Positions 1 through 64,000 of a stretch of DNA of 64,000 bases are shown here, piece after piece. A program made the translations under genes and the position numbers. Source of the stretch: Mobula hypostoma (lineage: Eukaryota); the NCBI RefSeq assembly GCF_963921235.1, contig NC_086097.1, positions 8,246,001 through 8,310,000 of the forward strand, read 5' to 3'. The notes under the pieces were generated by a model. The model saw only the letters and a program-made list of their open reading frames with translations, ran no database searches and was not told the DNA's origin. How positions within the stretch are numbered: position 1 is the first letter of the stretch; every line of letters starts with the position of its first letter.

Positions 1-330
1 CTGTCAAGGAAGTAGAGGAGCAGCAGTGTTTTCCCCATAATTACACTTACTCAGGCCAGGACAGGCTCACCAAAAGGATAATACAGAGGAAGATAGACTT
101 GATGACCCTCTCCATATCTGATCATCCGATGAGGACTGGCTCATGGATCTCTAGTTTTCTCCTGAAGTCCATAATCAGCTCATTGGTCTTGCTGACACTG
201 AGTGAGAGATGGTTGATGTAGCACCACTTAGCCAAATTTTCAGTCTCGCTCCTACGTGCTGATTCATCACCACCTTTGGTTTGGCCAACGACAGTGGTGT
301 AGTCAGCATACTTGAATATGGCATTGGAGC
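1..330 (-). mobile_element. Rex1/Babar-type LINE RT fragment (degenerate)
   Basis: Minus strand translates to FKYADYTTVVGQTKGGDESARRSETENLAKWC..LSLSVSKTNELIMDFRR, matching the KFADD..GDESAYR..LNVSKTKELIVDFRR RT region. Confidence 0.75.
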
Positions 331-519
331 TTATGTGTTGTGTGTTAGTTATAATGTACAGTTTGAGCAGCTTGGTCCAGAGGATTATTATTTCATTTAG
401 CAGAATATATTATACGCCTCAATGACAATAAACTTGATCTTGAACTTGAACTTGAAAAGGTCTATGCAAAGATGAGTGTGACCATGGATCACTTCCATAT
501 TTGATTGTTCAGTATGTGT

Positions 520-852
520 CAGGCTGTGGTCGGGTGCTTCCAATGCATCGGCAGTTGTCAGCTGTCGGTGCCTGGAGGTTTATGGCAGGGGAGTTTCTCC
601 CTTTTTGCCACCTGCTATCGGGGACTATTGGAGTCGATCAGGACTTGAGACTTTTTTTTTACCATGCCTATGGTCTATTCTTTATCAAATTATGGTATTG
701 TTTTGCACTGCTGTAACTATATGTTATAATTATGTGGTTTTGTCAATATTAGTCCTTGGTTTGTCCTATTTTTGTGTGAATATCACTCTGGAGGAACATT
801 GTATCATTTCTTAATGCATGCATTTCTAAATGACAATAAACAAGGACTGAGT
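520..852 (+). mobile_element. 3' part of a non-coding retroposon with (AATCT)n tail; same family as 34058-34691
   Basis: Shares ...gtaactatatgttataattatg...catgcatt..taaatgacaataaa..aggactg.gtgtc.tcataatctaa with 34450-34691. Confidence 0.7.
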
Positions 853-889
853 GTCCTCATAATCTAATCTAAATTCTTGTCCTGTTAAA

Positions 890-1213
890 GATCAAAGATG
901 AGCTTTATCTGTCGCATGTACATCAAATCATTGAAAATTGCTGTGAAATGTGCAGTTAAGTCAACGATTAGCACAGTGTAAGGATTGTGCTGAGGACAGG
1001 CCACAAGTGTCACCACACTTCGAGCACCAACATAGCATGCCCGTAACTTACTAACCCTATCCTGTATGGTTTTTGGAATGTGGCAGCACCCAGAGGAAAC
1101 TCACCCGGTCCCGGGCAGAATATACAAACTTCTTATAGTGATGGGATTTGAACCCTCATCCTTCAATCATTGGTGCTGTAAAACGTTATGCTAACTGCTA
1201 CAGTATCATGCCA
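890..1213 (-). mobile_element. tRNA-derived V-SINE (HE1-like)
   Basis: Reverse complement has a GGCATGATA.TGTAGCAGTTAGC head, a GGGTTCAAATCCC B-box and a V-domain-like GAGTTTCCTCTGGGTGCTG..CCACATTCCAAAA. Confidence 0.7.
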
Positions 1214-1519
1214 CTCTCAACACCAGAGTTTAAATGGTGGAAATTTAACTGTTTCAGTCATTGCTGGCTATAACTGTCAAGGCCTTAAATTTTTCTCTCT
1301 AAACTTTTGCAGCCCTTTACATCTTTCTTCAAAATGTTCTTAAAATGTATCTCTGGACAAGCTTTTAGCATTCTTCATCTAATGTACTTCACTTAAGCAG
1401 AGAATCTAAATTTAGTTAAAGAACTAAATTGGAGAAGAAGAATAAAATGCTTGGACTTTGCATTTCCAACATCCATTGTTGGTCTTTACCTCGTTTAATC
1501 TCATTGATTCTTTATTTCC

Positions 1520-1997
1520 TTCAATTGGAGAGGAACCAGAGGAGGTTCTGGGAAAGAAAGAGTTAACATATGAGGAGTGTTTGAGCCTGGACTCACTGGA
1601 GTTTAGAAGAATGAGTGGGGTTCTCATTGTAACCTATCAAATATTGAAAGGCCTTGATAGGCTGGATGTGAAAAGGGTATTTCCTGTTGTGAGGGATACG
1701 AGGACCAGGAGGTACAGCTGAGTTCCCTTTAGAGTACAGATTAGGAGTATTTTTCTTCAGACAGGGGGTGGTGAATCTGTGGAATTTGTTGCACAGACAT
1801 CTGTGAAGTCTAGTTCACTGGGTATATTTACAGTGGAGGTTGATAGGTTCTTGACTAGTCAGGGTATCAAAGGTTATGTGGAGAAGGCAGGAGAATGGGA
1901 TTGAGAGGGATAATAAATCAGCCATAACAAAATGGTGGAGCGAATTTAATAGGCTAAATTGGTCTAATTTTGCTCCTATGTCTTATGGTCTCATGGT
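1520..1997 (+). mobile_element. CR1 LINE 3' end
   Basis: LTYEECLSLDSLEFRRMSGVLIVTYQILKGLDRLDV C-terminal ORF2 motif; tail gctcctatgtcttatggtc. Confidence 0.85.
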
Positions 1998-2094
1998 GTT
2001 CTCCTCTTCCAGATCTACCTTGGGTTATTCACTTAGGTTGTGATGGCCAAGTCATTGGATATATTAGAAATGGAGATTGATAGAGTCTTAATTT

Positions 2095-2380
2095 GAAACA
2101 CAAGAGATCCTGAGATGCTGGAAATCCAGAGCAACATACACAAAATTTTGAAGGAACTCAGCAAATCAGACAGCATCTATGGAGGGGCATCAACCATCAA
2201 TGTTTTGGGCCAAAACCTTTCATTAGGAGTGTAACGGAAGGGGGAAGACACTAGAATAAGAAGGTGGGAGGAGGGGAAGGCATTGACAGTGATAGGTGAA
2301 GCCAGGTGTATGGGAGAAGAGGTATGATATATGATGCTGGGAGGTGGAAAAGGGAACAGACTGGAGAAGAAGGAATCTTC
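2095..2380 (-). mobile_element. Old Penelope-like terminal repeat (pLTR) inside a CR1 3' fragment
   Basis: aaacacaagaga..gatgctggaaatccagagcaaca..cagcatctatgg motif shared with other pLTRs; hammerhead core decayed. Confidence 0.65.
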
Positions 2381-2959
2381 TTCAATTCTTGATTAGTCAC
2401 GCTACCAAAGGGTATAGAGAGGAGGTAGACAGGCAGGTTTGAGCTGGATAATAAATCGGGCAAGAAGGAATGGCAGGGCAGACTCGATGACCAAGCAGCC
2501 CAACTCAGCTCCTATGTCTTATGTCTTGTGTCTTGTTCCAGATTCCTCTTCGATCTTCATTTAAATACTGATCTAAGCTTTACTGAGGAACTGTCATACT
2601 TCAATGAGGGGGTTGAACAGATTTTTTTGTGCACCACAGCAATCACACTTTGCAGGCAATGATTATGTTTTCGTGAGACAATTTTGTTTGTATCGCTTCT
2701 TGATGCAAACTGTGCACGCAGCTGATAATTTACTTCAATTCACTGGATGATAAATAAAAATGCAACAAGGAACTCTTCACAATTACGTATCATCACTGGC
2801 ATCTCTCCAGTGTAAGATGAGCACGTTTAAAACTTCAGCAATCATATGCTGATAGCAGGCATTCCTTCAGAACAAATGAAAGGTGAAAATGGAATAATAT
2901 TTTGGATAGAAAAACAACGGGCCATGAAAAATAGCTTTGGCTAAAAGAACCATTACTGG

Positions 2960-3832
2960 AAACGTTGCTAGACCTTCAACTAAAACAAGGACCACTCCCA
3001 TCAAAGCTACTCTGCATTGGCTTCCTGTATCTTGTAGAATTGATTTTAAAGTTCTCTTGCTTGTTTTTAAAGCTGTCAATGGTCTGGCACTGGAGTACAT
3101 CACAGAATTGTTTTTGTTTTATTATCCTGATTGGGCTCTCAGAACTCCTTCCTCAGCCAGTCTCCCTCAGAAGATAATTGGCTGGTGAGCTTTAAAGGAA
3201 CTGCATTCCTAAACTCCTGAATTCAATACTTAAACCTATAAGGGATGCAGACTCAGTTGACACTTATAAACACCAGATCAAAACCTATTGATTTAACTTC
3301 GTTTTTAGCTGGCGTCTTTTTGTCATTAAGTTTTATATTTAAACTTGATCTCATTTTAAAAACTTTGAGCTTTGTAAACTATGGATGGGTGGAGGAATGG
3401 AGATACCTCTCTACCAAAGGAGGTGTAAGACACTCCTTCCCACCACAAGCCTGCAGGTCACTCTTGAGCAAGGTGTAACCACCCCCTCCCCGAATAGGGT
3501 CATAGAAGCCATGGAGCAGGTGGTGGATGGTCTTACAAGCAGCTGGTGCACATCACAAGTCCTGGTTATGTGACCACTGACACCAGGCAGACAGTCTCTG
3601 AAGCATATTGATAATGGCTGGGGTCATCCGTCTTGTAAGGGAATTGCCCAGAAGGAGGCAATGGCAAACCACTTCTGTAGAAAAAATTTGCTAAGAACAA
3701 TCATGGTCATGGAAAGGCCATAACCACCCCCATCATACGGCATGTCAAATAATGATGATGATGATGATGAACACTACATATAAGCACTTCGAACTTTGTA
3801 AGAAAAGTGCTCTATAAATAAGTTATTATTAT
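2960..3832 (+). mobile_element. L2 LINE 3' end, interrupted by an RTE-related element
   Basis: TPIKATLHWLPVSCRIDFKVLLLVFKAVNGLA is an L2 ORF2 C-terminal motif; 3' end aagtgctctataaataagttattattatt. Confidence 0.8.
3382..3770 (+). mobile_element. RTE-related non-autonomous retroposon, (GAT)n tail; further copies at ~46505-46870 (+), ~58380-58680 (+), ~62750-63030 (-)
   Basis: Four mutually similar copies with GAAG(G)AGGCAATGGCAAACCACTTC, an RTE/BovB-type motif, and a microsatellite tail. Confidence 0.7.
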
Positions 3833-4572
3833 TTTTTCTCAGTTCAAGCTAATAAACCTTGAGGTATGGGCATAGACAAGCATGCTTATTTTTTAATTGC
3901 TAGGAACTTTCAGGCTATTCTAGTGGTGTTTAGTATTGTGCCTTTCTGGAGAGTTACATAAATATTGCTGTGTAGCCCTAATTGTTTAATGCTAGTATAT
4001 AGTGACTTTGAGATGATACCAGTTTTTAGATATTACTATCGGGACAATGTATACCCTGTTTATGTTCCATAGTCTTTCAATTTCCTTTTTTAATTCCACA
4101 TACTTTTGATGATTTTTACTTATTGATTTATGTATGTAATGTGTGTTTGGAATGGTTATATCTACTTCGAAAGTTGTTCTTGCCTGCTTATCCTTTAATA
4201 TTATATCCAGACAGTTATTTATGGATTGTCCTGTCTGTAATAATAGATTGGTCATGATATAATTTGTAGGACTCTGACTCTAAAACTGCATATAAAACTG
4301 TATTTATAATAAGGTATGGGGTCTTTAATGAGTTTGTATTTTAAAGCAAGATTTTGGTGAATGATGTTTGCCATTTGATTGTGCCTGTCTAAGTAATTAG
4401 ACTGAGTTAAACTGCTGCAGGATCCTGTAATGTGTTAGATTATTTCTGGTTTCTCTTGGCATTTTCTGCATTTATTATCTTGAGTTTCTTGGTCTTTTAT
4501 TATATATTTTTTGATTTTTTTTGTGTTAACCACCTGGTCCTGCATTATCACAAGGAACCCCTGTTTCTGGGA

Positions 4573-4806
4573 GGGAGGGAGGGGATGTCGACTCAGACCA
4601 TGAGAGGTCTGTGTCAGGAATTTTCATGCCTTACAAGGCACAGATTGGAAGTCTGTGTGGGGCGCCACTCCTCGCACAAACACTAGAGCAATGTGTGGTT
4701 AAGTGTCTTGCTCAAGGACACAATCACGCTGCCACAGCTGAGGTTCGAACTAGCGACCTTCAGATCATTAGAAGAACGCCTTAACCACTTGGCCATGTGC
4801 CCAACA
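4573..4806 (-). mobile_element. tRNA-derived CORE-SINE with RTE-like 3' end
   Basis: Head GGGCACATGGCCAAGTGGTTAAGGCG..GTTCGAACC; CORE-like TGTGTCCTTGAGCAAGACACTTAAC; 11-bp TSD tgtttctggga (4562-4572 / 4807-4817). Confidence 0.85.
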
Positions 4807-7800
4807 TGTTTCTGGGAAGAGATCTTCAATTCTGAGCCAAGCATGCGCCACTTCATTGTAAACATCTGTTTTTCTCAGATGGAGGATCATACTCTTCCAT
4901 TGGTTAACTTTTTCTTCTCTGGTGATTATTTCTTCATTTTTCTGGGTTGTGCTTTCATTTAAGTTCAGTGGTGTGTACTTCTTATCAGAATTGCATATGT
5001 TCATGTTGAGTGCTGAATCCTGCTTTCGTTGATGAAAATATATCCTTAAAAGCTTTATCTGACTTCTATGTATTTTTTTTAATGTCTGTTGTTCCTCTTC
5101 CTCCATCTGTCCTAGATAGTGTTAATCCTAATGCATGTGGTGTTTTCTAAAATTTATCATTTCAGTTCTGATTTTTCTTTGTAAGTTTTCCAGATCAGTG
5201 TTGGACCAAGATATTATGCCAAAAGAATATGTTAATATGGGTAAAGCAAAAGTATTTATTACTTCTGTTATATTTTTGCCATTGAGCTCTGTTTGGCAAA
5301 TTTTCTTAAGCCTTGAAGTAAATATTGTAGGAAGTTTTCCTTTTATCACAGTCTGATTTATTTTCTTTCTTTGTTGATATCCCAACTGCGTATATGTTTC
5401 ATGTTCAACCGTCAGCTGCACTGAATTCTGCTGCTCTGCTTTGTTCTCTATTAGCTCTTTTGACCTTTCTTTATGTTTAATATTCTGAACTTATCCAGTC
5501 AATAGTTCATATTTATATCTTTAGAAAATGGTTTTACTATCTGAATTAATTGCTTTCGGATTACTGATGAAGAAGTGTATAACTTCATACTGCCCGTGTA
5601 TAGAAGGTGTTTCAAGGTGCAATTCATTTTGTTGTTTCTGATTTGATACGCAATTTTCACCTGATTCAGTAAGTTAGAGAGCGGGTTTAAAGCAAATCAG
5701 AACAATAGTGAATATAAACGCTGGTAAATGCCTTGTTTTATTTTGATTACAGTGGTCGTTCTTTTTTGGTTGTTAAAAGGTAGGATGATTACAGTATTCC
5801 AGTGACCATAAGACCATAAAGTCATAAGATATAGGAGCAGAACTGATACATTTGGCCCATCAAGTCTGCTCTGCAATTTCATCAAGGATGATCCAATTTT
5901 CCACTCAGCCCCAATCTCCTGCCTTTTCTCCATATCCCTTCATGTCCTGACCAATCAAGAATCTATCAACTTCAACCAAATCTCCTTTGTCTATCCTGCT
6001 AGCTACTTCTTCACAGAATTCCAACAGATTTGTCAGGCAAGATTTTCCCTTGAGGAAATCATGTTATTCACAATCTGTTTTGTCATGTGCCTCGGTGTAC
6101 CCTGAGACCTCATCCTTAATAATCGACTCCAGCATCTTCCTATTCACTGAAGTCAGACTAACTGGCCTATAGTTTCCTTTCTTTTGCCTTCCTCCCTTCT
6201 TGAAGAATGGAGTGACATTTGCAATTTTCCAGTCTTCCAGAGTGATTCCAGAATCTAGTGATTCTTGAAAGATCATCACTAATGCCTCCCCAATCTCTTC
6301 AGACACCTCTTTCAGAACCCTTCAGTGCACACCCTCTCATCCAGGTAACTTATCTACCTTCAGACCTTTCAATTTCCCAAGAACCGTCTCTCCAGTTATG
6401 GTAACTTCACACACTTCATGACCCCTGACACCTGGAATTCCACCATACTACTAGTGAAGACTGATGCAAAATATTTATTCAGTTCATCCGCCATTTCCTT
6501 GTCCTCCAGTACTACCTCTCCAGCATCAGCATTGTTAACCAGCGGTCTGATATCCTCTCTTGCCTCTCTTTTACACTTAATGTACCTTATGAAGAAATTG
6601 TTGGTGTCCTCGTTAATATTATTGTCTAACTTACTTTTGTATAGCATCTTTACCTTCTTAGTTGCTTTCTATTGTTTTTTAAAAGCTTTCCAATCAACTA
6701 ACTTTCCACTAATTTCTGCTATATCATATGCCCTCTCTTTGGCTTTTATGTTGGATTTGATTTCTTTTGTTAGCCATGATTGTGTCATTTTGCCTTTAGA
6801 ATACTTCTCCCTTGTTGGGATGTATAATCCTGTGCCTTCCAAATTGCTTCCAGAAATCCCAGATATTGCTGCTCTGCCATTATCCCTGCCAATGTCCTTT
6901 TCCGATCAATTCGGTCCAACTCCTCTCTCATGGCTCTGTAAATCCCTTTACTCCACTGTAATACTGATACATCTGACATTAGTTTCGCCTTCTCAGATTT
7001 TAGGGTGAATTTTATCATATTATGATCATTTGCCTCTAAGGGTTCTTTTACCTTAAGCTCTCTGATCAATTCTGGTTCATTGCATAACACCTAATCCGGA
7101 ATAATTGATCCTCTAGTGGGCTCAACCAGGAGCTGCTCAAAAAAGCCATCTTGTAGGCACTCTAGAAATTCTCCTTCCTGGAAGCCAGCACCAACCTGAT
7201 TTTCCCAATCTACCTGCATATTGAAGTCCCCCATGACTATTGCAACATTGTCCTTTCGGCATGCATTTCCTATCTCCCATTATAATTTGTAGACCACATC
7301 TTTACTATTGTTTGGGGATTTGTATACAACTCCCATCAGGGACTTTTCACTTTTTTAATTCCTTAGCTATATCAACAATGATTCAACACCTTCTGCCCCT
7401 ATGTTACCTCTTTCTAATGATTCGATTTTATTTTTTACCAACAGTAGACCACCTCTGCCTTCCTGGCAGTCCTTTCGATACAGTGTATATCTCTGGAAAT
7501 TAAGCTCCCAGCTATAATCTTCTTCCGGCCATAACATCATATCTGTCAATCTACAACTGTACTGCAAGTTCACCTACCTTATTTTGTATACAGAGCACGT
7601 TCAAATACAACAACTTAGGTCCTGTATTCACCCTTTACAAGTTTGTCCACCTTTTATGTTGCAACTCATCCTGTTAACTAGAATTTTGCCCTTTCAACAG
7701 CCTCCCCTCAGTACACATCACCTCTGTTTGTAAACCAGCTACCTCATCTTCAGCACTATCATCTGCCTTTCCTACGATACTTCATGCAGCTCAGGATTCT

Positions 7801-8230
7801 AGTTGCACCATGCTCAACCTTTAGATTCCAAGCTTTGTCTGAGGTCTTACCAACATCTGCCTCCACAACCTCTCCACTAACTGATCTGGCACTCAGATTC
7901 CCATTTCCCCGCAACTCCAGTTTAAACTCCACCATGCAGCGTTAACAAACTTTCTTGCTAGGATATTAGCCCCCTGCAATTCAGGTACAAACTGTTCCTT
8001 CTGTACAGTCCCCATCTTCCCCAGAGAGAGCCCAATGATCCAAAAATCTTATGTCCTCCCTCCTACACCAACTCCTTAGCCACGTATTAAACTGTATAAT
8101 CTTCGTAGTTCTGACTCAGTGGTACGTGACACAGGTAGCAATCCTGAGATCACAACCCTGGAGGACCTGCCCTTTAACTTAGCACCTAACTCCCTGAATC
8201 GGAGTCAGAATCAGAATCAGGTTTATTATG

Positions 8231-8436
8231 CAAACACGAGGGAATCTGCAGATGCTGGAAATTCAAGCAACACACGCAAAAAATGCTGGTGAACACAGCA
8301 GGCCAGGCAGCATCTATAGGAAGAGGTACAGTCGACGTTTCAGGCTGAGACCCTCTCTCGGTCTGAAATGTCGACTGTGCCTCTTCCTATAGATGCTGCC
8401 TGGCCTGCTGCGTTCATCAGCATTTTTTATGTGTTG
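8231..8436. mobile_element. Fold-back mini-Penelope insertion
   Basis: Inverted pLTR arms; TSD atcaggtttattat / atcgggtttattat (8216-8229 / 8437-8450). Confidence 0.85.
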
Positions 8437-8513
8437 ATCGGGTTTATTATCAGCGGCATGTGACGTGAAATTTGTTAACTTAACGGCAGCAGTTCAATGC
8501 AATACATAATCTA

Positions 8514-8514
<1 letters not shown>

Positions 8515-8584
<70 letters not shown>
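8515..8584. repeat. Compound (TA)n(GA)n microsatellite
   Basis: Directly visible. Confidence 0.95.
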
Positions 8585-8587
<3 letters not shown>

Positions 8588-10619
8588 TAAATAAATAAAA
8601 TAAAACATAATAATAAATAAACAACTAAATCAATTATGTATATTGAATAGATTATTAAAAAATGTGCAAAAACTGATGGTAACAGTGAGTAAATGACATG
8701 CCCTGGGTGCTGGAGGTACTTACTAATGGATGCTGCCTTTCTGAGACACCGCTCCCTAAAGATGTCCTGGGTACTTTGTAGACTAGTGCCCAAGATGGAG
8801 CTGACTAGATTTACAACCCTCTGCAGCTTCTTTCGGTCCTGTGCAGTAGCCCCTCCATACCTATAGTGATGCAGCCTGTCAGAATGCTCTCCATGGTACA
8901 ACTATAGAAGTTTTTGAGTGCATTTATTGAAATGCCAAATTGCTTCAAACTCCTAATAAAGTATAGCCGCTGTCTCTGATCTCCCTATGCGGAACCAAGT
9001 CACTCATTCTACCATGTTACTGGTACCTGCATGGACCACGACTTCTGGCTGTTCACCCTCCCACTTAAGAATGCTAAGGACACATTCCAAGATATCCCGG
9101 ACTCTGGCACCCCGGAGGAACATACTATCTGGGAATCTCGTCCTTGCCCACACAACCGCCTGTCCGTTCATCTAATTTACAAATTCTCTGTCACCACAGC
9201 ATGCTTTATCTACACCATCACCCACCTCCTGAGTCACAGAGGCAGACTCAATGCCAGAGACACAATCACTGTGACTTTTCTCTGTTAGGTCAAAGCTTCA
9301 TCAGATGTAGGAATTTCACAAATATTGGGTGAGTTTATATATATTTAGAACTTGCATGAACCATGAGTGTAGAAGGAATCAAATACTTTTAGATAGTTAA
9401 TACAACAACATGAAAGATTTCTATTTTTCTGCTTGATTTAGAATTACAGAATCTATTATCAGTTGTTCTTTACATCCTTTCATACCCTACGGAATCCTTT
9501 CTGCTCTTCTGTAAGTATATGGTAGGTATCTAAGTGAATGGTGATTAGTCGCAAGGTGCATGATGTTTCAATTTTATACATCGTTTGTAAACAAGTAATT
9601 GGATGACATTTTGATGGGTCATTTGTGATTTCTCTTTTAGGTAAGAGATAAGTTTTACCTTCTGTTAAAAATTTGGCACATTTTCAAGATTTTAAGAAAA
9701 GTTTTGATACTACTTAATAGGTATGGATGAAGAGAAGTAAATTTTTATACTAGTAATTATGAATATTATCACTGTTGGTACTTTTCCAGTTGTGGGTATT
9801 TTTCATAACCTCTTTCAGCAAATCCATCATAACTTCAGATGTTTGCAGTTCAATCGTGTGTGTGCGTTCTTTTCCCTCCCTAACCCAGCTTGCTTCTTCA
9901 TTGTGCATCACCCTTTTTGACCAGATATTAGACCAAAAGATTGTGTTTGTTGGTACAGATGTGCTTGGATTTGTTTCTGTTTTGGTCCGTGGGTGGTAAT
10001 TTATTTCCCACCCACATGTGCAGAGCTTTCCCCAGTCTACGACCTGCGGATGCACCCAATGGGAGACAGAAAACCCGTCACAGAATTATTGTTTACATTA
10101 CATGCTCAAGAGTTCCAAGCAAAACATAGTAGATTATAGGCAGTCGATCATATGGAACAAATGATTCACTTGAACTTAGGTTAACTCTTGCACATCTGTA
10201 CATACAGTACAAGGATACTTGAATTTGGTAAATGGTCATTTTGGTGCCAATGCTGTTTTTAGTTTGCATGCAAGGTGCACCGAACAGCAGGGACTGGGTT
10301 TTCTTATTCTAATACATACAACCTTGTAACAGGAAATCGCATAACATTATGTTGTTATAGTGATGATGGTGTGTGGTAGTATGACAAGTGAATGATCAAA
10401 GGTGCTGCAAGCTATTCTTATGGAGTGTGTAAGTTTGTGGCCAATAGGAAGGTTGGACTTAGTCCAAGGGCCACACATGCTTGGCCCTCATTGTTTATTT
10501 GAATGCTTAACTTAAGTCTATAACAGATATAGTCCAGGCACCCTGGAAATGGAGCCCACTTGAACTTCCAAGATAGTTACAACTTAAGTGAATTGTATAG
10601 ATTCTGCAAAATGCATATT

Positions 10620-11162
10620 GGCACCATGGTAGTGTAGCTGTTAGTGCGGCAATATTATAGCTTGGGGTGTCAGTGTTTGGGGTTCAATTCAAATGTTCCC
10701 TTAAGCAGTTTGTATGTTCATTCCTCTGGGTGCACAGGTTTTGTTATGTTTTGTAACTTCAAAACATTAAACTAATCCAAAGGAAGACAAGTGAGTCCAA
10801 AATGTGCGTCCAACTTGTGTTTACTTTAAGTGAGGCATGCACGAGTCATGTGGTCGAGTCATGATATATGCAATTCACATTTATATATATATATTTTGTA
10901 ATTATTTAAACAAGAAATTCTTAATCAATAACTTTACAAGATTACTCAAATATTATTGAAATATTAAGTACCAAACAGATTTCCTCTCAGTGCTCCAGTT
11001 TCCTCCCACAGTCTAAAGGCATACTGGTTAGTAAGTTAATTGGTTATTGTAAATTATCCTTTGATTAGGCTAGTGTTAAATAGGTGGGTTGCTGAGCAGT
11101 ATTACTCTGGGCTGGAAGGGTCTGATCTGCGCTGTATCTCTAAATAATATAAAATAAATAAA
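10620..11162 (+). mobile_element. V-SINE interrupted by a solo LTR
   Basis: Head ggcaccatggtagtgtagctgttag..ggggttcaattc; V-domain ttcctctcagtgctccagtttcctcccacagtc; (TAAAA)n tail. Confidence 0.75.
10742..10977. mobile_element. Solo LTR-like insertion (236 bp)
   Basis: TGTT...AACA termini; 5-bp TSD ggttt/gattt; splits the V-domain of the host SINE. Confidence 0.65.
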
Positions 11163-12269
11163 GCTTAAGAAATGTATTGCATCAATGACTGCAACTACTA
11201 TCACTGATTTCTTTACCATCTTACACATTTCTTGTTTCCAAGTTGCAGGAGTTTATTTCTGCTCTGTCAGTTTGTGGATCACCCCAGCCTGTGAACAGAA
11301 GCATTTTTTTTAGCAGTCAGTTGGTTCAAATCAGTCTAAATCGAAAACAGCCCAACATGGCCAGTGTTTAATGCAGCTTCACTTGACTGAAATGAATATT
11401 AGATCTCTGTTTGATAGGGCTGTGCTTCATTTCTCAGTTTAAACACACTGATTCTCTCTGTCATCAGTTAATTCATCTTAACCCTGATTAGGCTCGAGCT
11501 TCATTATAAACTGGAAGTTGTAACGCAAAGGTGAGGGTAGTGATGGCAGAATATGACAGCTAACCCGGGGTGAAATCCATTACAGTCTGTCAAATCACAG
11601 CAGATCAGAAACAAGAGGTATTTGCTGTTTTGCATTTCTCTGCCATGATCCAGTTGTTCGCTTTGTTATTCCAGGGGTTTCTGCTACATGATACATTCTG
11701 CAACTTTGCATTGTCATTGTTATAAGGATAGAAATAGCTTGAAGCCATGAGGGTTCTGAAGTCTATTTCATCATACATTAAGTTCTTGGATGATCCACCA
11801 ACCAACATCAAAACATTTTCTGTGACTGATCTCATACACCATTAATTGTCACTCTGAGTGTGTGTCACTGCTCCGCGGTACAGCTGGGATAGGACTTTGT
11901 GCAGTTACTGTAATTTCGCCCCTAGGGCTTTTTATTTAGCTTTTTTTGCAATAAGATAGAGAAGAAGAAGAAGACTGCTCCAACTATCATCGAACGAGAT
12001 GGCTGTTGGATCAATGGAAGTGCATTTGTGTTAAATATCGAAAGCTGACAAATAGACACAGGAACAAGAGGATAGGAATAGGTGACACACCAACTCACCT
12101 CATCTCTCAACCCTGCCAGCTCATAACTCAATTTAATACCATTATGATTTTTGTCATTTTATTTCAAATCATACCCATTATTTGCTTCGATCAAGGCATT
12201 TTGTTCTATGGCCACTAATCATCACTTACATTCTACCCAATTCACAAAAAGCAGATGAAAGAATTTCTT

Positions 12270-12760
12270 CTGCTTTAATCATTGGACTGCAAGACTCTAC
12301 ACAGGACAATAAAAACCATTGAGTGGATCACCAGGATCTCCCTCCATCCTATTAGTAATATTTATGGGGAGCAATGTATGCAAAGGACTCGAAGCATTGT
12401 TGAGTATCCCTACCACTCATCCCACAATCTCCTTGACCCAGTACTGTTAGGAAGGTAAGGAACAGCAGGACTAGGACTATCAGACTGGATAACAGTTTCA
12501 TCCCTCAGGCTGTGGGACTAACGAATACCCTGTTGCAACAAGGTCTCATCACTAGGACTGCGAGCTGTTTACTGTTTACTTGTGTTGTGCACTACATGAA
12601 TTGTGAACTATATTTTATTAACTTGGCTATAGTATAATACTTTGGTTTATGTGCTGTGTGTGAGTGCACTGTGGTCCAGTTCTACGTTGTTTTGTTTGGC
12701 TGTATATACAGTATGCACATTCAGATGACAATAAACAAACTTGAACGTGAACTTGAATTT
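12270..12760 (+). mobile_element. Old Rex1-like LINE 3' end with (CTTGAA)n tail; similar relics at ~36250-36840 (-), 52400-52815 (+), 62130-62510 (+), 63150-63550 (+)
   Basis: Decayed HP.H.LF..LPSG.R region followed by aatgacaataaac..cttgaacttgaa. Confidence 0.55.
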
Positions 12761-13626
12761 ATTACTACAATAGAACCTAGCAATGTCTGTAGCATTGAAA
12801 CAGCAAAGGCATGTATTCACAGTTTAATCAATGAGTGAATAATTAAAATTGATTAGAATGTCATGTGTTATACCTTTTTATCTCTTGAGATCCTTTTATT
12901 GGTATTGGAATTGGTTTTATTATTGTCACATGTACCAAGATACAGTGAAAAACTTATCTAACATATTATTCATAAAGATCAGATCATTACACTGTGCATT
13001 GAGGTAGAACAAGATAAAACAATAGCAGAATCCAGAACAAAGTGTAATAGCTATCGAGAAAATGCTGTGCAAGTAAACAATAAGTGCAAGACTATAACAA
13101 GGTGGATTGTGAGGTCAAGAATCTATGTTTATTTACTTATTTAACAATACTGTGTTGAGTAGGCCTTCAAGCTGTGTCAACCTGACAACCACATTTTTAA
13201 CCATATCATACGATAATTTATACTGACCAATTAATCTGCTCGGTACATGAGACTGTGGGAGGAATCCGAAGCACCTGGGGAAACCCATGAATTATACTGG
13301 GAGGTCATAAAATCTCCTTACAGAGGATGATGGAATTGAACCCAAAACACTGACACACCAAGCTGTAGTGGTGTCGCACTAATTGCCGCTCTACCATGAC
13401 ATCACAAGAAGTCCGTTCACGATTCTGATAACAGCACCCTTGAAGAAGCCGTCCTTGGAGTCTGGTGGTATGTGCTTTTGGGCTTTTGTATCTTTTGCCC
13501 AGTAGGAGAGGGGAGAAGAGACAGTGTCTGGTCTGTGTGGAGTATTTGTGATTATGTTGGCTGCTTTACTGATGCAGTGAGAACTATAGACAGAGTCCAC
13601 TGAGGGGAGGCTGGTTTCTATAACGC

Positions 13627-14071
13627 TGTTGCAACATGAACAAAGTCAGTGGAGAGACACTGAAGCTAGTGAGTATAGAAATGTGTTTTATTCAACAAAA
13701 AGAACAACAGGCTTCATATTGAGACAGTTGGAGGAAGAGGCCTCCCTACACAATATTACATGATATTTTTATATGTTAAAGATCAAGGGTAACAGCAGGA
13801 CAATTCTATAGTTACAATGTATTCACAATGCTTTCTTTGAATTTCATACAGTTTTCACGCACCTCCTCCTTCGCACTCACATTTCAGACACCCAAAATGA
13901 ATGTTCATCTCCACTGCCTCTATGCTATGTTCATGCAAATACAGATGTCTGAATTCTAATTGCTGGGAGCTGTGTTTTAAATTCAATGTACAGTCCACAT
14001 TGAAATCTGAAGATTGGTTGCTGCTGAAGTTAATATCTGCTCACACCCTAACTCCAGAACGCCCTCTAACA
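13627..14071 (-). mobile_element. Probable solo LTR (445 bp)
   Basis: TGTT...AACA termini; minus-strand AATAAAA near one end; host LINE sequence resumes on both sides; TSD decayed. Confidence 0.45.
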
Positions 14072-14151
14072 TTGTGTTGAGCTGTGTTGTTGGTAACTCT
14101 CTGCAGTTTATTGTAGTCATTGCTATATCAAGCTACTATGCATCTAGATGG

Positions 14152-14384
14152 CAAACACGAGGAATTCTGCAGATGCTGGAAACTCAAGCAACACATATCA
14201 AAGTTGCTGGTGAACGCAGCAGGCCAGGCAGCATCTATAGGAAGAGGTACAGTCGACGTTTCGGGCCGAGACCCTTCGTCAGGAGAGTCCTGACGAAGGG
14301 TCTTGGCCTGAAACGTCAACTGTACCTCTTCTTAGAGATGCTGCCTGGCCTGCTGCGTTCACCAGCAACTTTGATGTGTGTTGC
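14152..14384. mobile_element. Young fold-back mini-Penelope with two back-to-back hammerhead cores
   Basis: Near-perfect inverted arms around ..cgtcaggagagtcctgacg..; perfect 14-bp TSD atgcatctagatgg (14138-14151 / 14385-14398). Confidence 0.9.
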
Positions 14385-15586
14385 ATGCATCTAGATGGAA
14401 TGTTTTCTATAATACATTGATAAAAATTGGTTAAGAGTCGACGGGGACATGCTGAATTTCTTTAGCCTCCTGAGGAAGTAGAGGAGTTGGTGAGCCATCA
14501 ATGTGGTGATCTTCACTCCTAGGAAACTGACTCAATCTCACCACCTCTCATGTAGAGAGGAGCATGTGTACCACTCCCTGCCTGAAGCTAATGACCAGCT
14601 CTTTTGTTTTGGTGACATTGAGGAAAAGGTTGTTGCCATGACACCATGTCACTAGGCTCTCTACCTCCTTGTAGAACAGGGGGTTGAATACATAGACTTG
14701 AGGAGCACCATTGCTTAGCACTACAGTAGCGTAGTGGTTGGCGCAGTGCTATTACAGTCCAGGGTGTCAGAGTTTGGAGTTCAGTTCAGGTGTCCTCTGT
14801 AAGAAGTCCCTGTTTGTCCTCCCCATGGAACACGTCAGTTTCACCCTGGTGTTCTGATTTTCTCCCACAGTCCAAAACCATACCAGGTAGGTTAATTGGT
14901 GATTGTAAATTGTCCCAAAATTAGGTTAGGATTAATCAGTGTTGTTGGGGTTGCTGGGACGACATGGCTTGAAGGGTCAGAAGGGCCTACTCTGCACTGT
15001 ATCGTTAAATAAATAAATAAATAAATAAATATGGCAGAGGTGTCGCTGCCTATTCTTACCAATCATGGTCTGATGGTCATGAAGTCAAGGATCCAGTTAC
15101 AGTAAGAGGCATTAATTCCCAGGTTCTGGAGTTAGATGATGAGTTTCTTTGAAATGATAGTCTTGAAGACAGAAATAAAGTCAATACTCAACAGTCTGAC
15201 GTTGTTGTCTTTATTGTCCAGATGCTCCTAAGATGAGGTCACTGAGATTGCATCCGTCAATGGTAGGCAGGCTGCATGGGGCATGAGGATGTGTGGAAGG
15301 CTGGAACTGAAGTACACCATGGCCACCCTCCCGAAGCACTTCATGACGTACCATGTTGGTAATCATCAAGGCACATTAGTTTGTTTATTTCCATAGATGT
15401 TGCTGAGTTCCTCTAGCATTTTGTGTGTGTTGCTCTGGACTTCCAGCATGTGCAGAACCTCTTGTGAATATCTTGTTTTTCTTGGGTACTGGGAGAATAG
15501 TCATCTTCTTAAAGCAGGAGGGAACCACAGTCTGAAGCAGGGAGAATTTGTCACTTTCTTCCACAATTCAGGTATCCACAGTACAA

Positions 15587-15884
15587 ACAAGAGAAAATTT
15601 GCAGTTGGTGAAAATCCAAGGAACACACTCAAAATGCTGGAGGAACTCAGCAGGACTGGCTGCATCTATGGAAAGGAGTATAGTTGATGTTTTCTGCCGA
15701 GGCCCCTCAGCAGGACTGGAGAAAAAAAGATAAGGAATGGAGTTAAAAGTCCCCCCACCTTTTAACTTTACTCCCCATCTTTTTTCTCCAGTTCTGTGGA
15801 AGGATCTCAGCCTGAAACAACGACTGTACTCTTTTCCATGGAGGCTGCCTGGCCTGCTGAGTTCCTCCAGCATTTTGTGTGTGT
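15587..15884. mobile_element. Fold-back mini-Penelope (older subfamily)
   Basis: Inverted pLTR arms; direct repeat tatccacagtacaa (15573-15586 / 15885-15898). Confidence 0.85.
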
Positions 15885-16000
15885 TATCCACAGTACAAGT
15901 ACACTGATGTAGTACTTAAATAAGTCTTCTGTCTGAACCTTTCTTTTCCCCAGAATACATCAGTTGTTTAAGTTTTTGATATCGTTAAAAAAACGTAGTA

Positions 16001-16042
16001 GTTGCTTGAATTTCCAACATCTGCAGAATTCCTCGTGTTTGT
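16001..16042 (+). mobile_element. Penelope 3' tail-only insertion (42 bp)
   Basis: gttgcttgaatttccaacatctgcagaattcctcgtgtttg flanked by gtagta direct repeats. Confidence 0.7.
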
Positions 16043-16178
16043 GTAGTATGTAGAATCTTCATATTGCATCCCCAATGAAGTGCAGTCAAGCTTCTACAGT
16101 GATTCTAAATTGTTATTCCTGTGATTCATTCCTTTTAATGGCCCCACTCTATTTTACACACTTTTGAATATAGCAATA

Positions 16179-16499
16179 TGAGGGGTGATTGATAAGTTCG
16201 TGACCTAAGGTAGACGGAGATAAGTTATTAAATTCAAACTTTCTGCATAATCACTCAAAGAGTTGACCTGCATGTGCATATAACGGGAACTGTATAACTC
16301 ATCTCCTTCTACCTTAGGCCACAAACCTATCGATCACCCATGCTGTAGACACTTTCTGGAGGACCAAGATCTGTATGCTCCACGACCACTGGACTAAGTA
16401 TGTCAATATAGGAGGGGGCTGTGTTGAAAAATAAATGTGCTAGGTTTTCTAAAATTGACTTCTTCTACCTTAGGCCACAAACTTATCAATCACCCCACA
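16179..16499. mobile_element. Mariner-derived MITE with three TIR copies
   Basis: TIR gggtgattgataagtt.gtg.cctaaggtaga at left, inverted copies at ~16305-16340 and ~16461-16499; residual transposase C-terminus WTK.VNIGG.CVEK*. Confidence 0.8.
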
Positions 16500-16599
16500 T
16501 TATCATTTTTGTTCATATTTGAAGTTTTAGTTTTCATTTCCATTCTTGTTGTTCATTTTCTGCTGTTACCAGTCAATTTGACATTTATTTGTTTGCTTA

Positions 16600-16815
16600 T
16601 TTTATTTAGAGATACAGCCCTTGCAGACCAGTGTGCCACACCACCCAGCAACCTACCTGCCACAGGACAATTTACAATGTTCAATTACATTCTTAGAACA
16701 TGGGAGGAGACTGAAGCACCTGGACGATGTACAAATTCCTTATAGAGGACATTGGAATTGAACTCAGAACTTCAATGCCCTGAGTTGTAATAACTGCGTG
16801 CTAACCACAATGCTA
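16600..16815 (-). mobile_element. V-SINE (degenerate); similar copy at ~46185-46472 (-)
   Basis: tacaaattcctta..ggaattgaactc..gctaacc pattern of the reverse-complemented V-SINE. Confidence 0.6.
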
Positions 16816-17139
16816 TTTTTTTTCATTTTCTTCAATTCCTTCTCAAATGCTTGTTTTCGTTATGCTGATCTCTTATGAGCAACCTTGCTAGCTTCTTTCC
16901 TGATACGAATTACATAATTCTTTCTCTTAGTTCATTCACTCTCATTATTCAGATGAATCCTGTCATTGGACAATAGTCCCCATCTTCACCAGACTTCCCT
17001 TGGAGAACAGAATCATCTTCTCTCAATGCAAGTTAGAATCTCTGAAATATCTGTCCCCTATTCCAGCATTTGGCTGGTGAACTAATCTGGTGGGGACCAC
17101 ACTTGCAGTCTTGGTTCTAAGCCTGGTTCTAATCGCTGA

Positions 17140-17450
17140 GGCTCCTACAAAAGGTCTTAAACTATTTTCTCTCTTATGTTGTTAACACTGATATGGATGT
17201 TCCCAAATCTGGCTATGAAGAAATGAGAATGGAGAAAGATTGAGCTTGGAGCTAGCAAGCCTATCCCATGAAAATCCAGTACTACAGAAACTCCAACAGA
17301 ATCTCCAAAGACCTCATCCCAGGAACAGGAAAGATCCACCAAGAAAATGGGCTACAGCTGGAGATAACGTGAAAGGCTGGCCCAGGATAGAGACCTTAGG
17401 TGAGCTGCTGTCAGTGGCCAATGCCCCAGTAGGGCGATGAGCTTAAATGA
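17140..17450 (+). mobile_element. RTE LINE 3' fragment
   Basis: LAQDRDL..AAVSG.CPSR-like C-terminus followed by a short tail. Confidence 0.5.
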
Positions 17451-17773
17451 AAATAGTAAGTCTCTTATCTTGTTGGCTGAAATCTGTCCCAGGATGACTG
17501 TTGTTCCCCCTTTTCTTAAATTTAAAGTTTTCCAGTCTTTCTGAAATACCTTACACTGATATCTGGATGGTGGAAAGGATCAAATAGTTTTACACAGATT
17601 GTAAATCTCAGTAAGAAACTAATAAATCACATTCCTAAGTGAATTGACAATTTTTTAAAATCTCTGTTGGCCAGTTTATTCTTTTGTGGTTTTTTCTCAC
17701 AATCTATTTGTTTATTGTCTCAGACTTCTCATCTCCCTAAAGAGAGAAAGCATATAAAAGCTGATAGGGAGTA

Positions 17774-17982
17774 GCACACACAAAGTTCTGAAGGAAATCA
17801 GCAAGTCAGGCAGCATCTATGCAATGGAGTAAAGAGTTGATGTTTCAGGCTGAGACCCTTCATCAGGACTCCTGACAAACGTCTCAGCCTGAAACATTGA
17901 CTGTTCATTAATTTTCATAGACGCTCCAGCATTTTGCATGTGTTGCTTTGGATTTCCATAATCCACAGAATCTCTTGTGCTT
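17774..17982. mobile_element. Fold-back mini-Penelope (old)
   Basis: gtttcaggctgagacccttcatcaggac|tcctgac..tctcagcctgaaac inverted arms. Confidence 0.7.
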
Positions 17983-20210
17983 AGAAGTAGATAGGCAGAG
18001 TCATTTTTTTTTTGGTGTTTTCACTCGAGCCTGCAATGATCTCATTCATCACACCCCACACTGCTTCCAAACAATCTGATTCACTGTTAGAAACTCACTC
18101 ATGTTAGACGCAGTGCTAAATTGAACTGAACTAAACCAAGCTGAACATTCCTAGACTGTTTCAATGACTCTTTGGTTTGATCTACTATTTTCTGTGTTGT
18201 TTACTCATTTTTTGCCATTTGCTAGATTTGTTCTTTTTTGCTCATTGGGTGTTTGATGTTTTCTTGGAACAGGTTCATTCCACGACATTTTTCTGTTTCA
18301 GGATTCTCTGTGGGGAAGACGAATCTCAGGGTTGTACACTGCATACATACTTTGATAATAAATGTACTTCAAATCTTTGATTTTCTCAATAGTAAACCCA
18401 TAATAGCAGAAACTAAAACAAGAGGAGCAGGGAAAAGCTACATCTCATCATTTAAGATGCCAGCAGCCCTGTGATCATGATAATAATGATTTAATTCTGC
18501 AGGATTTCTCAAAATACAAACAAATTTTTTGGCTTAAGTAATGAAATGGTAAAATAATCTTTGCATTTAAATGACTACATAAATCACTTGCCCTCTTTTG
18601 CTATATAATTGCAAACCTTAGGCCATATTAGAAATTACTAACACACGCCAAGCAATCTGTTATTCTGCAAAACTTCAGCTTGTAATTGTAAATTAGGAGA
18701 CTACAACTGAATTCAAAAATAACTTCAGATGCTCCGGATTTTAATTAATAATCTTCTTGTAAGATTATCTTTTATTGAGGTGATTCTGATCCAAAATAGA
18801 ATTAATTAAAGTATGAATGAGATTACTTTCTGCTTTATCAAAATTTAGTGACCCTGATATTGATAAATGCACAATTTATATTTGGAGTTCTGTTTTTGTT
18901 TTGGAGCATCAGCGAAGAAACCTATAAAGAGATCCAAGCTCTCAGTGCATAGCCTTTGCATAAACTATTCTCATTACAGTAAAGTAGGTTGTGGAAAGGT
19001 GATATGACAAAAGCCATAAAAAATATGAGTGCCGGTATGAAAATAGAAAGGCAAAATATTATGAAACACTTCTCTTGACCCCAGGGCATCTCAAAGCATC
19101 TTGGAGCCAATGAAGTGCTTCACTGAAGTTTCAGAATTTTGCTGTCACATGGTCTTCAAACAATACAGAGGAGATAAAGCCTATCTCCATAACAGCAGGT
19201 TCATTTTGTAGAATATGAGCCAGTGAGGAATTTATATTTACAATTGTTTCTTCCCAGGGGGCTTCTTAATGAAGCCAATAAGGCTGATTCTCAACTATCA
19301 GTGATTCAATAACATGCTCCTAAATGGTGATACTTACTGTACTTAGGTAAACTTCAAGCAAAAGATTATCTAAATTTGAAGGCATATTCACATTGCAGTT
19401 ATTTTCATAAATATGGATATACATTCAATCTACATACACAAGTTATTTTATGTATTTATAGTTATTGTTGTTTTTATTATTATTGCGTTCTTCAGCACCC
19501 CAGCCTTCCGCTCTCCTCTGACACAACCAACCCCTTTGCCCTTCTGTTCCCATTACTCATCTGCGCCGGGTCTTCACCATCCCCTTTGGCCTTTCCCTCT
19601 CTGAGGCAGAACGTTCTGTACTCAGCAAAGGCTGCAGCTTTTGCCATGACTCTTAGCTCTCCTTCCGCCGCCTCAGTTCTTCTTCTGCCCACTTCTCGGT
19701 AAGGACTCTCCAGTCTGTGCTGATGACCACTTTTCACCATCAAACCCGCAGATATAGAGGGTGCAGTAGTAAACTGGCAGAATAACCTCTACATTTCTAG
19801 GGCCAGGCAACAACAGTCAGATACCTCCTCTTTCTTATCCCTTGAACAGGACCCCACTAAAGCGCACCAGGCCATTATCTCCCACACCACTGGTCACATC
19901 ACTGACTTTACTAACTTTGGGGATATCCCATCCACTGCCATCAACTTTGTAGTTCCCTCACCCAGCATCTCCCGGTTCTACCTCCTACCCAAGATCCACA
20001 GATCTGCCTACCCAGGTTGACCAATTGCTCTGCGTGTTCCTGTCCCACTGAACTTATATCTGCGTACCTCAACTCAGTTTTAGCCCCCTTGGTTCAGTCT
20101 CTTCCTACCGACATCCATAACACTTCACATGCTCTAGAATTTTTAAATGATTTTCAGTTCCCTGGCTCTGATCATCTTATTTTCACTATGGATGTCCAGT
20201 ACCTATGAGT

Positions 20211-21880
20211 CCATAAGACATAGGAGCAGAATTAGGCCATTTGGCCCATCAAGTGTTCTCCACATTCATTTGTCGCTGATCCTTTTTTCCCCTCCTCAGC
20301 CCCACTCCCCAGTCTTCTCCCTGTAGCATTTGATGTTGTGTCCCATTAAGAACCTATCAAGCTCTGCCTTAGATATACCCAATGACCTGGCCTCCACAGC
20401 TGTCTGTAGTAACAAATTCCACAAATTCACCACTCTCTGGCTAAAGAAATTTTTCTGCATCTCCATTTTAAATGGACAGCTCTCTATCCCGAGGCTGTGC
20501 CGTATTGCCCTCAATTCCCCTGCCATGGAAAACATCCTTTCCACAACTACTCTGTCTAGGCCTTTCAACATTCCAAAGGTTTCAATGAGATTCCATCCCA
20601 CCCCCCCATACACATCGTTTCAAATCCCAATGAGTATAGACCCAGAGCCACCAAACTTTCCTTGTATGATAACCCTTTCATTACCGGAATCATCCTTGTG
20701 AACCTCCGCTGAACCTTCTTCAATGCCAGCACATCTTTTCTCAGATGAGGAGCCCAAAAACTTACACAATACTCAATGTGGAGCTTCATAGTGTCTTATA
20801 TAGCCTCAGCATCACATCCCTGCTCTTGTATTCAAGTCCTCTTGAAATGAATGCTAACATTGCATTTGCTTTCCTCACCACCAACTCAACCTGCAAGTTA
20901 ATCTTTAGGATATTCTGCACAAGGACTCCCAAGTTCCTTTGCATCTTAGATTTTTGGATTTTCTCCCTGTTTAGAAAATAGTTTGCACATTTATTTCTAC
21001 TGACAAAGTGCATGACAATGCATTTTCCAACATTGTATTTCATTTGCCACTTTCTTGTCCATTCTCCTAATCTATCCAAGTGTTTCTGCAGCCTACCTGT
21101 TTCCTCAAGACTACCAGCCCCTCCACCAATCTTCATATCATCTGCAAACTTGGCAACAACATCTATTCCCTCATTGAAATCATTAATTTACAACATAAAA
21201 AAGCAGTCCCAACACCAATCCCAGTAGAACACATTCGTCACTGGCAGCCAACCAGAAAAGGATCCATTTATTCCCACTTGCTGCCTCCTACCAATCAGCC
21301 AATACTCTAACAATCTTAGTATCTTTCCTGTAATACCATGGGCTCTTAACTTGGTAAGCAGCCTGATGTTTGGTACCTTGTCAAAGGCCTTCTAAAAATC
21401 CAAATATACAATATCTACGGCATCCCCCTTATCTAACCTACTTGTAGTCTCCTCAAAGAATTCCAACAGGTCCATTAGGCAAGATTTTCCCTTAAGGAAA
21501 CCATGCGAACTTTGTCCTATCTTGTCCTGTGTCACCAAGTATTCCATAACCTTATCCTTAACAATTGACTCCAACATCTTCCCAACCACTGATATTAGGC
21601 TAACTTGTCTATAAGTTTCTTTCTGCTGCATTCCTCCTTTCTTAAAGAGTGAAGTGACATTTGCAATTTTCCAGTCTTCTGGCACCATGCCAGAGTCCAA
21701 TAAATTTTGAAAGATTATTACTAACGCCTTAACTCAACCTAGAAGGATTCAACCTCTTCCAATCCTATGTCACAGCTTTCTATTGATACGATGCTATTCT
21801 TTATCAGCAGAAGGACTCCAACCCCTCTGCCTACCTTCCTATCCCCACAATATAATGTGTAACCTTGGAAATACAACCAC
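20211..21880 (-). mobile_element. CR1 LINE ORF2 3' portion inserted in the Penelope RT
   Basis: VPEDWKIANVTSLFKKG..SCL.DLLEFFEE..VDIVYLDF; WQMKYNVGKC; tail ccataagacataggagcag. Confidence 0.9.
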
Positions 21881-22699
21881 ACACCTCCATCTCCTACCAG
21901 GAAGCTTTGTTTTTCTTTCTGGACACCAGACCCAACCAATTCTTCTCCACCACCACTCTCCTCCATCTGGCAGAACTAGTCCTCATTTCTCAATAATTTC
22001 TCCTTCAGCTCCTTCCAACATAAGCTGTAGTCATAGGCTCTCGCTTGGGTTCGAGCTATATTTGCCTTTTTGTTGGCTACGTGGAGCAGCCTATGTTCCA
22101 AGCCTATACTGGAATCACTCCCCAACTTTTCCTATGCTACGTCGATGACTGCATTGGGAGCCCATGCAGAGATTATCAACTTCATCAACTTTGCCTCCAA
22201 CTTCCACTCCGGCCTCAAATTTACTTGGCCTATTTCTGACAACTCCCTCCCCATTCTCGATCTCTCTGCCTCAATCTCTAGAGACATCTTACCTACTGAT
22301 GTCATTTATAAACGGACTGACTCTGTCATGGTCCGGATCAGGGTCCCTTTAAATTTACCTTGTTTATGTTACGATCCGGACTGTTTATTCCCTGTTTTCC
22401 TGTGTCCCTCGACTTTGGTGATTAGAGGCAATTAACGCTCGGGTCGCGGGAGCGTCTGCAAAGTCACGGCGTGCCAATGTCATCTGGCCGGAGCAAGCCT
22501 TGTTTCCGCCCGAAGCGAGTGCCGGTAATTCACCTTTCCTCACCGGAGCAACCCTGTCCAGTTACCTCGCTGAAGCGAGCCTGCAAAGTTTCCTCATCAA
22601 GGTGGGTCCGTCAGTTAACCCGCTCGAGAGAATCAAGAGCCGCTGTCTACTGTTCCCGGGCCGAGTCGAGAGCTCGGCACTACCCGAAGGTTCCAAGCG

Positions 22700-23068
22700 C
22701 CATGTTCTGGCTCCGGCGGCATCCAAGTATCACGTCCACGTCCTGGCTCCGGCGGCATCCAAGTACCATGCCAAATCCTGGCCCTGGCGGCGTTCTAGTA
22801 CCATGCCAAATCCTGGCCCTGGCGGCGTTCTAGTGCCATGTCAAGTCCTGGCCCTGGCGGCGTTCTAGTGCCATGCCAAATCCTGGCTCCGGCGGTGTCC
22901 AAGTACCATGCCAAGTCCTGGCCCTGGCGGCGTTCTAGTACCATGCCAAGTCTTGGCCCTGGCGGCGTTCAGGTACCATGTCAAGTCCTGGCCCTGGCGG
23001 CATTCAGATACCATGTCAAGTCCTGGCCCTGGCGGCTTCCCAGTTCTGAGTCAAGTCCTGGCCCTGGC
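22700..23068 (+). repeat. ~35-bp GC-rich minisatellite, about 10 copies
   Basis: Unit ctagtaccatgccaaatcctggccctggcggcgtt. Confidence 0.9.
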
Positions 23069-23214
23069 AGTCTGTGATTCCTGTCCTATCCCCTTGTCTG
23101 AATCCCTTCTCTGCCCCTCTCACCCCTAGCCCTCATCTGCAGCCCTCGCCTGCACCTCGGTCTAGTTCTATTGCCGGAGCTAGACAGGTACTGTCTGGTG
23201 TTCATTCGTGTTGG

Positions 23215-23415
23215 TCATCTTGTCTTGTCCTCGCCTCCGTGGAGTAAGTCAGGCCATCTTGCCGTTGCCCCGCGGGGAGTCATGTCTTGTCTTGTCCTGT
23301 CCTCGCCTCCGTGGGGTAAGTCAGGCCGTCTTGCCGTTGCCCCGTGGGGAGTCATGTCTTGTCTTGTCCTGTCCTCGCCTCCGTGGGGTAAGTCAGGCTG
23401 TCTTGCCGTTGTCCC
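23215..23415 (+). repeat. 72-bp tandem repeat, about 2.7 copies
   Basis: Unit gtcctcgcctccgtggggtaagtcaggccgtcttgccgttgcccc..; seen as a 24-aa repeat in ORF 23171-23674. Confidence 0.9.
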
Positions 23416-24296
23416 GCTGAGTGTCATGAGTCCCAGCCCTATGTCCTGTACCCAAGGAGGGGTCCCGACTCTGTGTTTTGTGTATGTGTCCATGGTTCCA
23501 TGTACCTGCTCTCCCGAGACCGAGGCTCTGTGCTCCCATGTTCCTCCTCTCCCTAGCCCATGTCATGTCCAGGCCTGGTTCTGGGGTCCGAGCCCGAGGC
23601 AAGACCCAGGTACTGTGTCCTTGCCCAGTCTCGGGCTCGGAGTCCATACCCTAGCCTCTTCATGTCTCCTCTAGTTCTGGGAGCCAATTCCGAGTCCAAG
23701 CCCAGACCCTTGGTCCCAGCCTAGTCGTAGACCTGAGTCCCTGTCCAGTTTGCTATTTCCTGCTCCTGCCTTGCTCTCCTGGTATCGAACAATAAACTAA
23801 ATCTAAGTAACCTCACAAGATGGGTCTTGCATTTGGGTCCACCCTTGCTCCCAATGCCCTGCCATTGTGACAGACTCTCACAGTTGTCTGGACTATACTT
23901 CTTCCCACACTGTTACTTGTAAAAATGCAATTCCCTCTTCTCAATATCTCTGTGTCCACCGCATCTGCTCTCAGGATGAGGCTTTTAATTCCAGAAATAA
24001 GGAGATGTCCTTTTTCATCCCTTCCTCCACCATCAACACTGCCCTCAACCACATCTCTTTCATTACGCGCGTGTCTGCCCTCACCCTATCTTTCTGCCAC
24101 TGCACCAGGGATAGGGCTCTTGTTGTGCTCAACTACCACCCCACCAGCCTCTGCGTCCAGCACATAATTCTCTAATTCTCCAAAACTTCTGCCATGTTCA
24201 ACTGGATTCACCACCAAGCACATCTTTCTCTCCCCTGTACTTTCTGCTTTCAGGAGGATCGCTCCCTATGTAACTCCCTTGTCCCTCCCCAGGAGC

Positions 24297-25080
24297 TTAG
24301 TCATGATGGCACTAAACAGCGACTCCTTTGCCTGCATCTTCGGAAACAGCACTATTGCCATCTTTAATATCTCTATCTTTCCTTTTCTGGGTTCTTTTGA
24401 GGACCCTGACCTGGAGTTACATGCTGACTTTGGTTCTTTGCAGAAGTGGGATCTGCTCTCGGGGTTTCATGGCTCACTGTTATTCGACATGCCAAGGATG
24501 TGGCCTAAGAACTTTGCTCGCTTTCAGGGGTCCTAACCTTTGGGAGACAGGCGGATCGAAGGTTGGTGTCCCGGCAGAAGATTGATGTGTCGTGGGAGTC
24601 GGAAGATCTATGGCTGTGTGCCCAGAGATCCGATATCTTTGGGCACAGAGCTCGGAAAGAGTGACGCAACAGACTTTTAACCACATAAACCAGCGAGTTG
24701 TTTGTTATGTCTCCCCTCTCACTGTGAAACAGGGACACCTCCTTTTCCCTTATTAGGGAGAGAGCCTGTGGTATGTTGAATACCAGGTGAACGAGTAGTC
24801 TTTGGGGTACTGCAAGTCTGTGTCTTTGCTGTTGCTTTGCTGCACGCTTGAGTGCTCTGTAATGGGTGCTGATGCTTTTTTTGCCAGAGGGGGGAGGAGG
24901 TGGATCTCTGCTTACACGCGGGAGGAGGTCCTGGGGGGCGGGGGGACTTCGGGTTTTAACATTTAAATGTCATTCATTCTTTGGGGGTTCTCCTCTATTT
25001 TCGTGGATGGTTGTGAAGAAAAAGCATTTCTGGATGTATATTGTATATATTTTTCCGACATTAAATGCACCTTTGAAACC
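24297..25080 (+). mobile_element. ~0.8-kb non-coding retroposon (second copy 56194-57307, -)
   Basis: End-to-end similarity between the copies (atggcactaaacagcgac..gaccctgacctggagttacatgctgactt..gacattaaat..acctttgaaa). Confidence 0.8.
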
Positions 25081-26179
25081 AACTGATCACCCTCCTGGCA
25101 CTTATCCTTGTAAGTGGAACAAGTGCTACACCTGTCCCTGCACCTCTTTCCCTCACTACCATTCAGGGCCCCAAACAGTCCTTGCAGGTGAGGCAACACT
25201 TCACCTGTGAGTCTGTTGGGGTTATCTATTTTATTTGGTGTGGCCTCCTGTATATTGATGAGACCCGTCATAGATTGGGATTCACTTTGCTGAGCGCCTG
25301 CCAGAAAAAGTGGGATCTCCCAGTGGCCATCCATTTTAGTTACACTTCCCATTACCTTTCGGATATGTCTATCCATGACTTCCTCTACTGTTGTGATGAG
25401 ACCACACTCAAGTTGAACCAGAGGTTGTTGGGGGTGGGGGGGCGGGGGTCATTACCAGAAGTTCGAGAAATCGATGTTTATGCCATCAGGTTGGAGGCTC
25501 CCCATTTTATTCCACCTGGAGAAGCCTCTAACCTGATGGCATAAACATCGATTTCTCCAACTTCTGGTATTGCTCCTCCCCCCACCTCTGGTTCACTATT
25601 CTCCATTCCCATTTCACACTCTCACCTTATCTCCTTGCCCGCCCATCACCTCCCTCTGGTGCTCCCCCCTTTACTTTCTCCCATGGCCTTCTGTCCTCTC
25701 CTATTAGATTCCCCCTTCTCCAGCCCTGTATCTCTTTCACCAATCAACTTCCCAGCTCTTTACTTCACCCCTCAATCCTCCCAGTTTCTCCTATCACCTA
25801 CTATCTTATATTTCTTCCTCCCCTCCCCCCACCTTCTTACTCTGACCCCTCATCTTTTTTCCTCCAGTCCTGATGAGGGGCCTCAGCCTGAAACTTCGCC
25901 TGTCTACTCTTTCCATAGAAGCTGCCTGGCACTTCTGCGTTCCTCCAACATTTTGTGTGTGTTTCTGGGATATCCAGCATCTGCTGATTTTCTCTTGTTT
26001 GTGAGTGGAAAAGGCCCTTCTGGCCCATCAAGCTGTACTGTCTAGCAATGCACCCATTTAACATTAACCTAATCAGAGGACAGCTTACAATGACTGTTTA
26101 ATCTACTAACAGCACATCTTAGCTCTGTGGGGGTAACCCGAAGCAACTGGAGGAAACCCACACCCTCACTGGAAGGACA

Positions 26180-26674
26180 TAGTCATAGTCACAGTCATAC
26201 TTTATTAATCCCAGGGGAAATTGGCTTTCGTTACAGTTGCACCATAAATAATAAATAGTTATAAAACCATAAATAGTTAAACAGTAATATGTAAATTATG
26301 CCAGGAAATAAGTCCAGGACCATCCTATTGGCTCAGGGTGTCTGACCCTCCAAGGGAGGAGTTGTAAAGTTTGATGGCCACAGGCAGGAATGACTTCCTA
26401 TGATGCTCTGTGCTGCATCTCGGTGGAATGAGTCTCCGACTGAATGTACTCCTGTGCCCACCCAGTACATTATGTAGTGGATGGGAGACATTGTCCAAGA
26501 TGGCATGCAACTTGGACAGCATCCTCTTTTCAGACACCACCGTCCGAGAGTCCAGTTCCATCCCCACAACATCACTGGCCTTACGAATGAGTTTGTTGAT
26601 TCTGTTGGTGTCTGCTACCCTCAACCTGCTGCCCCAGCACACAACAGCAAACATGATAGCACTGGCCACCACAG
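26180..26674 (-). mobile_element. 5'-truncated young Rex1/Babar copy inside a V-SINE (26010-26772)
   Basis: Very similar to 48210-48702; (ATGACT)n tail; ORF 26325-26672. Confidence 0.9.
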
Positions 26675-27406
26675 ATTTACAAACTTATTACAGACAGCAT
26701 CGGAAATAACTCCAAACTCTGACGGCCCATGTTGTTACAGCATCATGCTAACCGCTACAGTACTGTGGCACCACTTTATGATTAGGTCTTGATCAGATTA
26801 TTGATTTGTGAGGGTGTCAAAGGTTACGGGGAGAAGGCAGAAGAATGTGTTTGAAAGGAAGAATAAGTTAGCCAAGAATGAATGCCAGAGCAGTTTTAAG
26901 TAGCCAAATGACTTAATTCCATTTCTATGTCTTTTGCCTTTTTACATGGTGAATTTACGGGGTAAATATTTTTTATGAAACTAGTTTATAACAATTACAA
27001 TATTCTGTTACACCATATGTGAAATCCTGTTTCTGTATATCAAGTAGTGCAGTGAATTATAACAGGGTATAACAGCAGGCAGGGAAATGTACCTTTCAAC
27101 AAAGCACAGTATAACTGATTTGTTCTGTCCTCATTCTGTGAGCTTAACCTTTCACAACTGCTTCCATTTATATAATGCTGTTAACATTGCAACAACACCA
27201 TATGCTGCTTTATGAATGTGTTATTAATCAATAAAAAATCATGCAGACCCACATAAGGAGATACTTAAGATGACAGAAGGTCAGGAAGGTAAAGGTACCT
27301 GGGATGCAAGCAAGAATGGTGCAGAATGGTTACACTACGGACAGAATCCATTACATATATTGGATTCATATCACTTCCGCGTAAGAGCAATCAACTAATT
27401 CTACTC

Positions 27407-27712
27407 AATACAAGAGATTCTGCAGACTTTGGAAATTGAGAGCAACACACACAAACAAAATGTTGGAGGCACTCAGCAGATGAGGCAGTATCTATAGAAG
27501 GGAATAAGCATTCGAGAAGACCCTTTTGGGAGAAGACCCTTCATCAACACTGGAAATGAAGGAAAGAAGAACGCAGAGTATTCTGATTTTATTCTGGTGT
27601 ATTCCTCCTTCCTTTCCAATCCTGAAGAAGGGTCTTGGCCCAAAACGTTGACCATTGATTCACTTTCATAGATGCTGCCTGACCTGCCGAGTTCCTCCAT
27701 CATTTTGTGTGA
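27407..27712. mobile_element. Fold-back mini-Penelope (old)
   Basis: Inverted pLTR arms with decayed hammerhead cctgaagaagggtcttggcccaaaacgttgac. Confidence 0.7.
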
Positions 27713-29375
27713 GTACCATTCCTTTGCTTGTTGCCCACCACCCAGTAAGTTCTTTCCTTTGAGCTACTTGTCCTGTGACAAAATCCATGCAAATTTGTTT
27801 CAGTGCTGGGAATTAGAGGGTAACAAATGAAGTTTACCTTTATGACTGGAAGACAATTAGAATGGTCCCGGGTATGGATGAACACTTTAGCAGCAGATGA
27901 GCTAAACACGTGGCACTTAACTTACTCAAGCAGGGCTGATCACCAAACTTGAAAGAGAATATCAAATGGCTTCATTCAGATTGAGCTGTAAATTAAACAG
28001 AAAGTTTCAGGCATGAGATTCAGTGTGCATGGATTGCCAAATAACTATAAACTTTAAAGAGAGTATAAATCAAAAGAGGCTAAAATAGCTAATTATTGAA
28101 ATTACGGAAAAAGCACTCATTGGCTACTTGATTAGATACCTCCTCTACCTAATAAAGTGACAACTGAATGTATGTTCTTGGCCTTTTGCCTCTGAAGCCC
28201 ATCCACTTAAAGGGTTGATGGTTTGTGCGTTCATAGGTGCTGCTTTGCACACCACTGTTGTAACGCCTGGTTATTTGATTTACTGTCACCTCCCTGTCAA
28301 CTTGAACCAGTCTAGCCATTCTCCTCTGACCTCTTGCACTAATAAGGAGTTTTCACCCATAGACCTGCCAGTCACTGAATGCTTTTTGGTTTTTGCACCA
28401 TTCTCTGTAAACTCTACAGACCATTGTGCATGAAAATCCCAAGAAATTAGCTGCTTCTAAGATACTGAAACCACCCCATCTGCACCAACAATCACTCCAC
28501 AATCAAATTCACTTAGGTCACATTTACCATAAGACATAAGAGCAAAATTAGGCCTTTTGGCCCGTTGAGTTTTCTCTGCAATTTGATCATGGCTGATTCA
28601 TTTTCCTGTCAACTCTATTCTCCTAGCTCCTCCCCGTAATCATTCTCACCCTGATTTATCAAGAAACTATTAACCTCCTTCTTCAATATACCCAATGACC
28701 TGGCTTCCACAGCCACCTGTGGAAATGAATTCCACAGATTCATTACCATCTGGCAAAAGGAATTCCTCTTCATCTCTATTCGGAATGGAAGTCCCTGAAT
28801 TCTGAGGCTGTGTCTGCTAGTCCTGGACTCCCACACTAAAGGAAACATCCTCTCCACATCCACTATCTAAGCCTTGCAACATTTGGTAGGCTTCAACGAG
28901 ATCCTCCCTCACTCTTCTAAATTCCAGTAAGTACAGGCCCAAAGCATCAAACACTCCTCAAACAATAAGCCTTTCACTTCCAGCCTTTCATTTTTGTGAA
29001 CCTCCTTTGAACCCTCTGCAATGTCAGACCTTTGTTTGATAAGGGGACCAAAATGCTCACCAATACTCCAAGTGAAGCCACACCAAAGGTTTATAAAGCA
29101 CCAACATTACACCATTGCTTTTATATTCTAGTCCTCTCAAAATGAATGTTAACACTGTATTTGCCTTCCGCACCACAGAATCAACCTGCAAATTAAATTT
29201 AGGATATCCTGCATGAGGAAATCCAAGTCCCTTTGCACCTTGAATTTTTGAATTTCCTCTCTTTTCAGAAAATACACCATGCGTTTATTCCTTCAAACAA
29301 AGTTCATGACCATATACTTCCCAACACTGTATTCCTTCTGCAACATCTTTGCCCTTTCTCCTAAACTGTCCAAGT

Positions 29376-30334
29376 TATTTCCGATGCTGTCTGTAATAAA
29401 TTTGCCGATGATACAAAGATAGGTGAAGGAATGGGTAGTACTGAGGAAACAGAGACCCTTCAGGGAGACTTAGATAGTTTAGGGGAATGGGCAAAGAAGT
29501 GGCAAATGAAATACAATGTTGGAAAGTGTATGGTCATGCACTTTGGTGGAAGAAATAAACAGGCAGACTATTATTTAGATGGGTAGAGAATTCAAAACGC
29601 AGAGATGCAAAGGGACTTGGGAGTCCTTGTGCAGGATATTCTAAAGGTTAACCTCCAGGTTGAGTCAGTGGTGAAGAAGGCAACTGCAATGTTGGCATTC
29701 ATTTCTAGACATATAGAATATAAGAGCCGGGGTGTGATGTTGAGGCTTTAAGGCACTTGTGAGACCACACTTGGAATACCGTGTGCGGTTTAGGGCTCCT
29801 TATTTTAAAAACGATATACTGACAATGGAGAGGGTTCAGAGAAGATTTACGAGAATGTTTCCCGGAATGAAAGGGTTACTGTATGAGGAACGTCTGTCAG
29901 CTCTTGGTCTGTATTCCCTGGAGTTCAGGAGAATGATGGGGGATCTCACAGAAACATTCTGAATGTTAAAAGGCCTGAGCAGATTAGATATGGCAAAGTT
30001 ATTTCCCATGGTAGGGGAGTTTAGGACAAAGAGGGCACGATTTCAGGATTGAAGGATGTCCATTTAGAACAGAGATGTGGAGAAATTGCTTTAGTCAAAG
30101 GGTGATAAATCTGTGGAATTTATTGCCACAAGCAGGTGTGGGAGCCAACTCATTGGGTGTAATTAAGGCGGAGATAGATAGGTTCTTGATTAGCCAGGGC
30201 ATCAAATGGTATGGGGTGAAGGCAGGGGAGTGGGGATGACTGGAAGAATTGAATCAGCCCTTGATTGAATGGCAGAGCAGGCTCAATGGGCCAAATGGCC
30301 TACTTCTGCTCCTATACCCTATGGTCTGATGGTC
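29376..30334 (+). mobile_element. CR1 LINE 3' kb inserted antisense in CR1
   Basis: KFADDTKIG..WQMKYNVGKC..RPHLEY..ERVQRRFTRM; tail cctatggtctgatggtc. Confidence 0.9.
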
Positions 30335-33300
30335 CAAATCATGACGTATGACGTAAAAAGTAGTAGTCCCAACACCAACCCCACAGCATACTACTAGTTA
30401 CCAGCAGCCAATGAGAAAGGCTAAATTTATTCTGATTCTTTGGCTCCTGCCAATTATACAATGCTCTATCCATATTAAAATCTTTCCAGTAATACCAAGA
30501 GTTCTTATCTTGCTAAGCAGCCTCCTGTGTGGCACCTTGTCAAAGTCCTTCTAAAAACTCAAGCACACAATATCAATTGATTCTCCTTTGTCTATCGTGC
30601 TTGTTATTTCTTCAAGGAATTCCAACAGATTTATCAGGCAAGAATTTCCCTTGAGGAACCCATACTGTCTATGACATGTTTTACCACATGCCTCCAAATA
30701 GAGTAAAACTTCAACCTTAACAATTCACTCCAACATCTTCCCAACCACTGAGGTCAGGCTAATTGGTCTATAATTTCCTTTCTTCCACCTTCCTTCCTTC
30801 CTGAATAGGAAAGTAACATTTGCAATTTTCAGTCCTCTAGAAGCATGCCAGAAACTAGTGATTCTTGAAAGATCATTACTAATGCCTCCACAATCTCTTT
30901 AGCTACTTCTTTCAGAACCCTGGGATGTAGTCCATAAGACCATAAGACAGAGGAGAAAAATTAGGCCATTCAGTATTGGAGTCTGTTCTGCTATTCTATC
31001 GTGGCTGATCCTGGATCCCAATCAACCCCATACACCTGCCTTCTTGCCATAACCTTTGATGCCCTGACCAATGTGGAAATTATCAAATTTCACTTTAAAA
31101 ATACACACAATCTTGGCCTCCACAGCTGCTTGTGGCAGAGCATTCCACATATTCACTACTCTCTGGCTAAGAAAATTCCTCCTTACCTCTGTTCTAATGG
31201 GTCACCTCTCAATTTTGAGGCTGTGCCCTCTAGTTTTGGACACCGTAACCACAGGAATCATCCTCTCAACATCAGTCTTATCTAGTCCTTTACACATTGG
31301 GTAGGTTTCAATGTGATACCACCCCCCCAGGCCCCGTGCTGCATTCTTCCAAATCCCAGTGAGTATAAGCTCAAAGTTGCCAAACGTTCCTCATATGTTA
31401 ACCATTCATTATTGGAATCATCTTTGTGAACCTCATCTAGACACTCTCCAATGAAAACACATCCTTTCAGAGATATGGGGCCCAAAACTGTTGATAATAC
31501 TCCAAGCGCAGCCTGACTAGTGTCTTATAAAGCCTCAGCATTAACTCCTTGTTTTTATATTCTATTCCTTCTGAAATGAATGGCAACATTGTATTTGCCT
31601 TCTTTACCACAGACTCAACCTGCAAATTAACCTTATAGGAGTTTGCACAAGTACTTCCACGTCCCTCTGCACTTTTGAAGTTTGAATTTTCTCCCCATTT
31701 GGATAATAGTCTGATCATTTGTTCCTTTTACCAGAATGCATTCTCATTCACTTTCCAACACTGTATTCTACCTGCCATTTTTTTTGCCCATTCTTCCATT
31801 TGTCTAAGTCCTTCCGCAATCATGTTGCTTCCTCAGCACTACCTACCCCTCCACCTATCTTCATATAATCCATAAACTTTGTCACAAAGCTACCAATTCT
31901 ATTATCTAAGTCACCGACAAACAATGTGAAAAGTTGCAGTCCCAATACTGATACCTCAGGAACACCACTAGTCACTGGCAGCCAATCAGGAAAGGCCCCT
32001 TTTATTCCCACTCGCTGCCCCCTGCCATTCCTCAGTGTCTTGTCATTACCTTTCCTGTAACGTCATAGGATTTTACCTTGTTAATTAGTCTGATGTGTGG
32101 CACTTCATCAAATGCCTTCTGAAAATTTATGTAAATGACATCCACTACTTCTCCTTTCCCACCCCACTTGCTATTTCCTCAGATTTGTCAAGCAAGATTT
32201 CTCTTTACAGAAACCATGCTGACTTTGATGTATTTTATCAGTAGTCTCTAAGTACCCGGAAATCTTATCCCTAATGATGAACTCTAACACTATCCCAACC
32301 AGTGAGGTTGGGCTAACTGGCCTATAGTTTCCTTTCTTCTGTCTTCCTCCCTTCTCAAAGAGTGGAGTGACATTTGTAATTTTCCAGTCCTCCGGAACCA
32401 TGGCCAGAATCAAATGATTCTTCAAAGATCATAGCCAATGCATCTGCTATCTCTTAAACAATTTCTTTCAGGACTCTGAGATATAGTCCATCTGGTCCAG
32501 GTGACTTATCCAACTTCAGACCTAGCACTTCTTCCTTTGTAATATCAATGGCACTCACTTTTGCTCCCTGACACTTGTGGACCACTGGTACACTGCTAGT
32601 GTCCTCCACAGTGAAGACTGTTGCAAAGTACTTATTAAGTTCATCCGCCATTTCATCCCGCATTACTACCTTAGCAGTATCATTTTCCAGTAGTTCAATA
32701 TTAACTCTCATCTACCTTCTACTCTTTATATAACGGAAAAAATACTGTCAGTACCCTGCTTTATATTATTGGCTAGTTTTCCCTCAAATTTCATCTTTTC
32801 CCTTCTTATGGCTTTTTAGTTGCCTTTCATTGGATTTTAAAAACTTTCTAATCATCCAACATCCCAGTCACTTTTGCTAAATTCCTTGGCTTTTATACAG
32901 TCCTTTTCTTCCCTTGTGAGCCACGGTTGCCACCGCTGCCGTTTGAGAACTTCTTCTGTGGGACATATCTATCCTGCTCTTTGTGAACTATTCCCAGAGA
33001 CATCAGTCATCTCTGCTCTTCTGTCATCCCCACCAGTGATCCATCTGATCCACATGACTTTACCTACCTTCAAACCTTTCAGATTCACCAGCAACTTCCT
33101 GCTAGTAATTGCATCTGCATTCACTTCTGCCCCCTGACGGTCTCGGACTTTTGGCATTCTGCGCCTTTTGCAAAGATGTGATTTTATTTTTTACCAACAG
33201 AGCTATCCATCCCCTTTGCCTACCTATCTGTCCTTCCGATATAATATGTATCTATGCATCTTTGGACGGTAATTTCCTAACTATAATTTTCTTTCAGCCA

Positions 33301-33518
33301 CAACTTAGTGATGCCCACTATGATGTGCATTCAGTTTTGTACTCATCACACTTATCAATATTTTTCTGCTGGGTTACACTGCAGCTCATGCCACTGCCAG
33401 CAAGTTTGCCCTGTCATCTGCCTGACCTTCCTGACAGTCTCACTACACACTGCCTCTGCTTGTACACCAGCTGCCTAATCCTCAGCCCATCAGTCTGGTT
33501 CCCAAACCCCTGCCAAAT

Positions 33519-33712
33519 TTCTTAAAAAAAAGGATCTAGTGCTTTCCTGGCTTATATTGCAAATAAACTTTTCACGGGCTTCCAGCCAAGTACAGATATT
33601 AATTATAACCAATGTTTTGATGACAAACTCTGCCATCCTCATCAGAGTTTGTCATCGAAATGTCAATTATAACCAATACTGTACCCAGCTGGATGCCCAA
33701 GAAAAGTTTATT
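33519..33712. mobile_element. Fold-back mini-Penelope of a second family with a decayed hammerhead
   Basis: Inverted arms 33562-33632 / 33643-33712; minus strand CTGATGAG-GATGGCA-GAGTT-TGTCATC-AAAAC; plus arm retains TGTCATC-GAAATGTC. Confidence 0.7.
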
Positions 33713-34057
33713 CCCCATGAAAAATTAGTTTAAATCCTCCCAAACAGTTATAGCAAACTTACCTGCAAGGGTATTGGTCCCCCTCGTGCTCAGGTGTAAC
33801 CCATCCTTTTGTACAGGTCATTCCTTCCCCAGAAGAGATCCCAATGATCCAGAAGTATGAAACCCTACCCCCTGCATCAGTTCCTTTGCCACATATTTAA
33901 ATACCAAATCATCCTGTTCTTACCCTCACCTACATATATCACAGGCAGCTATCCAGAGTTTATGACCCTGGAGGTCACGCTTTTCAGCTTTCTACTTAGC
34001 TCCCTAAACTCTCCCTGCAGGACCTCCTCACCTTCCCTACCTATGCCATTGATGCCA

Positions 34058-34691
34058 TAGAGAGAACGGGAGGAGAGAGAGTAGCGCGCCACGCGTACGC
34101 AGCCCTCCAGTGAAAAATGATATTGTACCTATTAAATAGGGGCCGTGGACAATTCTGATTTGATGGAGACGGACGTGAAATCACACAGGAACATCTGGAG
34201 AAATTTCTGAAACGCTCATTCGCTGCTGTTGTTACTGCGCGGTCAGGAATCTTCCAGAGGGAAGGCCTCAAAATCATCAGCTTTGCCTGCTGTTGGTAAC
34301 CGAGATTGAGGTCGAATCGTTCGTACAGAGATGGTGCTCAGTACTCGGTGTTGGAGAGCTGATTCGGAGGCTCAAAGTTTTCGGATGACGCAGAGGCGGA
34401 TTGTGGTCAGGCATGGCAGGGAGAGTTTTTCTTCCTTCTCCCATCTGCGTGAGATGTGGGACATTTGAGAGACTTTGAACTTTTTACTGTGCTCATGGAC
34501 TGTTCTTCATCAAGTTATGGTATTGTTGCACTGTTGTAACTATATGTTATAATTATGAGGTTTTGTTAGTTTTTCAGTCTTTGTCTGTCCTGTGTTTTGT
34601 GATATCACACCGGAGGAAATATTGTATCATTTCTTCATGCATGCATTACTAAATGACAATAAAAGAGGACTGCGTGTCTTCATAATCTAAT
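34058..34691 (+). mobile_element. CpG-rich non-coding retroposon with (AATCT) tail inserted in CR1 ORF1
   Basis: 3' half matches 520-852; 3' hairpin gaggac-tgcgt-gtcttc; CR1 sequence on both sides. Confidence 0.75.
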
Positions 34692-37444
34692 ACATAGAAT
34701 CTTGTGTCTACTCCAGCGATGGAATCCCCTATCACTACTGAGTTCTCTTGTCCCTGCTTCCATTCAGAGCCACAGTGCCGGAGACCCGGTCACTCTGGCT
34801 TTCCCTGATAGTTTGTCCCCCCACTCCAACAGTATTCAAGGTAGTATACTTACTATTGAGGGGAATGGCTACAGGGGCACTCTGCACTAGCTGCCCATTT
34901 CCTTTCCCTCTCCTGACAATCACACAGGTATCTGCCTCCTGCAACTTAGGGGTGACTCCCTCTCTAAAGTGCTATCTACCACCTCCTCAGTCTCCCATAT
35001 GAACTGAGCTGTAACTTCAGGGCATTAACACCTTCTCTGAGGGGGTGCAGCTTGATGCAGATGTGGTTATCTGGAAAACCGGAGGTTTTGCAAAATTCCC
35101 ACATCTCGCACAAAGAACATAGCACAGCCTCTGAACCCACTCTCACTGCTCTAACTCTGTACTAACTGAAAAAGAATGAAGAAACTTACCATACATATAC
35201 CTCTACCAAACCTGTTCTTATCAAAGCCTGGTGAACCAAAGCCTCCCCACTCTAGCACTGGTTCACTCACACAATGGCCACTACAACAATTGCTGCTCTG
35301 CTGGTCCCTGCCTTTCATTTTTCCCCTTGCTAATAAATTGCGATATGATTGGGCCACTGGAAAATACCAAATGCCTGTGAACCCTCCTTTTTAAATCTCA
35401 CTCACAGACCTCATTCCTTACCCTCATTTCTACTCTCATTCCCAATTCAATTGGGGCCACCAGAAAGTCACTGAAAGCATGTGAATGCTCCTTTTTATAT
35501 CTTGGTCACAGATCTGTGAGTTTCCTCTTCTCTCATTTCTGATTCAACTGGGACATTAGAAATATCGGGATTTCTTCCTCCTTTCTATGTTTGATATGAA
35601 TAACAACTGAAGCTCTTCACCATGTTTGCATGCTTTTATGCATTGGGTTGCTGCCACATGTTTGGCTAATTAGATACCTGCATTAACAAGCAGATGTACA
35701 GGTGGGCCAAATAAAGAGGCCTCTGTTAAATGGTTAAATTACGTTCTGCAATTACTTTTCTAATAGATTGAACTTTAAAACTCCCCACCTGCCCATTACC
35801 ATCTCCCCAAACCCAACTATCACCTGTAAGTTTTCTCCACCCCTTCCCTCCAACATTTTATGCTGACAGCTCGTGTACATTGCTAAACACTAGAGACACT
35901 GGATAGGGCAGGAAGCATCTGTGGAAAGAGAAATCGAGTTACTGTTTCACGCAGAGAGCCCTTCATCAAACTGGAAGAATAGCTGTCCTTCTTTTCACAG
36001 CTGCTATTTGATCTGTGGAGTACTTCCAACACTTTTATGGTTGTTCTTCATATTTGAAATTTACACCAACCACATAGTTTTTCATTATTTTTATTCTTCA
36101 TGCAGAAGGAATTGAAGCTTTCACATAAAACCTGGAAGAAAAATTCTCCTTTCAAAACATAACTGGTGTAGAAAATCAAATTCCAACAGCTCTGTTGAAA
36201 TTTATTAATGCTGTTCAGATTATTATAGAAATTTCCTTAACAATTATTTCAAGTCAAGTTTAAATTTATTGTCATTCAACTGTATACATGTATACCGCTA
36301 TATGAAACATTTCTCCATACCATGGTGCACAACACAGTGCATATAACTCATACACAACACAAAGTATTATCAAAAATAAATTAACAATTAATAAAGTGCA
36401 TTTACAGCATAAGTTAAAAAGTATTCAGTGCAGTGCTATGATAAAGGTGACTCATACGTGATCTGACCTGGGCGGTGGCAGGGAGTTCATGGCCTGGGGA
36501 AGCTGTTTTCCGACCTAACAGGTCTTATCGTAATTCTGCAGCACTTCCTGCCAGATGGTAGAGGGTCAAAGAGATTGTTTTATAGATAGGAGGCATCATT
36601 GACAGTGTTAAATATCGCAATGGTAAATATCTTGGATTGGTGGAAGAGAGTCCCTGATGATGCTCCCAGCAGTCTTCACAATCCCTTGTAGAGTCCTGTA
36701 GTTAAAAGCCTAGCAATTGCCATACCAGACATTGATGCAGCTGGTCAGGACACAATCAATGGTGCTCCTGCAGAAATTGGTTAGAATGGAGTGGTGTAGA
36801 GTGGGCCTCACTGCCCTTAATCTCCTCAGAAAGTGGAGATGTATTCACAGATAAATATGTATCAATCTGAAGCACCTTCATTTTTTTTGTAATGTGCAAT
36901 GAAAGCTTCTGGTTTAATCATTATTGTCACTTGCACCACAGGTACATATTTCAAGCACCAATCCAGCAGTATTTCTGCTCTGATATAAGCATAAATTTGA
37001 TGCCTAACGTGAACACATTATTGGAGTTGTGTAACCAACTGAGGTGGCAAATAAGTAGTCTATTGCAAGTTATATGTGCTGGATCAGAAGAATATTATTA
37101 CAGGGACTTTGTGCAGCAAAAGTTAAAAGATGGAATATTAACAAAATATTCATGAGACCCTTCTGCAGTTTGAACATTTGTTGGATCAAAGCTTGGATAG
37201 TCTTTGATCTGCTCCAGTATAAAAATAGAGAATAGCTGCATTACAATGTGGTGATTGCTGACCAGTCCACTAAGTTACAACAGGCTTTCAGCTCTGATTA
37301 AAGATGTGCTATCAAATATATGGAAAAACTAACAAGGAATCAAACAGCTATTAGCCAGCTGATGATCATCAGCCCAAAAATCAAACTAAAATATAATATA
37401 ATCAGAATCAAGTTCAATATCACTGGCATATGTCATAATATGTG

Positions 37445-38560
37445 TGTCACAATGAGGTGCTGGCAACAGACCCAAATGCAAGACACAGACACTGAAGTAC
37501 AAGGAACAGGACTTGATTAGAGTGGGAACGTGACAGGATACAGACAAGGAGCAGGGACAAGAACGCAGACTAGGGCTTGGACCCCGAGCCAGAGACTGGA
37601 CAAGGACCCAGAACCTGGGTCTTGCTTCGGGCTCGGGCCCAGGCCCAGGCCCCAGAATCAGGCATGGACATGACATGACTGCAGAGCTGGAGGCTGGGGT
37701 CTTGGGGCTTGAGGCTTGGAGACAGGCTGGAGTCTTGCTCTTGAGGCCTGCAGGCTGGGGTCTTGGGTCTAGGGTACTTCAAGGCTTGGGTATAGACTCC
37801 GAGCCAGAGACAGGGCAAGGACCCAGAACCTGGGACTTCAATCAGACTCAGACTCCAGAACGAGGCGAGGACACAAAACAAGGCTACTGGATTGGACATG
37901 GCTTGTGTGTGGAACTCCTGGGTAGGGAAAGACACAAGGACAGGTAAAGGCACATGGACAGGACTCAGGTAGGACTGGACGAGGGCCTTCTGGAGCATGG
38001 AGCCATGGACCAGAAGAGACAGGAGCATAGAACACAGAACCAGGACCCCTCCTCCTTGGGAACATGATGTAGGGCGAGGACTCATACACAGAACACTGAA
38101 CATGAAGAGATGGATCCCAACACAAGGTGGCAGAAAACCGCCAGACCCACCTAGCAAAGGCGTGGACACAGAGACAGATCCCAACACTAGGTGGCGGCAA
38201 ATAGCTGGACCTACCTAGCAAAGGCGTGGACACAGAGACACAATTCCACACAACGAAAGACAGTTCCTTATCTTGACCTAACAAGACTCTGGTCTTGCTC
38301 CGGCAGTAAAACTTCAGCGATACAGGCAGGGTATCCAGGCTAGGTGAGCGGGTAGAGAGTCAGACAAGGGAGGAAAGACAAGGAGGGGAACAGAACAGTC
38401 CAGCAGGGAATCCCTCGTTTGCAGAGGTATTTATGTCTCAGCCCCAAAACGAGAATCATGTGCCTACAACAGAAACTGGGGAAAACCAGAAACCCTGGAA
38501 CAAGGAACCATAGACCGGACCGTGAACCGGAACATGGACTTCACGGACCGGACTGTGACA
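37445..38560 (-). mobile_element. Solo LTR (1116 bp) related to 22324-23872
   Basis: TGTCA...TGACA; 5-bp TSD atgtg/atttg; shares gacccaaatgcaagac and gactccgagcc.gagac.gggcaagga motifs in opposite orientation; internal tandem duplication. Confidence 0.8.
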
Positions 38561-38989
38561 ATTTGTTGTTTTGTCACAGAAGGGAGCATGTCCTGGGCGA
38601 TGTGATATAATATAACATCACATAATATAATATAGTTATATAATATAAACTGTAGCACATTGTCTGTCTGAAGACTAGAAGGAAAGTAAGTCAGATTATG
38701 GAAATCTTTAATAAAAGCCGTAAAAGCTGAAAATACCCAGCACAACAGGTAACACTAATGGAAAGGAACTGAGAGGTAGGTGTTCAGATTGAAGAACTTA
38801 CACCAGAACAAGGAAAATTTAGAGATGTTCCATTGTTTAAGTTCTATGGAAAGGAGGGAGGGGGGAGAGGACAAAGAGGAAGGCTAGATTGTCACTGGCG
38901 ATGAAGATCGTCAATGACAAGAGTGGTGAAAGGACATAAAGAGGAAGGAGAGCCTTGCTGGAAGTTTGATCTTGTAGATGAAATATGAT

Positions 38990-39810
38990 GGACACACAAT
39001 AGACAGCATCCTAAAATGCTACATCACTACATGGTACGGAAACTGCAGTGTGAAAGAGAGGAAGGTTCTACCTCGGGTAGTCAAAAATATCTAACACATC
39101 TCTGGCACCAACCTAGCTGCCATCAAGGACATACAGTATATACAGAAAGGTGTTGGTAAACCAGGCAACATCATGAAGGCTCCCACCCACCCTGCTCATG
39201 GACTGTTTGTCCCATACACACTGGGGAGGAGGCTAAGTAGTGTCCGTGCCAGGACCACCAGACTCAATAACAATTTCTTTCCTCAAACAGTAAGACTGTC
39301 AACACTTCCACCCACAAACAAGAAAAAAATCTGTAGTTGCTGGAAATCCAAGCAACGCACGCAAAATGCCGGACGAACTCAGCAGGCCAGGCAGCATCTA
39401 TGGAAAAAAGTACAGCCGACGTTTCGGGCCGGGATCCTTCGGCAGGACTGCTAACAGGTCTCAGCCTGAAACGCCGACCGTACTTTTGTTCTGTAGATGC
39501 TGCCTGGCCTGCTGACTTCCTCTAGCATTTTGTGTGTGCTGCCTGAACATCTCCACCCACTGACCACACTCACAACCACCAATTACTTTATCATTTCCTG
39601 TCAGTCACCTTGTGTACAGCCCAGAGTCACTTTATGAACATGCAATTAATCCATGTATAGAAGCTATCTTATGAATTATATTTATTGTATTTTTATTATT
39701 GCAGTCTTTACCTTATTGTGTTTTTTTGTGTTGCTTCAGATCTGGAGTAACAATTATTTTGTTCTCCTTTACACCTGTGTGCTGGAAATGGCATTAAACA
39801 ATCCTGAATT
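38990..39810 (+). mobile_element. Old Rex1-like LINE 3' fragment; similar relics at 43530-44385 (-), 44655-45020 (-), 59400-59910 (-)
   Basis: MKAPTHPAHGLFVP..GRRLSSVRARTTRLNNNFFPQTVRL. Confidence 0.7.
39316..39545. mobile_element. Fold-back mini-Penelope
   Basis: Inverted arms; ~15-bp TSD aacacttccacccac / aacatctccacccac. Confidence 0.8.
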
Positions 39811-40299
39811 TTGCGGATCCAGCTCAACATCATGGCTCAACCCTTTGCAACTTCACCACTTGTGGACTGATCATATTCAAAGCCTGGTATGAGTACCTTA
39901 GGTTGGTTAGTCCTAAGGCAGCACCTCTGGACCCGAGCCCTGTTCTCCAAAGGTGGACAAAGCTCCTTTGACAGCTCATTGCATTCAAAAGCATTTTGAA
40001 CAATTTTTAAAATGCTTTTGGTGATCAAAGACTTTCAAAAATTTGCTCAAGTGCTGCTAATATTTTAAAGATAAAATTCATTGCAAAATAAATAAATGCA
40101 TCCTCAGCTGGTTCCTGACTTCCGAAGACATGAATGTCAGGAGCACACTGATCCATTGAGCTGATGGATCTCAATGGATTTGCCAACTAAAGATGAGTAC
40201 ATTTCAGCACATTAATCTGACATTTGTCCTGCGCAATTTTCCTTCAGGATTCTGATTGGTATTTATCCTTCAATCATCATTGGCTATTTTTACATGTCT

Positions 40300-40400
40300 T
40301 CATGCAAATTGGCTGCCACAATGTAACTACACTGTATAATTATTTAATTGGCTGTAAAGTCCTTCTGGACATGCCATGGCTTTGAAAGATGCTACTACAG
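40300..40400 (+). mobile_element. DeuSINE/SacSINE1-like 3' tail relic (another at ~19060-19130, -)
   Basis: tgcaaattggctgcc..actacact..attggctgtaaag..ggacat..tgaaagatgcta resembles the DeuSINE tail as I recall it. Confidence 0.45.
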
Positions 40401-40479
40401 ACAAGATAATAGAGTTACTTCCACAAGTTTGTGTTTGATTATGATCAAAATGTAATATCCATGAAAACTATTGAAGGAG

Positions 40480-40935
40480 AAACTCAGGTTGGAGGAGCTA
40501 CCCACAAATTCTATTTAGGTAGCATCCAACCTATGGCATGAACATAGACTTGTGGCAATAACTTCCAGTAATACTTTTCCCTTCCTCTTTCCTCTTCTTT
40601 AATTCCTCATTTTGGCCCCCTCTTATCACTTCTCTTCATCTGCCTATCATCTTCCCCTGGGGCTCCTCCTCCTTCCCTTTATCCAATGGTCCATCTCTTC
40701 TCCTACCAGATTCTTTCTTCTTCCACACTTTACATTTCCACCTATCACCTCCCAGCTTCATAATTCACCCCCTCATCCCCACCCACCTGATTTCACCTAT
40801 CTTCTTGTACCTTCTACTCCTTCCCTCTCCCCCACCCTCTCCAGCTTTTTATTCTGGCTTCTTCTCCTTCCTTTCCAGTCCTGAAGAAGGGTCTCGGCTC
40901 AAAACATCGACTGTTCATTTATTTCAATAGATGAC
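40480..40935 (+). mobile_element. Penelope 3' end (GIY-YIG C-terminus and pLTR); other copies at 45085-45700 (-) and 52870-53242 (+)
   Basis: ctcaggttggaggag..ggtagc.tccaacct.tggcatgaacat, polypyrimidine tract, cagtcctgaagaagggtctcggctcaaaacatcgactg. Confidence 0.75.
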
Positions 40936-40959
40936 TTAGATTTCCAGAGAACACAACCT

Positions 40960-41260
40960 GACAATAGAGGGATGTCCTTTCAGAACAGAGATGAGGAGGA
41001 ATTATTTTGGCCAGAAAGTGGTGAATCTCTGGAATTTGTTGCTACAGGTGACTGTGAAGGCCAAGTCATTGGGTATATTTAAGGCAGAGGTTCATAGAAT
41101 CTTGATTAGTCAGGGCATGAATAGATATGGGAAAAAGACAGGAGATTGTGGCTGAGAGGGAAAAATGGATCAGCCATGATGAAATAGTGGAGCAGACTTG
41201 ATGATGAGCCAAATGGCCTAATTCTGCTCCTAATTCTTGTGGTCTTATGGTCTTATGATA
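40960..41260 (+). mobile_element. CR1 3' end
   Basis: FRTEMRRNYF.QKVVNLWNLL; tail tcttgtggtcttatggtcttatg. Confidence 0.85.
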
Positions 41261-41546
41261 CCTGACCTACAGAGTCCCTCCACCATGTGCGTTGAAGGAG
41301 AAACTTGGTGGTTTGCTGTGAGGCACATGAATCAAGAAGTATCACATAGGATTCATCTGCCACTGATATCTCCATCTCAGGTACTAAGGATTTGTCTATT
41401 AATGTGGAGCATTCCTTGTGAACAGTGGTGGAAAGTTATAATTTTCAATTAACAAATGCTCAATAAAATATAATTTCAGTGATGTCAAGGAAAACACACG
41501 TGAATGATTAGATCAATACTGCTGAAGTTTATTTTATGATCAGCAG

Positions 41547-41622
41547 AATCTTAGGAGAAATATACCTACTAACTTAGGAGAAAGATATTTATTAATCTTA
41601 GGAGAAATATATTTATTAACTT
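41547..41622 (+). repeat. ~26-bp tandem repeat, 3 copies
   Basis: cttaggagaaatatatttattaa unit. Confidence 0.75.
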
Positions 41623-42052
41623 AATTTTAACCTTATGTTTTCAGGTAGACCCATTCCTCTTAATCCACTGATTTGCACCCTGTGGGATTCTTATCTTCAC
41701 AAGGTCAGCCACAGACCTTACGTAGAACAATTTCAGAAGCTTTGGATCACAACAACAAAAAAAAAACACTTTCAAAAGAGTAGGAATTTGTAAAGATGCA
41801 TTCCTCTGCATGTGAGGCCAAGCCAGTGACAAAAGCCAATGAAATAATCAGAAGAGGGTTGAGTGCATGAACATCTTGTCACAAGATGATGTATGCTCAA
41901 GGCTACAATATTAAAGCTAGTTGCATATTCCTGATTAAATTTAATATTTAATATATAATAAAATATATATTGTATGTAGTTTAATATAGTATATAAATTA
42001 ATGTTTATGGTTGGCACAATAGCATAGTGATTAGCATAACGCTATTACAGAG

Positions 42053-43137
42053 CAAATGTGCGTTATCCACTTTGGTGGTAAGAACAGGAAGACAGATTAT
42101 TATCTAAATTGAGTCAAGTTAGGAAAAGGGGAAGTACAACGAGATCTAGGTGTTCTTGTACATCAGTCACTGAAAGCAAGCATGCAGGTACAGCAGGCAG
42201 TGAAGAAAGCTAATGGCATGCTGGCCTTCATAACAAGGGGAATTGGGTATAGGAGCAAAGAGGTCCTTCTGCAGTTGTACAGGGCCCAGGTGAGACCACA
42301 CCTATTGTGTGCAGCTTTGGTCTCCAAATTTGAGGAAGGACATTCTTGCTATTGAGGGAGTGCAGCGTAGGTTCACAAGGTTAATTCCCGGGATGGCGGG
42401 ACTGTTTATGTCGAAAGATTGGAGTGACTGAGCTTGTATACAGTGGAATTTAGAAGGCTGAGAGGGGATCTTATTGAAACATATAAGATTATTAAGGGAT
42501 TGGACACGCTGGAGGCAGGAAGCATGTTCCCGCTGATGGGTGAGTTCAGAACCAGAGGCCACAGTTTAAGAATAAGGGGTAGGCCATTTAGAACGGAGTT
42601 GAGGAAAAACTTTTTCACCCAGAGAGTGGTGGATATGTGGAATGCTCTGCCCCAGAAGACAGTGGAGGCCATGTAGCGGTGTGCTACACATAGCGCTAAA
42701 ATAACCACACGTAGTCGGTGAGTTAGAGTTGCGATGAAAAAGATTTATTCAAACTTCACGGCCTGCCTTAAAGCCTTCCTGTTCCCGCCCTCCCTGGGGC
42801 AGGCTTGCTGTGGGGAAAGCCTATTCCCAGACCCTTTCCGTGCGTGGGATTTTCCCCCTGCTGGTGAAGGTGGCCTGGTGCCCTTTTTGGGGCCGGCCTC
42901 TCTGCCTGTGTGCGCTGTTTCGTGAGCCGGTTCGTGTGTGCTAGAAAGTGGGTCGCCACAGCCAAGTCTTTCAAGAAAGAGATGGATAGAGCTCTTAAAG
43001 ATAGCGAAATCAAAGGTTATGGGGATAAGGCAGGAACTGGATACTGATTGTGGATGATCAGCCATGATCACAGTGAATGGCGGTGCTGACTTGAAGGGCT
43101 CTAATGGCCTACTCCTGCACCTATTGTCTATTGTCTA
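42053..43137 (+). mobile_element. CR1 3' kb inserted in a V-SINE (42013-42052 / 43138-43420)
   Basis: EFRRLRGDLIETYKIIKGLD..RTRGHSLRIRG..FFTQRVVDMWNALP; tail ctattgtctattgtctat. Confidence 0.9.
42672..42960 (-). mobile_element. Young solo LTR (289 bp)
   Basis: TGTAGCG...CGCCACA termini; perfect 4-bp TSD gcca (42668-42671 / 42961-42964); minus-strand AATAAA; CpG retained. Confidence 0.85.
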
Positions 43138-45879
43138 TCACTGATCAAGATCAACTTCCATTACTGCCTGTATGGAGTTCGTACATTCTCCTCATGACTG
43201 TAGATGCTTCTGCTCTGTGCTCCAGTTTCCTCCCACATTCCAAGCACACAGGAGTAGGGTTTGTGTACAGTGCTATGCTGGCACAGGTAGCCTGGTGACA
43301 CTTGTGGGCTGTCTAGTACAACCCTCATTGACTTGCAGTGACACAAATAACACATTTCACTGTAAGTTTCGATGTTTCAATGTAGTAAAGATAATCCATA
43401 AAGATCTTTAGAGATCTTTTAAAGATCTTTAATCCTTAAAGATTTTTATATTGCTTTGTTAATGAATATCTATTCTTTTTAATTTTTCGACATTTTAATC
43501 TCCATATTAACACATTTAATTCTTTTAAAAGAATCAGAATCAGGTTTGTTGTCACTGGCATATGTCACAAAATTTGTGGTAGCAGTACTTTGCAATACAT
43601 AATAATAAGAACAGTATTATTGTAAATTAGAGTAAGAATATTTATTATTGATAATAAATACATTAATTAATTATTGATATAATTAATCATAATTTTATGG
43701 TTAAATATATGAATAAATAAATTATTGATAATAAATGTACTTTGAATCTTGAAATATATAAATATTTTTTGAAAAGTTAAATTAAGTAAGTAGCATAAAA
43801 ATAGAAATAAAAATGCAGTGAGGTAACATTCATGGGTTCAGTGTTCATTCAGAAATCTGATGGGAGAATGGGAGAAGCTGTTCCTGAATTGTTGAGTGTG
43901 TGCCTTCAGGCTCCTGTAACTTCTCCCTAAGGGCAGTAATGAGAAGAGAGCATGTCCACGGTGATGGGTATCCTTAATGATGATGCTGCCATTTTGAGAT
44001 TTTGCTCCTTGATGATGTCCTGGATTCTGGAAAGGCTAGTGCCCACGATGGAGCTGAATGAGCTCGCAATATTACGCTGCTTATTTCAATCCAGTACAGT
44101 GATACCACCAGCCCAGCCCCCTCCCTCCCCCATACTACACAGTGGTGTAACCAGTTATAATGTTCTCCACAGTACATTGTAGGAATTTGTGACTGTCTTT
44201 GGTGACGTACAAATCTTCTCAAACTCCTAATGAAATATAGCTGCAGTCATGGCTTCTTAGTAAGTGCATGAAAACGTTGAGCCCAGGATAGATCCTCAGT
44301 GATGTTGACACCTAGGAACTTGAAATTGCTCACCCTTTCCACTTCTGATCCCTTGATGAGGACTAATATGTGTTCCCGTGTCGAGGGCTGATGTCTATGC
44401 CCTTGTCTTGCCCATTCTGAACTCCATGATCAATTCCAGACCATCTTTGTATATTTGAGGTTCTTTTGGATGCATAGGAAAGAGCCTTAGGACATCTGCT
44501 TTTGGTATCTGTGGCAAATCTGTGTGGCTATTCCTCATGTCATCAATAACCCAGAGAATCCTTTGTTCTTGCACCAATATTCTATTCTGAGATAAGGAGA
44601 ATTTCTCAGAAATCCTTCATCAACGTTTGTAAATTCCACTTCTTTTCAAGGGATTAGAATCAGAATCAGGTTTAATATCACTGGCATATGTTGTGAAATT
44701 TGTTACGTTAATGGCAGCAGTACATAGCAATATATAATAATAGAGAAAAAAGCTGTGAATTGCAGTAGGTATATCTTTTAAATAGTTATAGTATGTAATG
44801 CAAAAACAGAAATAAAAGAGGTAGTGAGGTAGTGTTAATGGGCTCAATGTCCGTTCAGATATCAAATGGCAAAGAGGAAGCAGTTTCTGAATCATTGATA
44901 AGTGCCTTCATCCTTTTGTACCTCCTTCATGGTGCTAATGAGATGAGGGCATGTCCTGGGTGGTGGGGACCCTTAATGATGGACACTAACTCTCTGAAGC
45001 ACTGCTCCTTGAAAATGTCTTTCAGAGATTATTGGGTAATATAGAAGCATAATATGACTATTCCAGCAAACCACAGGAATCTTTAACACAAGAGATCTGT
45101 AGATGCTAGAAACCCAGAGCAACACACACAAAATGCTGGAGGATCTCAGCTGGTCAGACAGCATCTATAGAAATGAATAAACAGTCAATATTTCAGGCCA
45201 GGACCCTTCATCGGGACTGGAAAGGAAGGAGGAAGAAGCCAGGATAAGAAGGTGGAGGGAGGGGAAAAAGTACGTGCTGGAAGGTCATAGGTGAAGCGAA
45301 GTGGGTTGGGGGGGGGAGTAAGTAAGAAGCTTACAGGAGATAGGTGGTAGAGATGGAATCTGATAAGAGAGGAGAGTGGACCTTTGGAGAAAGGGAAGGT
45401 GGAGGGGCACCAGGGAAAGACGATGGGCAGGTGAGGAGAAAGGTAAGAGATTAAAATGGAGAATAGGAGAAGGGGGAAGGAGAGTTGGAGAAATCACAAG
45501 ACGCTCAAGGAATCAGTGTTCATGCCATAAGGCTGGAGGCTAGCCAGATGGAATATGAGGTGTTGCTCCTCTAACCTCATCATGGCAGTAGAGGAGGCCA
45601 TGGACCAACTGGTCGGAATGGGAATGGGGATTGGAATTAAAATGGTTAGCCACCAGGAATTTTGCTTTTTTTTTGGATAGAGTGAAGGTACTCAACATCT
45701 CAAAGTATTTTCCAGCTTCCAGTTTATTCAGGCATATTGAATTTTGTAAAACCAGATTATATTTTCCAGATAATAAAATTGACGTTTTAGTATAAAAGAT
45801 CATGGACTAAATTGGACGATATTACTAATTCCTTTCAAACACAATGGTTGACATGGTAATCTCTTCAGTCACGTTAATG

Positions 45880-46092
45880 TTGCCGCTGTTGTTGCTCCTC
45901 TCCGTGCCTTGTGGTGCATTGGGTGGCAACCTTGCCATTCCTTTAGCATTTATCTGTTATTTTTATGAACCCAAGTTGCTAGTTCAATGCTCAACCCAGC
46001 AGAAATGGAAAGCATCAAGGAGCCAGCCAGATCTGAACCTGAGACCACTTGCTTCAAAGTCTGATGGGGATGCCACTACACTAACGGCCAGC
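45880..46092 (-). mobile_element. tRNA-derived SINE related to 56277-56551
   Basis: Minus head gctggccgttagtgtagtggcatc..ggttcagatc; shared body ttccat..ctgctgggttgag. Confidence 0.6.
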
Positions 46093-47168
46093 AGTCATGT
46101 TAAAGTGTCCCACATATGCAACAGAGATTGGCCAGTTTCAGAATTTTATCTTCTTATCTTCATTAAAGTATCCATTTAATTAATTTATTTATTTAGGAAT
46201 TCAGCACACAACAGGCTTATCCGACCCAGTGAATCACACTGTCCAGCAACCTACCTATTTCACCCAAGCCTAATCACAGGAAAACTTACAGTGACCAATT
46301 AACTACTAAGCCATGTGTCTCTGGAATAAGGGTAGAAACTAGAGTGCCCAGAGGAAACCTGACACCTTCAGAGGGAGGAGGTTTCAAACTCCTTACGGAT
46401 GACATTGGAATTGAATTCTGAACTCCAAAGCCTCGAGATGCAATAGAGTTCCGCTAACCAGTACACCACCATGGATCTTCCATTGCAGGAGTATGTAGGA
46501 TGTACTAGGTGGTGGGGTGGAGATACATCTCTACCAAAGCAGGTGTAAGATGCTCCTTCCCTCCGCTAACCTGCTGGCCACCCTTGACCAAGGAGTAACA
46601 CCTGCTTAGCCCCCTCCGGATCAGGGTCACGGGAAGAAGGGAAGGATGGTGGTTAGAGCAGCTGGTGCGTTTGACAAGCCCTCATTATGCAATTACTGAC
46701 ACCAGGCAGCCAATCTCTGAAGAGTATTGATAATAACTAGGTCACCTGTCTTGTCAAGACGCTGCCCGGAAGAAGGCAATGGCAAAGCACTCCTGTAGAA
46801 AAATTTGCCAAGACCAATCATGGTCATGTGAAGACCTTGATTACCCACGTCATACGACACATAATGAATGAATGAAATGGAAGCATGAGGGGAATTGCAG
46901 TATTAAATCCAAGTGAGTTTGGAGAACTTTATGTAATCATTTCTTCTGACAGATAACAGAAAGCACATTGTAATCTCCCAATCATGTTCAAAAATTTGCC
47001 AAGGCCAATCTTGGTCATGGAGAGACCATGATCCCCCACATCATTCGAAACGGCACATAATGAACAAACTCAGACACGAGGAAATCTGCAGATGCTGGAA
47101 ATTCAAGCAACACACATAAAAAATGCTGGTGAACGCAGCAGGCCAGGCAGCATTTACAGGAAGAAGTA

Positions 47169-47206
47169 CAGTCGACGTTTCGGGCCGAGACCCTTCGTCA
47201 GGACTA
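47169..47206 (-). ncRNA. Minimal type-I hammerhead ribozyme motif (intact core)
   Basis: UAGUC-CUGACGA-A-GGGU(CUCG)GCCC-GAA-ACGU-C/GACUG: stem I UAGUC:GACUG, stem II, palindromic ACGU stem III, GUC cleavage triplet. Confidence 0.8.
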
Positions 47207-47771
47207 ACTGGAAGAAGAGATAGTAAGAGATTTGAAAGTGGGAGGGGGAGGGGGAGATCCAAAATGATAGGAGACAGGAGAGGAGGGATGGATCTAAGAG
47301 CTGGAGAAGAGAGAGGTTCATAGGATGGGAAGCCTGGGGAGAAAGAGAAGGGGGGAGGGGAGCCCGGAGGGTGGAGAGCAGGCAAGGAGTTATAGTGAGA
47401 GAGACAGAGGGAGTAAAAAGAGAGAGAGACCGTTTCGCTGAACACCTTTGCCCTGTCCGCCAGAGAAAGCAAGATCTCCCAGTGTCCACACATTTAAATT
47501 CCCCATCCCATTCCCATTCTGATATGTCTATCCACGGCCTCCACTACTGTCAAGATGAAGCCACACTCAGGTTGGAGGAACAACACCTTATATTCTGTCT
47601 GGGTAGCCTCCAATCTGATGGCATGAAGATTGACTTCTCTAACTTCCGTTAATGCCCCTCCTCCCCTTAGCACCCCATCACTTACTCATTTATTTTATGT
47701 ATTTTTTATTTTTTCCCCCTTTTTTTCTCTCCCTCTTTATTCTCCCTGTGTCCCCCTCACTATAACTCCTT

Positions 47772-48006
47772 CAAACAACAGGAATTCTGTAGATGCTGGA
47801 AATTCAAACAACACACATCAAAGTTGCTGGTGAACACAGCAGGCCAGGCAGCATCTCTAGGAAGAGGTACAGTCGACGTTTCAGGCTGAGACCCTTCGGC
47901 AGGACTAACTGAAGAAAGAGTGAGTAAGACATTTGAAAGTTGGAGGGGGAGGGTCCTAGAGATGCTGCCTGGCCTGCTGCGTTCACCAGCAACTTTGATG
48001 TGTGTT
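47772..48006. mobile_element. Mini-Penelope inserted in a Penelope pLTR
   Basis: 13-bp TSD actataactcctt (47759-47771 / 48007-48019); inverted arm. Confidence 0.9.
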
Positions 48007-48350
48007 ACTATAACTCCTTGCCTGCTCTTCACCCACCGGACTCCCCACCCTGCTTCTCTTTCTCCCCAGGCTTCCTGTCCCATGATCCTCTCCCTTCTCC
48101 AGCTCTTAGATCCACCCCTCCCCTCCTGTCTTCTCCTATCATTTCGGATCTCACCCACCCCCTCCCATTTTCAAACCTCTTGCTATCTCTTCTTTCAGTT
48201 AGTCCTGACATAGTCATAGTCATGTTTTATTGATCCCGAGGGAAATTGTTTTTTGTTACAGTTGCACCATAAATAATTAAATAGTAATAAAACCATAAAT
48301 AATTAAATAGTAATATGTAAATTATGCCAGGAAATAAGTCCAGGACCAGC

Positions 48351-51300
48351 CTATTGGCTCAGGGTGTCTGACCCTCCAAGGGAGGAGTTGTAAAGTTTGA
48401 TGGCCACAGGCATGAATGACTTCCTATGATGCTCCACGTTCCATCTCAGTGGAATGAGTCCTTGGCTGAACGTACTCCTGTGCCCAACCAGTCCATTATG
48501 TAGTGGATGGGAGACATTGTCCAAGATGGTATGCAACTTGGACAGCATCCTCTTTTCAGATACCACCGTCAGAGAGTCCAGTTCCATCCCCACAACATCA
48601 CTGGCCTTACGAATGAGTTTGTTGATTCTGTTGGTGTCTGCCACCCTCAGCCTGCTGCCCCAGTACACAACAGCAAACATGATAGCACTGGCCACCACAG
48701 ACTTGTAGAACTCCCTCAGCATCGTCCGACAGTTGTGAAGGGACCTCAGTCTCCTCAGGAAATAGAGACGGCTCTGACCCTTCTTGTAGACAGCCTCAGT
48801 GTTCTTTGACCAGTCCAGTTTATTGTCAATTTGTAACCCCAGGTATTTGTAATCCTCCACCATGTCCACACTGACCCCCTGGATGGAAACAGGGGTCACT
48901 GGTGCTTAAGCCCTCCTCAGGTCTACCACCAGCTCCTTAGTCTTTTTCACATTAAGCTGCAGATAATTCTGCTCACACCATGTGACAAAGTTTCTTACCG
49001 CAGCCCTGTACTTAGCCTCATCTCCCTTGCTGATGCATCCAACTATGGCAGAGTCATCAGAAAACTTCTGAAGACAACAAGACTCTGTGCAGTAGTTGAA
49101 GTCCGAGGTGTAAATGGTGAAGAGAAAGGGAGACAAGACAGTCCCCTGTGGAGCCTCAGTGCTGCTGATCACTCTGTTGGACACACAGTTTTGCAAGCAC
49201 ATGTACTGTGGTCTGCCAGTCAGGTAATCAAGAATCCATGATACCAGGAAAGCATCCACCTGCATCGCTGTCAGCTTCTCCCCCAGCACAGCAGGGCGGA
49301 TGGTGTTGAACGCACTGGAGATGTCAAAAAACATGACCCTCACAGAGCTCGCTGGCTTGGTCAGGTGGGCGTAGACATGGTTCAGCAGGTAGACGATGGC
49401 ATCCTCAACTCCTAGTCGGGGCTGGTCGGCGAACTGGAGGGGATCTAAGTGTGGCTTAACCATAGGCCGGAGCAGCTCCAGAACAAGTCTCTCCAGGGTC
49501 TTCATGATGTGGGAGGTCAATGCCACCGGTCTGTAGTCATTGAGGCCGCTGGGGCGCGGCGTATTCGGCACAGGGACGAGGCAGGACGTCTTCCACAGCA
49601 CGGGATCCCTCTGGAGACTCAGGCTCAGGTTGAAGACATTGCAAAGTACTCCACATAGCTGAGGGGCACAGGCTTTGAACACCCTGGTACTGACACCATC
49701 CGGTTCTGCAGCCTTGCTTGGGTTGAGTCGTTTCAACTGTCTTCTCACCTGTTCAGCTGTGAAGCCCACCGTGGTGGTTTCGTGTGGGGAAGGGGTATAG
49801 TCATGAGGGCAGGGTGGGGGACTGTGAGGAGGGGTAGGAAGGGAGAGTGGAATATGTGTTGGTTGGGGGCTGACAACAGATGACACATGTGGGGGATGGG
49901 CAGGGGCCACAATGTTAAATCTGTTAAGGAACAGGTTAACAACAGGAATTCTGCAGATGCTGGAAATTCAGGACGAAGGTTCTCGGCCTGAAACGTCGAC
50001 TGTACCTCTTCCTAGAGATGCTGCCTGGCCTGCTGCGTTCACCAGCAACTTTGATATATGTTGAAGGAACAGGTTAAGTTCGTTGGCCCTGTCCACACTG
50101 CCTTCAGCTCCTCTGTTGCTAGTTTGCCGGAACCCAGTGATGGTCCTCATCCCACTCCAGACCTCTCTCATGTTGTTCTGTTGGAGTTTCCACTCAAGCT
50201 TCCTCCCATACCTGTCTTTAGCCTCCCTGATCCTGGCTTTCAGGTCCCTGAATATTACCCTCAGCTCCTCCCTATTTCCAAATGTAAACGCCCTCTTTTT
50301 AGCGTTCAGGATGTCCTTAATGTCCTTTGTTACCCATGGCTTGTTATTTGAATAACAAAGGACAGTTCTTGTCGGAACATTGAAGTCCACACAGAAGTTG
50401 ATGTAACCAGTGATGCACTCTGTGAGCCCATCAATATCCTCTCCATGTGGCTCACAGAGTGCCTGCCAGTCTGTCACCTCAAAACAACCCTGGAGCGCCT
50501 CATAAGCCTCCTCTGACCATTTCCTCACTATCCTCAAGGTTGCAGGTTTACTCTTCACCAGAGGCATGTAGCAGGGTTTTAGATGCACCAGGTTGTGATC
50601 TGACCTTCCCAGTGGGGGGAGGGGAGAGGAGCTGTATGCATCCTTAACGTTAGCGTACATCAAATCCAGAGTCCTCTCCCCTCTGGTTGAACAGCTCACA
50701 TACTGTGTGAAGTTGGGCAGTGTTCTAGCCATGGTAACCTGGTTGAAGTCACCCGAGATGGTAATGACGGCACTTGGGTGCTGGGTTTGTAATCTGGCTA
50801 TGACGGTGTAAATGATGTTACACGCCAACGTCGGGTTGGCAGAGGGAGGGATGTACACAACAACCACAATTGCATGTGAGATTTCCCTTGGCAAATAATA
50901 TGGCCGGAGTCCAACAGCAAAAAGTTCAATATCCGGGCTACAAACACGTTCCTTGATCATAATATGACCAGGATTGCACCATCTGTTGTTTACCAGAACA
51001 GCAAGCCCACCTCCTTTACGCTTACCGCTCTCAGTGCAATTCCGGTCAGCCCGAATGGTCTGGAAGCCCTCTGTGGAAATGTTTTGATCGGGTATGTCCT
51101 CGTGCAGCCACGTTTCAGTAAAACACATAACACTGCTCTCCGGAAATGTTCTCTGACTCCTGGCTAGCGCTGTCAACTCGTCCATTTTATTACCCAGTGA
51201 TCTCACATTGCCCGTAATGAGAGAGGGGAGACATGGCTTATAACTTCTCTTCTCCATAAGCCCCTGTTGTCTCGACCCGGTCCTCTTCCCTCGCCTTTTT

Positions 51301-51506
51301 GATCCCCCTCTGCACCCTCTGTGTGTTTTCCTCCAGATTTCAGCCGGAGTGTCCGCCGCCCTGTTCGCTAAACCGGCCGGCATAAGCACAATCAGCTGGT
51401 CCCTGGAATAAACAATATGACCATACTGCTGCCCCGCTAATGAGACGTGTCCGAATGTAACTATTTCCAGCGCTAAAAACCCAAATAAAACTCTCTCCAC
51501 CAGCAT
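48351..51506 (-). pseudogene. Rex1/Babar ORF (APE endonuclease + reverse transcriptase), ~1005 codons after removing one insert; one in-frame stop at 48906-48908
   Basis: APE motifs NVRSL, CFTETWL, SGDFN, LDL, SDH; RT motifs YRPVALTS, DISSAFNTI, PQGTVLSP, KFSDD; the three ORF-track pieces join in frame. Confidence 0.92.
49940..50063. mobile_element. 124-bp mini-Penelope disrupting the Rex1 ORF
   Basis: 14-bp TSD aaggaacaggttaa (49926-49939 / 50064-50077); reversed 3' tail joined to a forward pLTR arm. Confidence 0.9.
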
Positions 51507-53513
51507 GTTAGAGAGGGTGCAGCTTCAATGTGTTACCCTGAAAAAAAATAACAAATAATGTAAGTTAAAAAAGTTTAAAAAGTAAGAAAAGTAAGAAAAC
51601 TAGACAGACCGACTGTAACAGGCTGCATGTATGACTAGCGCATGCGCACAATATGACCCCTGACGAAGGGTCCCAGCCTGAAACGTCGACTGTACCTCTT
51701 CCTATAGATGCTGCCTGGCCTGCTGCATTCACCAGCATTTGTTGTGTGTATAATGAACAAACTGTTAATCACCTGGATGGCTGAATATTTCTTGGATTTT
51801 TGTTACAGAGAAACTAGAAATAAACATAGCTTATGTAGTTACAAACATTGTTGTGCTGGTTGTGGTTATTCTTGTTTACGAGATTGACTCCAGTTGGCTC
51901 TGAAGCAGGGCACATAAATCACTGAGAGTGCCTTTGTAAATCTGAGTGATAAAACCATGACAATCCTGTAGCAAGTCACTTATAGAACAGGAATTAAAAA
52001 GCAGCATCACTTTTTGCGTTCTATAATAGACCATATTGCTCATTAATATCAGAGGGCAAAATAGGAATCTTCAAAGAAATTCCTGTCAGACTTCATCACC
52101 TCCAAGTACACTGACAGATAATGAAGTGAATTATATAAATGTCATATAATTACTCATTCACAGTGTAAGAAACACATGTAGCAGACTTAAAGCAAGCAAA
52201 TGCAAATCAGAGTTACTCTTATTCCAGACATGTAATTAACGTCTCTTCCAAAAATTAATCCGTGGTAGTTTCTTTTCTCTGCATTGGTTAAGTAATTAGC
52301 TGAGCAGAGCAGTTTGAACAAAGGTAAGTGGGTATCACACAACTGTGACAGAATATTCAATGCCCCATTTCTTCACTCAGTGAGTCTCTCTTTCACCCAT
52401 CAGGGATACTTATCAAGAACGCTGCCTGCACTGGGCCCTTAGCATTTTCAGTGATCCCTCCCATTCACCCAACAACCCTTTTGACTGCTAACCATCAGGC
52501 AAGAGGTATCAAAGCATTAGGCCAAGCATTATTATGATAGAAGACAGCTTCTTCTGCAGGCTCTAAGACTTCTGAACTTCCTGCCACTACCCAGGTCTCA
52601 TCACCATGAAGTGCCAATAGCATTATATTGTTTACTTTTAAACCTGCGTCGTAAATACACCTTATTATTTGTTAATTTATTTGTGATAATCATACATCAT
52701 GTGCTGTGTATGTGAGTTATACATACCGGGTTGTGCACATGGTCCTGAGGAACATTGTTTCATTTGGCGGTATACATAAGGCCAATTGGAGTAAATAAAA
52801 TTAACTTGAACTTATACAATGAAATGACTTATTTCTCAACAGAAACCAAGCATTAGTCAAAAGAACAACCTCTTTTATTTATTTATTTTTTTCCCCTTTT
52901 TTTTCTCTTTCTGTCCCTCTCACAATTACTCCTTGCCTGCTCTCCATCTTCCTCTGATGCTCCCCTCCCCGTTCCTTTCTCCCTAGGCCTCCTATCCCAT
53001 GATCCTCTCCCTTCTACAGGCTTGTATCCCTTTTACCAATCAACTTTCCAGCTCTTAGCTCCATCCCTCCCCCTCCTGTCTTCTCCTATCATTTCGGATC
53101 TCCCCCTTTCTCTCCCACTTTCAAATCTCTCTTCTTTCAGTCAGTCCTGATGAAGAGTCTCGGCCTGGAACGTCGACTGTGCTTTTTCCTATGGATGCTG
53201 TCTGGCCTGCTGCATTCCACCAGCATTTTGTGTGTGTTGCTCGCCTCCTTTTAGTTCTGTTTTTGACTGACATGCTTTCTTTTGAACGTAAAATGATTCA
53301 GGCATACTCCCCCGCAAAATCGTAATTACACCTTGCTCTCATCCATGGCATGTCAGCAAGGCTCATAACTTTAGGATTATTATAACACTGAATGGAAAAT
53401 ATGGATTTTTTTCCTTTCTTCTAACAGGAAAAAGAAACAATCTTTAGTAAAGTAAAGATTCTATTGTGCTGCACAGGAAGGTAATTAGAAATAAAGGCAA
53501 ATAATTAGATGTA

Positions 53514-53584
53514 CAGTGTGCAGAAGTCTAAAGTCTTAGCACATATATATAGCTGAGGTGAATAAGATTTTTGCTCAGTACTCT
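53514..53584. mobile_element. Tiny Tc1-like MITE; a further TIR copy at ~53974-54000
   Basis: cagt..gtgca.aagtct..aagatttttgctcagtact; cagtactgtgcaaaagtct at 53974. Confidence 0.5.
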
Positions 53585-54094
53585 GTTTGTCAACGTTGAG
53601 TGGAGAGTGAGTTTGTTAATCTGGCGGGAGTAAAGGATGTTGGGAATGGCAAGGATGGAGCGTCGCGGAGGGGTGGGGTGGGATGCGTAACAGAGAAGGA
53701 GTGCCGGGGTGGGGGGAGGGTGGCACGGATGCTGACACACCCAGCACTGAGACACCAGGCAAGATAATTTGATTTCAAAAAATTGGTTTATTGATCATGA
53801 CATAATGTCTCTCTGGCGTTTTTCACTCCCTCCCCTCTTCCTTCCCCTTTTCCTAACCATGATTCACCTCTCCAACTCTCAGTGCACAACAGAGTCGCAT
53901 ATCAGAATCACTCACATGCGTCATGATTCTTTCTTGCAGCAGCAGCAGAATAGTGCAATACATAAAATTACTGCAGTACTGTGCAAAAGTCTGAGTCATT
54001 AATAAACGAACGGGGTTGCAACTAAACATCTTATTTGATTGAAGGCAATTGCCCTCCAACAGGACAACATTCCCCTCAAGGGGACTGAGAAGAA

Positions 54095-54300
54095 GCAACT
54101 TGTTGGAAATAACTCGGTAGATGTTTAGCTCGGGTGGTTGATGGTAGGACTGAGTTATTCTCCGATCTTGGTCATTTACTTGCGAACTTTTCATCACCAT
54201 GCCAGGAGACATAGTCAGTGCGTTTTTGGGGGCTGGTCTCTTCTGTGGGTGCTGATCACCAGTGTTCGATTGGTGGAAGGACAGGTTAGATTGTAGTGGC
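54095..54300 (-). mobile_element. Penelope pLTR relic of a third family with a decayed hammerhead
   Basis: Minus strand gcaCTGACTA-TGTCTCC-tggcat-GGTGAT-GAAAagttcgc..caaccacccgagcta. Confidence 0.45.
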
Positions 54301-54506
54301 TGTGCAGCTGCTGGGAACTGTACCACGAATTTGTGGGGCATGCCTCTCAGGGTCTTGGGTTATATATGCTTTTTTTGCCAATTTTTTTTTGTTCGCTATT
54401 TTGAATGTGTTGTGTATTGCACCTTGCCCACAGTGGGACGCATTTTCACTTGGCTGTATTCATGAATGGTAGAATGAATTTGATTTGATTTAATTTGATT
54501 GGGATG

Positions 54507-54752
54507 TGTCCTCCGAATGACTTGCCTCTAAATACTTTTCAATCAGCTGAGTTGACGTCATTTCAGAAACCTGGTTGTAATGTGGGGAGGAAATCTCGTT
54601 GCCGATGGGAACGAAATTCTAAACCACGATGCACAAAGTTTACCACACAGCCAACAGCAAGGAGATTTCCTCTCCACATCACAATTAAGTTTCTGAAATG
54701 GCTTCCAATCAGCTGATTGAAAAGTATGTAAAGGCCAATCATTCAGAGGACA
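54507..54752. repeat. Old imperfect inverted repeat (~100-bp arms, 42-bp spacer)
   Basis: Arms 54507-54608 and 54651-54752; opposite-strand ORFs give matching peptides (CPPNDLPLNTFQSAE / CPLNDWPLHTFQSAD). Confidence 0.85.
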
Positions 54753-56193
54753 GAAATTGCCAGGATTGGAGAACAACTCAACCCAACCAGAAGCTACTTG
54801 AGCTAGCAGTAGTTAAAAATAGAAAACTTAGCAAAATAACACAGAAACCTTTAAAGTTTAGATGGGCAAAGCTGAGAGTAGCAGAATAGAGTAGGCAGGA
54901 AGTCATTTAAATAGTGTTAGAAATGCATGTTACAACAAATGACGCAGTCATTGCTGTAAGGTAGAGATCACGGGGGCTAATTTCTGCAAAACAAGATCTT
55001 TAATATCCATGTAAGTAAATAACTAAAGGTCTATTTGTTTCTGTTAACTGATGTCAGAGTCAAGACGGGCCACAGTTTTTCCTCAGAATCGGGTCTTCTA
55101 ATCCATGTGATAGTACAAAGTGATTCAGAAGTTAGTGCTGCTGTCCAACATATCCAGCAACTTGGCTTTGACCTTGTGGGTTGTTTGTGTGAAATTGTGA
55201 GTTTCAGCACTGGAGCTCCACAAAGGTGGCTGGGTAGAGGTACATCTCTCACTATACCTGGTCTAGTAAATGGCTCTTGTGTGTTCTTCATGCTGGATGT
55301 TCGAGTCCTGGGAGACCCAGAGTCTCCCAGGAACTACATCTGCATGAAATGTATCCAGATGCAGCTCGTTGAAGATCACGTTGGGAATCTGGAGCGGCAG
55401 CTGGATGACCTTCGGCTTGCACAGGGTAGTGAGGAGTTAATCGATCAGAGTTACGGGGATGTAGCCACCCTGAAGTTGCAGGAGGTGAGTAACTGGGTGA
55501 CTGCCAGGAGAAATGGAATAGGCGGTTAGCACAGAGTACCCTTGTGGCCATTCTCCTGAATAATAAATATACCGTTTTGGATACTGTTTGGGAATGACTT
55601 CCCAGGGGAATGCCACAGAGATCAGGCTACTTACACTGAGCATAGGTCCATGGTGCAGATGGGAAAGCAAGAGAAGAGGAGGGCAGTAGTGATAGGGGAC
55701 TCAATAGTCAGGGGAACAGACAGGAGATTCTGGGGATGAGAACAGGACACCCAAATGGTACGTTGCCTCCCAGGTGCCAGGGTCAAGGACATCCCGGTTC
55801 GCATCCACAACATTTTGGAGAGGGAGGGAGAGCAGCCAGATGTCCTGGCACATATTAGTACCAATAATATAGGAAGGAAAGAGGTCCTGAAGAGAGAATT
55901 TAGAGAGCTCGGTGGAAGACTGAGAAACAGGACCTCCCGGGTAGTAATTTCTGGATTGCTGCCTGTGCCACACACCAGTGAGGGTAGAAGCAGGATGATT
56001 CGGCAGATTAACGTGCGACAGAGAAGCTGGTGCAGGGGTCAGGGGTCAGGGCTTCAGGTTCTTGGATCATTGGGATCTCTTCTAGGGGACGTATGACCTG
56101 TTCAAAAGGGACAGGTTGCACCTGATCCCAAGGGGGACTAGTATTCCCATGGGCAGGTTTGTTAGAGCTGTTGTGGAGGGTTTAAACTAATTT

Positions 56194-57307
56194 CAAAGGT
56201 CCAATTTAATGTTAGAGAAATATATACAATATACATCCTGAAATGCTTTTTCTTTGAAAACATCCATGAAAACAGATGATGATGATGACGTCGACTAAGG
56301 CCTGAGAGGCCAGTGTCAGGCATTTTCATGCCTTACAACGTGTGGAGCGAGAGACTGTGTGGTCTGCCAGTCCTCACACAGACATTTCACAGTACAGTAT
56401 TTTCTTTATTTTACGGGGTCAAGTTGCGAACTCAACACTTCCATTCCAGCACGGATGGAAAGCGTTCGGGAACGGCCCGACTGGATTCGAACCCGGGAAC
56501 CTCCGTTCCGGAGTCCAGCGCTGATGTCACTGCACCACCAGCCAACATGACAACAGAGAAGTGCCCCAAAGAATGAACAACAGTTAAGCATGAGAACCCC
56601 AAAATTCCCCCCGCAGCTCCCCTCCCTCCCGCGCATAAGCAGCAGCAAGCCACAATCCTCCTCCCCCCACCAGCAAAAAGAAAAGCAAGGATCAGCACCA
56701 CCACGGAACACTCAAGTGTGAGCAAAGCAATAGCAAAGACATGGGCTTGCAGTTACCCCAAAGACTTCGCGTTACTCCTGTCATTCGACATACCGCAGGT
56801 TCTCTCTCTTCCTAATAAAGGAGAAAGAGGTGTCTCTATTTTCCCAGCGAGCCGGGAGACATAACAAACAACTCGCTGGTTTACAATGTTAACGCCATTA
56901 TGTCACTTTTCTAGAGCTCTGTGCCTGAAGGTCACAAAGATCTCCGAGTCTTTGAGCCCACCCATGATGAAAGATTTCCCTGCTTCCACGACGACACACG
57001 GATTTCCTGCCATGACACCAATCCTCGATCTGTCCATCTCCAGAGCCCCGAGATCTTAGGCTTCCAAATACGAGCTGGACTCCCAGGCCGAACCCTTTGC
57101 GTGCTGAACAATGGTCAGTCCCGAAACCCAGAGAACGGGTCCCATTCCCACAAAGAACCGAAGTCAGCATGTAACTCCAGGTCAGGGTCTTCAAAAGAAC
57201 CCTGAAAGGGAAAAATAAAGATATCAAAGATCAAAATAGAGCTGTTTCCGAAGGTGCAAGCAAAGAGGTCGCTGTTTAGTGCCATTTTAACTCTGCCTCC
57301 GTCTCTG
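56194..57307 (-). mobile_element. Non-coding retroposon (family of 24297-25080) carrying a nested SINE
   Basis: TSD taattt (56188-56193 / 57308-57313); 5' end agagacggaggcagagttaaaatggcac. Confidence 0.8.
56277..56551 (-). mobile_element. tRNA-derived SINE with RTE-like 3' end and (CAT)n tail
   Basis: Head GGCTGGTGGTGCAGTG..GGTTCGAATCC; TSD aacaga (56271-56276 / 56552-56557); 3' end shared with 4573-4640. Confidence 0.8.
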
Positions 57308-58785
57308 TAATTTGGCAATGGGATGGGAACCAGAGTGAAGTGACTCAGGATAGGACGGATGGTAAAAATACAAAGATAGTGGGCAGTCAGACCATCAGGA
57401 AGGGCAGGCAGATGATAGGACAAAACTGCAGCAGGGCATTAGGGATGCAGAGTAAAAACAGGTAGCAAATACAGTAGTCGAAGTGTTATATCTCAATGCA
57501 TAGAGTATAAGAAATAAGGTGGACAATCTTGTTGCACTATCACAGATTGTCAGGTATGATGATGTGGGCATCACCGAATCATGGCTGAAGGATGGTTGTA
57601 GTTGGGAGCTGAATGTTGAAGGTTACACACTGTATTGGAGGGATAGGAAGGAAGGCAGAGAGGTTGGCGTGGGTCTCCTGGTAAAGAATGGCATCAGATC
57701 AGTAGGAAGATGTGACATAGGATCGGAAGAAGTTGAATCCTTGTGGATTGAGTTAAGAAACTGCAAGAGTAAAAGGCCCCTGATGGCAGTTATATGTGGG
57801 CCTCCCAACAGTATCTGGGATGTGGACTATGGATTACAACAGGAAATAGTAAAGGGGTGTCAAAAGGGCAATGTTGTGTTAGTTATGGGGGTTCTTAACA
57901 TGCAGGTCGATTGGGAAAATCATGTTGATAATGGAACTCAAGAGAGTGAGTTTGTTGAATGCCTATGAGATGGCTTCTTAGAGCAATTTGTTGTTGAGCC
58001 TACTAGAGGATCGGCTGTACTGGATTGGGTGTTATGTAATAAACTGGAGGTGATTAGGGAACTTAAGGTAAATGAGTCCTTAGGAACTAGTGTTCACACT
58101 ATGATTGTGTTCAACTTGAAATTTGATAGGGAGAAAGTAAAGTCTGACATAGCAGTATTTCAGTGGAGTGAAGGAAATTGCAGTGCTATGAGAGAGGAGT
58201 TGGCCAAAGTAAATTGGAAGGAGTTTCTGGCAGGCATAACAGGAGAGCAGCAATGGTGTGAATTTTTGGAAAAAATGAGGAAGGTGCAGGACAGATGTAT
58301 TCCAAAAATGAAGAAATACTCAAATAGCAAAATAGTACCATGGCTGTCAAGTCAAAGCTAATGTAAAAGCAAAAAATAATTTATCAAAGGAAGTATAAGG
58401 CACCCCTTCTCTCCTCCAGCCCGTAGGCCACTTTTGGACAAGGTGTAGCCCCTGCTTAGCCCTCTAATCAGGGTCACGTGAAGCCATAGGTGCTGGTAGT
58501 AGATGGCCAAATGAGCAGCTGGTGCAAATCACAAGTCCTGTTTATGTGCCCACTGATGCCAGGCAGACAATCTCTGAAGAGTATTGGTAATGGCTGGGGT
58601 CACCTGTCTTTAAGGACACTGCTCAGAAGAATGCAATGGCAAACTACTTCCGTAGAAAAATTTGCCAAGAACAATCTTGTGGCTGTCTGGCTGTGGCCTG
58701 CAACCATTGACACTCGCCTTAGCACTGAAATGGCTCCATGTCTGTGAACTCACTTTCGGGGACACCGCATCTAATCTTTTGTGTC

Positions 58786-58921
58786 GCAAACAACAGAAAT
58801 TCTGCAGATGCTGGAAATTCAAGCAACACACATAAAAGTTGCTGGTGAACGCAGCAGGCCAGGCAGCATCTGTAGGAAGAGGTGCAGTCGACGTTTCAGG
58901 CCAAGACCCTTCGTCAGGACT
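58786..58921 (-). mobile_element. Short Penelope pLTR insertion beginning at the hammerhead
   Basis: pLTR 3' 135 bp; flanking direct repeat cttttgtgt. Confidence 0.8.
58886..58921 (-). ncRNA. Minimal type-I hammerhead ribozyme motif (intact core)
   Basis: AGUC-CUGACGA-AGGGUCUUGGCCU-GAA-ACGU-C/GACU. Confidence 0.7.
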
Positions 58922-59910
58922 TCCTTTTGTGTGTTGTTTACTTTTTATTGTTTGCATGGTTGTTCTTTTTCACACCCTGGATGTTCAACAGTCTTTGTTA
59001 CGTGAGTTTTTTGAAGTGGGTTCTATTGTGTATCTTTGTGGTTGTCTGTAAGAAGATGAATCTCAATGTTGTATATGGTACAGTACAAACTTTGATAATA
59101 AATATACTCTGAACTTTTAACTTCAAATGTTGTACCCTATTATCTACCAGCACTGCACTTTTTCTGTAAGTGTTGCTCTTTGTTCTACATTTTGTTAATG
59201 CTCTACCTAGTATTACCTTAATGCACTTTACCTTATTTATCTGTATGGACAGTTTGCAAGACAAGCTTTTCACTGTACCTCAGTACATGGGACAATAATA
59301 AACCAATTCTAATTCTTATTCCCCAAATACAATCCTCCCACATTCCAAAGACATATGAGCTGTTAGGTTAATTGGCAAATATAATACTGTAACATTGTTT
59401 AATGTTTAACATCATTTCCAGTACACAAGTGTAAAGGAGAATGAAATGATTCTTACTGTGAATCCGATGCAGAGAGAGAAAAAAACAAACTCAGTAAGAT
59501 AAAGCACACAATAATTTAAAAAAAACACAATAAAAAACATAATATACACACTGTGCTGGAGGGATTCAGCAGGCTAGGCAGCATCTATGGTAAAGTGTAC
59601 AGTTGACATTTGGATTTCCAGCAACTGCAGATTTCCACTTGTTTATAAAAATACAAAAGATAGTTTATGTTCATAGATTGATTGTATGTATATAAAGAGT
59701 CATTAGGCATAGGAGTATCTGTACATAAGGTGACAGACAGGAAATGATAAAATAGTGGTGTTTGAGGGTGTGATGGGTTGGTTATTGGGTGGAGATGTTG
59801 ATCAGCTTGGGGAAAGTAACTGGTTTTGAGTACGGAGGTCCTGGTGTGGATCTCTGCAGCCTCCTCCCTGATGGGAGTGGGGCAAACAGTGCATGAGCAG
59901 GGTGGGTGGG

Positions 59911-60425
59911 GAGGGTTGCCAACTGTTCCGTATTTGCTGGGACATCCCATATATTGGGCTAAATTGGTTTGTCCCATACGGGACCACCTTTGTCCTGTAT
60001 TTCCCCCGCCAAGGCAGAGTGTTCCTATGAAACCTTTCGTACTGAAATGGCGTAAAGCGAAGCAGCAATTACCATTAATTTATATGGGAAAAATTTTTGA
60101 GCGTTCCCAGACCCAAAAAAATAACCTACCAAATCATACCAAATAACACATAAAACCTAAAATAACACTAACATATAGTAAAAGCAGGAATGATATGATA
60201 AATACATAGCCTGTATAAAGTAGAAATAATGTATGTACAGTGTAGTCAGGAAGATTAAGCCAAAACTGATTTGTGGAAATAAAATTGGCACGTACATGCA
60301 TGCGCACACAGGTGCCCGAGCAAGGCTTCATGGTCATGGTAGTCTTTCTCGGGGTAAACACAAGTGTCCCATATTTGACTGCTACTTTTGTCCCTTATTT
60401 GGGAGTGAGAATGTTGGCAACTCTA
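59911..60425. mobile_element. hAT-type MITE (515 bp)
   Basis: TIRs (t/g)agggttgccaac...gttggcaactcta; decayed 8-bp TSD tgggtggg/tgtgtgta; host LINE resumes. Confidence 0.75.
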
Positions 60426-61739
60426 TGTGTGTAACATCCTTCATGATGTAACTTTTTTATCATTTTGTATGTGCACGGATTGGTGTCTTTTGAAAACTTG
60501 TTGTTTATTTTGTTGTAAGCAGACTTTCATTGATTCTATTTTTTGTATTTACTGTGTATGCCCACAAGAAAAGGAATCTCGGGGTTGTATATGGTGACAT
60601 ATATGTATTTTAATAATAAACTTACTTTAAACTTTAAGAACGATCCCCGATTGCATGAAGTGGAATATAGCAGGAAAGAAGCATAAGTACTGGGTGAAAT
60701 CCATTGGGCTGAATTCTGTGTCATTAAAAAATAATTTAGTGGTGTTTCCACCCATGTGACAGTGAATTGGGCACCCACACATCGAACAACAGAACTATTG
60801 GCCTATAAAGGAAGCAAATCAAGAAACTTGGAATAGAGCAACTGGAAGAAATTGTATTTCAACTTCATCTCGCCTTTGTAAATCATGAACTCTGCAACAG
60901 CAGTCCAAATGTAATTATAAACAGACTGAGCCACTTTATGTCAGAGTTTGTATACCGCCAGCTTCATCTTCTGAACCTTATACATACTTGTCCCATTGCC
61001 CTCATTCCTCTAACAGCCATGCTTACGGCAGCTTGTCTAAGTTGAAAAGCACGAGCAGTTATGAGCGAGAGAGTTCTGTAGAATTGGAAGGATTTCTGTA
61101 ACTGTACCATAATATTCTTTCCATCCAAGATTAACAATGTGTTGAACAAAACGGATAGTTTATGATTGCAGCACAAAATTTCCAGAGAGCCCAGAGAACT
61201 CAATTTGCCTACTGCTGACCATGCCCGACTTTTTTGGGAATTTGACTCATTGTTTACGTTTTCTCCTGTCTTCACAACTGTTTTTCATTTCTCTTGGCCA
61301 AATTGATGATGTGTTATGAGTGCTTCACGAAAGCTTCCATTACGGCTCATGTTCAATTTCAAATTCGGCAGTTCCTTCCAGGATCTGAAGACTTCCCTGG
61401 GAAACAAGTGGGTCAGAGCCTGTAGGGGGAACTGTCCAATTCCTTAGCATTTAAATTACCCACATTGGTGAGGGACTGCCATCTCAGTGTGATTCTCCCT
61501 GATCACACTCTCAGCTCCACAACACCCAAAGTCATTCACCTCCACGATGCAATTGCTTTTAAATACATCATCATCCATTATGAAGCATCTCCGGTATCGT
61601 CACAAGTGTTATCTATAAACTTGCCGAAAACGCAACTATTGTTGGCAGAATTTCAGATGGTGATGATATATATATGCCTAGAGAGCATGTGGCTTGGGTG
61701 GCGGGGGGGGGGGGGGGTTGGAGTTTGTTTGCTCCGAGT

Positions 61740-62110
61740 GTTGGAGACTGAGGGGAGACCTGATAAAAGCTTACGAGATTCTGAGAGAAATTGTTAGAGT
61801 AGACAGCAGCTATTTTTTTCCCATGGTTGAAATATCTAATATTAGATTCATGCATTTAAGGTGAGAGGAGGTAAATTCAAAGGAGATTGTGCGGGACAAG
61901 TTTGCTTATTACATGGACAGTGATTGAGTCAGGAATATGCTGCCACGGTTGATACTGGAGGCATTTAAGACGATCTTAGACAGCAAGAATGTACAATGAA
62001 TGGAGGAATGCAGACTTTATGCAGACAGAGGGGTTATTTTAATCAGTTATTTAATTACAGGTTTAATGAGCATGGTAAAGCACTGTGCTGAAAGGCCTGT
62101 TCCTGTTCTG
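61740..62110 (+). mobile_element. Old CR1 3' fragment
   Basis: gagactgaggggagacctgata..catgcatttaaggtgagagg..gctgaaaggcctgttcctgttctg. Confidence 0.65.
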
Positions 62111-63972
62111 AACTATTGGCAAAGAAGGATATCAGGGTCTCTCTTTCATCCATCGGTGATATTTATCAAGAGCGCTGTGTATACAAGAGACCTCAGCATT
62201 GTCTATGATCCCTCCCATTCGTCCAACTATTTCATTGACTCCCATCCCCCATCTTCTCCCGGGCCGTGAGATTACTGAACTCCCTGTCACCACCCAGGTC
62301 TCATCTTGTATGAAGTGCCATATTCTTATCTTGATCGTAAATGCACCATATTACTTGTTAATTTTTTTGTGCTAATGTTACTTTATGTGCTGTGTAAGTT
62401 ATGTGTATTGTATTGTGCACCTTGGTCTGGAGAAAAAATGTTTCTTTGAGTGGTATACAGGTGTACAGCTGAATGACAATAAACTGAACCTGAATTTGAA
62501 CTTGTACATGAGTGGGAGATTATGTAGAAATATCAGCTTCAGGTTTTGTACCCATCTGGTTCCTTTAGCCAAATGAGCAAAAGTAGACAATCAAAACTTT
62601 CGTACACATTTACAATCAGAGAATTGATTTCCTACAATGGTGTTTTCTGTTATCTGTCAGAAGAAATGACTGAGTAAGGTTCTGCAAACTCAATTGGATT
62701 TAACACTGTGATTCTCCTCATAGCTCCATTTCATTTGTCTGTTTGTTATTTGCCATGCCGTTGATGTGGGTGTTCATGGTCTTTCCATGACCATGATTGT
62801 TTTTGACAAATTTTTCAACAGAATTGGTTTGCCCTGGCTTCATTCTGGGCAGTGTCTTTACAAGATGGGTGACCTCAGACATTATCAATATTTTTCAGAG
62901 ATTGTCTGCCTGGCATCAATGGTCGCGTAGACAGGACTTATGCTGTGGACCATCCAGCAGGGAAGAAGCACATGACACCTCCTTTGGTAAAGACGTATCC
63001 CCATCCTATCACCCCTCTCCATCCTGCCACCCCATTTACCTGAGTTAAAAGATGAAGTTGACCTCACTAGCTTTGGGGCCCCTCAGCTGTGGGGAAAGTG
63101 ATTCACAACTAATTACCTGGTAAGGATAATGACCAGAGTCTCCCTCCCCCTATTTGTGACATTTACTGGGGGCATTGTAGACAAAGGGCCCGAAGCATTT
63201 TCAAGGACCCCTACCATCCATCGTACAATCTCTTTAACCCACTACCATCAGGAAAGAGGTACTGAAGCATCGGGAATAGGACTGCCGGGCTGTAAGACTA
63301 ATGAATACCCTGCCACCACTGAGGATTTGTCACTAGGTCAGCGAGATTTTTACTGTTTATTATACTGTTCACTGTTAACCTGTGCTACACACTTCACATG
63401 CATTTTGAATTATATATTATTGACTTATTCTTGGTATTAATTTGTTTTATGTGCTGTGTGTGATAAATGTTTTCGGGTGCGCTGTGGTCTGGAGGAACAT
63501 TTAGTTCTCAGTAAGTACAGTCCAATGACAATAAAGATGAAGTTTAACTTACTCCCAGAATTCCATGTGAAGCTTTGACAGAGCTGCAGGGGGTTGGGTG
63601 GAGAGCTTCATTTACTGTCAAATCTGTCACTACTTTTTACAGTTTTTAAAGCGGTTTTGGTTTTCACCGACACTTAGAAACTATAAAAATCAAAGTACAC
63701 TTTAAAAAAAATAGATGTTTCTTTTCAATTGTAGGAATTAATGAAAACGTTTGAGTAAAGAGCGGTAGGTGTTGAAGCGGTTTTGATAGAATGAATGCTT
63801 CCACTGGAGGGAAAGAGCAAAACTTGTAGAAATCATTAATAAAAGATAGTCATCAGGAAATCCAATAGGAAATTCAGAGAGAAAGAGAGAAAAAACCTGT
63901 CTTCAGCCAAAAATAGTTTGAAACTCGCTATCATAGAGATGATTGATGAAAAAATACAGATATTTTTAAGGA

Positions 63973-64000
63973 TCATAAGACCATAAGATATGGGAGCAGA
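63973..64000 (-). mobile_element. CR1 3' tail at window edge
   Basis: cataagaccataagatatgggagcaga. Confidence 0.7.

What the first reader, a model, noticed from the sequence alone, without database searches (positions are those of the whole stretch)
47169..47206. Dispersed minimal hammerhead ribozymes at very high density
Seen: the motif (c/t)agtc-CTGANGA-AGGGTCTCGGCCC-GAAACGTC-gactg or decayed versions occurs more than a dozen times in 64 kb. Cores are intact at 47169 (-) and 58886 (-); mutated or truncated at ~14255, 14290, 17840, 25865, 27620, 39415, 40876, 45182, 47870, 49972, 51660 and 53142. Known: PLE pLTRs carry minimal type-I hammerheads whose stem III is reduced to a short palindrome (here ACGU) and which cleave as dimers. 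Inference: this genome likely holds a very large number of such motifs, and tandem same-strand copies in a host pre-mRNA could dimerise and cleave it or release circularisable RNAs.
Basis: partly seen in the sequence, partly recalled or inferred. Interest (0 to 1): 0.72.

Follow-up and report, generated by a model that had tools for sequence, protein, structure and literature searches.

The report
Penelope retroelement tails carrying minimal hammerheads
The repeated motif is the small hammerhead-ribozyme module already known from the ends of Penelope-like jumping genes, here amplified to an unusually high copy number, and most copies are decaying leftovers rather than working parts of the host genome.

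Summary
The window has 21 copies of the motif (0 expected by chance).

The motif meets the published description of the minimal type-I hammerhead (min-HHR) of Penelope-like elements (PLEs). It lies about 300 nt after the stop codon of a reverse transcriptase + GIY-YIG endonuclease frame and 100 nt before the end of the insertion.

Genome counts (3.48 Gb):
- 74,952 copies with at most 1 mismatch in the 28-mer.
- 6,605 exact 34-mers.
- By extrapolation, a few hundred thousand copies in all.

Copies take the usual PLE forms: 5'-truncated tails, head-to-head inverted pairs, and about 132-nt hammerhead+tail units with target-site duplications.

- 25 of 100 sampled copies break within 9 nt upstream of the core.
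- 2 of 100 break near the predicted cut site, so the copied RNAs were uncut.
- 61 of 98 sampled copies carry U at position 11.1.

Same-strand neighbours are not enriched, and old copies decay as fast in the core as in the tail. The host pre-mRNA cleavage idea therefore has no support. Cleavage itself was not tested. Verdict: a new member of a known kind.

The parts
47169..47206 (-). Focal minimal hammerhead. Helix I 5' strand 47202-47206, CUGACGA + unpaired A + helix II (GGGU/GCCC, loop CUCG) + GAAA-CGUC 47174-47201, helix I 3' strand 47169-47173. Predicted cut between 47174 and 47173.
   Evidence: features compared with PMC4209133
47074..47168 (-). Rest of the 100-nt tail, from the cut site to the 3' end of the insertion.
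   Evidence: Alignment of copies; contigs of four runs leave the stretch at 47074 (table 7)
47207..47429 (-). C/T-rich 3' UTR piece of the same 5'-truncated PLE copy.
   Evidence: blastn to a long genomic PLE copy: element positions 3036-3399 match window 47429-47079
47426..47768 (+). Inverted partner arm (end of the endonuclease frame plus start of the UTR), lying head to head with the focal copy.
   Evidence: element positions 2753-3078, 83% identity
58790..58921 (-). Short hammerhead+tail unit of about 132 nt, flanked by a 9-bp target-site duplication. Its motif at 58890-58917 is structurally whole but has U at 11.1 and a loop change.
14255..14282 (-). Exact 28-mer core; left arm of a head-to-head palindrome. 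Helix I 5' strand lost.
   Evidence: (listed as G000:C1:8260272-8260300)
14290..14317 (+). Right arm of the same palindrome. Core intact, U at 11.1, G1.1 changed to A.
17839..17898 (.). Older head-to-head pair: 17839-17866(-) and 17871-17898(+), both decayed.
39418..39475 (.). Head-to-head pair: 39418-39445(-) and 39448-39475(+), both with core mutations.
15686..15821 (.). Older head-to-head pair: 15686-15713(-) and 15794-15821(+), both with core mutations.
8234..8434 (.). Palindrome whose centre lies inside helix II. The motif at 8334-8361(-) has lost CUGANGA.
47875..47902 (-). Young copy with UTR and tail, but A6 changed to C.
49970..49997 (+). Copy joined inside CUGA to an inverted piece of the tail end.
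51660..51687 (+). Core intact, but the element starts at -1, so helix I is lost (1 bp).
53147..53174 (+). Copy with UTR; A13 changed to G and one helix II pair lost.
19496..25998 (+). Old, interrupted, nearly full-length PLE (74-81% identical to a young copy). It ends in a decayed motif at 25870-25897.
27622..27649 (+). Decayed older copy (G12 changed to A). A weaker inverted partner lies at 27520-27547(-).
40881..40908 (+). Decayed older copy (G12 changed to A).
45187..45214 (-).
2199..2226 (-). Strongly decayed older copy.

Best explanation
**What it is.** The motifs are the minimal hammerhead module in the terminal non-coding part (3' UTR, hammerhead, 100-nt tail) of one very successful Penelope-like retrotransposon family. 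[quoted passage not shown] That is the Neptune/Nematis type as judged by the linker.

**Why it is so dense.** The density is a by-product of that family's amplification. Reverse transcription starts at the tail end, so nearly every insertion keeps the hammerhead, however 5'-truncated it is.

**How the arrangements arise (inferred).** Priming on both strands of the target, as reported for another PLE, gives head-to-head inverted pairs. Many cDNAs end just upstream of the hammerhead core, giving about 132-nt hammerhead+tail units with target-site duplications and tight palindromes. I infer that an RNA 5' end lies there, most likely a transcription start inside the terminal repeat, as in Drosophila Penelope.

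**After insertion.** The copies decay neutrally.

**Function.** Whatever the hammerhead does, it does it in the element's own RNA, probably with help from the element's protein. The RNAs that were copied into the genome had not been cut.
For: **Motif anatomy.** It matches the published min-HHR features: both catalytic boxes, an unpaired base between positions 9 and 10.1, ACGU with no loop 3, and a 5-bp open helix I (PMC4209133 parts 1-2).

**Upstream coding frame.**
- A GIY-YIG match (E 6e-5, 23.7 bits against a cut-off of 22.6) ends about 300 nt before the core.
- One long copy has a 997-aa open frame with RVT_1 (E 2.6e-4) and GIY-YIG (E 8e-4).
- All 150 scored genome matches to the endonuclease piece are 91-100% identical to it. 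They were drawn from 226,230 first-look candidates.

**Counts, with 0 hits for every reversed-pattern control.**
- 74,952
- 65,741
- 50,444
- 6,605
- 4,760

**Hallmark PLE arrangements.**
- 12 of 16 close pairs are head to head.
- There are 1,027 tight palindromes in the genome.
- 5 of 7 short units examined have 9-13-bp target-site duplications.
- 25 of 100 sampled copies break at -9..0 from the core, against 0 at -17..-10.
- These arrangements are described for PLEs in PMC8557442 (passages). Cleavage and extension of both target strands is described in PMC11167929 (passages).

**Uncut templates.** 98 of 100 tails run on into the hammerhead.

**Neutral decay.** In 19 old copies, non-CpG change is 0.148 in the core against 0.167 in the tail.

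**Other organisms.** The same repeat is present in thousands of contigs in each of four runs from four coded organisms.
Against: - No Rfam hammerhead model matches, even at E up to 10.
- Self-cleavage was not tested and could not be.
- The RVT_1 score (21.2 bits) is below Pfam's cut-off (29.6).
- No direct terminal repeat or tandem unit was seen in the two 9-kb loci examined. The one 5' end seen carries an inverted copy of about 50 nt of the tail end instead.
- Helix II has 4 bp, not the 6-8 bp reported for several PLE families.
- 61 of 98 sampled copies have U at 11.1, which breaks the conserved G10.1-C11.1 pair.
- The predicted monomer fold pairs GACG (positions 5-8) with CGUC (15.2-17), at -15.3 kcal/mol against -9.5 for the hammerhead-like fold.
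- The transcription-start explanation of the 5' break hotspot rests on no RNA data.
- The flank classes and pair orientations were counted by eye on the first 100 listed places of one contig.
Confidence: 0.88

Rival explanations
1. Host-level ribozyme action. Sense-strand copies inside host pre-mRNAs pair up, cut the transcript or release circular RNAs, and so affect host gene expression.
For: There are thousands of whole motifs: 6,605 exact 34-mers and 9 whole motifs in 264 kb. Some host transcripts must therefore contain two. Dimeric min-HHR constructs showed some, though low, cleavage in vitro (PMC4209133).
Against: - Same-strand neighbours are not enriched: 2 of 16 close pairs, against 12 head-to-head.
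- No tandem arrays hold the motif.
- Old copies decay at the same rate in the core and the tail.
- The two strands are equally represented in the genome, 37,380 against 37,572.
- The ACGU duplex is predicted to be weak, -1.7 kcal/mol.
- In another PLE, cleavage needed the element's protein, and no RNA-seq reads ended at the cut site (PMC11167929).
- An inverted neighbour in the same transcript would fold into a long hairpin rather than a double hammerhead (inference).
Confidence: 0.06
2. In this family the motif is kept for a role other than cutting, for example as a structured 5'-proximal handle for the element's protein or reverse transcriptase. It has little or no self-cleaving activity.
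For: - The commonest form has a G-U wobble at 10.1-11.1 (61 of 98). The TG:CA imbalance is 59 to 3, while the other CpG in the motif is balanced at about 10 to 12. This points to a subfamily state rather than decay.
- Copied RNAs were uncut (98 of 100).
- The predicted monomer fold locks up part of the core.
- Published min-HHRs cut poorly (PMC4209133). Hammerhead mutants did not affect insertion in vitro (PMC11167929). PLE clades without hammerheads proliferate well (PMC8557442).
Against: - All invariant core bases are kept between the young and old subfamilies. The only core difference, 1 of 14, is a CpG transition.
- In young copies the core varies less than the tail, 3/178 against 76/1463.
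- The same architecture is kept across animal PLEs (PMC4209133).
- A related PLE hammerhead does cut when its protein is present (PMC11167929).
Confidence: 0.25
3. The copies are non-LTR retrozymes: non-autonomous tandem repeats that spread through small circular RNAs cut out by hammerheads.
For: A short non-coding unit of about 132 nt carrying the hammerhead is itself mobile (target-site duplications). Retrozymes are proposed to derive from PLE terminal repeats (bioRxiv 10.64898/2026.07.22.740005, Results read).
Against: - The units are dispersed singles or inverted pairs, not head-to-tail arrays.
- Unit ends lie upstream of the core and at the tail end, not at the cut site as a cut-and-ligated circle would give.
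- The same sequence continues into the PLE UTR and coding frame in 75 of 100 copies.
Confidence: 0.03

Closest known systems
Minimal hammerheads (min-HHR) in the terminal repeats of metazoan Penelope-like elements (Cervera and De la Pena 2014, PMC4209133; parts 1-2 read)
   Same: CUGANGA and GAAA boxes; an unpaired base between positions 9 and 10.1; helix III reduced to a 4-nt palindrome; a short open helix I; location next to an RT + GIY-YIG frame; mostly single, scattered copies; paired motifs on opposite strands; one sequence family per element family.
   Different: - Helix II has 4 bp, against the 6-8 bp described for Schistosoma and D. virilis.
- Most copies have G-U at 10.1-11.1.
- The copy number is far above the roughly 4,000 (coelacanth) and 9,000 (Xenopus) reported there.
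- Sequence heterogeneity is low: only one family was found in 264 kb.
Poseidon element PAc of Anolis carolinensis (PMC11167929; passages read)
   Same: A hammerhead in the terminal repeat close to the 5' part of the element's RNA. Reverse transcription starts at a defined site that sets the genomic 3' end. Both target strands are cut and extended, which would explain the head-to-head pairs. Uncut RNA is the main template, and here 98 of 100 tails run on into the hammerhead.
   Different: In PAc the coding frame starts inside the hammerhead. Here the motif lies about 300 nt after the stop codon, and no direct upstream repeat was seen. No biochemistry was done here.
Penelope of Drosophila virilis (as described in PMC4209133 and PMC8557442; passages read)
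   Same: In Penelope the terminal repeat holds the transcription start, and an intron ends at the 5' edge of helix I. Here a branch-point-like, pyrimidine-rich, CAG sequence and a TCAGTT initiator-like word sit at the same place. Inverted or direct terminal repeats are common to both.
   Different: The D. virilis hammerhead has a 2-nt helix III insertion, a bulged helix II and a 2-bp helix I. Neither an intron nor a transcription start has been shown here.
Non-LTR retrozymes of animals (PMC7229834 passages; bioRxiv 10.64898/2026.07.22.740005, Results)
   Same: A type-I hammerhead on a short non-coding mobile unit that depends on an autonomous element. The axolotl, with up to 120,000 copies, shows a comparable scale.
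   Different: Retrozymes are head-to-tail arrays with canonical hammerheads (loop-loop contacts) that give circular RNAs. Here the units are dispersed or inverted, minimal, and bounded away from the cut site.

Membership tests
min-HHR of Penelope-like elements | Catalytic boxes CUGANGA and GAAA, and a UH cleavage triplet, in type-I order | tested here: met
   The focal copy has all of them. 9 of 43 sampled copies pass the full descriptor; 0 pass in the reversed and shuffled controls.
min-HHR of Penelope-like elements | An unpaired nucleotide between A9 and G10.1 | tested here: met
   There is an A at 47194. The feature is listed in PMC4209133.
min-HHR of Penelope-like elements | Conserved G10.1-C11.1 pair | tested here: inconclusive
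   Met in the focal copy. However, 61 of 98 sampled genome copies have U at 11.1, giving a G-U wobble.
min-HHR of Penelope-like elements | No loop 3; positions 15.1-16.1 form a palindrome, so that two motifs can build helix III | tested here: met
   The sequence is ACGU. The duplex is predicted to be weak, -1.7 kcal/mol.
min-HHR of Penelope-like elements | Short open helix I (4-5 bp) | tested here: met
   5 pairs including one G-U.
min-HHR of Penelope-like elements | Longer than usual helix II (6-8 bp). This is typical of the described families but is not part of the search descriptor. | tested here: not met
   4 pairs (GGGU/GCCC) with a 4-nt loop.
min-HHR of Penelope-like elements | Lies in the terminal non-coding repeat of an element with RT and GIY-YIG | tested here: met
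min-HHR of Penelope-like elements | Site-specific self-cleavage (as a dimer or with protein) | not testable with these tools
   No RNA run is on record. The runs laid were contigs only, which cannot show RNA ends.
Rfam hammerhead families (types I, II, III, HH9, HH10) | Covariance-model score at or above the gathering threshold | tested here: not met
   0 matches in the window at gathering threshold. No hammerhead match even at E up to 10 on 47120-47260.
Penelope-like elements, EN+ (Neptune/Nematis type) | One frame with RT followed by a C-terminal GIY-YIG endonuclease | tested here: met
   A 997-aa open frame matches RVT_1 (E 2.6e-4, below the cut-off) and GIY-YIG (E 8e-4). A separate fragment matches GIY-YIG above the cut-off.
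Penelope-like elements, EN+ (Neptune/Nematis type) | CX2-5CxxC linker upstream of GIY-YIG | tested here: met
   C-KRNK-C-YT-C was read by eye in the translation. The feature is described in PMC8557442.
Penelope-like elements, EN+ (Neptune/Nematis type) | Heavy 5' truncation and an adjacent inverted 5'-truncated copy | tested here: met
Penelope-like elements, EN+ (Neptune/Nematis type) | Partial tandems forming direct pseudo-LTRs | tested here: inconclusive
   Not seen in the two 9-kb loci examined.
Penelope-like elements, EN+ (Neptune/Nematis type) | RT groups with PLE/telomerase RTs in a phylogeny | not tested
   No reference PLE proteins were on hand.
Non-LTR retrozymes | Head-to-tail tandem units, each with a hammerhead | tested here: not met
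   No tandem array in the window holds the motif. Only 2 of 16 close pairs are same-strand.

The most novel reading that the evidence does not exclude
In this family the hammerhead works less as a cutter than as the head of a short mobile RNA. An RNA 5' end, either a transcription start or a processing site, lies 2-8 nt upstream of the core. This gives an RNA of about 132-140 nt (hammerhead plus tail) that the element's reverse transcriptase copies uncut and at very high frequency, either singly or from both target strands. On this reading the hammerhead+tail unit is in effect the genome's most prolific SINE-like element, and the motif is retained as a protein or RT handle. That would fit the success of the subfamily with a G-U wobble at 10.1-11.1.
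Probability: 0.22. Interest if true: 0.55.

Novelty: new member of a known kind. Interest (0 to 1): 0.33.

Why it matters
It adds a very large, young, low-diversity family to the known PLE hammerheads, in a vertebrate-like genome (CpG observed/expected 0.30). The density of near-exact motifs is about 21 per Mb. The axolotl retrozymes come to roughly 4 per Mb, calculated from the published 120,000 copies and 28.21 Gbp.

Because the copies are so many and so similar, the genome itself records what the element's machinery did:
- where cDNAs ended (a hotspot at the 5' edge of the hammerhead);
- that templates were uncut at the ribozyme site;
- that a form with a weakened 10.1-11.1 pair spread most.

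These footprints bear on an open question in the field: what the hammerhead is for in PLEs. They also give concrete constructs to test. For annotation, thousands of 'intact ribozymes' in such genomes should be read as retroelement tails, not host ribozymes.

Tried and rejected
- **Rfam.** Nothing at gathering threshold in the window. Nothing relevant at E up to 10 around the focal copy.
- **RNA evidence.** No RNA holder is listed for the stretch. The four runs laid were contigs only, so they give no information on RNA starts, ends, strand or expression.
- **More genome sequence.** Genome-wide junction statistics therefore rest on whole-genome pattern counts and on the first 100 listed places (about 4-5.6 Mb of contig 1).
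It was shortened to 35 places.
- **Other hammerhead families.** A general min-HHR descriptor found only this one family in 264 kb. Helix covariation between families therefore could not be tested.
- **Preferential conservation.** Majority bases of 18 young and 19 old copies differ at 3 of 38 hammerhead positions, 16 of 95 tail positions and 5 of 45 UTR positions. The trend goes the expected way but is not clearly significant. I estimate Fisher p at about 0.3; this was not computed in a call.
- **Type-III reading.** A fold with the cut upstream of the core was checked by eye and does not pair.
- **Splicing at the CAG before helix I.** None of the 100 flanks shows a shared upstream exon, so this was rejected as the source of the short units.
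- **Cut-RNA templates.** They would give tails starting at G1.1. At most 2 of 100 do.
- **Earlier notes of this scan.** Look-ups by place and by sequence gave nothing for this genome.
- **Host gene context.** Pfam on the 17 longest frames of the window found only a LINE. No host exon was identified, so strand bias in introns could not be tested.
- **Literature.** Searches for 'hammerhead ribozyme' with 'cartilaginous fish' (1 paper, unrelated) and for 'Penelope' with 'shark genome' and 'transposable elements' (3 papers) turned up no description of this family. Supplements were not opened; those of PMC4209133 list more vertebrate motifs and could hold a relative.

Full report
**1. The observation**

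Read on the minus strand, window 47169-47206 is:
- a 5-nt helix I strand;
- CTGACGA;
- one extra A;
- GGGTCTCGGCCC (a 4-bp stem with a 4-nt loop);
- GAAAC, then GTC;
- the complementary helix I strand.

Chance controls:
- The 28-mer occurs 11 times in the window at up to 3 mismatches; 100 shuffles gave none.
- The 16-mer core occurs 18 times against a shuffle mean of 0.14.
- My own Hamming scan gives 19 copies at up to 7 of 27 mismatches. The reversed pattern gives none at up to 8.
- With two offset or weaker copies, the window holds 21.

Most changes from the reference motif are CG-to-TG or CG-to-CA transitions, as expected in a genome with CpG observed/expected of 0.30.

Only 47174-47201(-) and 58890-58917(-) keep the core, helix I, helix II and the palindromic 15.2/16.2 pair together. 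The copy at 14255(-) has an exact core but has lost one helix I strand.

**2. What carries the motif**

Aligned copies share much more than the hammerhead:
- a conserved tail that ends 100 nt after the predicted cut site;
- in many copies, a C/T-rich stretch upstream.

In genome copies that extend further upstream, an open frame ends about 300 nt before the core. It matches GIY-YIG above Pfam's cut-off.

One long copy, used only to read the domain order, has a 997-aa open frame. It matches RVT_1 weakly and GIY-YIG, and carries a C-x4-C-x2-C linker. PMC8557442 gives that linker as a mark of the Neptune and Nematis clades (passages).

The endonuclease piece has 226,230 first-look candidates in the genome. 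All 150 that were scored are 91-100% identical to it.

The window also holds an old, interrupted, nearly full-length copy at 19496-25998(+). blastn to the long copy covers 8.0% of the window and 3.15% of 200 kb of random genome.

**3. How many**

The genome is 3.48 Gb in 200 contigs.

| Pattern | Copies |
|---|---|
| 28-mer, at most 1 mismatch | 74,952 (37,380 + 37,572 by strand) |
| 18-mer core, exact | 65,741 |
| Start of the tail, exact 24-mer | 50,444 |
| 34-mer spanning 3 bp of helix I on each side, exact | 6,605 |
| 37-mer, exact | 4,760 |

Every reversed-pattern control gave 0.

In 200 kb of randomly chosen genome I found 24 copies at up to 7 mismatches. This extrapolates to roughly 4 x 10^5 copies. 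That figure is an inference from a small sample.

For comparison, published figures are:
- about 4,000 and 9,000 min-HHRs in coelacanth and Xenopus (PMC4209133);
- up to 120,000 retrozyme copies in the much larger axolotl genome (PMC7229834).

**4. Fit to the known class**

Cervera and De la Pena (PMC4209133, parts 1-2 read) define PLE min-HHRs by:
- the two catalytic boxes;
- a base between positions 9 and 10.1;
- the G10.1-C11.1 pair;
- a palindromic 15.2-16.2 with little or no helix III;
- a short helix I;
- location in PLE terminal repeats;
- many solitary copies, with some pairs on opposite strands.

The focal copy meets all of these. Two things differ. Helix II has 4 bp rather than 6-8. 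And 61 of 98 sampled genome copies carry U at 11.1.

At that CpG the TG:CA imbalance is 59 to 3. At the other CpG in the motif it is about 10 to 12. I therefore read U11.1 as the state of a major subfamily, not as decay. This is an inference.

Rfam's hammerhead models do not see the motif at all. That is expected for a hammerhead without helix III. It does mean that membership rests on the published descriptor, not on a curated model.

**5. Arrangements**

*The 17 bases upstream of the core.* I classified them by eye in the first 100 listed copies:

| Class | Copies |
|---|---|
| Continue into the UTR | 75 |
| Joined to an inverted PLE piece | 15 |
| Joined to unrelated DNA | 7 |
| Unclear | 3 |

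All 25 breaks lie within 9 nt of the core. None lies in the next 8 nt.

*Short units.* Of seven short copies examined, five have 9-13-bp target-site duplications directly abutting positions -7 to -2 and the tail end. The hammerhead+tail unit of about 132 nt is therefore a complete insertion product.

*Pair orientation.* Among the same 100 copies, 16 neighbour pairs lie within 3.5 kb: 12 head to head, 2 convergent, 2 on the same strand. Chance would give about 2, 2 and 4. The genome holds 1,027 tight palindromes with 0-12 nt between two cores.

*Match to the literature.* Heavy 5' truncation and an adjacent inverted 5'-truncated copy are described hallmarks of PLEs (PMC8557442). The Anolis element cuts and extends both target strands (PMC11167929). 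That would produce such head-to-head pairs.

*The focal copy.* It is itself one arm (47074-47429, minus) of such a pair. The other arm is 47426-47768(+).

**6. Evidence on function**

- *Uncut templates.* If cut RNAs were reverse transcribed, tails would begin at G1.1. In the first 100 tails listed, 98 run on into the hammerhead and at most one breaks at the cut site. The templates were therefore uncut. This agrees with the in vitro result that unprocessed RNA is the main substrate (PMC11167929).
- *Folding.* The predicted monomer fold pairs GACG of the core with CGUC at the cleavage triplet (-15.3 kcal/mol). The hammerhead-like fold scores -9.5 and the ACGU duplex only -1.7. Protein help would therefore be needed, as reported for PAc.
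- *Decay after insertion.* Non-CpG change in 19 old copies is 0.148 in the core, 0.167 in the tail and 0.296 in the UTR. In 18 young copies it is 3/178 in the core against 76/1463 in the tail. Subfamily majorities differ at 3 of 38 hammerhead positions against 16 of 95 tail positions. This fits constraint on the source elements and none on inserted copies.
- *Other organisms.* The repeat, with the same hammerhead, fills thousands of contigs in each of four runs from four coded organisms. Within the motif only CpG-transition variants reach 10% in the rows shown (15 further rows were not shown).

**7. The 5' break hotspot**

A reverse-transcriptase block caused by the hammerhead itself should stop cDNA downstream of the motif, not just past it. 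I therefore favour an RNA 5' end a few bases upstream of the core.

[quoted passage not shown] That intron ends at the 5' edge of helix I (PMC4209133).

Here the same spot carries two words: TCAGTT, and a branch-point-like, pyrimidine-rich, CAG word. I recognised both by eye and from recall; neither was tested.

An alternative is a pause at a small upstream hairpin (ACUAAC paired with GUUAGU, seen by eye). No RNA data were available to decide.

**8. Verdict**

The motif is a PLE min-HHR, and the predicted very large copy number is confirmed.
- The suggested host role is unsupported by arrangement, decay and folding, and remains untested at the RNA level.
- This is a new, exceptionally abundant member of a known kind.
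- The points worth a specialist's attention are the genomic footprints: the break hotspot at the 5' edge of the motif, the uncut templates, and the dominance of the U11.1 form.
- Earlier notes of this scan on other shark-like genomes reached the same classification. I treated them as leads only.

Noticed in passing
window 48215-51521 (-): A LINE: frames matching an AP-endonuclease-type domain (weak), RVT_1 (E 3e-24) and the ALKBH8_N-type C-terminal motif. It ends in an (ATGACT)n-like microsatellite near 48215-48235, and PLE fragments are inserted right at that microsatellite. This fits the reported microsatellite insertion bias of PLEs.
   Followed up: partly
window 22699-23068 and 23218-23428: Two tandem arrays (35-bp unit x 10.5 copies; 72-bp unit x 2.9 copies) lie inside a roughly 1.5-kb insertion that interrupts the old PLE copy.
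   Followed up: no
window 47207-47235 (-), and most young copies: Directly upstream of helix I there is a TACTAAC-like word, a pyrimidine run and CAG, which looks like a 3' splice site. The word TCAGTT looks like an initiator. ACUAAC can also pair with GUUAGU to make a small hairpin that competes with helix I. All three were seen by eye.
   Followed up: partly
genome copies listed: U at position 11.1 in 61 of 98 copies, with a TG:CA imbalance of 59 to 3. The other CpG in the motif is balanced. The most prolific subfamily therefore seems to carry a G-U wobble at the normally conserved G10.1-C11.1 pair.
   Followed up: partly
L021 (reverse complement) 3341-3398: The 5' end of the one long copy examined starts with an inverted copy of about the last 50 nt of the tail. 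That copy therefore has short terminal inverted repeats rather than a direct upstream repeat. A second inverted copy also abuts its 3' tail.
   Followed up: partly
window 47174-47201 (-): With C at position 7, GACG (positions 5-8) is complementary to CGUC (15.2-17). GUCGAC across the cut site is a 6-nt palindrome with a predicted duplex of -7.5 kcal/mol, stronger than the ACGU helix III palindrome. Both would compete with the active fold.
   Followed up: partly
one search run list: Words of the repeat part of the stretch are held by 24 runs from 15 coded organisms, none with more than 0.30 of the words. This suggests the family, or close relatives, is spread over many related species.
   Followed up: partly
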